Shown here piece after piece: positions 1-32,000 of a DNA stretch of 32,000 bases (positions are counted from its first letter, which is position 1; the number at the start of each line of letters is the position of its first letter). The DNA lies in assembly GCF_900232105.1 (NCBI RefSeq), contig NZ_LT934425.1, positions 660,001 to 692,000 on the forward strand. Direction: 5' to 3'. The translations under genes were made by a program, and so were the position numbers. Source of the DNA: Candidatus Kuenenia stuttgartensis. GTDB taxonomy: Bacteria > Planctomycetota > Brocadiia > Brocadiales > Brocadiaceae. Below the pieces are notes generated by a model, which was not told the origin of the DNA, did not search any database, and saw only the letters and a program-made list of their open reading frames with translations.

Positions 1-150
1 AATCGCTGGACCGGACATATTGAGACATGGCTGGAAAAGCATTATGGCGATAAATGGCATACTTATTTGGAACAGGCGCTTGAAAACGAAGATAACAGGC
101 CTGGCAGAAAAAAGAAGGAGAAAATATTCAAAAGCAAGATGACAAAATGA
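1..150 (+). CDS. 3' end of an unidentified protein (partial, enters from the window edge)
   Basis: Frame 1 is open from base 1 to a TGA at 148-150 (...NRWTGHIETWLEKHYGDKWHTYLEQALENEDNRPGRKKKEKIFKSKMTK*). No family recognised. Too short to appear in the ORF track. Confidence 0.3.
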   Translation, partial: NRWTGHIETWLEKHYGDKWHTYLEQALENEDNRPGRKKKEKIFKSKMTK

Positions 151-412
151 AACATCCATGAACCTTTGGTTCACAAACATGTAGTAAAATAAATAATCCA
201 CAAATTACCACGATTTCCACAGATCAGGAGAAGATTAAAGCGGTTTTTTATCTGCGCTAATCGTTCGACTCACGACGAAGTCTGCGAAATCTGCGGATAA
301 GAATTATTTTAAGGAAGCAAACATTTTACTATGTATACTGTACTATCATATGCACTGCAAATTTTTTCAAAAGAGTAAGGTGTTGCAAAATCGTAAGCCT
401 CTTGATTATTCC

Positions 413-1534
413 TTATGCATAGTATTCAAGCAGTACATTTAGTATCTCTTTTGTGTTTGTTTTGCTTTTATCAAATATTACTTTCCCATAAGGCTCTCTT
501 GGCCCCCATCTGTCAAAGTTTGGTTTGGAAAAAAGAGCGATAGTTTTCGTCCCTACTGCAACTGCAAGATGCATTGGGCCTGAATCAGGAGTTACTATGA
601 CCTTACACTTTGATACTAAGGCAGCTACTTCGCGCAATGTGGCATTTTTTATGTATAAGGCAGATCCTATTACCGATTGTATACATTTTTCATTTCCCAT
701 CTCTTCTGGCCCTATAAATATTACCATGGGGATATGCCGTGTTCTCAGATTCTCTGCAATAATACCAAAACTTTCCAGATTCCATGCCTTTCCTTTTTTT
801 TGTCTGCCGCCGGTAAATATGCCAATCGGTTTCTTAAATGAATCTCCGAAATGCAATTTGAAGAAATCTTCTGCCCTGAGCTGTTCTTCCGGTTTGAGTA
901 TAATTTTGCGTTCATCAAAAGCTGCTATCCCTATTTGTTGCATACATTCCCGGATTTGATCTACCTTGTGACGCGATTGTGGATGTTTAAAAACAGAGGT
1001 AAACAATATATTGCCATCGTTTCGCATACACCCGATGCGATGCCTGGTTCCGGATGCATATGTGATATAGGCGCCCAGTGAATTAGTCGCCGTGCTTAGA
1101 TGAATGGCTGCATCGTACTTTTCTTTTCGAAGTATTGTAATAAGACGCCATAATCGATGCGGAAGCACAGTGTCTATTCGTTTGATAGTATGAATTTGTT
1201 TTATGGCATATCCCTCCAGTATGGATTTTGCATGCCTCCCCCCAACAAAACAGAATTGCACATTTGGCAGGGCTTTAATAAGCGCTGATACAGCGGGGGT
1301 AACCAGGATAGTATTCCCTAAACGTTGGTTTACGGAAACAAGCAGTATCTTCTTCATTGCATACAGGTTGGGCAAAGGTTCAACGCCAACATGCATCATA
1401 CGTGCAAGAGCCAGTAAAAAGATACGGCGAATACTGAGTTTCAGGCAGCGCAGAAAACTTGAACGTTTGAAATGTTTCCCGGATAAAGCGAGACCAAATT
1501 CATCTTTTAAAACAGGGGTATATTGCTTTTCCAT
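413..1534 (-). CDS. Glycosyltransferase family 9 (ADP-heptose:LPS heptosyltransferase-like)
   Basis: The 373-aa ORF has an N-terminal KILLVSVNQRLGNTILVTPAVSALIKALP segment and a C-terminal VIVTPDSGPMHLAVAVGTKTIALF segment, both typical of GT9. The first 59 aa look non-homologous, so M60 (start at 1357) is an alternative. An AGGA Shine-Dalgarno (SD) ribosome-binding motif precedes the 1534 start. Confidence 0.8.
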   Translation of the reverse strand: MEKQYTPVLKDEFGLALSGKHFKRSSFLRCLKLSIRRIFLLALARMMHVGVEPLPNLYAMKKILLVSVNQRLGNTILVTPAVSALIKALPNVQFCFVGGRHAKSILEGYAIKQIHTIKRIDTVLPHRLWRLITILRKEKYDAAIHLSTATNSLGAYITYASGTRHRIGCMRNDGNILFTSVFKHPQSRHKVDQIRECMQQIGIAAFDERKIILKPEEQLRAEDFFKLHFGDSFKKPIGIFTGGRQKKGKAWNLESFGIIAENLRTRHIPMVIFIGPEEMGNEKCIQSVIGSALYIKNATLREVAALVSKCKVIVTPDSGPMHLAVAVGTKTIALFSKPNFDRWGPREPYGKVIFDKSKTNTKEILNVLLEYYA

Positions 1535-1711
1535 CTTTTCCTTTGATTACTCGTTTAAAAGAATATGTCACAATAAATGACAACTCTTATACCAGGCAAA
1601 CATTAAGGGTTGATGAAGAAGACATGAAGAAAGCTTAATGTGTAAGGCAATTGATACATCAATCAAGGGAAGCGTTGGTACCGCTTAAGATACGTGTAAC
1701 TAAAAAACAGG

Positions 1712-3142
1712 TTAGCGATTGAAATGACTTTTTGGAAGGGTAACTAAAAAAGCGCTGCCTTTTCCTATTGTGCTTTTTACTTCTATTTTTCCTTTATGAA
1801 GGTCTGCTATGTTTTTGCAAATACTTAATCCCAGGCCTACCCCTCCGGTATCCCTTGACCTTGAAGCATCTACACGAAAAAACCTGTCAAAAATCTTGTT
1901 ATGGTCATTTTCGGAAATCCCTATTCCGGAGTCCCTGATTGAAACAATAACTTCATTTTCCAAATCTTTCAGAGAAATGCAAATATTGCCTCCCGGGGAA
2001 GTATATTTAATCGCATTATCCAAAAGATTGGAAAACAAACGATAGAGTAATTTTTGATCTCCATCTATTGTAATATTTTCCATCTTACTTATTGTGCAGT
2101 CTATTTTTTTAGTTTCTGTAATTACTTGAAACGCTGTGTAAAGTTCACACAGCATTTTTTTAAGATCAACATCATAGAACTCTTGTTTTGCCGCGTCTGT
2201 TTTCAGCAAAACCAGTAAATCATTTATCATGTTAATTATTTTTTCATGCTCAATTAAATTATTTTCCAGCAGTTCGCAATATTCTTCCGGGGTTCTTTGT
2301 TTTGCAAGCATTACTTCTATTCCGGCTTTTAGAGCAGCAAGCGGCGTTCTTAATTCATGGGAAACATCAGAGGTAAATTGAATAATTTTTCGGAAGGCAT
2401 CTTCAAGACGGTCTAACATAAGATTAATTGTATCCGTCAATTCTTCTAACTCACTTCCTGTATGTGCGGGTTTAAGTCTTGTATGTAAATTGTATGCCGT
2501 TATTGTTTTGGCTGCGTTTGTAATATATCCGACAGGATCAAGGCTTTTTTTGGCGATAAACCAGCCTCCTATGATAGTGATAATAACAATTCCCGGCATT
2601 ATCACTATTATATCATCCCTGAAATTTTTTAATGTTTTATATGATGGCTTCAGAGAGGTAGCCATCTGTAAAACATATTTCGGGCTGTTATCCTGGAATA
2701 CGGGTATTGTTAAAAGAAGGAAGCTATCGGTTGAATCTTTTGGTTTGGCGGTATCGAATGTTTCATTTCCATTTTTTGCATTGTTAATTGCTTTTTCAAA
2801 AGTTTTTAAAGGGAACTCAATGGAATTTACCGATGTAATGATTGAATTATTTTCTATATCATATAACAATGCTGATATTTTAAAAAATTTCCCGACGGAA
2901 ACTTCTTTTTCGATTTCAGTTTTCAGGGCATCCAGATTTAAATTCGTTTCCGTAAAATGTTGTAAAATATCTTCACCTTCATCTAAAAGGATTGCACACA
3001 TTTCTTTATTAAGTACATAGTATAAACGATAGTATAAGTATATTCCTAAAATGACTACTATTAGCAATACTGAAGTAGCGTACCAGAGTGTTATTTTAAA
3101 ACCAATTGTTCGGAAAAATTTAATCTCTTTCTTCGAGAACAT
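1712..3142 (-). CDS. Sensor histidine kinase, CusS/heavy-metal-sensor-like architecture (TM-periplasmic-TM-HAMP-HisKA-HATPase)
   Basis: Two hydrophobic segments flank a domain of about 150 aa. H-box SHELRTPL, N-box LLDNAIKYT, G-boxes RDSGIGI and GGVGLGLSI. Overlaps the upstream response regulator gene by 23 nt. Confidence 0.9.
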   Translation of the reverse strand: MFSKKEIKFFRTIGFKITLWYATSVLLIVVILGIYLYYRLYYVLNKEMCAILLDEGEDILQHFTETNLNLDALKTEIEKEVSVGKFFKISALLYDIENNSIITSVNSIEFPLKTFEKAINNAKNGNETFDTAKPKDSTDSFLLLTIPVFQDNSPKYVLQMATSLKPSYKTLKNFRDDIIVIMPGIVIITIIGGWFIAKKSLDPVGYITNAAKTITAYNLHTRLKPAHTGSELEELTDTINLMLDRLEDAFRKIIQFTSDVSHELRTPLAALKAGIEVMLAKQRTPEEYCELLENNLIEHEKIINMINDLLVLLKTDAAKQEFYDVDLKKMLCELYTAFQVITETKKIDCTISKMENITIDGDQKLLYRLFSNLLDNAIKYTSPGGNICISLKDLENEVIVSIRDSGIGISENDHNKIFDRFFRVDASRSRDTGGVGLGLSICKNIADLHKGKIEVKSTIGKGSAFLVTLPKSHFNR

Positions 3143-3794
3143 AGCCGACCCTTCTCACCGTATGTATAATGCCTTTATCAAAATCTTTCTCCAGTTTATT
3201 TCTTAAACGACTAATGTGAACATCAATTACATTGCTAAAGCTTTCATAATTGTAATCCCATATGTGCTCAGAAATCATCGTTCTGGTTAAAATCTGTCCT
3301 GGGTTTCTCATGAAATATTCAAGAATAGAGAATTCAATGGGCGTTAACTCAATCTTTTGTTTATCCCGGAATACTTTTCTGGTTTTGGGATCAAGTGTTA
3401 CATTGCCTGTTTTTAAATTTGATACATAATTGTCTGTTCTTCTCCTCATGCAAGCGCGAATACGTGCTAACAGCTCGGAAAAAGAAAAAGGCTTGACTAT
3501 ATAATCGTCAGCTCCAATATCCAGACCGTTTACTTTATCGTTTACGGAATCTATTGCCGTGAGAAATATTGCCGGAGTGTGAATTCCGGTGTTTCTTATT
3601 TGTTTCAGTACTTCCTTTCCATTGATTCCCGGAAGCATTATATCTACTACTATGAGGTCATAATTCTCATGTGTCGCCAAATGTAAGCCATCAATACCAT
3701 TATGCGCTATATCAACAGTATAGGAATTTTCCTCAAGGCCTTGTTTTAAATACTTTGCAATTTTTTTTTCATCTTCTATGATTAAAATTTTCAT
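3120..3794 (-). CDS. OmpR/PhoB-family response regulator (CusR-like)
   Basis: Receiver domain MKILIIEDE...DLIVVDIMLPG...KPF, followed by a winged-helix output domain (LTPIEFSILEYF, VHISRLRNKL, IHTVRRVGY). I chose the start at MKILIIEDE (aa 18 of the tracked ORF) because the upstream 17 aa are not receiver-like. Confidence 0.9.
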   Translation of the reverse strand: MKILIIEDEKKIAKYLKQGLEENSYTVDIAHNGIDGLHLATHENYDLIVVDIMLPGINGKEVLKQIRNTGIHTPAIFLTAIDSVNDKVNGLDIGADDYIVKPFSFSELLARIRACMRRRTDNYVSNLKTGNVTLDPKTRKVFRDKQKIELTPIEFSILEYFMRNPGQILTRTMISEHIWDYNYESFSNVIDVHISRLRNKLEKDFDKGIIHTVRRVGYVLEERD

Positions 3795-4145
3795 GGGGAT
3801 TAACTTTATTATCGGATGCAATATGAAGAGTCTGTATGCCAACAAGCAAAAATGACCGGTGGCAATCTCTGAATCGGGAGGATATGATACCCTTGTTCCA
3901 CCGTACCTATCAGGAAATCATTGCAGATACGGCTGTTTTTTGCACAGTTCCGGAAAGAGTAAAAAGCCGTATGGAAGAGTTGTTGGCTGGATATTAAAAG
4001 GCACTCGATGGAGGCGTTAAAAATTGAGGACACACAATAAAAGTCCAACATTCAAGGACTCGGTGTATACAGTTGACAACTTACACAACATACTGTCATA
4101 AAATTGCTTAGGCGACATTATTTCCATTTTCGTAATAAACTCACG

Positions 4146-5546
4146 TTAGCGAACTTTTAACCGTGTGTATCCCTGATGCTCGCCATAAATATCAGACCAG
4201 ACGATACCAACGTCCCACAGTTCTCCCTTTTTCATCAGGTTAAGCAATGCTCCAAATTCTTCAATGTTATTCACCCGATACTGCCCTACATATACAAGTA
4301 CATGGCCTGCCTTAATTCCAACATTCTCCGCAGGACTTTTCTTTTGGACTTCAGAGATTAGCACCCCACCCTTAACCCACCATAAATTCAATTGTTGCGC
4401 AAGCTGCGGGGTTAGGTCCTGGACGTAAAGCCCAAGTTTCTCCAAGGCAAGCTTTTCCGCCGAAGGCATTGGAGCCTTTTCAAGGCTAACCGACAACTCC
4501 ATTTCCTGACCATTGCGATTAATGGTAATAATTAATTTATCACCTGCATCCTTTTTCAGAATATATTTTTCAAAATCAAGCACATCAAAGATTCTTTTCG
4601 AATCAATCTTTATAATACAATCTCCGGTTTTTATTTTTGCCTTATGTGCCGGACTTTCCTTTTCAACGGAAGTGACCAGTATACCATTTGAAACATAGCC
4701 CTGCTCCTCTACTTGTGCGCCAAACCATATTTTATTAATCTCCCTGAAGTTAAATAGTTTGACAAGTGTTTCACGAACCTTATCCACAGGAATGGCAAAC
4801 CCTATACCCTGCGCATGATTTACGATTGCCGTGTTTATCCCGATAAGTTCTCCGTCAATATTAATCAAAGGCCCTCCGCTGTTTCCCGGGTTTATCAAGG
4901 CGTCTGTTTGAATAAGCCCGTTATATTCGAGGTTGCCATATTCCCCGCTAAAAGTAAAAGTACGGTTCTTTGCGCTTAGAACACCGATAGTTACCGAATT
5001 TTCCAGACCAAACGGGTTACCCAGGGCAATCACCGTTTCGCCGATCATAAGGTCCTTTGACGTGCCCATTTTAACATAAGGAAGCGGGCTTTCTGATTCT
5101 ATTTTTAACACGGCAAGATCGGTCACAGGATCAGAACTAATCATAGTAGCCTCGTAGTTTTTGCCATCTGCCAGCCTTACATTAAGCTTTGAAGCCCGGC
5201 TTACAACATGTTCGTTTGTTACGATATAACCGTCCTCATCAATAATTACCCCTGAACCCAAAGGCTTTTCTACTACCTTCCGTTGACTCTTATTAAAATA
5301 ATCATTAAAAAATTGTTCAAATAATTCGCTCCTGAACCCAAAAAAAGGATCTCCGTACCGTTGTTTAATAAATCTTTCCGTGCTGATATTAGCAACTGCA
5401 GCGCTTGTCTTTTCCACGGCAACGACCACAGGCGTCCTGCGGTTAGAATGCTCATTTAAAGCAAATGCCGCATTATTTGACAATAATGCGGCATTTGCAC
5501 ATATGAAGACAATAAAATTGAAAAGAGAAAACAATTGATGCTTCAT
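4146..5546 (-). CDS. htrA: Periplasmic serine endoprotease HtrA/DegP/DegQ family with two PDZ domains
   Basis: N-terminal signal peptide (MKHQLFSLFNFIVFICANAALLSNNAAFA). Trypsin-fold catalytic contexts VTNEHV, DLAVLKI and GNSGGPL. Two C-terminal PDZ-like segments. Confidence 0.92.
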   Translation of the reverse strand: MKHQLFSLFNFIVFICANAALLSNNAAFALNEHSNRRTPVVVAVEKTSAAVANISTERFIKQRYGDPFFGFRSELFEQFFNDYFNKSQRKVVEKPLGSGVIIDEDGYIVTNEHVVSRASKLNVRLADGKNYEATMISSDPVTDLAVLKIESESPLPYVKMGTSKDLMIGETVIALGNPFGLENSVTIGVLSAKNRTFTFSGEYGNLEYNGLIQTDALINPGNSGGPLINIDGELIGINTAIVNHAQGIGFAIPVDKVRETLVKLFNFREINKIWFGAQVEEQGYVSNGILVTSVEKESPAHKAKIKTGDCIIKIDSKRIFDVLDFEKYILKKDAGDKLIITINRNGQEMELSVSLEKAPMPSAEKLALEKLGLYVQDLTPQLAQQLNLWWVKGGVLISEVQKKSPAENVGIKAGHVLVYVGQYRVNNIEEFGALLNLMKKGELWDVGIVWSDIYGEHQGYTRLKVR

Positions 5547-5588
5547 CCGAATATCTTCTTATAAATTAAAAACCATTTTTTATGTTAC

Positions 5589-8018
5589 TCAGTGAAAACT
5601 GCCTTGTGGGCTGCTGCCCGGTGGCTTGCCGTGCATACCTCCTCCGCCGTATTCACCGGGAATCTGGTCTTTTGTTGTATTCAACACATCTATTGCTTCC
5701 TTTAAATTCCTTTCGACTGCCTGCATGGTAAAATCATCTTCTTTTCTCATAAGCTTCGCTACCTTATCTTTACCGATAACGTAGATACATTCGGAATTTT
5801 TACTCTTTGCATAATAGTTATTTTCATCCTTCTTTTTTCCGATATAAAGGACTTCATCACGTTCACCCAAGCCAATGATAATAGACAGTTGCGGTTCATC
5901 TAATGCAAACTGTGTCAGATTTGTTGCTTTGTACTGTTCTATATATTCACCCGTCAGTCTTTCAAGGTTATGGACATAATATTCCACTTCCCGGCTTTGA
6001 AAGTCTTTTACATCGTAATTTTTTAACGTCCAAAAATTATCCGCCTTTTCTATCTGTATTTCCCTGTCAGGATAGACGAGGGTAAGTTTTCTCACATCCA
6101 TCCTTTCAAAATCTAAAATCTTTGTCGGGGCTAACTCGGCATTAAAATCCCTTATTTTTGGCCAGGACAACTCAAATACCAAATTAACTCCGTCAATCAT
6201 AGCATATGAATTGTCCATATCTCCCCCCCCAACAGTATTCCCTATCAACAATGTTTTTGTCTCAATGATTTTGTTAATAGTGTCTTTCGCATCAGTTGCT
6301 ATATTTTGTTTTTCAGATTTTTGATTAATAATTTTTTCGTATGTCACGTGAATTTTCATTCTTGGATTATCCAAACCGAAAACACTAAGATCCGAGGGGT
6401 TTTCCGCAACATAATTTTCCGCTTTTAAGAAAGAGAGATCCCATACGATTTGATTCACCTTGTCTGCATCAGCACGCGCCTGAATCGGTTTGCTTAGTTC
6501 CCAAATAGCATTACCTTCTTCGTCTGTTTTATTCGTTTTTTCACATAAAAAAGTGCGGTCTGTTTTTTCAATTACAATCTTCTTAACCAGTTCTTTATCA
6601 AAATCGCAGACCAATCTGTCTCTGAAAGCAATCAGCGCATTTTCAAGCTTGTCATAAAATTCAACCGTTGAAACGGTATATACCGGATCTTCATCTACCC
6701 GCTTTACATAACATTTATTACCTTCGGGCAATTTATTTCCCACATAAAATCTTGACAATTCTTTATTTTCTTCTTTTATCACGGAAACCTCAAATACAGG
6801 ATCTTTTAACCCATATACTGATAAATCTTCCGGTTTGTCAGAAACAAAGTCTACTATTTCAAGAGTTTTAATTTTCTCAATAAAATTCCTAGCACTGTCC
6901 TGATCCGCATAAATATCAATTGGTTTTCTGATAACCCAGTCAAGCTCCAGTGATTTTTCGATGGATATCGTATCTTTTTTTGTTTTAAATTCCAGCTTGT
7001 TCACTCCATACGAACCGTAAGAATCAAACCTCACTAAAACCCTATCTCTCAGATCGTTTGGTTTCTTTTTGATTTCAGCAAGAATATTATCCTTTAGCAA
7101 AAAAATACTTTTCTCATCTACACGCTTAGCATACACTTTGTTATCAAGTGAGTATCCGAAAATGACCGATTGATCATGTCCCCGTTCAGTAACTGTAACC
7201 ATATATGCCGGATTATCCAGCCCGAACTTGGACAGCTCTACTTCTCCTTCCGGAAGAAAATCCTCCCGATCGATTTCGAGATTTTTAAGTTTTGCGATGA
7301 TATCTCTTACCTTTTGCAAATCAGCCAGGTCGTCAAGAGGTTCCTTAATTCTCCAAAACTCTCTGTCTTTCTCACAAACAATGTTATATTCTTTTGTTTT
7401 TATTTGCAGTCGCGTAACCGCTTCTTTGTCAAAGGTAAAGACCCACTTGCTTCTTAAATCAAGAATGCTTTTATTGATTTTTTCCAGCAAGCTACCCGGT
7501 ACAACAAAAACTTCATCATTTGTGTCAAGTTTAATATATACATTATCGCCCGCCGCAAGTCTTTCTCCAATGAATACGGTGTATTTATTGCTTGGCCCTG
7601 TTATCTGTATTTTGTCCGGACTGGTTTTTACACTTGTGTACATCGTGATATAGTTCTCTTGTTTATCAAAACCATAATATTTTAAGTCAAATGGTTTGTC
7701 TCCTTCTTTTTCAAATGAGCCTACTTTCGACATAAACTCAAACTCGGAGAGAATACTTGAGACCTCAGAATTATTTGCACGCAGCCTGTAAGGTTCCACA
7801 ATAAACCAAAAACCATTCTCAGCTTTTTCCAGTACTATTTTACCGGTTTCGTTCTTTAATTCTATCTTGTTCACCAGTGACGCTTTGAAATATGGCAGCA
7901 CCTTTTTTTGTAACCGCTCCCACTCCTCTTGGGGCAGTTGCTTTTTTTCATAAACAAATATATACGTTATGCCTATAATTGCAATTATTAAGAGAATTAT
8001 GGTAGTTTTAAATTTCAT
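5589..8018 (-). CDS. DUF4340-family protein, N-terminal membrane anchor plus five tandem DUF4340-like modules
   Basis: N-terminal TM segment, then five recurrences of the pattern W-x-[IL]-x-x-P...AD...V...L...L...DL..[YF]GL[DK]xP (for example FWFIVEPYRLRANNSEV...YGFDK; FWRIKEPLDDLADLQKV...FGLDNP; DWVIRKPIDIYADQDSA...YGLKDP; IWELSKPIQARADADKV...FGLDNP). Sits downstream of a GldG-like gene, as is usual for this family. Gly-rich tail GEYGGGGMHGKPPGSSPQGSFH. Confidence 0.7.
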   Translation of the reverse strand: MKFKTTIILLIIAIIGITYIFVYEKKQLPQEEWERLQKKVLPYFKASLVNKIELKNETGKIVLEKAENGFWFIVEPYRLRANNSEVSSILSEFEFMSKVGSFEKEGDKPFDLKYYGFDKQENYITMYTSVKTSPDKIQITGPSNKYTVFIGERLAAGDNVYIKLDTNDEVFVVPGSLLEKINKSILDLRSKWVFTFDKEAVTRLQIKTKEYNIVCEKDREFWRIKEPLDDLADLQKVRDIIAKLKNLEIDREDFLPEGEVELSKFGLDNPAYMVTVTERGHDQSVIFGYSLDNKVYAKRVDEKSIFLLKDNILAEIKKKPNDLRDRVLVRFDSYGSYGVNKLEFKTKKDTISIEKSLELDWVIRKPIDIYADQDSARNFIEKIKTLEIVDFVSDKPEDLSVYGLKDPVFEVSVIKEENKELSRFYVGNKLPEGNKCYVKRVDEDPVYTVSTVEFYDKLENALIAFRDRLVCDFDKELVKKIVIEKTDRTFLCEKTNKTDEEGNAIWELSKPIQARADADKVNQIVWDLSFLKAENYVAENPSDLSVFGLDNPRMKIHVTYEKIINQKSEKQNIATDAKDTINKIIETKTLLIGNTVGGGDMDNSYAMIDGVNLVFELSWPKIRDFNAELAPTKILDFERMDVRKLTLVYPDREIQIEKADNFWTLKNYDVKDFQSREVEYYVHNLERLTGEYIEQYKATNLTQFALDEPQLSIIIGLGERDEVLYIGKKKDENNYYAKSKNSECIYVIGKDKVAKLMRKEDDFTMQAVERNLKEAIDVLNTTKDQIPGEYGGGGMHGKPPGSSPQGSFH

Positions 8019-8181
8019 TGCTTAACTATTTCCTCCCACGAAGAATAAACTCTAATCAGAAGCGACTGCCACATAAATAATTTTGCCTTATATAAAAATG
8101 TATGAAATACAAAGGTCACACATTATTAAAAATCCAGACAACATGGATAAACACCAATCACCTGGGAATTGCCGTTCATTC

Positions 8182-9891
8182 CTAACGACGTCTTTTCCAC
8201 CACACGATACCGCCAATAACTATCGGAACCAAAGGAATACCAGCAATTGAAACCCAAAAAATAACTTTCATTTGTTCTGGGTGAATCACCGCCTTACGGA
8301 AATCAGCATCTTTGGCGGAAATACCTAATTGTGTCTCCTTCTTAGCAAGCCAATTAATTGAATTACGCACTAAATCATGATTGCCGGGATTATCTCCAAA
8401 CTCGTTTGTGGCAAAGTCCACATCTCCAAAAACAACCAGCCTTGCACCTGTTGGTTTTGCATTCGGGTCGTTTGCCATTGCAGGGTGCGCCTGTGTGACG
8501 CTTTTCGGCAATTCTTTCACCTGGGATGCCGCCGCCAGAGAAATAGGACTTAATACATCTGTTTCCATGTTTTTCTCTGGTTTTTTATATTTCAAATCCG
8601 CAATATCTGTTTCTCCCCAGGCGCTATCGGGCGCGTACATCAATACCTTAGCCTCATACGGCATTTGGTCATTCGGAGGGGCGGCATCTATGGAACATGC
8701 GCCGTAAAGTATCGTATTGTAATTTTTCAAATCGTCGGTAATTCTGTGGTCGCCATATTCTTCATTTTTTACATAAATCTCTGCAACCGTTTGTATACCA
8801 AACAGCGGCATCTTTACAGTATTATAAATTACAATGTCATCACGAACTACCATGCCATATTCTCCCAAAAGAGTTCCGAAACCGGTAGTGATATTGGGTG
8901 GAACTGCGGGTTCCAGCATGAGCAGCAAATTCCCTCTGTTTTCCAGATAATTTCTTATAATATTCAGCTCTTCTGTCAGATATGCCTTGGAAGGTCCCGC
9001 AACAATCAACACGTCGCAGTCATCAGGGATTTTCTTTTTATCCATGATATTCAAAGGCGCTACGCGACAGTTGTCACGTTTCAGGGCATTTGCGATTCCG
9101 GAAATACCGACCCTGTCGTAATCGTCAAATTGGCGTTCACCGTGCCCCTGAACAAAATAAATCGTTGTTTGTTTTTCCTGTGTAACGTTGAGGATTGCCC
9201 CCGTAAAAGCTTCTTCTCCTTTAAACCTAAAAGGATATTGCCGCTCCATCACGTCACTCTGTTGTACATGCTTGCTATATTCCCCGCATTCAAACACAAC
9301 AGAATTTAATTGAAGGTCACTGATTTTCAGGCGCATTGCTAATTCTTCCACCTTGCTGCGACTTCTCAGTGGGTCAATATTTTCAATCTTTATTTTTTCT
9401 GTGTTGTTATGCGCGTATTCTTTCAAAATGTCTACAATTTGCTCAAAAAACATCTCGCCCTGATTGAAGAGAGTGGTGATCACGACAGGTTTATCGAGAT
9501 TCTTAAGTATATTTTTTGTTTTTTGTGAGAGAGTATATTTCCCGGTAAGTGTAAGATCAAACCTTACATAGTGCCTATGGTTAAGGAAGCCAACAATTGC
9601 AAAAATACTTGCGGCAAAAATCGACATGACCGCTACGTTTGTTCCGACAAGGGCTTTTCTCTTGGACGCTTCCGTAGAAAACCACTTGTTTCTCATCGCT
9701 TTTAAAATACTAAACCCAATAATGATAGCACTACCAATACCCGTGGGCACTACCGAAGACACACTCCAGCCATTTAATATCCTGGATAACCCAAAACCGG
9801 ATATTGCTGCAATAATTCCGGCTAATATGATATAACCACTGTACAAATCAATCCAATCTTTCTTTTTATCACTCACAGCACTCATCTCCAT
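8182..9891 (-). CDS. GldG-like auxiliary component of an ABC-2 transporter (ABC-type uncharacterized transport system)
   Basis: 569 aa with N-terminal TM helices, a large soluble domain and a C-terminal TM followed by a basic tail (WWKRRR). Overlaps the stop of the upstream ABC-2 permease gene by 10 nt. Domain order matches GldG-type proteins. Assigned from architecture and context. Confidence 0.7.
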   Translation of the reverse strand: MEMSAVSDKKKDWIDLYSGYIILAGIIAAISGFGLSRILNGWSVSSVVPTGIGSAIIIGFSILKAMRNKWFSTEASKRKALVGTNVAVMSIFAASIFAIVGFLNHRHYVRFDLTLTGKYTLSQKTKNILKNLDKPVVITTLFNQGEMFFEQIVDILKEYAHNNTEKIKIENIDPLRSRSKVEELAMRLKISDLQLNSVVFECGEYSKHVQQSDVMERQYPFRFKGEEAFTGAILNVTQEKQTTIYFVQGHGERQFDDYDRVGISGIANALKRDNCRVAPLNIMDKKKIPDDCDVLIVAGPSKAYLTEELNIIRNYLENRGNLLLMLEPAVPPNITTGFGTLLGEYGMVVRDDIVIYNTVKMPLFGIQTVAEIYVKNEEYGDHRITDDLKNYNTILYGACSIDAAPPNDQMPYEAKVLMYAPDSAWGETDIADLKYKKPEKNMETDVLSPISLAAASQVKELPKSVTQAHPAMANDPNAKPTGARLVVFGDVDFATNEFGDNPGNHDLVRNSINWLAKKETQLGISAKDADFRKAVIHPEQMKVIFWVSIAGIPLVPIVIGGIVWWKRRR

Positions 9892-10592
9892 CTCCTGCTT
9901 TCAACAATGCGTACGACAATGAATAAAAGTAACGTCGAAAAACTAAAGTAATAGACTATATCTCTTGTATCCACAATCCCTTTAGTAAATGTTTCCCAGT
10001 GATCATACGTGCCGATATACCGTAAAGTACTATAAAGCCACCCTTCGTTTTCCGCACTTGCCAATCCAATTACCAGCAATATAAGTAACGCTACAATACC
10101 GGTAACCGCCGCAACAATTTGATTTTTTGTTACTGCAGAAACGAGCATACCGACAGAGACAAACAGCCCCCCCATTAACACCAATCCAATATAACTGGCA
10201 ATTATTGCACCATAATCGGGGGAACCCACCCATGCCAGAAAAATAATATAAAATGCCGTTGGAGCAATCATGATATTATATAATGCCCATGCTGCCAGGA
10301 ATTTTCCAAAAACCACTGCAAAATCGGTAATCGGTGCCGTCATGAGCGGTTCAACCGTCCCGGTTTTATTTTCCTCTGCCAGCAATCGCATCGTAATGAC
10401 GGGGGTGAGAATGGAGAGAATGAATTGTGTATATGCCAGGCTGTATCTCAATGTTGTTTCCTGCGTTATACCCAACATAATTGAGAAAAAATAACCCGAA
10501 AACACCATAAATACCGCGATAATAACGTAGGCGATTGGGGAAAGAAAATATGCATTGATTTCTCTTTCAAAGATAGTACCTGTGCTTGTCAT
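9882..10592 (-). CDS. ABC-2 type transporter permease (GldF-like)
   Basis: 236 aa with six predicted hydrophobic helices. Its start codon directly abuts the stop of the ATPase gene (10593). Confidence 0.8.
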   Translation of the reverse strand: MTSTGTIFEREINAYFLSPIAYVIIAVFMVFSGYFFSIMLGITQETTLRYSLAYTQFILSILTPVITMRLLAEENKTGTVEPLMTAPITDFAVVFGKFLAAWALYNIMIAPTAFYIIFLAWVGSPDYGAIIASYIGLVLMGGLFVSVGMLVSAVTKNQIVAAVTGIVALLILLVIGLASAENEGWLYSTLRYIGTYDHWETFTKGIVDTRDIVYYFSFSTLLLFIVVRIVESRRWR

Positions 10593-11537
10593 TTACAACA
10601 CCACCTCCTTTTCTTTCGTAGTAATCTGATGGAATATTTCTTCAAGTGTTATTGCATCTTGCCTCATATCCCTGATAATTCCATTATTTTTCACTATGCT
10701 TAAAAATACTTCTTCCCGAATATCGGAATCTCTTTCCGTTTCAATTGAATATTTATTAATTTCACCTTTGTCACGCCAAGTGATCTTTTTTACGCCTTTT
10801 ATAACTGATAAAGCATCCTTGACCTTTTCACCATTTCCACGCACTTCGAGTTCAATGAGGTTTCCGCCTTTGAGTTGGTCACCTAAATTTGACGGCGTAT
10901 CCATAGCAACGATCTTTCCCTTATTTATAATAATCACACGTCCGCAAATCATCTCTACTTCCGGAAGTATATGGGTAGATAGCAGGATGGTATGTTTTTC
11001 ACCCAATTCCCTGATAAGCTGCCTGACCTGCCTTATTTGATTTGGATCAAGCCCGATTGTCGGTTCGTCAAGAATAAGGATTTTAGGGTCATGTACCAGG
11101 GTATCTGCCAATCCTACCCTTTGCCGGTACCCCTTTGAAAGAGTGCCGATAATTTGTTTTTTTACATCCTGAATTCTACATTTTTCTATACATTCCGCAA
11201 TTTTTGTTTTACGTTCACGATATGGCACTTTTTTTAATTTCGCACGAAACGTAAGGTATTCGTTAACCCGCATTTCCGGGTACAGGGGTACATTTTCCGG
11301 CAAATACCCGATTAATTTACGCACGTTTATTGAATCCCGAAAAACATCGTATCCATCTACTACCGCAGTGCCTGAAGTCGCCGGCATATAACAGGTCAGG
11401 ATACGCATTGTAGTCGTTTTGCCTGCGCCATTTGGACCCAAAAGCCCTAATATTTCACCCTGATTCACCTCAAAAGAAATGTCATTAACCGCATAAACAT
11501 CTGCATACCGCTTCGCCAAATGTTCAACCTTTATCAT
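10593..11537 (-). CDS. ABC transporter ATP-binding protein
   Basis: Walker A GPNGAGKTT, signature LSKGYRQR, Walker B ILILDEPT, H-loop STH. The start is moved to ATG 11537 (MIKVEHL), which lies 8 nt downstream of a GAGGGGG SD. The tracked 11546 start is a GTG inside that SD region. Confidence 0.92.
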   Translation of the reverse strand: MIKVEHLAKRYADVYAVNDISFEVNQGEILGLLGPNGAGKTTTMRILTCYMPATSGTAVVDGYDVFRDSINVRKLIGYLPENVPLYPEMRVNEYLTFRAKLKKVPYRERKTKIAECIEKCRIQDVKKQIIGTLSKGYRQRVGLADTLVHDPKILILDEPTIGLDPNQIRQVRQLIRELGEKHTILLSTHILPEVEMICGRVIIINKGKIVAMDTPSNLGDQLKGGNLIELEVRGNGEKVKDALSVIKGVKKITWRDKGEINKYSIETERDSDIREEVFLSIVKNNGIIRDMRQDAITLEEIFHQITTKEKEVVL

Positions 11538-11988
11538 TATTCTCACCCCCTCATATTTATATCAAACAGCAGAAAACGTCCCGAAAAGTTACATACATTC
11601 ATGGCCAGTAATGTTTCGTTTAAATGTCTACATCATCATTATCATTGCCGCAACAACAAAGCAAGTTTCGCAATAGTAGATTTTGTTGTTTACAAATAGT
11701 TACCAACTGCTCATACAGTGGTTTTAATTAGGACAACCCGGCCATTGCTACATTGCCTGATTGGATTACAAAAAAAGGTTTTTGGCAATTTTGCCGTATA
11801 TTTTGGGTCAGCCTGGATGCGAGGCCGTGGATATGTTAAATCATTTTAGGTGGGCAGCACATTGCATTAAATCAAAAAAACTTTCGTTATCTGCTCTAAA
11901 ACCATTTCAGATAAACACAACTCACCAATTTAAAAAAATTTTTACACTGTTGGGTTAATTACCCTATAAGACAAAAAACATCATTCCC

Positions 11989-12189
11989 CTATTTTTTCTC
12001 TTCGTCATTTAACATTATTTTATTTTGCATTAATTCCGCAAAAGCAATTTCAACCGGGTCATCGATTTCCGTTTCAATATAGGGCTCCGCCTTTTTTGTT
12101 AGCTGCCTTGCCCTGCTAATAATTAGAGTTGTCAACCGTAACGGACCGCCTACTTGATTTATTAACGTGTCCAGACTTTTGTAATTCAT
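11989..12189 (-). CDS. rpoZ: DNA-directed RNA polymerase omega subunit
   Basis: 66 aa. LRLTTLIISRARQL followed by DPVEIAFAELMQNKI matches the conserved omega core (..RArQl... P..iAl.Ei..gki). Confidence 0.65.
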   Translation of the reverse strand: MNYKSLDTLINQVGGPLRLTTLIISRARQLTKKAEPYIETEIDDPVEIAFAELMQNKIMLNDEEKK

Positions 12190-12415
12190 AAAAACATCCT
12201 TAAAAAAGAATATGTTCCAGGATTTTCATAAAAATAAAAATTTTGAGAACTGTATGTATTTAAATAAGATACGGCGAGGGAGTAAATGTTATACTCAAAG
12301 TCTTTTTTGTCAAGAAAAAATAAGGCTTTTAAAAATATCTTGAGAAATAATGAACAACATAGTATATTTTGTCTCATTTATACCTTCTTCCTGATAATTA
12401 GCTGAGGGGACGACT

Positions 12416-13345
12416 ATGACAAAGATATACGATGACATCACTGCTACAATTGGCAACACGCCATTAGTCAGATTGAATAAAATATCAAAAGGGCTGGACT
12501 GCATTATCACTGCTAAGATGGAGTCTTTCAACCCCATGGCGAGTGTAAAAGACCGCATTGGAATCGCCATGATTGAGGCCGGCGAAAAGGCAGGATTGAT
12601 AAAAAAAGACACAGTTCTGATAGAACCTACCTCTGGCAATACAGGAATTGCCTTGGCTTTTGTAGCTGCCGCCAGAGATTATAAATTAATTTTAACAATG
12701 CCAGATACGATGAGCCTGGAACGCCGGGAGCTTTTGAAGGCTTTTGGGGCCGAAATTGTATTAACACCAGGATCGGAAGGTATGAAGGGGGCGATTAATA
12801 AAGCAGAAGAAATGCTTCAAAATATTCCCAATTCATTCATGCCGCAACAATTTAAAAATGATGCAAATCCGGAAATACACCGCAAAACGACTGCAGAAGA
12901 AATTTGGAATGATACCGATGGACAAATCGATATTTTTGTAGGTGGTGTTGGCACAGGGGGCACCATTACCGGGGTTGGCGAGGTCATTAAAAAAAGAAAA
13001 CCTTCATTAAAAGTAATCGCCGTGGAACCCTCAGGTTCTGCTGTACTTTCCGGTGGAAAACCGGGACCTCACAAAATACAGGGACTTGGTGCAGGCTTTG
13101 TACCTGAAATTCTTAATACAAAAATAATCGATGAAATTGTTAAGGTGGAAAACGAACAGGCGTTTGCCTTATCGCGCCAACTTGCACGTGATGAAGGAAT
13201 TTTAGTGGGTATTTCTTCAGGCGCCGCAGCGTATGCCGCACTGCAGGTCGCAGCAAGGCCTGAAAACAAAGGAAAGCTATTGGTGGTAGTATTCCCTGAC
13301 ACCGGCGAAAGATATCTATCCACCGTATTGTTTAAGGAACTTTAA
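12416..13345 (+). CDS. cysK: Cysteine synthase A (O-acetylserine sulfhydrylase)
   Basis: [12 protein letters not shown]-lysine context [47 protein letters not shown] upstream. Confidence 0.95.
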
Positions 13346-14082
13346 TGTTTGGCCGATTAAGAGAGGACATTGATGCCGTTTTCCAAAATGACCCCGCTGC
13401 AAAAAGCAAATTTGAAATAGTTTTCTGTTATCCCGGATTACATGCTTTATGGCTATTCAGGATATCTTCATTTTTCTGGAAGAAACAATGGTATTTCACC
13501 GCCCGTTTTCTTTCCCACATTAATCGTTTTTTAACAGGGATAGAAATCCATCCGGCCGCACAAATCGGACGAGGAGTTTTTATAGACCACGGCATGGGAG
13601 TCGTTATCGGAGAAACGGCAACGGTCGGCGATGGTTGTCTTATTTACAAGGGAGTAGTGCTTGGAGGGACATCTTTTGAAAAGACAAAGAGACATCCAAC
13701 GTTAGGAAAAAAGGTCATTGTAGGCTCAAATGCTTGTGTTTTAGGCAATATTTCCATAGGAGATAATGTACGCATAGGTTCCGGTTCGGTAGTAGTAAAA
13801 GACGTCCCCGCTAATGCTACGGTGGTAGGTGTACCCGGAAGAATTATCGAAAGAAGCAAAAACAAGGATCACGAGGTAATGTTAGACCATGGACAACTGC
13901 CCGATCCGATTGCAGAGGCCTTTAGAGCGCTAATTAAAGAAAACAATAAACTTCTAACGCGTATCAAAAAATTGGAGGAAAGTTTAAATATTGTAAGCAA
14001 TGACAATAGCCGGGAATCTAACACAGAATCAATAATCATGACAACATTTATGAAAAATTACCATAATGGCGAGGGGATCTAA
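13345..14082 (+). CDS. cysE: Serine O-acetyltransferase
   Basis: The start overlaps the cysK stop (TAATG). N-terminal SATase helical region (DPAAKSKFEIVFCYPGLHALWLFRI), left-handed beta-helix hexapeptide repeats (IHPAAQIGRGVFIDHGMGVVIGETATVGD...), and a C-terminal extension ending in GEGI. Confidence 0.93.
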   Translation: MFGRLREDIDAVFQNDPAAKSKFEIVFCYPGLHALWLFRISSFFWKKQWYFTARFLSHINRFLTGIEIHPAAQIGRGVFIDHGMGVVIGETATVGDGCLIYKGVVLGGTSFEKTKRHPTLGKKVIVGSNACVLGNISIGDNVRIGSGSVVVKDVPANATVVGVPGRIIERSKNKDHEVMLDHGQLPDPIAEAFRALIKENNKLLTRIKKLEESLNIVSNDNSRESNTESIIMTTFMKNYHNGEGI

Positions 14083-14158
14083 TATACACTTGTATTATTC
14101 TTTATGCAACCACTGCCGGAATATAGAACAGCATATCTCTTTTGAACCTTTCACCAGA

Positions 14159-14231
14159 GTAGGGGCGAAGCATTTGCCCCCTTGGGCATGAACGCATTTA
14201 TAACAATTTATAGCAAATGCTCCGCCCCTGC
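14159..14231. repeat. 73-bp palindromic element, copy 1 (16-bp stem GGGGCGAAGCATTTGC / GCAAATGCTcCGCCCC, conserved loop of about 36 nt)
   Basis: Near-identical to 23214-23286 in the same orientation. One stem mismatch in this copy. Confidence 0.85.
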
Positions 14232-14358
14232 ATTATGCAGCAAACACCGCTATTCTCTATTGTAGATGACATCAAAATATGTCTTATAATTTCGTTATTA
14301 CCGTTGTTAAGGGAAGCCGTCAGGATCCCGTTTTTTTTAAAAGGAGGAATTAACTATC

Positions 14359-15141
14359 ATGGGCTGGGGAATGAAGAATCGTTTGTCTCAACTGATTAAA
14401 CCAAATGGGCGCTGTATGTACTTGCCAATCGACCATGGTTATTTTCAGGGACCCACAACAAAGTTAGAGAAGCCAGGAGAAACCATTAAACCAATTCTAG
14501 AATATAGCGACGCCCTTTTCTGTACCAGAGGTGTATTGCGTGCCTGTATAGACCCTCAGCAAAGCAAGCCCATTATTTTAAGGATCTCTGGTGGCACCAG
14601 CATGGTGGGCAAAGATCTTGCCAACGAGGAAATCACCACATCAATGGAAGAGGCTCTCCGCCTTAATGTTTCAGGCGTCGGTCTTTCTGTATTTATTGGC
14701 AGCGATTATGAGAAGCAAACGTTATTAAATTTGGCAAAAGTTGTTAATGAAGCGGAAAGATACGGCATGCCGGTAATGGCAGTGACTGCGGTTGGAAAAG
14801 AGCTGGAAAAACGGGATGCGCGTTATCTTGCGCTGTGTTGCCGCATATGCGCCGAATTGGGTGCAAAGGTTGTAAAAACTTACTGGTGCGAAAATTTTGA
14901 TAAAGTCACGAGTGGTTGTCCCGTCCCGGTCGTCATGGCAGGAGGCCCAAAGGTAGGTTCTGACCGTGAGGTTTTTGAATTCGTTCATGATGGTATGCAA
15001 AAAGGCTCAATAGGTATAAATCTGGGCAGAAACATCTGGCAAAATGAACGCCCTGTTCCCATGATCAAGGCTTTACGGGCCATCGTTCATGAAAATGCCA
15101 GCGTGGATGAAGCTGACGCAATATTTAACAAAACCAAATAA
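14359..15141 (+). CDS. Class I aldolase of the DhnA/FbaB/LsrF/ADH-synthase family
   Basis: 260 aa. N-terminal LPIDHGYFQGP and internal VKTYW / GINLGRNIW segments are typical of this TIM-barrel Schiff-base aldolase family. AAGGAGG SD lies 12 nt upstream. Exact substrate cannot be called. Confidence 0.8.
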   Translation: MGWGMKNRLSQLIKPNGRCMYLPIDHGYFQGPTTKLEKPGETIKPILEYSDALFCTRGVLRACIDPQQSKPIILRISGGTSMVGKDLANEEITTSMEEALRLNVSGVGLSVFIGSDYEKQTLLNLAKVVNEAERYGMPVMAVTAVGKELEKRDARYLALCCRICAELGAKVVKTYWCENFDKVTSGCPVPVVMAGGPKVGSDREVFEFVHDGMQKGSIGINLGRNIWQNERPVPMIKALRAIVHENASVDEADAIFNKTK

Positions 15142-15178
15142 TAATAAGACATTTTAGGAGTCTGGTATTTTTTATTAT

Positions 15179-15208
15179 CCAGTCGGCAATCGGCAGATTG
15201 CCGACTGG
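15179..15208. terminator. Perfect 12-bp stem / 6-nt loop hairpin downstream of the aldolase gene (possible terminator or attenuator)
   Basis: CCAGTCGGCAAT-cggcag-ATTGCCGACTGG. A T-run precedes rather than follows it on the plus strand, so it is not a textbook intrinsic terminator. Confidence 0.35.
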
Positions 15209-15290
15209 ATACTGCGCACGGTAGCGCGCAAACCCACCATTTCACAATGTACATCCTGCGTTATAACGACCATAAGAAAAGGGGCATTAT

Positions 15291-16310
15291 ATGCGAGTAG
15301 CAATGTATTACAACAACAATGACGTCAGAATAGAAGAAATGCCAACTCCACAAATAGGGCCGGGCGAGTTATTGGTAAAAATATTCGCAAGCGGTATATG
15401 TGGCAGCGATGTAATGGAATGGTACCGCATTAAAAAGGCGCCTTTGGTTTTGGGTCACGAAATTGCAGGAGAAATAGTCGCCATTGGCGATGCCGTTAAA
15501 CAATTTAAAGTTGGCGACAGAGTTACCGTTGCACACCATGTTCCATGCAACACCTGCCATTATTGCCTGAATGGACATCATTCCGTGTGCGATACTTTAC
15601 GCACTACCAATTTTTATCCCGGTGGTTTTGCAGAATTTCTGCGTGTTCCACAAATCAATGTTGATCGCGGAACTTTTATTCTTCCCCAGGAGATGTCTTA
15701 TGATGAGGGAACCTTTGTAGAACCTTTGGCATGTTCAATTCGCGGACAACGACTGTCCAATTTTAAACCCGGACAAAGTCTGCTCGTTATCGGCAGCGGC
15801 ATATCGGGATTATTACATATTCAATTGGCGAGAGCGCTTGGCGCAGGCAAAATATTTGCAACGGACATAAACGAATATCGCCTGAAATTTGCAAAAAAAA
15901 TAGGGGCAGATATCGCAATTAACGCAAAAGAAGATGTGCCTTCCATTATCCGCAAAGATAATAATGGAAGATTGGCAGATTTGGCGATTGTGTGTACAGG
16001 AGCAATATCCGCAACAGAACAGGCCTTTCATTCCATAGAAAGGGGAGGGACTATCCTCTTTTTTGCACCAACGGAACCCGGGGTAAAAATCCCTATTGAC
16101 CTATGGAATCTTTGGCGTAATTGTAATTCTATTGTTATGTCCTATGCTGGCCCTCCTGCTGATATGGCGGTTGCAATTGAATTAATACGGACAGGTAGAA
16201 TTGCCGTAAATGATCTGATAACTCATAAACTACCGCTAAATGACGCTGCAAAGGGATTTAAACTGGTAGCCGACGCAAAGGAATCCGTGAAAGTAATTAT
16301 AGCGCCCTAA
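15291..16310 (+). CDS. Zinc-dependent medium-chain dehydrogenase/reductase (threonine/sorbitol dehydrogenase-like)
   Basis: Catalytic zinc motif GHEIAGEIVAIGDAV, structural zinc Cys cluster CNTCHYCLNGHHSVC, Rossmann motif VIGSGISG. Confidence 0.9.
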   Translation: MRVAMYYNNNDVRIEEMPTPQIGPGELLVKIFASGICGSDVMEWYRIKKAPLVLGHEIAGEIVAIGDAVKQFKVGDRVTVAHHVPCNTCHYCLNGHHSVCDTLRTTNFYPGGFAEFLRVPQINVDRGTFILPQEMSYDEGTFVEPLACSIRGQRLSNFKPGQSLLVIGSGISGLLHIQLARALGAGKIFATDINEYRLKFAKKIGADIAINAKEDVPSIIRKDNNGRLADLAIVCTGAISATEQAFHSIERGGTILFFAPTEPGVKIPIDLWNLWRNCNSIVMSYAGPPADMAVAIELIRTGRIAVNDLITHKLPLNDAAKGFKLVADAKESVKVIIAP

Positions 16311-16460
16311 AAGTAAACCAGTTTAAAATCGATAATCACCAGTAGGCAGTCGTACAAGATTACAGACTGGAGATTGAGTATTGAGTACCTCTGATCGCAC
16401 CATTAAAAATTTTGGAAAAACGTGCGAAGAAATAACTTTTACGGTACTAAGAAGGGATAA

Positions 16461-17549
16461 TTAATCAATAACCAGACTAATGCGCTTGTGCATTTGAGCA
16501 GTTTGCGAGAGACCGGAAACGTTTTCTTTTATATCCTGTTGATCAGGCTGTATGGATAATGACTTTTCCCACATTTTCCGCGCCTTTGCAGGATTATTCG
16601 TCACTTTGTAACAATTCCCCAGTAAATTATACAGCGGCACAGCTTCATCCCCGACTTTGTTCTCCGACCAAAGAGAATCAACAAAATCTGTCGCTTCCTT
16701 TGTTCTCACATACTCTTCTAAAATGTGAACCGCATCATCATATTTCTGTTGTTTATAATAAAGTCTTCCAAGGTTATAATATGCGTCTAAATATGCTGTA
16801 TCCAACCGGATTGCCATTACAAAAAATGATTCGGCCTGTTTATCAAAATCCGTTTTTAAGCAACACTCGCCAAGCAGATTATAGGCCTCTGCGTTATTCG
16901 TGTCTTCCAGCACCGCTTCCCTGAGATGGTGCATTGCCCGAGGATAATCTTCTTCTCCCTTGTATACAATGCCAAGCAAGTAATGCACCTCGTAATTGGC
17001 AATCTCTTTTTTCATAAAATAGAGCAAAATCCCCTTCGCTTTTGAAATTTCATTGCTTTTTATCAGCAGTTTTGAGATATTCACCGCGGCAGAAGTACTA
17101 TCCGGCTGCAATCTCAATGATTCGGCAAAAAACGCTTTAGCGTCCTCTTCATTACCGTTTTTAGCGCAACATATTCCCATAAGATTATACGTATCCGCAT
17201 CTTCCGGATTCGCCACTACAACCTCCTTAAAATGCGAAAGAGCCATACTGTATTCTTCCCGGTCCATATACAGAAAAGCAAGGTTATAATGAACGTCTAT
17301 TAAATCAAAATCAATGTGTAATGCTTGCCTGAAATTTTCAATTGCTTCGGAATAGTTATGGTTTCTTGTGTAATAAATACCGAGAAGATTAAAACCCTCT
17401 GCGTAATTGGGGTCTGCATCCACTGCTGCTTTTAGATATTTAAACGCCATACCCCAATCATCTTTTTCTATCAGGTCCTTCGCGCGCGAAACATTTATTT
17501 CAAAATCTGTATTGCCATTTAGAGCGCTGCTTTCTTCAACAATAAACAT
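16461..17549 (-). CDS. Tetratricopeptide (TPR) repeat protein
   Basis: 362 aa with repeated 34-aa A-x-x-[YF]-x-x-[AL]...P...A...LG units (AEGFNLLGIYY, ADTYNLMGICC, AEAYNLLGECC, and others). Last gene of the flagellar-strand cluster. Confidence 0.85.
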   Translation of the reverse strand: MFIVEESSALNGNTDFEINVSRAKDLIEKDDWGMAFKYLKAAVDADPNYAEGFNLLGIYYTRNHNYSEAIENFRQALHIDFDLIDVHYNLAFLYMDREEYSMALSHFKEVVVANPEDADTYNLMGICCAKNGNEEDAKAFFAESLRLQPDSTSAAVNISKLLIKSNEISKAKGILLYFMKKEIANYEVHYLLGIVYKGEEDYPRAMHHLREAVLEDTNNAEAYNLLGECCLKTDFDKQAESFFVMAIRLDTAYLDAYYNLGRLYYKQQKYDDAVHILEEYVRTKEATDFVDSLWSENKVGDEAVPLYNLLGNCYKVTNNPAKARKMWEKSLSIQPDQQDIKENVSGLSQTAQMHKRISLVID

Positions 17550-17627
17550 GGTTAGTTTCCTTTAAATTAAGAGATATTCCTGTAAAATACGCAAAATAAT
17601 TACCTCAAACTGTACCACAGTGCACAA

Positions 17628-17921
17628 TTAATCTGCGTCTTCAACTGCCTCCCTTTTTGCTATAAATTTTTCTTGAAAACGAAAATCCTCTCCAATATGC
17701 CTCCATTTTTGCGCAACTTTTACCAACTCATTTTTGGATACTTTTGAAGACTCTCTATTCTGGGATTGGATTTTTTCATAAACTTCTTCCCTGTGAATCT
17801 CAATGTCCTTTGGAGCGATAATTCCCAATTTCACCTGTCTTCCCTGAAATTCTAAAACGGTAATTTTTATCTCATCACCTATGGTTATGCTTTCTCCCAA
17901 CTTCCTTGTTAGTATAAGCAT
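17628..17921 (-). CDS. csrA: Carbon storage regulator CsrA (flagellar-type, paired with FliW), with a long C-terminal extension
   Basis: [51 protein letters not shown] is a near-consensus CsrA core. GAGGAG SD lies 7 nt upstream of the ATG at 17921. The tracked ORF start (18026) adds 35 non-homologous residues. Confidence 0.9.
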
Positions 17922-18160
17922 CGCTTCTCCTCTATTGAAAGTGTATAAAAATAACGTACCGTGCAGTAAACGTATATCTCTTTCCCCAAGACCTTTTTGA
18001 AGAACAAAGAAAGAAACTGGCTGCAAATAATAGAATACTATTCGTATTAAACTGCCTGTAAGCGTCCGGGCAGAGGCGCATCATAGTAAAGCAATGCGTC
18101 TGCATCTCATAATAACATTTATTATGGTTGTGCACCCGAACAACGCAGGGGTATATTCAA

Positions 18161-18610
18161 TTAAGCATTTTTTTGCACAAGCGGATAATGTAATGCGTAA
18201 TAATCATCTGTTAATACGAATTGCTTCCCCTTGTTGTTTATCATATTTACAAGTATAGGCCCTTTCAGGTTTATGGTTACATTGGAAGCATCATCTCCAA
18301 TGTTTACTATACAAAATATTTCAACCTTTTCCTTGTTGCCCATCTCCAACGCTGAAACATCATCAATCTTTTTCAATGGGTCATAGTCGGTGAAAAGAGG
18401 AACCGGGTTTATGACGGGTAACGCAACAAGGGGGTTATCAACCGAAACCAACCATTCAAAAGGCCGGCAGTCAGGAAAATTAACAAGAATGAACTGTTTA
18501 AGCTCTTCGTACCCTACAATGCCGTCTTCAAACCTGATAATATCTTCTTTGTTATAACCTAACTCACCCAACTTTTCCGTTTTTAATGTCTCCATTTTCT
18601 TCTGCTCCAT
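18161..18610 (-). CDS. fliW: Flagellar assembly factor FliW
   Basis: 149 aa. IRFEDGIVGYEELKQFILV, FEWLVSVDNPLVALPVINP and NLKGPILVN are typical FliW segments. Located between flgL and csrA, as in many flagellar loci. Confidence 0.85.
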   Translation of the reverse strand: MEQKKMETLKTEKLGELGYNKEDIIRFEDGIVGYEELKQFILVNFPDCRPFEWLVSVDNPLVALPVINPVPLFTDYDPLKKIDDVSALEMGNKEKVEIFCIVNIGDDASNVTINLKGPILVNMINNKGKQFVLTDDYYALHYPLVQKNA

Positions 18611-18873
18611 TTTTGTTTTTACCTCCTATAAAAAATAAGGTTAAAGAGATTTATATGCTACGTGGCGGTTAATTAAGCAAACACAATACCATTTGTAAAC
18701 AAGTAAAATCAATAACCACACAAAGCCGCTTATGTAATTGTGAGAATAGGAGTTATAAAACTTTAAAATAACGATAGGCTCTGTAGCAACAAGGGATGAG
18801 ATTTTTTACTTTGGAGAGAGTACGGGCAATAACGTTGAAATTATTTACCCATGATGTTGATAATTTAGACAAT

Positions 18874-19791
18874 CTATCCGCCAATAAAATCTAGCAATGA
18901 CGGCTGAATAATCCTGGCGCCGGTCTGCAGTGCTGCTTGCAGCACATTTTCCTGATTTTTTAATTCTGTGATTAAGGATGCTAAATCAGCATCTTCGGTA
19001 TAAGAGATTAATTCTTTCAGCGCTATTTTCGAGTTTTCGACTCTATTTTCCGTTATTGCCAATCTATCGACTTTTGCGCCAAACTTTGTAATCTCTGTCA
19101 GTACGTTATTATTTGCCGTTTCAAAATTTTTCTTCTGTGATAAAAAAGCGTCTGTATCAAAATCGCTTTTTTTCAATTCGTCGCGTAAATTTATAAGATT
19201 TGCAAATATGCCGTTTTCCATAAACAGCTTTCCGCCAGGCTGGTTCACTTGTATAAATGTATTGCTCCCTATCTGATATTGTATTGTTTCATTATTGCCA
19301 TCATACTTTACGCCTGTTATCTCACCGCCTGAATCTCTTGTCGCTCTGAAGGGGGCAGTTAAGGTTTTTGTTCCCGAGAAAAGATACCGTCCGTTGCTAT
19401 CCGTTATGTTTGAGAATTGAATAATTGTCTCCATTAACTCATCAATCTCGCTTGCAATAATTCCCCTTTCACTATCCCCAAGCGTACCATCCGCCGCCTG
19501 CACCGTTTTGGTCTGAATCTTCACCATAATGTCCTGTATGTTTTCCAATGCATCGAAGATGAAGTTTATTTTATCTCTCGCATGTTTAATAGCGTCTAAA
19601 TATTGCTGTAATTCATTTTCCCCGGATTTAAATCCAAGTAATTTTCTCGTGCTTACAGGATCATCTGATGCGCGGTTTATCTGCTTACCGCTGGAAAGCT
19701 TTTCCTGTATCTCCTGCATTTTCTTGTAATTTAGCTGGATGTTAGAAAGCGTCGTATTACTTAAACTCGCCTGCGTAACTCTAAAAGACAT
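18874..19791 (-). CDS. flgL: Flagellar hook-associated protein 3 (FlgL)
   Basis: Flagellin-like N-terminal helix (MSFRVTQASLSNTTLSNIQLNYKKMQEIQEKLSSGKQINRASDDP) and C-terminal helix (LKNQENVLQAALQTGARIIQPSLLDFI). Follows flgK. ATG 19791 lies 8 nt downstream of GGAGG; the tracked GTG start lies inside that SD. Confidence 0.85.
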   Translation of the reverse strand: MSFRVTQASLSNTTLSNIQLNYKKMQEIQEKLSSGKQINRASDDPVSTRKLLGFKSGENELQQYLDAIKHARDKINFIFDALENIQDIMVKIQTKTVQAADGTLGDSERGIIASEIDELMETIIQFSNITDSNGRYLFSGTKTLTAPFRATRDSGGEITGVKYDGNNETIQYQIGSNTFIQVNQPGGKLFMENGIFANLINLRDELKKSDFDTDAFLSQKKNFETANNNVLTEITKFGAKVDRLAITENRVENSKIALKELISYTEDADLASLITELKNQENVLQAALQTGARIIQPSLLDFIGG

Positions 19792-19874
19792 GGCGTCATC
19801 CTCCACAACTCATTAAAATTATTCTACCGGTGTCCCGCATTTCACTTTAGTACGAAAGACCACTCAACCCGCCG

Positions 19875-21845
19875 TTACAATGAATTTAATAAGGTATTTA
19901 TTAATCTGTCAACGGTTGATATATATTTTGCCGACGCCTGATACGCCTGTTGAAATCGTATCAGGGTAACCAGTTCTTCATCAATATTTACCCCGGAAAC
20001 CTCTTCTCTTCTGTTCTGAAGACTCCCCTCCAATGCCGTATACTTCTCCTCAGACTTATATGCACTATTCGCCTCTTCTCCTAATGCCGCGGCAATTTGA
20101 TGTAAATAATCAGATAAGGTAGTATTTCCAACAATACTGTTATCATTTTGTAATGCGGATAAACGCAAGGCATTTGTATTATCCCCTGATTCACCTATAG
20201 ATGTTGCAATTAGTGTTACATCCTCCCGTATCCTTTTTTCAATATTAATATCCGAAGCATCTTTACCGCTAAAAAAAGTATTAATTCCCAAAGCAGCAAG
20301 CAAGTCAGTTTCATCAGAATCATTTATAACATCTATATCAAATGTATCTCCTGTATTAATATCACCTGCCGAAAACGAGACAGAAACACCATTTGCAACC
20401 GCAAGGGTATTGCCAGGAGTATATCCTTCACCTACATCAAGTGTAGCAATAAGATTTGAACCGCTATCCCTGACTTCAACCTGAAGACCTGACGTAGTCC
20501 CTATTGTGCCGCCTGCCCCTAAAGCTGTGAATGTATATACATCATTTGTACTTCCATTGTATATACCCGAAATTGAAGGCGTTGTTGTTCCTGTAATTCC
20601 AGTGGTTTGAGGATTCGGGTCCAATGCATAAGAAAAATTAAATTTATACCCGGAGTCTGCGGTAATCTGCAATTTGCCGTCTGAAATAGCAGAGGAAAGA
20701 TTTGTTATCCCATCAATATCAGCGCTTAATTTTGTAAGCGAATCATTTGCTACATCCACCGTAATTTTGTTTTTGACCTCTTCCCCTGTACTCGTATTTA
20801 TTACCGTAACATATATATCTCCGCTCGATGGTGCAAAAGGCAGCCCCAGACCCGCAGTATTCAATGCCTTAGTTGCGTCCGTCACCTTATTTGTCCCAAG
20901 TACCGTTGTAAACCCGCCGTCTGTGCCTACGCCTTCACTATGAATCGCATTAAATTTCTTTATAAGCGCGGTTGCAAAGGTATCCAGTTTAGCATCGTAT
21001 GCAGGCAACGTGTTGTTATACATCTCCAACAAACCGCTCAATTCACCGCCAGTAGGTTTGTGTTTCGAACTTCCATAGCTGGTAATATTGAGCTTGCCAC
21101 TTGAATCTACGCTGGATTCAAGGGTTAACGCATTTGAACCACTCACCAGGACTCCACCTGCAATCATCACATCTATCATGCCGTTCTTCTGCGTCCTTGT
21201 TGTGACGTCCAAAAACTTGCTGATTTCGCCGAGGAGCGTCTCTCTTTTGTCCAACAGGTCATTCGGCTCCCCGCCTGTTGTTTGCAGCGAGTGGATTTCC
21301 TTATTAAGGTCAACGATATCTTTCGCCAGCCCGTTTACTTCATTAAGTTTGGATTCCACGGATTGTTTGACAAATTCCTTCATCATGCCCAGCTCGTCAA
21401 CTATTGCACGTATGGATTCGGTCATGGTAATCGCCTTTTCCACAAGCACAGAGCGTGAACTGGTACTCTCGTCCTGCGAAAGGTCGTTCACAAATTTAAA
21501 GAAGCTTGTCAAGGAATTGCTTATACTGGCATCGCTTAATTCGTTAAATACCGTTTCAAGTTCTCTCAATTGCTGACTTTTTATAGAGGAGGCGCCAAGC
21601 GATGAAGTGACAAACCTGATCCGGCTATTAAGGTAGTCATCCTTCTGCCGCATTATTTTCACCAGGTCAACGCCCTGCCCGATAGAACCGATAGTCGTCT
21701 GCAAGGGTAGTCTTGTTGCAAGACTGACCGTTTGTTTCGTATATCCTTTTGTATTTGCATTCGATATGTTATGTGCGGAAACCATCATTGCACGCTGCGC
21801 CGCAAGAACTCCGCTCATACCAATTTGTATATCTGACGAGGCCAT
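19875..21845 (-). CDS. flgK: Flagellar hook-associated protein 1 (FlgK)
   Basis: N-terminal rod/hook signature GMSGVLAAQRAMMVSAHNISNANTKGYTKQ, C-terminal LIRFQQAYQASAKYISTVDRLINTLLN, and a large Thr/Gly/Ser-rich variable middle region. Confidence 0.9.
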   Translation of the reverse strand: MASSDIQIGMSGVLAAQRAMMVSAHNISNANTKGYTKQTVSLATRLPLQTTIGSIGQGVDLVKIMRQKDDYLNSRIRFVTSSLGASSIKSQQLRELETVFNELSDASISNSLTSFFKFVNDLSQDESTSSRSVLVEKAITMTESIRAIVDELGMMKEFVKQSVESKLNEVNGLAKDIVDLNKEIHSLQTTGGEPNDLLDKRETLLGEISKFLDVTTRTQKNGMIDVMIAGGVLVSGSNALTLESSVDSSGKLNITSYGSSKHKPTGGELSGLLEMYNNTLPAYDAKLDTFATALIKKFNAIHSEGVGTDGGFTTVLGTNKVTDATKALNTAGLGLPFAPSSGDIYVTVINTSTGEEVKNKITVDVANDSLTKLSADIDGITNLSSAISDGKLQITADSGYKFNFSYALDPNPQTTGITGTTTPSISGIYNGSTNDVYTFTALGAGGTIGTTSGLQVEVRDSGSNLIATLDVGEGYTPGNTLAVANGVSVSFSAGDINTGDTFDIDVINDSDETDLLAALGINTFFSGKDASDINIEKRIREDVTLIATSIGESGDNTNALRLSALQNDNSIVGNTTLSDYLHQIAAALGEEANSAYKSEEKYTALEGSLQNRREEVSGVNIDEELVTLIRFQQAYQASAKYISTVDRLINTLLNSL

Positions 21846-21857
21846 AACCTATTCCCT

Positions 21858-22382
21858 CTAAATTTTAGTGTCAACCAAAACCCTTGATACTTCTTTTTCC
21901 TTCATTTTCCCTGTATTCTTATATACGGAGTGCTTAAAGACAGGCGGACAAAATATATCAATAATATCCTCTGTAATTTCAAGCGAATGATGGGTAAGAG
22001 CCGTATTCATCTCATTTAGCCTTTGTAATTCCACCATTGACTTTGTTAATCTGTCAACCAGTGTTCTCCAGGTATTGCCATGAAGTTCTTCCCCTTTATC
22101 CATCATTTTACTCATGGATATTTCCCTTACCTTTAAACCTTGTTTTTCGCAATACCGGCGTATTATCCTTTGGCGTTTTTCCTCAAGAAGTTGCGCCAGT
22201 TCCGCCTTGTTTCTCTCTGCGTAGATAAGCGTTTCCAGCTCTTCAATATTACAGGATATAAGACAGGCGTGCTTTGTCTTTGCAATTTCTACTAATTCAC
22301 CGTAAACAACCGACAATCTTTCCAGCGTGCCGGTTAGTTCCGTAAGCAAGGCGTCTATAACGTTGTTCTCTTTAATTCTCAT
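21858..22382 (-). CDS. FlgN-like flagellar export chaperone (putative)
   Basis: 174-aa helical protein immediately upstream of flgK, the position FlgN normally occupies. The N-terminal LIDALLTELTGTLERL...EL segment is FlgN-like. Assigned mostly by position. Confidence 0.5.
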   Translation of the reverse strand: MRIKENNVIDALLTELTGTLERLSVVYGELVEIAKTKHACLISCNIEELETLIYAERNKAELAQLLEEKRQRIIRRYCEKQGLKVREISMSKMMDKGEELHGNTWRTLVDRLTKSMVELQRLNEMNTALTHHSLEITEDIIDIFCPPVFKHSVYKNTGKMKEKEVSRVLVDTKI

Positions 22383-22387
22383 TGTCT

Positions 22388-22837
22388 TTACCCTTTAAAA
22401 TTAACAGAAGCCATTTCTTTATTTATTCCCACATCTTCACCGTTTCCTTTTTTACTCCATTTTTCCGGTAAAGATGGCACATTTTTACCGAACGCTTCCG
22501 TCACGACATTTTTAGGTTTTAATTGATTGTATATAACAGGCGCAACTCCAAAGCCGCCTTTTGCCGCTAAATCTTCAGCAAGGGCATTCTGCATTATTTC
22601 CGTATAACCTTGCATACCCCCCCCACCGTCAAACAAACCACCCTTTGGTATCGTTTTCCACATTGCTTTTACCACAAAATTCAATAAAACAGCCTCGAAA
22701 TCCTGCGCTATCTTCCGGAGAGACGCATCATCATTGGTAATTTTCTTTTGACCGGCAAGACTATTTAAGTTACTAATGCTGCTTGAATGAACAGGGTCAA
22801 TTTGCAAAAACGGGTTGATGTCTAAACTTGTTTCCAT
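22388..22837 (-). CDS. Rod-binding (FlgJ N-terminal domain-like) protein
   Basis: LRKIAQDFEAVLLNFVVKAMWKT...YTEIMQNALAEDLAAKGGFGVAPVIYNQL matches the rod-binding domain pattern (FEa.fl..mlksMr...y.dm....la..la..gglGlA..ly.ql). No muramidase domain present. Confidence 0.7.
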   Translation of the reverse strand: METSLDINPFLQIDPVHSSSISNLNSLAGQKKITNDDASLRKIAQDFEAVLLNFVVKAMWKTIPKGGLFDGGGGMQGYTEIMQNALAEDLAAKGGFGVAPVIYNQLKPKNVVTEAFGKNVPSLPEKWSKKGNGEDVGINKEMASVNFKG

Positions 22838-23213
22838 TTAATACGTTCCTAACTTTAACAGGTTACAAACCGGACACGAACATACAAGCTTGTCCGCTTT
22901 TTGGAGCACACTATTTTCCAGAAAACTGTGAAGGCTTTTTCAATCTGTCTATAGCAAAGAGCAAAGGTAATACCATAATCGCCCATTTTGTGAAACACTG
23001 TATATACGGTGCTTATCTATCTGACTTTTATTAAATAACTTATACAATTATTTGGTTTTTAATATTTCACAAATCATTCATTTTTTTAAAAACAAAAGGG
23101 GGAAACGTTTCCTATTTAATGAGAAAATTATTCCTGTAGCATCTATCGGCAGTTCATATATTAAACCTTACGGCAAAAGGATGTATTAAAAACAACCGGT
23201 AAAAATAATCATA

Positions 23214-23286
23214 GTGGGGGCGAAGCATTTGCCAGTTTGGGTATTAACACATTTATGACAATTTATAGCAAATGCTTCGCCCCCAC
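23214..23286. repeat. 73-bp palindromic element, copy 2 (perfect stem GGGGGCGAAGCATTTGC / GCAAATGCTTCGCCCCC)
   Basis: Same orientation and near-identical sequence to 14159-14231, including the loop (..TTGGGyATkAACrCATTTATrACAATTTATA). Lies about 100 nt upstream of the STAND NTPase start. Confidence 0.85.
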
Positions 23287-23388
23287 TTTATTTTATGCAT
23301 GGTAATACTTATAAAAATTCATATACTATGAACGTAATAATCGCCAGGTACTTTTTTATACACGCTATTTTGAAAGGACAATCTGCCA

Positions 23389-26289
23389 ATGGATGATCGT
23401 TTTCCAACGAATGGAAATGGAGTGGAAAGTCAATCCACTTTAAAAATCCGGTTAGAAAACCTATTGGAAAAGGAAGCAATGATACACAATGCATTTTCCT
23501 CAAGCAGAACGGAACTGTTTGTGGGCAGGCAAAGATATTTTGACCGGCTGGATGAACACATACACGGGGATACTCCCCCACTCATTGTAACCGGCAAACC
23601 GGGGATGGGGAAATCAGCGCTTCTTGCAAATTGGAGAAAACGCTATATCTCCTTAAATCCTGCCAACAAAACCATAATACATTTCATCGGCATTTCACCC
23701 CGCACAAGCAGTTTAGCATCTATGCAGCTACGCATTATCCATGAATTAACCTATGGATTTAACCTTCCTCCGGATATTCCCACTAATCAGAACGACCTCA
23801 ACGTCGCATTTGTCAATGCCCTTTTCATGTCCGCTGCAAAAGGCAAAGCGGTTATTATTCTGGACGGTATCGAACGATTGGAGGGAAGAGACCCCGCACA
23901 AGTCTTATCATGGCTCCCAATTGAAGTGCCTGCGAACATACGGTTTATTTTGTCCGTATCGCCCGGAACCGTATTTGATGTTGTTGCAAAACGTAACTGG
24001 CCTGTTCTTGAAGTAGCACCTCTTGAAGTTGTTGAGCGAAAACAATGTATTCACGCATATCTCCAGAATACTCATTCAACAGCATTAAGCGAAAACCATA
24101 TAAATACAATCGTCCATGCCGTCCAAACATCCAACCCGCTCTACCTTGATATACTCATGGGGGAATTATGTATTGACGACGCCCCCTCCATTGCCGGACA
24201 AAAAATAAGCCGGTATCTCTCCGCACAAAATATTGAGGAACTCATTCTCAGGGTTATTGAACGATACGAACTCGATGATACACTGAACGGCGCTGATGCG
24301 TCATTTTTCCGGAATATCATGTCATTGTTGTTAAGCGCAGGAAACGGACTCATGGAAAATGAAATAAACGAACTGCTCCGTGGGGAAACACCGTCACCGC
24401 AAAATACGCCATTAAAAACCTTGCTACCAAATATGAAACATATCCTGATACAACATTCAAATCTCATTCTTTATAAACACAATGCCTTTCATGATGCGAT
24501 AAAAAGCAGGTATCTCTCAGAAGAAGATGAGAAAAGGCGGTTTCATTTACGTCTTGCAGATTATTTCGGGAAAAACTATTCGAGTCAGCGCGCAATTGAA
24601 GAATTTCCGTGGCAACTGACTCAGGCAAGGTCATGGAATCAGTTATTCGGACTTCTCTCTGATATATCCTTTTTCAATGTCTTGTATGAAACAAGCGCTT
24701 ATGCGGCAACGTATTATTGGTCGCAATTGGAAGAAAACTCTCAAATGCGCATTCCATACGCATATTGCACCATTTTAGAGTCCCCGGAGAATTATATTGA
24801 CCGCATTAAAAACCTTTCCTTTTTTTTAAAGGAGAAAAACCTCCTTACAGAGGCATTGAAGATGTTTGAACATCTTGTCTGTTATTATGAACAAAACAAG
24901 GACTACGAAAATCTGCCCGTAGCCGTCGGAATACTTGCAGATATCCTTTACGAAAGGGGCGGCATGGAAGAATCCATGCAATTACACAAGGATGAAGAAC
25001 ACATTTACCGGAGCGTTGGAAATAATTACGGATTAATGCGCTCCTTGTCACGTCAGGCAGTTATTGCCCTTGCCAACGATGATTTGGAGAACTCCCTACA
25101 TCTCTTCAGGCAGGAAGAACAACTCTGCCGTGAATTGAACGATACTTATCGGCTGTCGTATAATCTTAACAAACAGGCGGAAATACTGTCTCTCCGGCAC
25201 AAAACCACCCTTGCCGCAAAACTGCTTACGGAAGCGGAATCTATCAGCCGCGGCATAGGTGATATGTCAGGATTATCCGTGTGTTTAGGCAACAAAGCCC
25301 GCATAAAAAAGGGTTCCGGAAATCCGGAAGAGGCGATGACCTTTCTGAAAGAACAGGAGCATCTTTGCCGCACCCTGGGAAATAGCAAGGAACTCTCCGT
25401 CTGCCTTGGAAATCAATCGCTTATTCTTACCACCCTTGGAGACCTTGATGGCGCATTCGTTTTACTGAAAGAAGAGGAATCTCTCTGCAAAAACATGCGC
25501 AACGAACACGGGCTATCCTATAACATCGGGAACAGGGCAAATATCCTTTCGATACGCGGTAATCTTGCAGAGGCACTGGAATTATATAAAGAACAATTCT
25601 CACTATTCAAAAAGACACTAAACAAACACGGACTATCATACAATCTAGGCAACCAGGCAAACATTCATTATTCACTGGGAAATGCAGAGGAAGCAATGTC
25701 GTTCTACACGGAACAGGAGCGTTTATGCAGGGAACTGGAAAATGAGGACGGATTATCCTATGCACTCGGTAATCAGGCGATCATTCTTGCGGAAAAAGGC
25801 GACCCTGATAAAGCAATGGAATTGCATAAAGAAGAAGAGCGCATTTGCAGGAAATTTAACAATATGGAAGGATTGCAACGCTCTCTGGGCAACCAGGCAA
25901 GTATATTGTATAGCAAGGGTCATTTGCATGAGGCGCTCGCCCTCCATAAAGAAGAAGAGCGTCTATGCAGAAAACTTGGAAACAAGAGCGAACTTTCAGC
26001 CTGCCTTGGTAACCAGGCGCTTGTCGTTAAGGATCTGGGGAATCCGGATGAGGCGATTGGACTATTAAAAGAACAGGAAGCTATTTGCAGAGATCTTGGG
26101 ATAAAGAGCGGGCTTGCTATTTCATTGGCAAATCAGGCAGAGATGCTTGCGCAAAATCCGGGACGGGCAGATGAAGCACTGCCTCTTGCCGAAGAAGCCT
26201 ATTCAATTACCACTTCTTTCGGTTTTCAGTCATTATCTCACGAAATAGAACCCATTTTACGCGCAATTGAATCCCGATTGGGCAAATAG
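23389..26289 (+). CDS. STAND-class (NACHT-like) P-loop NTPase with a C-terminal array of about eleven 40-aa TPR units; no recognisable effector domain
   Basis: Pre-NTPase FVGRQRYFDRLDEHI, Walker A GKPGMGKS (aa 69-76), Walker B AVIILDG (aa 154-160), followed by a helical/winged-helix-like region. From about aa 500 there are repeating units of the form L(S)xxLGNQAxILxxxGxxxEAxxLxKEEExLCRxLxNxxG. Confidence 0.85.
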   Translation: MDDRFPTNGNGVESQSTLKIRLENLLEKEAMIHNAFSSSRTELFVGRQRYFDRLDEHIHGDTPPLIVTGKPGMGKSALLANWRKRYISLNPANKTIIHFIGISPRTSSLASMQLRIIHELTYGFNLPPDIPTNQNDLNVAFVNALFMSAAKGKAVIILDGIERLEGRDPAQVLSWLPIEVPANIRFILSVSPGTVFDVVAKRNWPVLEVAPLEVVERKQCIHAYLQNTHSTALSENHINTIVHAVQTSNPLYLDILMGELCIDDAPSIAGQKISRYLSAQNIEELILRVIERYELDDTLNGADASFFRNIMSLLLSAGNGLMENEINELLRGETPSPQNTPLKTLLPNMKHILIQHSNLILYKHNAFHDAIKSRYLSEEDEKRRFHLRLADYFGKNYSSQRAIEEFPWQLTQARSWNQLFGLLSDISFFNVLYETSAYAATYYWSQLEENSQMRIPYAYCTILESPENYIDRIKNLSFFLKEKNLLTEALKMFEHLVCYYEQNKDYENLPVAVGILADILYERGGMEESMQLHKDEEHIYRSVGNNYGLMRSLSRQAVIALANDDLENSLHLFRQEEQLCRELNDTYRLSYNLNKQAEILSLRHKTTLAAKLLTEAESISRGIGDMSGLSVCLGNKARIKKGSGNPEEAMTFLKEQEHLCRTLGNSKELSVCLGNQSLILTTLGDLDGAFVLLKEEESLCKNMRNEHGLSYNIGNRANILSIRGNLAEALELYKEQFSLFKKTLNKHGLSYNLGNQANIHYSLGNAEEAMSFYTEQERLCRELENEDGLSYALGNQAIILAEKGDPDKAMELHKEEERICRKFNNMEGLQRSLGNQASILYSKGHLHEALALHKEEERLCRKLGNKSELSACLGNQALVVKDLGNPDEAIGLLKEQEAICRDLGIKSGLAISLANQAEMLAQNPGRADEALPLAEEAYSITTSFGFQSLSHEIEPILRAIESRLGK

Positions 26290-26290
26290 A

Positions 26291-26428
26291 GTAAAACTAT
26301 TCAGCGTAATCTATCAAAGGGAATATGCCCTGTTTTTGTGCAGGAGGTAAGAATAGATAATAGATTCGAGGGGAGCATTCCCGGTTTTTTGTAAAAATGC
26401 CATTAGCGGGGAGGGAAAGAATAGTAAC
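26291..26428. repeat. Degenerate relative (or solo end) of the 27499-27658 MITE
   Basis: GTAAAACTATTCAGCGTAAT at 26291-26310 matches the MITE terminus GTAACTATTCAGCGTAAT apart from a 2-nt insertion. GAATAGTAAC at 26419-26428 resembles the opposite terminus. No target duplication seen. Starts 2 nt after the NTPase stop codon. Confidence 0.35.
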
Positions 26429-26637
26429 TCAAGCTTCCAGCTTGAGGGTAAAATACCACGAGCAGTCATCATGTTGCATTTGCAACACCCAGAAACGATG
26501 AAAATGATTTTATAACCATATCGTGTTGCGGTACCTGTGCTTGAGCTATTTCTTGTAGTCTTTTTTCGAGCCAGGATGCTTGTGTTACAAAGTACAATTA
26601 GTTAACCAAAAATCTGGAATGCTCCTGTTCAAATTAT

Positions 26638-26778
26638 GTCCCCCGCTGGCGGGGGTGCAGGGGGTGGACTGGATTTCTCCATCGATTCAACTACCCCTTC
26701 ATTATGAAAACAAATTTGCCCCTTTTCCCCGCGCTCCGCAGACAATTCCACCCCCTTAATCCCCCGCCAGCGGGGGAC
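26638..26778. repeat. 141-bp inverted-repeat element with terminal arms of about 31 nt, each arm containing its own hairpin
   Basis: 26638-26668 reads GTCCCCCGCTGGCGGGGG-tgca-GGGGGTGGA. The reverse complement of 26747-26778 reads GTCCCCCGCTGGCGGGGG-attaa-GGGGGTGGA. That is 18 + 9 identical nt. The core CCCCCGC-TGG-CGGGGG is itself palindromic. Confidence 0.6.
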
Positions 26779-27197
26779 AGGCTTGCCACCTCCTTTGCAG
26801 CTTTCATGCCCTTGTGGGGTTGATCCATGTGCATTCCAGGTTTTTTATTACTTCTGCCATGTTTTAATGAAACGTACAATAGTATTAACCACTGGCAGCG
26901 TTGTTTTGCCCCAATCACACATACGGTTACAAAAAATCGGGAATGCTCCTGAGTAGATAGTAGACAGTGCCCGTCCCTCATTCCACCGTTGTGCAGAGAC
27001 GCACTGTATTGTGTACAAGCTACCAGCCTCTTGAGTTAACACCTTTAGCAAACTTATGGTTGGTGCAATCTTTTAAATTGATACAGTGCAGTTATTTTTC
27101 AAAACACAATTCCGGTAAAATAATTTTCAATTCAATGCCTATCAGACAGGAGAGCCTTTTTCGTTTGACAAAAGCCTTCAAATGGATGATGCCGAAA

Positions 27198-27367
27198 CCC
27201 GCAGGCGGAGGGTCTTACACCATTGCCCTGAAGTTTGATGGGACGGCCCATGCATGGAGATATAATACTTATGGTGAATTGGGGACGGGACGACCACGCA
27301 GAGCGCTACACCGATACAGGCAAGCAATCTCCTCTTAAAACCGGCAATACCAACAGCAACCACTTGA
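27198..27367 (+). pseudogene. RCC1-like repeat gene fragment (frameshifted 3' end)
   Basis: AGGGSYTIALKFDGTAHAWRYNTYGELG, then after a 1-nt frame slip DGTTTQSATPIQASNL...*. This matches the RCC1 blade pattern (htlALksDGtvwaWGyNsyGqLGdGtt..r.tPvqv). No upstream continuation. The junction with the integrase remnant (27305-27365) is ambiguous. Confidence 0.4.
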
Positions 27368-27878
27368 CAATAAGCTGAGGAGAGCCTTCAATATAATTTA
27401 TTATTTGACGAACCTCTTCACGGGTCATGACTACTGGAATATTCGTCTTCTTCTGTGCACGTATAGCGTTAATCTCTTCTTTTAATGATACTTTTAAAGT
27501 AACTATTCAGCGTAATTTCTTTAACTACCATATATGACAAAAAAGGCCAAAATCACAGATATTATCCAGAAGTTGTATTGCTATATATAGACAAGAAGCG
27601 TAAATTAATGGGTTTTTGCCATATATTGTACTTTTACTCAAACACGCTGAATAGTTACCTTTTAAAACCTTCTTATACAAAAATACAAGTGCGTTCATAG
27701 CCTGGTTTTGGGTAGAAGGGGCAACGCAAGATTTCACGGCAAGGTGGGTCAAAAATTGTTCTATTTTTTCTTCACCGTCCATTAAATCCTCTTGACTGGT
27801 CATTCGGTGGTATTGAATATAGCCAAACAAATATGATTTTAGGAATTTGGCAATAAAATGGCTTTCTAAAAAACAGAT
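27309..27878 (-). pseudogene. Integron-integrase-like tyrosine recombinase, N-terminal remnant (truncated, MITE-disrupted)
   Basis: EEKIEQFLTHLAVKSCVAPSTQNQAMNALVFLYKKVLK | (MITE) | VSLKEEINAIRAQKKTNIPVVMTREEVRQIINYIEGSPQLIVK closely follows the IntI N-terminal pattern (FLtHLA....vsasTqNQAlsAllFLYreVL...l..i.rakr...lPvVlTreEv..ll..l.g...l...LLYGtG). The catalytic C-terminal two thirds are absent. Confidence 0.7.
27499..27658. mobile_element. 160-bp MITE inserted in the integrase gene
   Basis: Perfect 15-bp terminal inverted repeats GTAACTATTCAGCGT (27499-27513 and the reverse complement of 27644-27658). They are flanked by an 8-bp direct duplication CTTTTAAA (27491-27498 and 27659-27666). 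AT-rich non-coding interior. Removing the element plus one duplication restores a continuous integrase reading frame (..FLYKKVLKVSLKEEINAIRAQ..). Confidence 0.85.
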
Positions 27879-28082
27879 TTATTTGACTAAGCATACTATA
27901 CAAGCACGCCCCTTAATTCCCTCTTTATAGAGAGGACTGGGAGGTGTAAATTTTTCGAAAACCTTATTTGTTTGACTATATATCATTTGATTCAATCACA
28001 GTATGATCGTTCTGTATGGAGGGAATAATGCTTAAGCCTCATTATATCTTTTACTTTATTTGGCAACCCCCCCCTTTTTTGA

Positions 28083-28110
28083 TTGACATCCTTTTCTCCT
28101 ATTCTATACT
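28083..28110 (+). promoter_or_regulatory. Sigma-70-type promoter candidate directed at the cassette-like array
   Basis: TTGACA (28083-28088), 16-nt spacer, TATACT (28105-28110), 134 nt upstream of the ATG at 28244. Two inverted repeats lie in the putative leader: CCTGATAA/TTATCAGG (28164-28195) and ATTGATT/AATCAAT (28199-28217). Confidence 0.5.
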
Positions 28111-28243
28111 GTGTACGAAATAAAATTATAAGGTAATTTTTAAAATACAACACAATAATTTTACCTGATAATAGTACTTTTCCCTAGTTATCAGGGCAAT
28201 TGATTGTGATAATCAATGGTTATCCAATATTTGGAGTTACGAC

Positions 28244-29416
28244 ATGAATGCCAACGCTCAAACAGGAGACACTCAAGACGCTGCTCGCTTGCGTGCGCTT
28301 CTTTCTCAGCTCAATTGGCTAAACGCCCTCAACGACGAGCCCGCCAACGGGGTTTACGAGTATCAGTTCCATTCGGACGCTCACATCACTGGTGAATTCA
28401 CGTCGGGCTTAGGCCCCTATAGCTTTCTCAATACAGTGCCAATACCTGATACGCCGGGAATCGTAACTGCACCAATCATTCTACGTTTGGTTGATCATCT
28501 TCCTGAATATCGACCGGACATGTCAAAAAAGGACGAGACGTTTTATCACGGTGGGACGATGGTTGATGAACTTGCGGCACTATCATCACTGTGCATCGGT
28601 GCTCGAATTATGGCGGGCGGCGAATCGCGGCGATTTGAACCCGGCAAGGATCCAATGGGACGGCCCTGCGCATGGGATTACAAACCAGCGCCATTCCTTC
28701 GTGTACGACCTGGGCGCTATGTTCTTCCTTCCATCACTGGCACCCATTCACTCGATAATCTTAACATGCTGAAGTCAATTCCCAAGATATCACCGGAGAG
28801 GTATGTCAATCTCATCCGGTCCTGCATTGCATATCAGGATGCTCTTTGGGCTGCTGAATCGGAGCCTCATCTTGCTTGGTTGCTGTTCGTATCTGCTCTT
28901 GAAACTGCGGCAAACGACATCTATCTGTCGGATAGATCTCCAGCCGAACGCCTGAAAGATGCGAAGCCAGACGTGGCAACCATTCTTGATGAAGCGGGCG
29001 GCCATCAATTGGTCGAGAAGATTGCCAAACTGATTGCGCCTTCTTTGGGTGCCACAAAGAAATTTCTGGACTTCACCCTAAATTTCGGACCGAACGAGCC
29101 AACTGATCGGCCGGATCAAGAATGGCTGCGCGTGAAATGGTCGAAGACCAACCTCAAGCATACTCTCAGCAAAGTTTACAATTACCGATCTCGCTCACTG
29201 CACGGTGGTTTACCGTTCCCAGCTCCAATGTACGATCCACCTTTCTATTTCGATCGTAAGTCAAAGCCATCTGAGGTCCCACTAACTGGCCTCGCATCAC
29301 ATTCACGCGGCGGTACGTGGTTGCCTGAGGATATGCCAGTAAATCTACATTGTTTTCACTACATCACACGTGAGACCTTGATTAATTGGTGGCGTAATTT
29401 AGCGAATGAGAGATAA
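28244..29416 (+). CDS. Orphan 390-aa protein; C-terminal helical region with an Rx4H (HEPN-like) motif
   Basis: Long ORF with a GGAG SD 8 nt upstream, visibly more G+C-rich than its neighbours. The C-terminal half is helical (ERYVNLIRSCIAYQDALWAAE, LAWLLFVSALETAANDIY, LKHTLSKVYNYRSRSLHGG, NLHCFHYITRETLINWWRNL) with R315-x4-H320 encoded at 29186-29203. I recognise no family for the N-terminal 180 aa. The confidence value applies to the CDS call. The functional guess is far weaker. Confidence 0.8.
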   Translation: MNANAQTGDTQDAARLRALLSQLNWLNALNDEPANGVYEYQFHSDAHITGEFTSGLGPYSFLNTVPIPDTPGIVTAPIILRLVDHLPEYRPDMSKKDETFYHGGTMVDELAALSSLCIGARIMAGGESRRFEPGKDPMGRPCAWDYKPAPFLRVRPGRYVLPSITGTHSLDNLNMLKSIPKISPERYVNLIRSCIAYQDALWAAESEPHLAWLLFVSALETAANDIYLSDRSPAERLKDAKPDVATILDEAGGHQLVEKIAKLIAPSLGATKKFLDFTLNFGPNEPTDRPDQEWLRVKWSKTNLKHTLSKVYNYRSRSLHGGLPFPAPMYDPPFYFDRKSKPSEVPLTGLASHSRGGTWLPEDMPVNLHCFHYITRETLINWWRNLANER

Positions 29417-29422
29417 CAAAAT

Positions 29423-29457
29423 CTTCAACCGGACGCATAAAGCCGCGCCGGTTAAGG
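29423..29457 (+). other. attC-like or terminator-like hairpin 7 nt after the orphan ORF stop
   Basis: CTTCAACCGG-ACGC-ataaagcc-GCG-CCGGTTAAGG. The outer arms resemble R'' (RYYYAAC) and R' (GTTRRRY) and share TTCAACC...GGTTAA with the site at 30666-30722. At 35 bp it is shorter than canonical attC sites. Confidence 0.4.
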
Positions 29458-29920
29458 GCTTGGGTTTGGATAATAGGGTGAGATTAATCGAAATACCGTT
29501 GACGCACCGCAAACGAGTTACAGACCTACCGGAATTAACAGGTCAAGGACACACTTCCCAGTGCTTGTGTGTGTGCAGTAAGGAAACAAGTCGCTAACGT
29601 ACCTGCACGAAATCGTAGAACTGCCGGTATTCAGGTATCACCTAAGTTATCCAATGGTCAATTATGCAGAACGGGGGAATACTGTCATTTCGCCATATAC
29701 AACACCATGGCAGGTCAACTGCAAGGCAGGCTGATGAAAGGGCAGTACTGAGAAGTTGGAAAAAGCAAATGTCATTCTATAATGGCGTGAATAGGGTATG
29801 AAACATGACTTGACTCTAAAAGGTCGGGAATCAAACTTTTCGATTCTGAAAGGAATGCCTACTTCCAACAGGTGTTTCATTGCGGGAAAATTGAAAGAAT
29901 ATTCGGAGGCAGGAACGCAA

Positions 29921-30142
29921 ATGACGGGAATCAATCCTGGTGCTCTTCCCGATGATGCAATAACGTGGCATACCATAAATTGGGATGCTGCAAGGCGTCA
30001 CGTCAGAAGACTGCAAATGCGTATCGCAAAGGCTGTAAAGGAAGGAAGACCAGGCAAGGTGAAAGCTTTGCAATGGCTCCTTACCCACTCTTTCCACGCC
30101 AAGCTCCTGGCTGTTAAAAGAGTGACCTCAAAATCGAGGTAA
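29921..30142 (+). pseudogene. Group II intron reverse transcriptase/maturase, N-terminal 73-aa fragment
   Basis: [70 protein letters not shown] matches the conserved N-terminus of bacterial intron-encoded proteins (W..i.W......V..LQ.RI.kA...g...kvk.Lq.lLt.S...kllAv.rVt). GGAGG SD upstream. After a frame slip (..NRGKTV) the ORF joins directly to the extreme C-terminal/domain V region, so RT domains 1-7, X and En are deleted. Confidence 0.7.
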
Positions 30143-30184
30143 AACAGTCTGGTTGTCCTACAAGGGCAGCTTATTGAAATACTT

Positions 30185-30218
30185 GAGCTGTATGGTGGGA
30201 AACTATCACGTACAGTTC
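30185..30218 (+). ncRNA. Group II intron domain V
   Basis: GAGCTGTATGGTGG-GAAA-CTATCACGTACAGTTC is 34 nt, with the AGC catalytic triad, a 2-nt CG bulge on the 3' strand and a GAAA (GNRA) tetraloop. A U-A pair replaces the usual C-G at position 5/30 (compensatory change). Confidence 0.85.
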
Positions 30219-30273
30219 TTAGGAGGGTATCGGGCAGCAATGCCCGTGACCTATCCGATTCCGTTGAAAGGAA

Positions 30274-30317
30274 GTGAGGACGACCTCACCGCTCCAATAT
30301 ACATAGGGGACGACCTC
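30274..30317 (+). promoter_or_regulatory. Guanidine-II (mini-ykkC) riboswitch
   Basis: Two tandem hairpins, each with an ACGA loop closed by GG/CC: GTGAGG-ACGA-CCTCAC (30274-30289) and GGGG-ACGA-CCTC (30306-30317), separated by a 16-nt linker. They sit just upstream of the GAAGG SD and the ATG of an SMR/SugE gene, the classic genetic context of this riboswitch class. Confidence 0.8.
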
Positions 30318-30338
30318 AGCATTTGTGAAGGCAAATAT

Positions 30339-30659
30339 ATGGCGTGGATCATTCTTGTTATTGCGGGACTGTTTGAGACTGGCTGGGCGATCGGGTTGAA
30401 GTACACCGAGGGGTTCACCCGATTGTGGCCTACGGTCTGGACAGTCTTGGCGATGATTATCAGTCTTTGGTTACTGGGCATTGCCTTGAAGTCGCTTCCG
30501 ATTGGCACCGCTTACGCCATTTTGGTAGGAGTTGGAACCGTCGGAACCGTTGCGCTAGGCATCGTACTGTTTGGAGAATCTACGAATACTGCCCGGCTCA
30601 TCAGCATTGCTCTGATTATTGCCGGTATCGTCGGGCTTAAGCTTGCGACACCGGCCTAA
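30339..30659 (+). CDS. sugE: SMR-family guanidinium exporter (SugE/Gdx)
   Basis: 106 aa, four TM helices. [31 protein letters not shown]...[27 protein letters not shown] includes the essential membrane Glu in TM1 and the SugE-type KYTEGF motif. I reject the tracked 30153 start because its first 62 codons are intron domain V/VI plus the riboswitch. Confidence 0.92.
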
Positions 30660-30665
30660 CAACGT

Positions 30666-30722
30666 GTTCAACCCTGACGAGCAAAAACATCGCTTCTCTC
30701 TGCTTTTGCTAGTCGGTTAATA
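30666..30722 (+). other. attC-like recombination-site candidate (57 bp)
   Basis: R''-like GTTCAAC (30666-30672, a perfect RYYYAAC) and R'-like GTTAATA (30716-30722). Folds as TT-C-AACC-ct-GAC-g-AGCAAAA...TTTTGCT-a-GTC-GGTT-AA, with the unpaired bases on the 5' arm only, as in attC sites. Starts 7 nt after the sugE stop. Confidence 0.5.
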
Positions 30723-30813
30723 TGAACATTACCCCAAAAAACAATACTTCTATTATTCATGTGACGTGCTATACTAATAAAAACAATAACCTTGAATTTG
30801 AGGGAAGAACAGT

Positions 30814-31014
30814 ATGTCAACTGTAAGCAAAATCAAAGAAGCGATAGAAACCCTTCCAGAAAATGAGTATGTCCAATTGAGGCAGTGGTTTTTGGAAAAA
30901 GACTGGGAAAAATGGGATAATCAGATTTTAGCGGATTCAGAAGCAGGAACGCTGGATCCCCTGATCAAGGAAGCCTTTGAAGAAAAATCGAAGGGAAAGC
31001 TTAAAGAACTATAA
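30814..31014 (+). CDS. Type II antitoxin (small helical, C-terminal toxin-wrapping type)
   Basis: 66 aa. The IKEAIETLPENEYVQLRQWF...WDNQILADSEAGTLDPLIKEAFEE pattern is common in antitoxins paired with RelE/ParE-superfamily toxins. GAGGGA SD upstream. Its stop is fused to the next ATG (TAAATG). An extended -10 (TGCTATACT) lies upstream. Confidence 0.6.
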   Translation: MSTVSKIKEAIETLPENEYVQLRQWFLEKDWEKWDNQILADSEAGTLDPLIKEAFEEKSKGKLKEL

Positions 31015-31275
31015 ATGCATCGGACAACAAATCGATCCTGAAAATATTTTGAGAATCTTCCACCACTTGTTCAAAAGAGAGCTAAGAAGAATTTTGAGCT
31101 TCTCAAAAAGAACCATTCGCATCCATCTCTTCATTTTAAAAAAGTTGGAGAGCTTTGGTCAGCCAGAGTCGGAATGAATCATAGGACACTTTCTGTTGAA
31201 AATGGTAAAGATTATATTTGGGTTTGGATAGGTACTCACGATGAGTACGAGTGTATGATTAATAAAAAGGTCTAA
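31015..31275 (+). pseudogene. RelE/ParE-superfamily-like toxin with an in-frame TGA at codon 9
   Basis: MHRTTNRS*KYFENLPPLVQKRAKKNFELLKKNHSHPSLHFKKVGELWSARVGMNHRTLSVENGKDYIWVWIGTHDEYECMINKKV*. The segment ..nP.hPsL..KK....lWsaRv...yRal....g....W.WIGtHdeY is a recurring small-toxin pattern. The stop at 31039-31041 is the only defect, and there is no alternative start before M at 31174. Confidence 0.6.
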
Positions 31276-31285
31276 CAAGCGCATT

Positions 31286-31379
31286 AAGCTAACCACCAAT
31301 ACTATATGCGATTTAATATTTATTGAGGCTGCCGCTTCAAGCCTTTCTTGCAAGCATTACGTACAGGCGGTGGTTGCTT
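31286..31379 (+). other. attC-like imperfect hairpin (94 bp) after the TA module
   Basis: Outer arms AAGC-T-AACCACC (31286-31297) and GGTGGTTGCTT (31369-31379) pair, leaving one extrahelical T. They contain AAC...GTT at the expected R''/R' positions. GTCTAAC (a perfect RYYYAAC) also overlaps the toxin stop at 31270-31276. The interior is only partly self-complementary. Confidence 0.4.
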
Positions 31380-31436
31380 ATACGAGACATCAGCAGCAAG
31401 TATTGGCAATAAATCAATCTGTACATCGGGGTTAAT

Positions 31437-31913
31437 ATGAGTGGAATAAAAGATATATCCGACCGAATGGGGCGAGTTGTTTATGGCCTAATTAGTTTAA
31501 GCCTAGGGCTTATAAGTTTCGCAATGATGGTGGTTGCCTTATGGGGCATTTGGGTCTCAGTACACGAAAAAACCCTTCTTGAGAAAGCTCTTCTTGATGC
31601 AATTGGTTTGATTGTGATTGGAATGGCAGTCTTTGATGTTTCCAAGTTTTTGGCGGAGGAAGAGGTCTTTAACAGTGGTGGCGCGAAATCGCCCACAAAA
31701 CAGAGAGAGAGCTTATTAAAGTTTCTCGCCATCATTGCCATCGCTGTAAGTCTGGAAGCCCTGGTGTTCATTTTTGATGCCGGGAAAAAAGAAATTAGTA
31801 GTTTGATTTATCCAACATTTTTGTTAATCGCTGCGGTTTCGGTGGTGGTCGGTCTTGGTGTGTATCAAAAACTGACTCGGAATGATGGGGATTCATCGCA
31901 AAACAACCTATAG
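31437..31913 (+). CDS. Small integral membrane protein (4 predicted TM helices), function unknown
   Basis: 158 aa with four hydrophobic helices (VVYGLISLSLGLISFAMMVVALWGIWV; AIGLIVIGMAVF; FLAIIAIAVSLEALVFIF; PTFLLIAAVSVVVGLGVY). No family recognised by eye. Confidence 0.6.
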   Translation: MSGIKDISDRMGRVVYGLISLSLGLISFAMMVVALWGIWVSVHEKTLLEKALLDAIGLIVIGMAVFDVSKFLAEEEVFNSGGAKSPTKQRESLLKFLAIIAIAVSLEALVFIFDAGKKEISSLIYPTFLLIAAVSVVVGLGVYQKLTRNDGDSSQNNL

Positions 31914-32000
31914 TCGCGATGACAGTTCGAATGTAACGGTAGCGTATTTTTGTAGATGGTATATGTTCGATGTTTAAGAGCAAATGCATGGCTACTAACA

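Follow-up and report, generated by a model that had tools for sequence, protein, structure and literature searches.

An NLR-like STAND protein of Kuenenia that has lost its N-terminal NIR module

The gene at 23389..26289 (plus strand, stop codon included) of the window, the 32,000-nucleotide stretch of the Candidatus Kuenenia stuttgartensis genome analysed here, encodes an effector-less STAND (NACHT-like) NTPase with a TPR array. We consider it probable that this NLR-like protein is the NTPase-TPR chassis of the NIR family, that the NIR domain was lost in Kuenenia, and that the remainder has been kept by selection as a switch with a non-enzymatic output, more likely in a repurposed role.

The usual reading of bacterial NLR-like (STAND) receptors is that a single self-contained polypeptide combines sensor, switch and weapon; that the DUF4062/NIR NADase is a weapon of this kind has been known only since 2026. 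The locus described here provides a clear natural example of deletion of the weapon, with sensor and switch retained by purifying selection at a fixed site in the chromosome while species diverged (dS up to ~1 between the orthologues compared). It offers a test case for two questions: how immune STANDs become non-immune regulators, for which a large STAND survey infers "many functional switches" and documents few, and whether sensor/helper NLR pairs are used in bacteria. It is of moderate practical value; its host, an anammox bacterium, is uncultured and not amenable to genetics.

The missing N-terminal module

The ORF listing contains the 966-aa frame exactly as the first-pass annotation had placed it. 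It starts with ATG, a stop codon stands in frame six codons 5' of this start, and an RBS-like GAAAGGA (23372..23378, plus strand), recognised from its sequence context, lies 10 nt 5' of the ATG and is kept 5' of the GTG start in the orthologous locus L001. Orthologues in the Kuenenia lineage share 93, 71 and 69 % identity with the protein, and four independent assemblies each have an intact ORF of 937-966 codons. No effector domain N-terminal of the P-loop is detected by Pfam, NCBIfam or PADLOC, which confirms the effector-less architecture that had been claimed. The N-terminal tail (residues 1-30; 23389..23478, plus strand) is neither a domain nor a NIR vestige; its pLDDT in the AF2 model is 27-32, and residues 1-23 fall below 50 and are predicted to be disordered. 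The orthologue from K. hertensis starts at a Met equivalent to M31, with stop codons upstream, and lacks residues 1-30 altogether, and comparison of these residues with the orthologue at L007 gives six nonsynonymous and no synonymous changes. The idea of a very small unrecognised N-terminal effector must therefore be abandoned, because residues 1-23 are disordered and unconstrained. The helix at 17-40 is the counterpart of the pre-P-loop segment of the homologues, as seen in the AF2 model and the alignment.

Residue ~26 of the window protein aligns with residue ~190-240 of nearly all 91 homologues compared (BLASTP offsets), and an in-frame N-terminal DUF4062/NIR module (E <= 1e-59; S[VIL]TE[LM]E motif) is encoded at 67 of the 73 genomic loci with a readable 5' end. 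The NTPase-TPR chassis is 30-43 % identical to these NIR-bearing proteins over ~95 % of the window protein, and over exactly the NIR module the profile of the family matches 11gz_A, the solved NIR domain of human TEP1, with an E value of 2e-50. Preprints of 2026 report NIR to be a TIR-like NADase effector in NLR-like and Avs proteins (10.64898/2026.09.04.749371, 10.64898/2026.05.01.722283). The canonical order in this large family of NLR-like proteins, which is phylogenetically scattered among bacteria, is a NIR/DUF4062 TIR-like NADase, a NACHT-like STAND NTPase and 40-aa TPR repeats, and it is a module of ~200 aa, NIR plus linker, that has been lost in the Kuenenia lineage. Judged from sequence, the missing effector of the Kuenenia protein is the DUF4062/NIR TIR-like NADase, and its loss is a derived state of one clade. 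The effector-less trio is monophyletic among NIR-bearing lineages in an NJ tree (midpoint-rooted, without support values) and differs from the rest of the family at 67 of 136 near-invariant columns, nine of which are tail residues 2-26 set against the NIR motif by the alignment alone.

The loss is complete. The window protein gives no Pfam DUF4062 match and has no N-terminal NIR with the catalytic Glu motif, and no coding remnant of NIR was found in the six frames of the window or of the orthologous loci L001, L007 and L008 by tblastn and by an HMM built from 18, then 69 NIR modules. The same test has the power to reveal such remnants, since it exposed frameshifted NIRs in the adjacent frame at L031 and L040. 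One candidate vestige, residues 14-20 (SQSTLKI), was aligned by MAFFT under the NIR motif SVTELEI and was rejected by an HMM shuffle test: it scored -0.9 and -1.0 bits, 23 and 139 of 500 shuffles being equal or better, and the best HMM alignment of the N-terminal tail is not at the SVTELEI motif. NAD+ depletion by the window protein itself is impossible without the NIR domain.

NTPase switch and TPR sensor

The description of the protein as a STAND, NACHT-like NTPase with a TPR sensor is borne out by its Walker motifs, an AAA_16 match, AF2 models and Foldseek. Homology to the NIR-bearing relatives begins with the pre-P-loop helix and nucleotide-binding domain (residues ~26-230; 23464..24078, plus strand), delimited by BLASTP offsets, alignments and AF2; the parallel sheet of this domain consists of strands 65-68, 94-99, 154-159, 184-190 and 206-208 in the AF2 model. 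Both nucleotide-binding motifs are where the first-pass annotation had read them. The Walker A motif or P-loop GKPGMGKS (residues 69-76; 23593..23616, plus strand) has G69, G72, G74 and K75 invariant in alignments of 47-50 family members, and the Walker B motif AVIILDG (residues 154-160; 23848..23868, plus strand) contains hhhhD at 155-159 with an invariant D159, followed by I-E-R, so that the protein has the P-loop signature of the STAND superfamily (GxxxxGK[ST] for Walker A, plus the Walker B aspartate). The score for Pfam AAA_16 is 37.5 bits (cut-off 32.6) and that for Pfam NACHT is 23.9 bits (cut-off 26.7); the latter model gives 32.7 bits for the orthologue P0003 and 35.7 and 32.0 bits for the relatives P0005 and P0009. 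The NACHT signature after the Walker B aspartate is D[GAS]hDE (Kibby et al., 10.1101/2022.07.19.500537); it is partly present in the window protein, where D159-G-I-E-R provides a small, a hydrophobic and one acidic residue, and the same site reads DSIDQ in P0002, DSIDL in P0003 and DALNQ in most of the distant relatives shown.

The helical and winged-helix domains of the STAND module (residues 231-485; 24079..24843, plus strand) are defined by AF2 models and Foldseek and carry an invariant NPLYL motif. No direct sequence relative of residues 1-530 was found in the PDB, which made a fold search necessary. With the AF2 model (pLDDT 89, pTM 0.81), Foldseek retrieves ADP-bound Apaf-1, MalT, Avs3, CED-4, NOD2 and NRC1 for residues 1-530; the NTPase module resembles the closed ADP-bound form of Apaf-1 and also MalT, Avs3 and NOD2, and the top full-length match is the STAND-TPR protein 6mfv. 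AF2 and Foldseek agree on the domain order of STAND proteins, in which nucleotide-binding, helical and winged-helix domains are followed by a C-terminal repeat sensor.

This sensor is a TPR solenoid (residues 486-965; 24844..26283, plus strand) supported by lag-40 identity, the AF2 model, TPR matches and omega. The 40-aa period noted in the first-pass annotation is strict and stands far above chance, self-identity of the array being 35 % at lags 40, 80 and 120 and 4-13 % at the other lags tested (30-49), and the DNA repeat families within it are spaced by multiples of 120 nt. The estimate of about eleven units is to be corrected to 12, as the AF2 model has 24 regularly spaced helices, that is, 12 hairpins. 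Pfam TPR_12, TPR_MalT and TPR_10 all match the window protein strongly, and with an omega of 0.11-0.15 the TPR part is the most constrained region of the protein.

It is proposed that the Kuenenia protein is most likely a ligand-gated oligomerising switch. On the basis of its sequence and model, the TPR solenoid and the helical domains would keep the ADP-bound NTPase closed in the resting state, and a specific ligand, a protein or peptide held in the conserved groove of the TPR array, may allow nucleotide exchange and homo-oligomerisation. The output should be non-enzymatic, because no catalytic domain is attached, and could consist either in sequestration of the ligand or in an oligomeric surface that recruits a separately encoded partner.

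Locus, selection and relatives

The gene is the last conserved one after a late-flagellar cluster (rod-binding, FlgN, FlgK, FlgL, FliW and CsrA genes) and borders a variable integration hot-spot. The window is colinear with K. hertensis over 12620-26267 and with Kuenenia sp. Bin_40 over 13406-26359, synteny with both stopping at or just past the stop codon of the gene, as expected from the core/accessory boundary that the first-pass annotation had drawn there. The upstream palindrome it had described is real and is a 75-bp inverted repeat element (23213..23287, no strand assigned) situated in the intergenic region between the divergent genes, 102 nt 5' of the start codon, with perfect 20-nt arms (23213-23232 and 23268-23287) and a 35-nt spacer. 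A second copy is found at 14158-14231; the palindrome occupies the same site in L007, and the stretch holding it (23171-23467) has no alignment to K. hertensis. Rfam searches of the flanks and the palindrome gave only sub-threshold hairpin matches and no known RNA element. At the other end, a solo MITE terminus AACTATTCAGCGTAAT (26295..26310, plus strand), whose letters recur unchanged at the terminus of a 162-bp MITE-like insertion (27499-27660), stands 6 nt past the stop codon, beyond the coding region and inside the stretch aligned with L007. A MITE-type terminus had thus rightly been seen after the stop codon, but the further suggestion that an insertion shaped the 3' end or truncated the ORF at 26289 fails, because orthologues and many distant homologues end at the same position as the window protein (offset 0 or +-1) and the 3' end is therefore intact.

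The flagellar neighbourhood raises the alternative of a motility or c-di-GMP regulator or scaffold, a housekeeping STAND switch acting on flagellar assembly or on GGDEF/EAL neighbours. The gene divergently adjoins the late-flagellar cluster in all three genomes with a visible upstream flank, PAS-GGDEF(-EAL) genes lie 3' of it in K. hertensis and L001, it is vertically inherited under purifying selection, and non-immune STANDs are interspersed among immune clades (PMC13581612). Against this, the gene is divergent from the flagellar genes and not in an operon with them, the window and L007 have unrelated island DNA in place of the GGDEF gene that follows it in K. hertensis and L001, and the flagellar adjacency was seen in one genus only. 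No comparably close relative in other anammox genera is present among the best 80 genomic loci, where the sole other anammox match is a NIR-bearing Scalindua homologue of 33 % identity. The protein also has no DNA-binding or signalling output domain: an HTH or SARP domain, as in MalT/AfsR-type regulators, was detected by neither Pfam nor NCBIfam, and the MalT and AfsR models match only its TPR part, far below their cut-offs. This role is accordingly regarded as improbable.

The dN/dS of the gene is 0.19, 0.16 and 0.21 against three orthologues, comparable to neighbouring flagellar genes, with a dS near saturation (~0.9-1.1) for the two distant ones. The NTPase-TPR chassis is vertically inherited at one chromosomal site under purifying selection, and the dN/dS values reject a pseudogene. 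A mobile or phage-borne gene is likewise rejected, as no relative was found on 2.9 M viral contigs. That the ORF is a non-functional remnant or an annotation or assembly artefact, either a decaying NIR-NACHT-TPR pseudogene or a gene in which a frameshift or a wrongly called start conceals the NIR, is scarcely credible. Frameshift-split copies do occur elsewhere (L031, L040 and L089) and the Pfam NACHT score is slightly under the gathering threshold, but the reading frame is intact in all four assemblies and under selection, no frame of the window or the orthologous loci carries a NIR signal, the core NTPase residues are kept and the structure is predicted with confidence. The first-pass annotation had set chromosomal location, vertical inheritance and a housekeeping link against an antiviral role. 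This argument applies in part: the orthologues are chromosomal, with one copy in the flanks covered, in conserved synteny and under purifying selection beside flagellar genes, whose pathway would be the candidate for such a link.

Another alternative is that the protein is the sensor half of a split or paired immune system, in which the TPR array would detect a phage protein and then co-oligomerise with, or activate, a separate effector such as a NIR-bearing paralogue or a stand-alone NIR protein, resembling sensor/helper NLR pairs. In favour are the NLR-like nature of the family and its canonical N-terminal domain, a NADase whose part in defence has been shown by experiment. At L041, from a Planctomycetota MAG, a NIR-NACHT-TPR gene is followed 40 nt on by a NIR-less NACHT-TPR gene on the same strand, indicating that effector-less copies can belong to immune gene pairs; a second paralogue lies within 10 kb at 8 of 78 loci, and some MAGs carry nine or more copies. 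Stand-alone NIR proteins (L087 and L088, on long contigs without a NACHT neighbour) are 51-55 % identical to the NIR module of the Scalindua homologue. A "split" NIR-only gene beside a NACHT-TPR gene has a sole case, L089, whose gene is in three pieces and looks frameshift-broken, and it was discounted. Neighbours of some NIR-bearing homologues match MADS, Mza, TIR and AriA models (PADLOC, without a proper background); these defence-model matches are scattered and suggestive. In L007, the integration hot-spot bordering the gene includes a type II restriction-modification pair, and in K. hertensis Cas9 is encoded ~9 kb downstream, so that the border is compatible with a defence-island position.

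Several observations nevertheless make the split system unlikely. No NIR or paralogue is present in the flanks of the four Kuenenia-lineage loci (up to 10 kb on each side where the contig allows), the best 80 genomic loci contain no Kuenenia match other than the orthologues, and PADLOC matches no system. A weaker argument is that no Brocadiales-named NIR-bearing homologue appeared among the best 120 of 928 matches or in the first protein search, most entries being without a name. The sensor is moreover under strong purifying selection at a locus that is stable across species. Conserved sensors are typical also of Avs-type receptors for conserved phage folds, and the low dN/dS of the TPR part is for this reason compatible with immunity too. 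The more specific proposal that the Kuenenia protein is a dedicated "sensor" NLR, which shed its own NADase and hetero-oligomerises with a separate helper (a NIR paralogue or a stand-alone NIR), appears quite unlikely; the L041 tandem pair would be the linked form of such an arrangement. If so, it would to our knowledge be the earliest described bacterial equivalent of the plant and animal sensor/helper NLR pairs. We favour a repurposed (domesticated or regulatory) receptor, which is more likely than a front-line abortive-infection system because the site is stable, single-copy and syntenic, the sensor is conserved and many family-invariant residues are replaced.

Comparison with known systems

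The window protein has no specific match to a known defence system: PADLOC-DB 2.0.0 returns only a generic "TPR" match and a marginal mad8 match, as it does for the NIR-bearing relatives P0005, P0009 and the L041 copy. None of these proteins matches the Avs/AVAST 1-5 protein models of this database, leaving the suggested Avs/bNACHT-type antiviral sensor unsupported. The absence of Avs matches, also for NIR-bearing relatives, indicates that the protein is not of the Avs2 clade itself. Its closest counterparts are the NIR(DUF4062)-STAND-repeat NLR-like proteins, which have a homologous NTPase-TPR chassis and the same inferred logic, a C-terminal repeat sensor and a central oligomerising NTPase; the defining N-terminal NIR NADase is absent from the window protein. 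The bNACHT proteins similarly combine a NACHT-like STAND with repeat-type "antigen receptor" C-termini, and Walker A, which their family requires, is intact in the window protein. N-terminal effectors are typical of bacterial NACHTs outside clade 14 (Kibby et al., 10.1101/2022.07.19.500537). The window protein differs from the bNACHT proteins in having no effector and only part of the D[GAS]hDE signature (DGIER).

Among structurally characterised STANDs, Apaf-1 (ADP-bound; TMq 0.51-0.54, ~470 columns) and MalT (TMq 0.49) are the best matches of residues 1-530, and a match that spans ~470 of 530 residues is consistent with a shared multi-domain STAND module. Identity to Apaf-1, CED-4 and MalT is 12-14 %, and the window protein has neither a CARD nor a LuxR-type HTH and carries TPR instead of WD40 repeats. 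The best matches of the repeat array are the TPRs of LGN/Pins/GPSM2 (TMt up to 0.83; profile E 2e-25), followed by the kinesin-light-chain TPR domains. Both LGN/Pins and kinesin-light-chain TPRs bind extended peptides in the inner groove; since they have no NTPase, the likeness is one of repeat type alone and does not imply functional kinship.

In animals, NPHP3 and TTC41 have the NIR-NACHT-TPR architecture common to the bacterial family, and NWD1, NWD2 and TEP1 are NIR-NACHT-WD40 proteins. Weak NPHP3-type Pfam matches recur in the window protein and its relatives, all below threshold and implying no orthology; for the window protein, NPHP3_N, NPHP3_hel and TPR_NPHP3 score 14.6, 16.6 and 21.5 bits against cut-offs of 24.8, 27.9 and 100. 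The NIR of NPHP3 has no NADase activity and the protein has a non-immune (ciliary) role (PMC13581612), providing a parallel, within the same architectural family, to the repurposing proposed here. The eukaryotic NIR-NACHT proteins keep the NIR fold, whereas the Kuenenia protein has it deleted altogether.

An effector-less member of the NIR-NACHT-TPR family

The open reading frame at 23389-26289 on the forward strand is confirmed as real by the ORF listing; an RBS-like GAAAGGA lies 10 nt 5' of its ATG on the same strand, and an in-frame stop is situated six codons 5' of that ATG. Its 966-aa product is an effector-less, derived member of an NIR-NACHT-TPR NLR-like family that is maintained by selection. 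The Walker A (GKPGMGKS) and Walker B (AVIILDG) motifs read in it by the first-pass annotation are present at residues 69-76 and 154-160. Residues 44-167 match Pfam AAA_16 (37.5 bits), and residues 65-227 match Pfam NACHT at 23.9 bits, just below the cut-off of 26.7; the matches to TPR_12, TPR_MalT and TPR_10 are strong, those to NPHP3_N, NPHP3_hel and TPR_NPHP3 are weak, and NCBIfam and PADLOC scans of the protein returned generic TPR similarity and nothing further. The periodicity of the 40-aa repeats is unambiguous, with 35% identity at lags of 40, 80 and 120 versus 4-13% at the other lags tested (30-49) and with DNA repeat families spaced by multiples of 120 nt, but in place of the "about eleven" units annotated, the high-confidence AlphaFold2 model (pLDDT 89.2, pTM 0.81) gives 12 hairpins, built from 24 helices at even intervals across residues 486-965. 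The closest fold to the NTPase module (residues 1-530; model pLDDT 88.7) in a structure search is ADP-bound Apaf-1 (TMq 0.51-0.54), followed by MalT, Avs3, CED-4, NOD2, Roq1 and NRC1; a PDB sequence search with the same residues gave no match. The top structural match of the full-length model is 6mfv, an archaeal STAND-TPR protein, with LGN/Pins TPR domains next.

Searching 5.8 billion proteins recovered, besides the query itself, two near relatives equal to it in length, P0002 (Ca. Kuenenia sp., 71%) and P0003 (from a Planctomycetes MAG, 69%), and about 90 further relatives with 25-43% identity over about 95% of the query, which mostly measure 1000-1500 aa and contain PF13271/DUF4062, the NIR module. 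The identical protein is also represented by 27 Logan-derived sequences. Pairwise BLASTP places the start of homology at query residue ~26, which corresponds to residue ~190-240 in almost every distant relative; an N-terminal module of about 200 aa is therefore missing, in agreement with the annotated absence of an effector domain. The C-termini coincide with those of eight relatives (P0002, P0003, P0009, P0013, P0015, P0016, P0025 and P0029; BLASTP offset 0 or ±1), so the protein is not 3'-truncated and the truncation at 26289 that had been thought possible did not occur. A genome scan with one genome per species yielded at least 537 related loci; among the best 80 of these, the 5' end is readable in 73, and 67 of the 73 have an in-frame NIR module (E <= 1e-59), which in almost all cases bears the motif S[VIL]TE[LM]E. 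The family profile matches the solved human TEP1 domain (PDB 11gz_A; E 2e-50) exactly over the NIR module. Three preprints from 2026 (10.64898/2026.09.04.749371 and 10.64898/2026.05.01.722283 among them) establish that DUF4062 ("NIR") is a TIR-like NADase; it provides the effector function of Swarozyc, Evangelion, Vulcan/Vesta and a Pseudomonas Avs2, and in the human proteins NWD1, NWD2, TEP1, NPHP3 and TTC41 it is located ahead of NACHT.

Judged from sequence comparison, the loss of NIR is real and derived. NIR-like coding sequence is absent from all six frames of the 32-kb window, and none was found around the orthologous loci L001, L007 (Kuenenia sp. Bin_40) and L008 within up to 10 kb per side, as the contig allows. 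This test has power, because it picked up frameshifted NIRs at the related loci L031 and L040 and an NIR-bearing paralogue just upstream of the NIR-less copy at L041. Immediately 5' of the start codon, the window, L001 and K. hertensis (L006) all have stop codons, and the K. hertensis ORF begins at a Met equivalent to M31 of the window protein. The window protein, P0002 and P0003 form one long-stemmed clade amid NIR-bearing lineages when the NTPase module is analysed by neighbour joining; the tree is indicative only since it is midpoint-rooted and carries no support values. The very small unrecognised N-terminal effector envisaged in the annotation is excluded, because the tail is predicted to be disordered up to about residue 23 (AlphaFold2 model) and residues 1-30 differ from the Bin_40 orthologue by six nonsynonymous and no synonymous changes. 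MAFFT suggested that residues 14-20 might be left over from the active-site strand of NIR, a reading that a shuffle test rejects.

Inheritance and constraint at the locus

The locus is colinear with that of K. hertensis from 12620 to 26267 (77-85% nucleotide identity) and with that of Kuenenia sp. Bin_40 from 13406 to 26359 (93%), the common order being PALP, hexapeptide transferase, DeoC, ADH, TPR protein, CsrA, FliW, FlgL, FlgK, FlgN, rod-binding protein and then, divergently oriented, the NACHT-TPR gene. The dN/dS ratio of this gene (Nei-Gojobori) is 0.19 against K. hertensis and 0.16 against L001, 0.18 between those two orthologues, and 0.21 against Bin_40, where dS is only 0.16; for the genes nearby the ratio lies between 0.05 and 0.32. 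Constraint is strongest in the TPR part (0.11-0.15), and the NBD gives 0.14-0.28. By these comparisons the gene is functional and inherited vertically, and a pseudogene or artefact is effectively excluded. The adjacency to flagellar genes, seen in one genus only, might hint at a link to flagella or c-di-GMP, which we regard as very improbable in view of the divergent transcription and the varying downstream neighbour.

The window protein, P0002 and P0003 keep the core NTPase columns. Of the 136 columns conserved to 88% or more among NIR-bearing relatives, however, 67 have a residue in these three proteins that differs from the family's. The tail (residues 2-26) accounts for nine of the 67, which are set against the NIR motif by alignment alone; the others include D108, W109, R138, D166, D172, R261, R318, W342, R356 and G358. 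The pattern indicates that the regime of constraint changed after NIR was lost.

A locus bordering an integration hot-spot

Conservation with K. hertensis and Bin_40 runs out at the stop codon or immediately 3' of it, which bears out the annotated core/accessory boundary; the NACHT-TPR gene is the final gene of the conserved stretch and borders an integration hot-spot. Relative to Bin_40, three small insertions lie downstream, and homology ends at 28222. The first, of 613 bp (26360-26972), has 23-nt terminal inverted repeats GGAGCATTCCCGGTTTTTTGTAA at 26372-26394 and 26927-26949, further repeat copies inside it (26602-26627, 26826-26850) and, at 26637-26779, a G+C-rich palindrome; its left repeat is in addition scored as a hairpin resembling a terminator, with a T-run, and the repeat recurs 3' of the L001 orthologue (3364-3402). 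A 162-bp MITE-like element with AAAGTAACTATTCAGCGT termini (27499-27660) and a 156-bp inverted-repeat insertion (27822-27977) are absent from Bin_40. The former interrupts an integrase pseudogene on the reverse strand (27357-27830; Phage_int_SAM_4 fragment), with the latter after it, and the Bin_40 counterpart is a continuous 171-aa integrase remnant. Just past the end of Bin_40 homology starts an orphan island ORF of 390 aa (28244-29416, forward strand) with no match in Pfam, PADLOC, PHROGs or NCBIfam; the accessory island also holds, on the same strand, an RVT_N reverse transcriptase N-terminal fragment (29798-30142) and, directly after it, a small multidrug resistance (SMR) family gene (30153-30659). 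The Bin_40 island (L007 13191-16256) comprises the integrase remnant, a type II N6/N4 DNA methyltransferase and an HNH endonuclease, past which core genes (Methyltrans_SAM, GNA1162-like) resume, and K. hertensis and L001 have PAS-GGDEF(-EAL) and other signalling genes in the same interval. In K. hertensis, a Cas9 gene (Cas9_a, HNH_4, RuvC_III; L006 21695-22814) is located 3' of the orthologue at a distance of about 9 kb.

Upstream, the annotated palindromic element is present, with a length of 75 bp; it is intergenic at 23213-23287, with 20-nt arms and a 35-nt spacer. A second, likewise intergenic copy occupies 14158-14231 and another the orthologous site in Bin_40 (L007 9826-9899), and window 23171-23467, which contains the palindrome, has no alignment to K. 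hertensis. Rfam returned sub-threshold hairpin matches alone for an element that looks like a dispersed, REP/MITE-like repeat.

Possible roles and relation to known systems

At L041 (Planctomycetota MAG JAUWTM010000013), an NIR-NACHT-TPR gene (2668-5850) is followed on the same strand, after a 40-nt gap, by an NIR-less NACHT-TPR paralogue (5891-8518), which could be a linked sensor/helper-like arrangement. Paralogue clusters occur at 8 of 78 loci, and stand-alone NIR/DUF4062 proteins of 218-275 aa exist on long contigs (L087 4844-6828; L088 6001-6657), with 51-55% identity to the NIR module of a Scalindua homologue. These arrangements, together with the position at the island edge, speak for an immune role through a trans-acting helper, which we consider unlikely; we lean somewhat towards a repurposed role away from the front line because the locus is stable, the sensor is conserved, clade-specific replacements are many and no partner is found in the sequence around four loci. 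The protein probably still acts as a ligand-gated, nucleotide-dependent oligomerising switch and, since it is without any catalytic domain, would have to sequester its ligand or recruit a partner encoded by another gene.

Another small DUF4062 ORF lies near the L087 NIR protein, as do AAA_14 and TIR_2 genes, one of each. The uncultured-bacterium MAG CBDUXL01 contributes at least nine separate family loci among the best 80 matches (L028, L030, L042, L051, L054, L061, L074, L075 and L082), an NLR-like lineage-specific expansion. No family member occurs on any of 2.9 M viral contigs.

The bNACHT/NLR-like STAND chassis and family are already known, as are NIR effectors, described in 2026. We found no description in the literature of an NIR-less clade that is long-lived, syntenic and maintained by selection, and nothing relevant on NACHT in Kuenenia. 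Bacterial NACHTs are typically effector-bearing, with one clade excepted (Kibby et al., 10.1101/2022.07.19.500537), and defence and non-defence clades are interspersed in a large STAND survey, a distribution "suggestive of many functional switches" (PMC13581612).

Follow-up and report, generated by a model that had tools for sequence, protein, structure and literature searches.

Gillings et al. are said to have described, in 2005, chromosomal integrons of Xanthomonas in which intI is inactivated and the cassette arrays are fixed. Integron arrays may also hold group II introns, and the group IIC-attC introns published so far insert at R'' (TTGT/T) of the bottom strand, in the direction opposite to that of the cassettes. 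The window analysed here, a stretch of 32,000 nt of the anammox bacterium Candidatus Kuenenia stuttgartiensis, very probably holds at 27306-32000 the intI end of a sedentary chromosomal integron with a dead integrase gene. The element itself is of an ordinary, known kind, a decayed gene-capture platform. Most novel at this locus is the remnant of a group II intron from a little-described lineage whose members insert immediately past attC sites, on the top strand and in cassette direction.

The core reading of an earlier note, namely that co-oriented cassettes and an integrase gene truncated and hit by MITEs are what is left of a sedentary integron, was upheld by the profile scores, the attC model and the relatives. 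Its four functionally unrelated plus-strand units (the 390-aa ORF, the riboswitch-SMR unit, the antitoxin/ParE-like pair and the ORF for a 158-aa membrane protein) are present, and its list had missed the group II intron at 29448-30259. The features of the locus in window positions are:

27306-28089, minus strand: intI pseudogene, N-terminal ~140 codons only, ATG at 28089-28087
27499-27658, unstranded: MITE-like insertion 1 in intI, 160 bp, inverted repeat I7
27822-27976, unstranded: MITE-like insertion 2 in intI, 155 bp, inverted repeat I2
28083-28110, plus strand: putative Pc-like cassette promoter, TTGACA-16-TATACT, matching at 11 of 12 positions
28150-28225, plus strand: attI region with TTATC/GATAA repeats, crossover between G 28219 and TT 28220, inverted repeat I8
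28220-29456, plus strand: cassette 1, 390-aa ORF (28244-29416) and 3'-truncated attC (29411-29456)
29448-30259, plus strand: group II intron remnant (RF00029, 57.5 bits at 30183-30259)
30260-30734, plus strand: cassette 2, guanidine-II riboswitch, SMR gene and degenerate attC-like site (30654-30734)
30735-31395, plus strand: cassette 3, antitoxin, toxin pseudogene and degenerate attC-like site (31270-31395)
31396-32000, plus strand: cassette 4, 158-aa membrane ORF (31437-31913) and start of an attC

The minus-strand remnant belongs to the integron integrase family, as had been proposed. In the profile search it matched TIGR02249 with 127.8 bits (E 5.5e-37, profile positions 4-125 of 315) and PF13495 with E 1.3e-12, and the XerD score was 26 bits, so that the fragment sides with IntI and not with XerC/D. 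Six-frame translation revealed a frameshift in the G8 run at 28068-75 and in-frame stops near 27990. Moreover, the gene carries the two inserted elements, and its catalytic domain is gone beyond ~27306-27357. The intI orthologues in two metagenome-assembled genomes (L022 and L023) are intact and ~91% identical to the remnant, and the full-length IntI of L023, a Brocadiaceae genome, reached 442.9 bits (cut-off 265). Due to the fact that both orthologues keep the IntI-specific catalytic-domain segment (ALERKY..W.WQYLFP..DPRSG..RRHH), and that this segment and the intact catalytic domain are absent from the window copy by deletion, the window copy is a dead member of the family. The first MITE-like insertion has the terminal inverted repeat GTAACTATTCAGCGT and an 8-bp target duplication (CTTTTAAA) and is missing from the orthologous intI of L022, L023 and the sister species Kuenenia sp. 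Bin_40 (L024). The second has the inverted repeat GCCAAACAAATA/TATTTGTTTGAC and the target duplication TATA, and its empty site was found in Bin_40. No further copy of either insertion was detected in the ~90 kb of Kuenenia DNA searched.

The near-consensus promoter-like sequence pointing away from intI, reported earlier, is present and is the best sigma-70 match within 27900-32000; the total of promoter-like sites was not above that of shuffled sequences (9 vs 7.3). The putative -35 box and the intI start codon, which is on the opposite strand, overlap. The site is conserved at the same position in Bin_40 (TTGACA-16-TATAAT) and partly in L022. Downstream of it, an attI with cassette insertion at G|TT adjoins intI. 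The homology to Bin_40 (...GATAATCAATGG|TTAAGC) and that to L022 (...GATAATCAAGCG|TTAGCA) both stop exactly at the crossover 28219|28220, and each first cassette of the window, Bin_40 and L022 opens with bases complementary to its own R'' (TTATCC in cassette 1).

The attC sites were searched with three home-made covariance models of shortened calibration: R1, derived solely from attC sites of clinical class 1 integrons (seven sequences), R2, which omits R', and the broader model R3. Within 73.6 kb, both strands included, R1 matched only array sites, namely four in the sister strain L009 (20.6-50.8 bits), two downstream in L001 and window positions 29411-29465. Just two attCs beginning in the window are supported by R1. 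One is the truncated site 29411-29456, which is fused to the group II intron fragment (R2 30.1 bits, E 3.7e-5; R1 18.2 bits at 29411-29465; R3 24.8 bits) and has the R'' AGATAAC and an L''/L' pair whose 5' arm bears an additional C and A, R' being absent. The other, that of cassette 4, has the R'' TACTAAC at 31993-31999 and runs past the window end to 32052 on the source contig (31993-32052, equal to L001 10557-10616; R1 30.1 bits, E 1e-5; R3 26.7 bits). In 81 loci encoding relatives of the remnant, every one of the 63 attC matches is on the strand that does not encode intI. A phage or ICE integrase remnant beside a genomic island, with genes that happen to end in hairpins and no integron at all, is hardly credible. 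The surviving part is the N-terminal SAM-like domain only (PF13495), which other tyrosine recombinases have too; however, the IntI family model exceeds XerD by 100 bits, the orthologues of the remnant are intact IntI proteins, the attC matches are confined to the array in a single orientation, and the attI boundary falls exactly on G|TT.

The three hairpins that had been proposed as attC sites exist as sequences at the coordinates given for them, but their placement as attC was wrong. Their AAC..GTT arms had been taken as R''/R' but correspond to L'' and L', the inner boxes; the R'' heptamers (AGATAAC 29411-17, GCCTAAC 30654-60 and GTCTAAC 31270-76) lie ~12 nt upstream of these arms, on stop codons; the crossover points proposed at 29451, 30716 and 31373 were therefore rejected. 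The right arm of the first hairpin is common to the start of the intron fragment. In the covariance check only the first hairpin region passed, as a truncated site, whereas hairpins 2 and 3 remained at 11-14 bits: R3 gave 13.7 bits to the hairpin 2 site (E 0.44 with 147 kb searched, 0.005 with 851 nt) and 11.0 bits to the hairpin 3 site (E 2.3, locally 0.026). The R' position reads ATTACCC at the former and ATCAGCA at the latter, so that both are at best degenerate attCs with an A replacing the crossover G. The stem of hairpin 2 is irregular past its first bulge.

Hairpins 2 (30666-30722) and 3 (31286-31379) might instead be ordinary 3' hairpins or terminators that never were attCs, in which case units 2-4 would form one composite cassette ending at the 31993 attC. 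Neither R1 nor R2 gave a full-length match at the two hairpins, hairpin 3 does not exceed shuffled sequences in folding stability (z -1.2 to -1.6; hairpin 2 does, with z ~-3.2) and it encloses a terminator-like hairpin at 31323-31340. We nevertheless regard this explanation as unlikely, since both genes end in an RYYYAAC heptamer holding the stop codon (GCCTAAC, GTCTAAC) and followed by a 5-nt spacer, and the stem of hairpin 3, as read from the sequence, has the canonical order of 3 bp, bulge, 6 bp and bulge. Furthermore, the two hairpins are the next-best full-length plus-strand window matches of R3 after the accepted sites, these matches with their low local E values fall exactly where predicted, and in L022 the homologue of the toxin-antitoxin unit stands as a cassette of its own.

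The cassettes carry unrelated cargo. The 390-aa protein of cassette 1, previously called an orphan, belongs to a widespread family with 297 homologues, and in Novipirellula, too, its gene lies within an array of attC sites. In 16 homologues, the most distant with 47% identity, R315-x4-H320 never varies; a helical structure is predicted for the C-terminal half (pLDDT 70-90), and one homologue carries the UniRef name 'Apea-like HEPN'. The protein had no match in Pfam, NCBIfam or PADLOC and no significant fold match in the PDB. Its motif appears to be HEPN-like, resembling the Rx4-6H of the HEPN superfamily. In cassette 2, a guanidine-II riboswitch (mini-ykkC) at 30272-30318, with 45.4 bits for RF01068 against a gathering score of 32, is located 20 nt upstream of an SMR/SugE-type gene (30339-30659; PF00893, E 1e-27); its two ACGR-loop hairpins ahead of a guanidine-related gene fit this assignment. 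Cassette 3, which matched PF24732 (E 6.5e-8), encodes a 66-aa antitoxin (30814-31014) and a ParE-like toxin (31015-31275). Both genes of the toxin-antitoxin pair suggested earlier are present, but the toxin is broken by an in-frame TGA at 31039 (W9); L022 has an intact homologue of this cassette with a strong attC on either side. Together with the 390-aa gene in Novipirellula, this homologue speaks for cassette mobility.

Over the region in common, the identity of the window is 100% to GCA_900232175.1 and 99.5% to CP049055.1, which is Ca. K. stuttgartiensis CSTR1 (PMC7709395). Among ~10 K. stuttgartiensis assemblies and metagenome contigs only two array forms were found, which differ by an 8.17 kb multi-cassette block. 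In L009 this extra block contains the four strong attCs, and it is bounded not by attC boundaries but by a 339-bp intron repeat, equal to window positions 29448-29786. The block was gained or lost via recombination between intron copies and not by an integrase. The statement that the cassettes are frozen in place accordingly holds in that they are nearly fixed within the species, but not for this block. In Bin_40 the flanking genes, the intI pseudogene, the attI and the last cassette are the same, and between attI and the last cassette a stretch of ~3.4 kb holds other cassettes, which have attCs of their own and begin at the exact G|TT. The cassette-wise variation asked for earlier was thus seen in relatives, as turnover from the attI G|TT, but the within-species difference consists only of the repeat-bounded block.

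The array could still be working, its attCs being served in trans by an intact IntI encoded elsewhere in the Kuenenia genome and its cassettes being mobile. Several sites (window 31993-32052, L001 12744-12805 and the four L009 attCs) score well and have canonical R''/R', and the K. stuttgartiensis intI of a published IntI tree falls in a different clade (PMC3607928), so that a second integrase gene may exist. We consider this improbable, since the strains differ by the intron-bounded block and not by single cassettes at G|TT, and three of the four attCs beginning in the window are truncated or mutated at the crossover base. A dead integron remains the preferred interpretation.

The intron remnant of the window has lost ~185 nt at its start and the larger part of the reverse transcriptase, and contains an RVT_N ORF at 29798-30142 (PF13655, E 6e-22). 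L009 retains the entire 5' end (RF02012, 92.1 bits), and there the introns come directly after attCs ending at 14574 and 19529; the other L009 intron encodes a protein with RVT_N, RVT_1 and maturase (GIIM) domains and without an endonuclease domain. Introns and cassette ORFs have the same direction in both the window and L009. A metagenome scan by 5' signature yielded 81 intron copies, 50 of which start 0-3 nt past an attC match, and all attC-intron pairs (124/124) are co-oriented. The 5' exons end in GTTRRRY(N), with the introns starting 0-1 nt past the R' heptamer, and one copy of the lineage sits at an attI.

The lesions, the synteny, the attC sites, the attI boundary and the family of the integrase remnant are shown by the comparisons above; from these features we infer former IntI activity, promoter function and an order of events. 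With a working integrase, circular cassettes would have been inserted by IntI at the attI G|TT and transcribed from the divergent promoter. The integrase would have been lost first, and the array would then have been reshaped by other processes. A single deletion at the CCGGTTAAG microhomology may have taken the 3' end of the first attC together with the 5' end of the group II intron, and point mutations may have altered the R' cores of the second and third attCs. The ParE-like toxin would have gained its nonsense mutation, a higB toxin further downstream would have been deleted, and the MITE-like elements were probably inserted after the integrase loss. Homologous recombination between the two copies of the 339-bp intron segment could have led to the gain or loss of the 8.17 kb block between strains.

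In comparison with class 1 mobile integrons, the Kuenenia integron shares the divergent arrangement of intI and putative promoter, the crossover G|TT, an SMR gene as cargo and the attC geometry (R'', 5-nt spacer, 3 bp, bulge, 6 bp, bulge A, ... R'); accordingly R1, although made from class 1 sites only, gives up to 50.8 bits on Kuenenia sites. It differs in being sedentary and not transposon-borne, in its dead integrase and in its environmental cargo (a guanidine exporter type under a predicted riboswitch, toxin-antitoxin and HEPN-like genes), which is not antibiotic resistance. Nearest are the Xanthomonas integrons and also the 'CALIN' / pseudo-intI class of IntegronFinder (Cury et al. 2016, PMC4889954). 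Common to these and the present locus are a fixed chromosomal position shared by related species, an intI ruined by frameshifts, stops, insertions and deletion, unrelated co-oriented cassettes rich in toxin-antitoxin and restriction-modification genes, and cassettes that differ between species and are nearly fixed within one. In contrast, the Kuenenia host is an anammox planctomycete, several attCs are degraded or fused, and the array holds co-oriented group II introns, whose copies recombine to give strain differences. The intron lineage of this locus, recognised by RF02012/RF00029, RVT_N, RVT_1 and GIIM matches, resembles group IIC-attC introns such as S.ma.I2 (PMC3001079) in that the DNA target is the attC stem-loop, in that truncated or ORF-less copies occur in arrays as well, and in the lack of an endonuclease domain, judged from the other L009 intron because the window remnant keeps RVT_N only. 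Unlike them, this lineage is inserted into the top strand just past R' and runs in cassette direction.

The region from 27306 to 32000 of the window is a chromosomal integron whose integrase has been inactivated, and is of a known kind, fossil chromosomal integrons having been recognized already. The reading of the earlier note as a decayed integron was essentially right, as judged from the family score of the integrase, the attC sites and the attI boundary in relatives. Of the array anatomy given there, the co-oriented cassettes and the dead intI were retained, whereas the placement of the attC sites was not. The features of the region are as follows:

28089-28087, minus strand: start codon of the intI remnant, which covers the N terminus of a tyrosine recombinase (PF13495)
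27499-27658: first putative MITE-like insertion in intI, with the inverted repeat GTAACTATTCAGCGT and an 8-bp duplication
27822-27976: second putative MITE-like insertion in intI, with a TATA duplication
28083-28110, plus strand: candidate Pc-like (cassette) promoter, 11/12 consensus match
28244-29416, plus strand: 390-aa ORF, first cassette
29448-30259, plus strand: group II intron remnant, with an RVT_N ORF (29798-30142) and domains V-VI (RF00029, 30183-30259)
30272-30318, plus strand: guanidine-II (mini-ykkC) riboswitch (RF01068), followed by an SMR/SugE-type gene, the unit extending to 30659
31015-31275, plus strand: ParE-like toxin gene with an in-frame TGA at 31039, preceded by the gene of a 66-aa antitoxin
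Plus strand: 158-aa membrane ORF, fourth cassette

For the analysis of the integrase, a 141-aa composite was made by taking out the two inserted elements and joining the reading frames. This composite scored 127.8 bits against TIGR02249, the NCBIfam integron-integrase model (E 5.5e-37, profile positions 4-125 of 315), and only 26 bits against XerD and 32 bits against archaeal XerA. The gene is frameshifted in a G8 run, interrupted by in-frame stops and by the two insertions, and has lost everything past approximately residue 140. The insertions carry inverted repeats and target duplications; further copies of either were not found in roughly 90 kb of Kuenenia DNA. A genome-collection scan gave 80 loci encoding relatives of the remnant, the closest of which, at about 91% identity, are in the metagenome-assembled genomes L022 and L023 (the latter from Brocadiaceae). 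The reading frame is intact in both and contains the IntI-specific segment ALERKY..W.WQYLFP..DPRSG..RRHH, and the 325-aa frame of L023 reached 442.9 bits against TIGR02249 (cut-off 265). Therefore, the copy in the window is the dead descendant of a genuine integron integrase.

The intI pseudogene of Kuenenia sp. Bin_40 (L024, ~9990-10025) has an expanded (TATG)n microsatellite close to its 5′ end as well as frameshifts, but still reaches to approximately residue 250. The integrase therefore decayed by partly independent routes in the two Kuenenia species. The plus-strand sequence next to the truncated intI end in the window (about 27190-27330) resembles, by eye, an RCC1-type repeat (TIALKFDGTAHAWRYNTYGELGTG), which a Pfam search did not confirm. 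Between the intI remnant and a neighbouring 966-aa STAND gene (AAA_16/NACHT-like with TPR, 23389-26289) lies a cluster of MITE-like elements (26372-26951) with terminal repeats of the GGAGCATTCCCGGTTTTTTGTAAA type, including a GC-rich palindromic element at 26637-26779. The STAND gene is unstable between strains, with a 1002-bp tandem duplication in the L009 copy (gene region 5526-7831) and a DDE transposase insertion in that of L005 (1261-3144).

The attC sites were searched with three covariance models made for this work with shortened calibration. R1 was seeded with seven attCs from clinical-plasmid class 1 integrons (aac(6')-29a, blaVIM-2, arr-3, aac(6')-Ib, dfrA5, aadB and aadA2), its variable loops being trimmed and the R''/R' and L''/L' pairs modelled; R2 was R1 without spacer and R', and R3 was built from 45 attC sites of the relatives' arrays. 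R1 was run with filters off on both strands of the window and two Kuenenia loci (73.6 kb) and found array sites only. These were plus-strand hits, except that two sites also gave weaker echoes on the reverse strand. Four sites were found in the sister strain L009 (50.8, 47.4, 41.8 and 20.6 bits) and two in L001 downstream of the window (30.1 and 19.6 bits); the 30.1-bit site corresponds to window positions 31993-32052, of which only the R'' box TACTAAC lies inside the window. In 81 loci with IntI relatives R1 gave 63 sites (E up to 0.1); 63/63 lie on the opposite strand from intI, and almost all of them upstream of it. attC sites upstream of intI and opposite to it in strand are the classical integron layout, which the window shows as these loci do.

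The earlier note had proposed three attC-like hairpins, at 29423-29457, 30666-30722 and 31286-31379 (sites 1 to 3), and had taken their AAC..GTT arms as the R''/R' boxes; in 3/3 sites these arms correspond to L''/L'. The R'' heptamers contain the stop codons (AGATAAC, GCCTAAC and GTCTAAC for sites 1 to 3), and a spacer of about 5 nt comes after each. The stem of site 1 consists of 3 bp, one extra base, 6 bp and an extra A, which is the stem geometry of the aadA2 and blaVIM-2 attCs; the extra bases are on the 5′ arm and appear on the bottom strand as bulged G and T. Site 3 conforms to this pattern with an extra T replacing the first extra base and with imperfect pairing, and site 2 is irregular past the first extra base.

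Site 1 is a real attC without its R' end: R1 gave 18.2 bits at 29411-29465 (E 0.024), and R2 30.1 bits at 29411-29456 (E 3.7e-5). From CCGGTTAAG (29448) onwards the sequence comes from the interior of a group II intron whose 5′ end is kept complete in L009 (19530-19714), so that the attC must have been joined to the intron by a deletion at this 9-nt microhomology. For sites 2 and 3, R1 and R2 returned no full-length match and at most 12.8 bits. With R3 they were the next-best full-length plus-strand matches of the window behind the accepted sites, at just the positions predicted, site 2 at 30654-30734 with 13.7 bits (E 0.44 for 147 kb, 0.005 for an 851-nt search of these units) and site 3 at 31270-31395 with 11.0 bits (E 2.3 and 0.026, respectively). 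At R' the two sequences are ATTACCC and ATCAGCA, with A substituted for the crossover G in both. The stability of hairpin 3 was not above that of shuffled sequence. The first hairpin was accordingly upheld by R1 and R2 as a truncated attC, while the other two, missed by these models and recovered by R3, are candidates and probably degenerate attCs.

The boundary of attI was located by comparison with Bin_40, which is syntenic with the window on both sides (flagellar genes and the STAND NTPase on one, methyltransferase, RNase HII and asd on the other). The two have attI, the promoter and the last, HigA-like cassette in common; between attI and the last cassette, Bin_40 carries ~3.4 kb of unrelated cassettes with an attC for each, namely two small ORFs, an N6/N4 methylase with an HNH nuclease, and HigB/HigA. 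Homology to Bin_40 ends at ...GATAATCAATGG|TTA, window 28219|28220, and that to L022 breaks at the identical point. In the two Kuenenia species alike, the first cassette begins with six bases complementary to its own R'', as is expected of a once-circular cassette. The comparison with Bin_40 also showed that downstream of the window, in K. stuttgartiensis, an aldehyde-dehydrogenase cassette has been joined to what is left of higB, its last 25 nt, an event that took away an attC and the toxin. In L001 this higB remnant region lies at 12356-12693, where the aldehyde-dehydrogenase cassette is fused to the higA cassette.

With regard to the cargo, the riboswitch lies inside its cassette, which therefore supplies its own ligand-responsive control and does not depend on Pc alone. 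The homologue of the toxin-antitoxin cassette in L022 is intact, 64% identical in translated comparison and placed between two strong attCs, which confirms the change of W9 to a stop in the toxin of the window. Both toxins of the array's TA pairs are inactivated with their antitoxins intact, the ParE-like one by W9 to TGA and higB by its reduction to the last 25 nt. The 390-aa protein had no match in Pfam, NCBIfam or PADLOC, and a Foldseek comparison of its AlphaFold model, in which residues 1-180 are poorly modelled, with the PDB gave nothing below E = 3. It has 297 homologues (47-85% identity) in Planctomycetes, Deltaproteobacteria and other groups, one of them named 'Apea-like HEPN' in UniRef, and R315-x4-H320 was invariant in the 16/16 homologues aligned. 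One homologue is encoded on a metagenome contig directly downstream of an OLD-type ATPase and a UvrD helicase (L104, 1823-7173), a pair which we take to be Gabija-like, and this arrangement occurs again on L105; another, in Novipirellula (L106, 5166-9911), has a restriction-gene neighbourhood within an attC array. As a lead, the protein may be of the HEPN type, and its gene is a candidate for a role in defence or as a toxin.

OCTL01000098.1 (GCA_900232175.1) matches the window at 100% identity, and CP049055.1, which is Candidatus Kuenenia stuttgartiensis CSTR1 (PMC7709395), matches it at 99.5% across the common region. The comparative-genomics paper on CSTR1 (PMC7709395) is silent on integrons, integrases and group II introns. 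K. stuttgartiensis assemblies have two array forms, the long one (L003, which is CSTR1, and L009) having an additional 8.17 kb between the 390-aa and sugE cassettes. To this block belong a 5′-truncated C5 methylase with a 333-aa ORF, a 76-aa and a 73-aa cassette, an IS-interrupted group II intron, a DUF2281-PIN pair and four strong attCs. A 339-bp intron segment is present on either side of it, the two copies being 96.8% identical. The single copy in the window agrees with copy 1 at 11/11 diagnostic positions and then continues into the flank of copy 2, and the strain difference therefore goes back to homologous recombination between intron copies and not to IntI; the SNP pattern did not tell deletion from insertion. 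A further difference downstream, of 760 bp (L001, 12986-13744), is due to inserted MITE DNA related to the elements of the MITE-like cluster; it has the target duplication CCAAGCCGG and is present in some strains only.

The platform is a well-resolved example of a fossil integron in an anammox bacterium of wastewater treatment. Its array displays a route of decay in which toxin genes go first, the crossover base of attC cores mutates and cassettes fuse. Beyond routine annotation, it holds a riboswitch-bearing cassette, a HEPN-like candidate defence protein and sense-oriented attC-targeting introns that are apparently in charge of array remodelling. Besides the remnant in the window, introns of this lineage were located at:

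L009, 14575-18826 and 19530-20524
L027, about 1-213, minus strand
L098, about 6-827, minus strand
L108-L187

Both introns of L009 are co-oriented with the cassettes and directly follow the R' heptamer (GTTATTG|GCGAC and GTTGTTT|GTGAC), and related copies in two IntI loci show the same placement and orientation; the intron of L098 comes right after the core heptamer of attI itself. The signature of the intron 5′ part was present in at least 81 copies in metagenomes. Among the matches listed, the 5′ exons end in GTTRRRY or GTTRRRYN, R3 found 119 attC sites on the intron-bearing contigs, 50/81 introns start 0-3 nt past an attC on the same strand, and the attC-intron pairs are co-oriented in 124/124 cases. 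The remnant at 29448-30259 may, with a probability we place a little short of even, belong to a widespread and essentially undescribed group II intron lineage that homes to integron core sites on their top strand, 0-1 nt past the R' of attC and at least once past the attI core. Introns at this position would be transcribed together with the cassettes and be carried along as the 5′ end of whichever cassette follows, and with a dead integrase their repeated copies would provide a substrate for homologous recombination by which blocks of several cassettes are gained or lost.

In the accessible literature, attC introns in the same orientation appear as single oddities only (PMC7923331). The published group IIC-attC introns have their insertion point at R'' on the bottom strand and are oriented against the cassettes (PMC3001079; PMC7923331), whereas the present introns lie on the top strand in the orientation of the cassettes. 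If confirmed, it would alter the textbook view of integron group II introns as being inserted against cassette transcription.

Follow-up and report, generated by a model that had tools for sequence, protein, structure and literature searches.

A 5'-truncated, ORF-deleted CL1/IIB1 intron, most likely an inert relic, in a chromosomal integron of Candidatus Kuenenia stuttgartensis

Introduction

Does a group II intron that has kept a well-formed domain V, and that lies between an attC-like hairpin and a guanidine-II riboswitch, still act as a ribozyme, and does the transporter gene behind the riboswitch depend on it? The question arises in a stretch of 32,000 nucleotides (the window) from Candidatus Kuenenia stuttgartensis, whose genome is a single contig of 4.41 Mb (41% GC, 99.96% complete). 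A search of the literature on Kuenenia introns or guanidine found nothing relevant. An earlier note on this DNA had read the element as an ORF-deleted group II derivative associated with an attC site, which the present analysis bears out, and had further supposed that it was related to class C and could splice with the help of a maturase. The element is very probably what remains of an intron from a known CL1/IIB1 lineage that inserts into attC sites; truncated at its 5' end and deprived of most of its ORF, it is most likely inert and dead for splicing. The features on which this reading is based are collected in Table 1.

Table 1. Features of the intron element and of the integron around it, in window coordinates.
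Feature	Coordinates	Strand	Remarks
Integron-integrase remnant, N-terminal part only	27357..27839	-	PF13495 E 1.3e-12 on 27525-27827; partial TIGR02249 matches
Pc-like sigma70 promoter candidate facing the array	28083..28110	+	11/12 consensus; consensus match only
Cassette start / attI-type crossover (G/TT)	28219..28225	+	cassette start at 28219/28220
390-aa cassette ORF	28244..29416	+	no Pfam family
attC, left part	29411..29456	+	R'' 29411-29417, L'' 29423-29430, L' 29450-29456
Probable CL1/IIB1 intron relic, 5'-truncated and ORF-deleted	29448..30259	+	812 nt
9-nt microhomology junction	29448..29456	+	attC L' to intron nt 188-196
Domain I, 3' portion	29448..29676	+	subdomain Id and orphaned 3' strands of basal stems
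EBS1 CUAACG	29594..29599	+	complementary to attC R' CGTTAG; stem broken at 29585 and 29589
Domain II-like stem	29680..29747	+	putative assignment, from position
IEP remnant ORF, 73 aa	29921..30142	+	RVT_N E 1.9e-22
Domain V	30185..30218	+	RF00029; fold z = -5.1
Domain VI and intron 3' end (30259)	30222..30259	+	helix 30222-30256, GCAA loop, bulged branch A30253; z = -4.55
Guanidine-II riboswitch aptamer of the sugE cassette	30272..30318	+	RF01068 45.4 bits
sugE/gdx-type SMR transporter, 106 aa	30339..30659	+	PF00893 E 9.7e-28; SugE matches
attC closing the sugE cassette, R' degenerate	30654..30734	+	bottom-strand fold z = -2.85; loose ends at 30729 in two runs

The integron setting

The stretch around the element is a decayed chromosomal integron. 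Only part of an integrase gene is left beside the array, and an intact IntI (411 bits) is encoded at another site of the genome. The start of the first cassette is marked in several ways: paralogous leaders of the same genome stop matching the window at 28220-28221, loose contig ends occur there in four runs, and an identical cassette start comes after an attC in another array (L251), which also carries a close homologue of the 390-aa cassette ORF with a full attC. The leader itself (28061-28221) has at least six paralogues in the genome, 81-90% identical and most of them stopping at the same G/TT, which makes it a repeated attI/Pc-like platform.

The attC that follows the 390-aa ORF has lost its native spacer and R' box, both of which are intact in the sister species G002. 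Its bottom strand folds with -9.4 kcal/mol and an unpaired outer stem in the window, compared to -13.7 kcal/mol in G002. A GTT at 29464-29466, within the intron remnant and 7 nt past L', could serve as a makeshift R', and it is left unpaired in the bottom-strand fold. In the attC that closes the sugE cassette, the crossover G of R' (30728-30734) is replaced by A. Contigs of two runs place the next cassette after a different attC from that of the sugE cassette.

Assignment to the CL1/IIB1 lineage

Domains V and VI leave no doubt about group II ancestry: a catalytic triad and a bulge are found in the first, and a bulged A in the second. RF00029 matches 30183-30259 with 57.5 bits (gathering score 40), and domain V presents an AGC triad (30186-30188), a GAAA loop and a CG bulge, with U30189-A30214 in place of the consensus C-G pair. 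Covariance model and fold therefore confirm the canonical domain V with its compensatory U-A pair, and the helix with a GCAA loop behind it, as first described.

The class of the intron was derived from its encoded protein (IEP), its triad and its orientation. The T. elongatus maturase 6ME0, from an intron of the IIB1/CL1 type, is the only PDB match of the 73-aa IEP remnant (E 1.5e-22). A full-length relative matches the same structure with E 2e-91, and the N-terminal half of the IEP from the relative in G013 scores 309 bits on 6ME0, compared to 81 on LtrA and 74 on GsI-IIC. The window copy and the relatives examined all lie on the same strand as the cassettes. In contrast, IIC introns have a CGC triad (PMC7923331), and IIC-attC introns are inserted in the bottom strand of attC, opposite to the cassettes (PMC7923331, PMC4424553). 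The supposed class C or IIC-attC affinity is thus ruled out by the 6ME0-like IEP, the AGC triad and the same-strand orientation.

By similarity, the element is assigned to the attC-inserting CL1/IIB1 lineage, which is already known and has been little studied, and going by the published description it appears to be akin to UHB.I2. The latter is a CL1/IIB1 intron with the ends UUGCG..GU that lies just after an attC in cassette orientation (PMC7923331). Relatives of the window copy start with UUGCG, UUGUG or UCGCG directly inside attC R' and nearly all end in GU; the UUGCG...GU ends are found in complete sister copies, and the GU end in other strains at the window locus. A CL1 IEP without an En domain and the proximity of toxin-antitoxin and other cassettes are further points in common. 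UHB.I2 is of full length, whereas the window copy lacks the core of the ORF and the first 187 nt and has a derived AU end. The paper on UHB.I2 speculates on recognition of the attC hairpin, whereas the relatives of the window element show pairing of EBS1 with attC R'.

Three other systems invite comparison. Group IIC-attC introns (S.ma.I2, Ge.s.I1; PMC7923331, PMC4424553) also target attC in arrays; however, their insertion in the bottom strand at R'', their CGC triad and their class C IEP are all absent from the window element. The T. elongatus maturase (organism of 6ME0: PMC12084557) is the closest solved IEP structure, but it is longer (562 aa), active and not known to target attC. Bacterial group II introns that are ORF-less or fragmented (PMC4424553; H.ha.F1/F2 in PMC7923331) likewise include IEP remnants and 5'-truncated fragments that keep domains V and VI, and group II fragments are reported to be commoner than full-length introns (PMC4424553; PMC7923331). 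What sets the window case apart is that the site of its truncation is traceable, to a 9-nt repeat that also occurs in attC L'.

The IEP remnant consists of 70 N-terminal codons, one hybrid Lys codon and the last two codons with the native stop, all in frame, and about 1.27 kb of the RT and X domain is missing. The joining of an N-terminal remnant to the C-terminal end had been recognized correctly, but not the frame slip that was proposed along with it. Three nested ORF junctions occur among ORF-deleted copies, and all of them keep the frame to the native stop. Full-length relatives encode IEPs of about 495 aa (G013, with a nested intron removed) and 499 aa (L034), both of which carry RVT_N, RVT_1 and GIIM; a search of the two for an HNH/En domain gave no match. 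No En domain has therefore been lost from the window element, and of the RT, X and En domains that had been listed as gone only the first two were ever there to lose. The search for full-length copies of the same IEP that the earlier note recommended yielded, across the whole genome, no cognate maturase and only a 605-nt 3' fragment. Other RTs of the genome resemble the IEP of the lineage only weakly (about 35-50% in translated segments).

Loss of the 5' end at a repeated 9-mer

The matches of five relatives to the window all start at 29448. These relatives share 187 further nucleotides upstream, beginning right after attC R', which are absent from the window. The order of the parts in G002 is informative: the same leader and the 390-aa cassette with an intact attC are followed by another cassette and then by the intron. 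One 9-mer is found at two places in this array, in the L' arm of the attC and, 968 bp further on, at intron nt 188-196; the window agrees with the sequence to the left of the first copy and then with the sequence to the right of the second. The deletion would have measured 968 bp on a G002-like ancestor; with the intron placed in the window attC itself, the figure would be about 207 bp.

An identical junction is present in all 15 other loci of the window array aligned from other assemblies (G002 aside), and contigs of runs X8, X15, X16 and X17 bridge it. An assembly artefact was considered and rejected, since an independent DNA contig spans 28192-30225 without differences and the other assemblies agree. 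The exact pre-deletion allele, in which an undeleted intron would immediately precede sugE, was not recovered, and the missing 187-nt head has no counterpart elsewhere in the genome beyond matches of 73-74% within two further complete introns.

These data revise the earlier placement of the 5' end. The hairpin at 29423-29457 is present; however, the element does not begin just after it but overlaps it at 29448-29456. The two proposed starts, 29451 and 29571, are both internal positions of domain I, and the true 5' end is absent. A motif at 29473-29483 exists as noted, but it is an internal one (about nt 213-223 of the intron).

Competence for splicing and decay

A search with the Rfam families for domains I-IV, which had been suggested as a check, gave no match even at E<=5 and was uninformative on its own; domain I was therefore mapped by alignment to relatives. 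An RNAalifold consensus from seven complete domain I sequences comprises 106 pairs, 41 of them with compensatory changes. The window has lost 65 of these pairs, 36 in both strands and 29 in the 5' strand only, including the basal stems, which covary in the relatives. A full domain I can no longer fold, an outcome that the earlier note had itself named as fatal to its reading.

Group II splicing requires a 5' splice site and also the bases at the very start of the intron, which dock into the core. With the first 187 bases deleted, both the 5' splice site and IBS1 are gone, and the window intron almost certainly cannot splice. While complete relatives form five to six EBS1-IBS1 pairs in 16 of 16 cases, starts at 29451 and 29571 would each offer a single Watson-Crick pair with EBS1. 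Splicing with a maturase in trans, as had been envisaged, is opposed by the same loss and by the absence of any cognate IEP from the genome. No splice joints are seen in the contigs from three RNA runs, in a type of data where contigs drop rare forms and coverage may be DNA.

The relatives also indicate how the lineage finds its target. EBS1 lies at about intron nt 330 in the Kuenenia-family copies and at nt 391 in G013, which has extra hairpins. In the Kuenenia-family copies, the attC R' box forms the final six bases of the exon, and CUAACG pairs with it at five or six of six positions. Five more distant introns (L034, L069, L070, L078, L102) are inserted at another point of R', and their loop sequences have moved correspondingly; the loops were picked by eye at the homologous position and not blind. 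The comparison lends support to the idea that EBS1 pairs with the conserved R' box, in a register that would move with the insertion point.

The remnant has continued to change. With G013 as the outgroup, 19 derived differences were counted in the window and 9 in G002 over about 685 nt; some differences are adjacent, and the excess is only suggestive of decay. Domain I pairs are broken by three of the derived differences in the window. Two of these three fall in the EBS1 stem, and the EBS1 hairpin folds with -0.7 kcal/mol, compared to -6.3 to -9.8 kcal/mol in three relatives. The change at 30195 in domain V is a tolerated wobble. While the window intron ends in AU, the family end is GU; since other strains at this locus retain GU and the family alleles in domains V and VI, the AU end is a late, derived mutation. 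A window-type remnant is present in most strains seen, a point against the relic reading. In one strain (L158) everything after 29786 is lost, and the intron copy of G002 has lost domains V and VI. Another locus, L128 (G017:C1 about 1.54-1.55 Mb), has a pair of copies side by side that carry another internal deletion (1035 nt), one of the pair being 5'-truncated too, and an isolated fragment of domains V and VI, a case of repeated decay of the lineage in arrays.

The riboswitch-sugE cassette

Two ACGR-loop hairpins upstream of an SMR gene identify the riboswitch as guanidine-II. It does follow the intron closely, at 12 nt from the end at 30259 and not at the 20 nt or so that were first estimated. 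Guanidine-II switches translation on by way of the SD sequence (PMC5558903), and it is known from sugE genes of mobile elements (bioRxiv 10.1101/768630). As in these systems (PMC5558903; bioRxiv 10.1101/768630), the SMR gene in the window belongs to a mobile element and is preceded by twin hairpins with ACGA loops; what differs is the setting, a chromosomal integron cassette of an anammox bacterium, and the intron relic that lies before it.

An unrelated metagenome contig (L167) carries an almost identical aptamer with sugE, followed by an attC-like site, and has no intron. An exact search for the sugE leader in metagenomes returned no match. No terminator-like site was found on the + strand between 27800 and 30900, so that read-through transcripts would include the riboswitch whether spliced or not. 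The riboswitch is predicted to be a translational switch within its own cassette, and the riboswitch-sugE unit should need no splicing. This argues against the earlier proposal that splicing is required to join the promoter to the unit: the predicted switch acts on its own SD, and the cassette of L167 does without an intron.

Origin of the element and alternative explanations

The history of the element may be considered as a series of losses. The alignments show that about 1.27 kb of the ORF was deleted in frame to give a form of about 1 kb, which is complete at other Kuenenia attC sites. A deletion between the two 9-mers, of which the junction is visible and the mechanism presumed, would then have removed the right end of attC together with the first 187 nt of the intron. 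Substitutions accumulated in the remnant thereafter, some of them breaking stems. The outcome would be an element that neither splices nor moves. The 390-aa gene and the sugE unit have probably become a single cassette, and the relic would be read through as inert RNA ahead of a self-sufficient translational riboswitch.

The same end state could have been reached by another route, in which the integron integrase made the junction at the GTT within the 9-mer by recombining the attC L box with a secondary site in the intron. The 9-mer does contain GTT and is the L' box, and the intact IntI elsewhere in the genome could have supplied the activity. However, IntI normally cuts in the R box, and events at secondary sites need no run of nine identical bases, which has a chance of about 4e-6 at a given junction; such identity is typical of slippage deletions. 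An integrase origin is accordingly considered unlikely. Little probability is given to the notion that the relic, dead as a ribozyme, has been kept as a leader in which an internal promoter (29756-29783) transcribes the riboswitch and sugE. This promoter matches sigma70 at 10 of 12 positions, faces sugE with no + strand terminator-like site in between, and has a precedent in the internal promoters of IIC-attC introns (PMC3001079). Against it, six promoter-like sites are found where 5.1 are expected by chance, a better match (11/12) lies at 28083, and the level of variation among strains is about equal in the remnant and in the DNA downstream of it.

Domains V and VI and the branch A are still well formed, which runs counter to the relic reading and favors the model of the earlier note, a class C-like ORF-less intron starting at 29451 or 29571 that is spliced in trans by a maturase and controls riboswitch and sugE. 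The letters of EBS1 are also retained, and ORF-less bacterial introns that are helped in trans are known (PMC4424553). Nevertheless, this model is hardly credible: both starts lie inside a domain I that has lost most of its pairs, and neither is preceded by an IBS1; the class is CL1/IIB1 and no cognate IEP is available; and the riboswitch is translational (PMC5558903) and has an intron-less counterpart in L167.

With the relic reading retained, the single element matters little, being a dead fragment with no control of the riboswitch. Its value is that of a traceable case in which an attC-targeting IIB intron decays and takes the attC along. The relatives support a simple targeting rule, EBS1 with attC R', which was left open by the sole paper on the lineage (PMC7923331). 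A wider reading, for which the odds appear poor, is that the form of about 1 kb is a non-autonomous mobile intron among at least four Kuenenia attC sites, whose domain I 9-mer is identical to some L' arms, and that recurrent deletions of this kind destroy attC and lock cassettes, here a riboswitch-controlled guanidine exporter, in the chromosome.

Relatives within Kuenenia

Complete ORF-deleted copies of 984-1103 nt were found at other attC sites (L246, L247, L248) in Kuenenia assemblies and metagenomes; two more (L249, L250) look mosaic, are possible assembly chimeras and were not counted as independent. These complete copies of about 1 kb, and not the window copy, are of interest for splicing and mobility in trans. 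The genome itself holds the 3' 605 nt of an ORF-containing copy at G000:C1:3671265-3671869 (+), with the end of the X domain and domains V and VI and with its 5' side cut. The fragment precedes a GmrSD-type gene and has the same 3' exon as the ORF-deleted L248.

Complete ORF-less introns of the same lineage, 808-811 nt long, are present at G000:C1 about 2733416-2734223 (+) and 3078042-3078852 (-) and in L123 and L119, and also in L129 and L130. Their mutual identity is 98.7%, and they occupy four separate attC sites in two species of Kuenenia. No cognate full-length IEP for them was found in the genome of the window, and where mobility in trans is concerned they would be more promising than the window copy.

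About 11 near-identical RT copies were also noted in the genome, at G000:C1:49950, 58227, 2918254, 2943330, 3352463, 3757408 and 4043403 together with four broken ones; their open frame, about 335 aa long from stop to stop, ends before it would reach a typical maturase domain. A further 318-aa RT at G000:C1:96030-96644 (-), without a neighbouring domain V match, gives the impression of being CRISPR-associated. The copy of G013 (L127:3261-7455, -) is a twintron of 4195 nt: its IEP is split, directly behind the PQ of the PQGG motif, by another group II intron, which is frameshifted, and its domain I contains two similar hairpin insertions.
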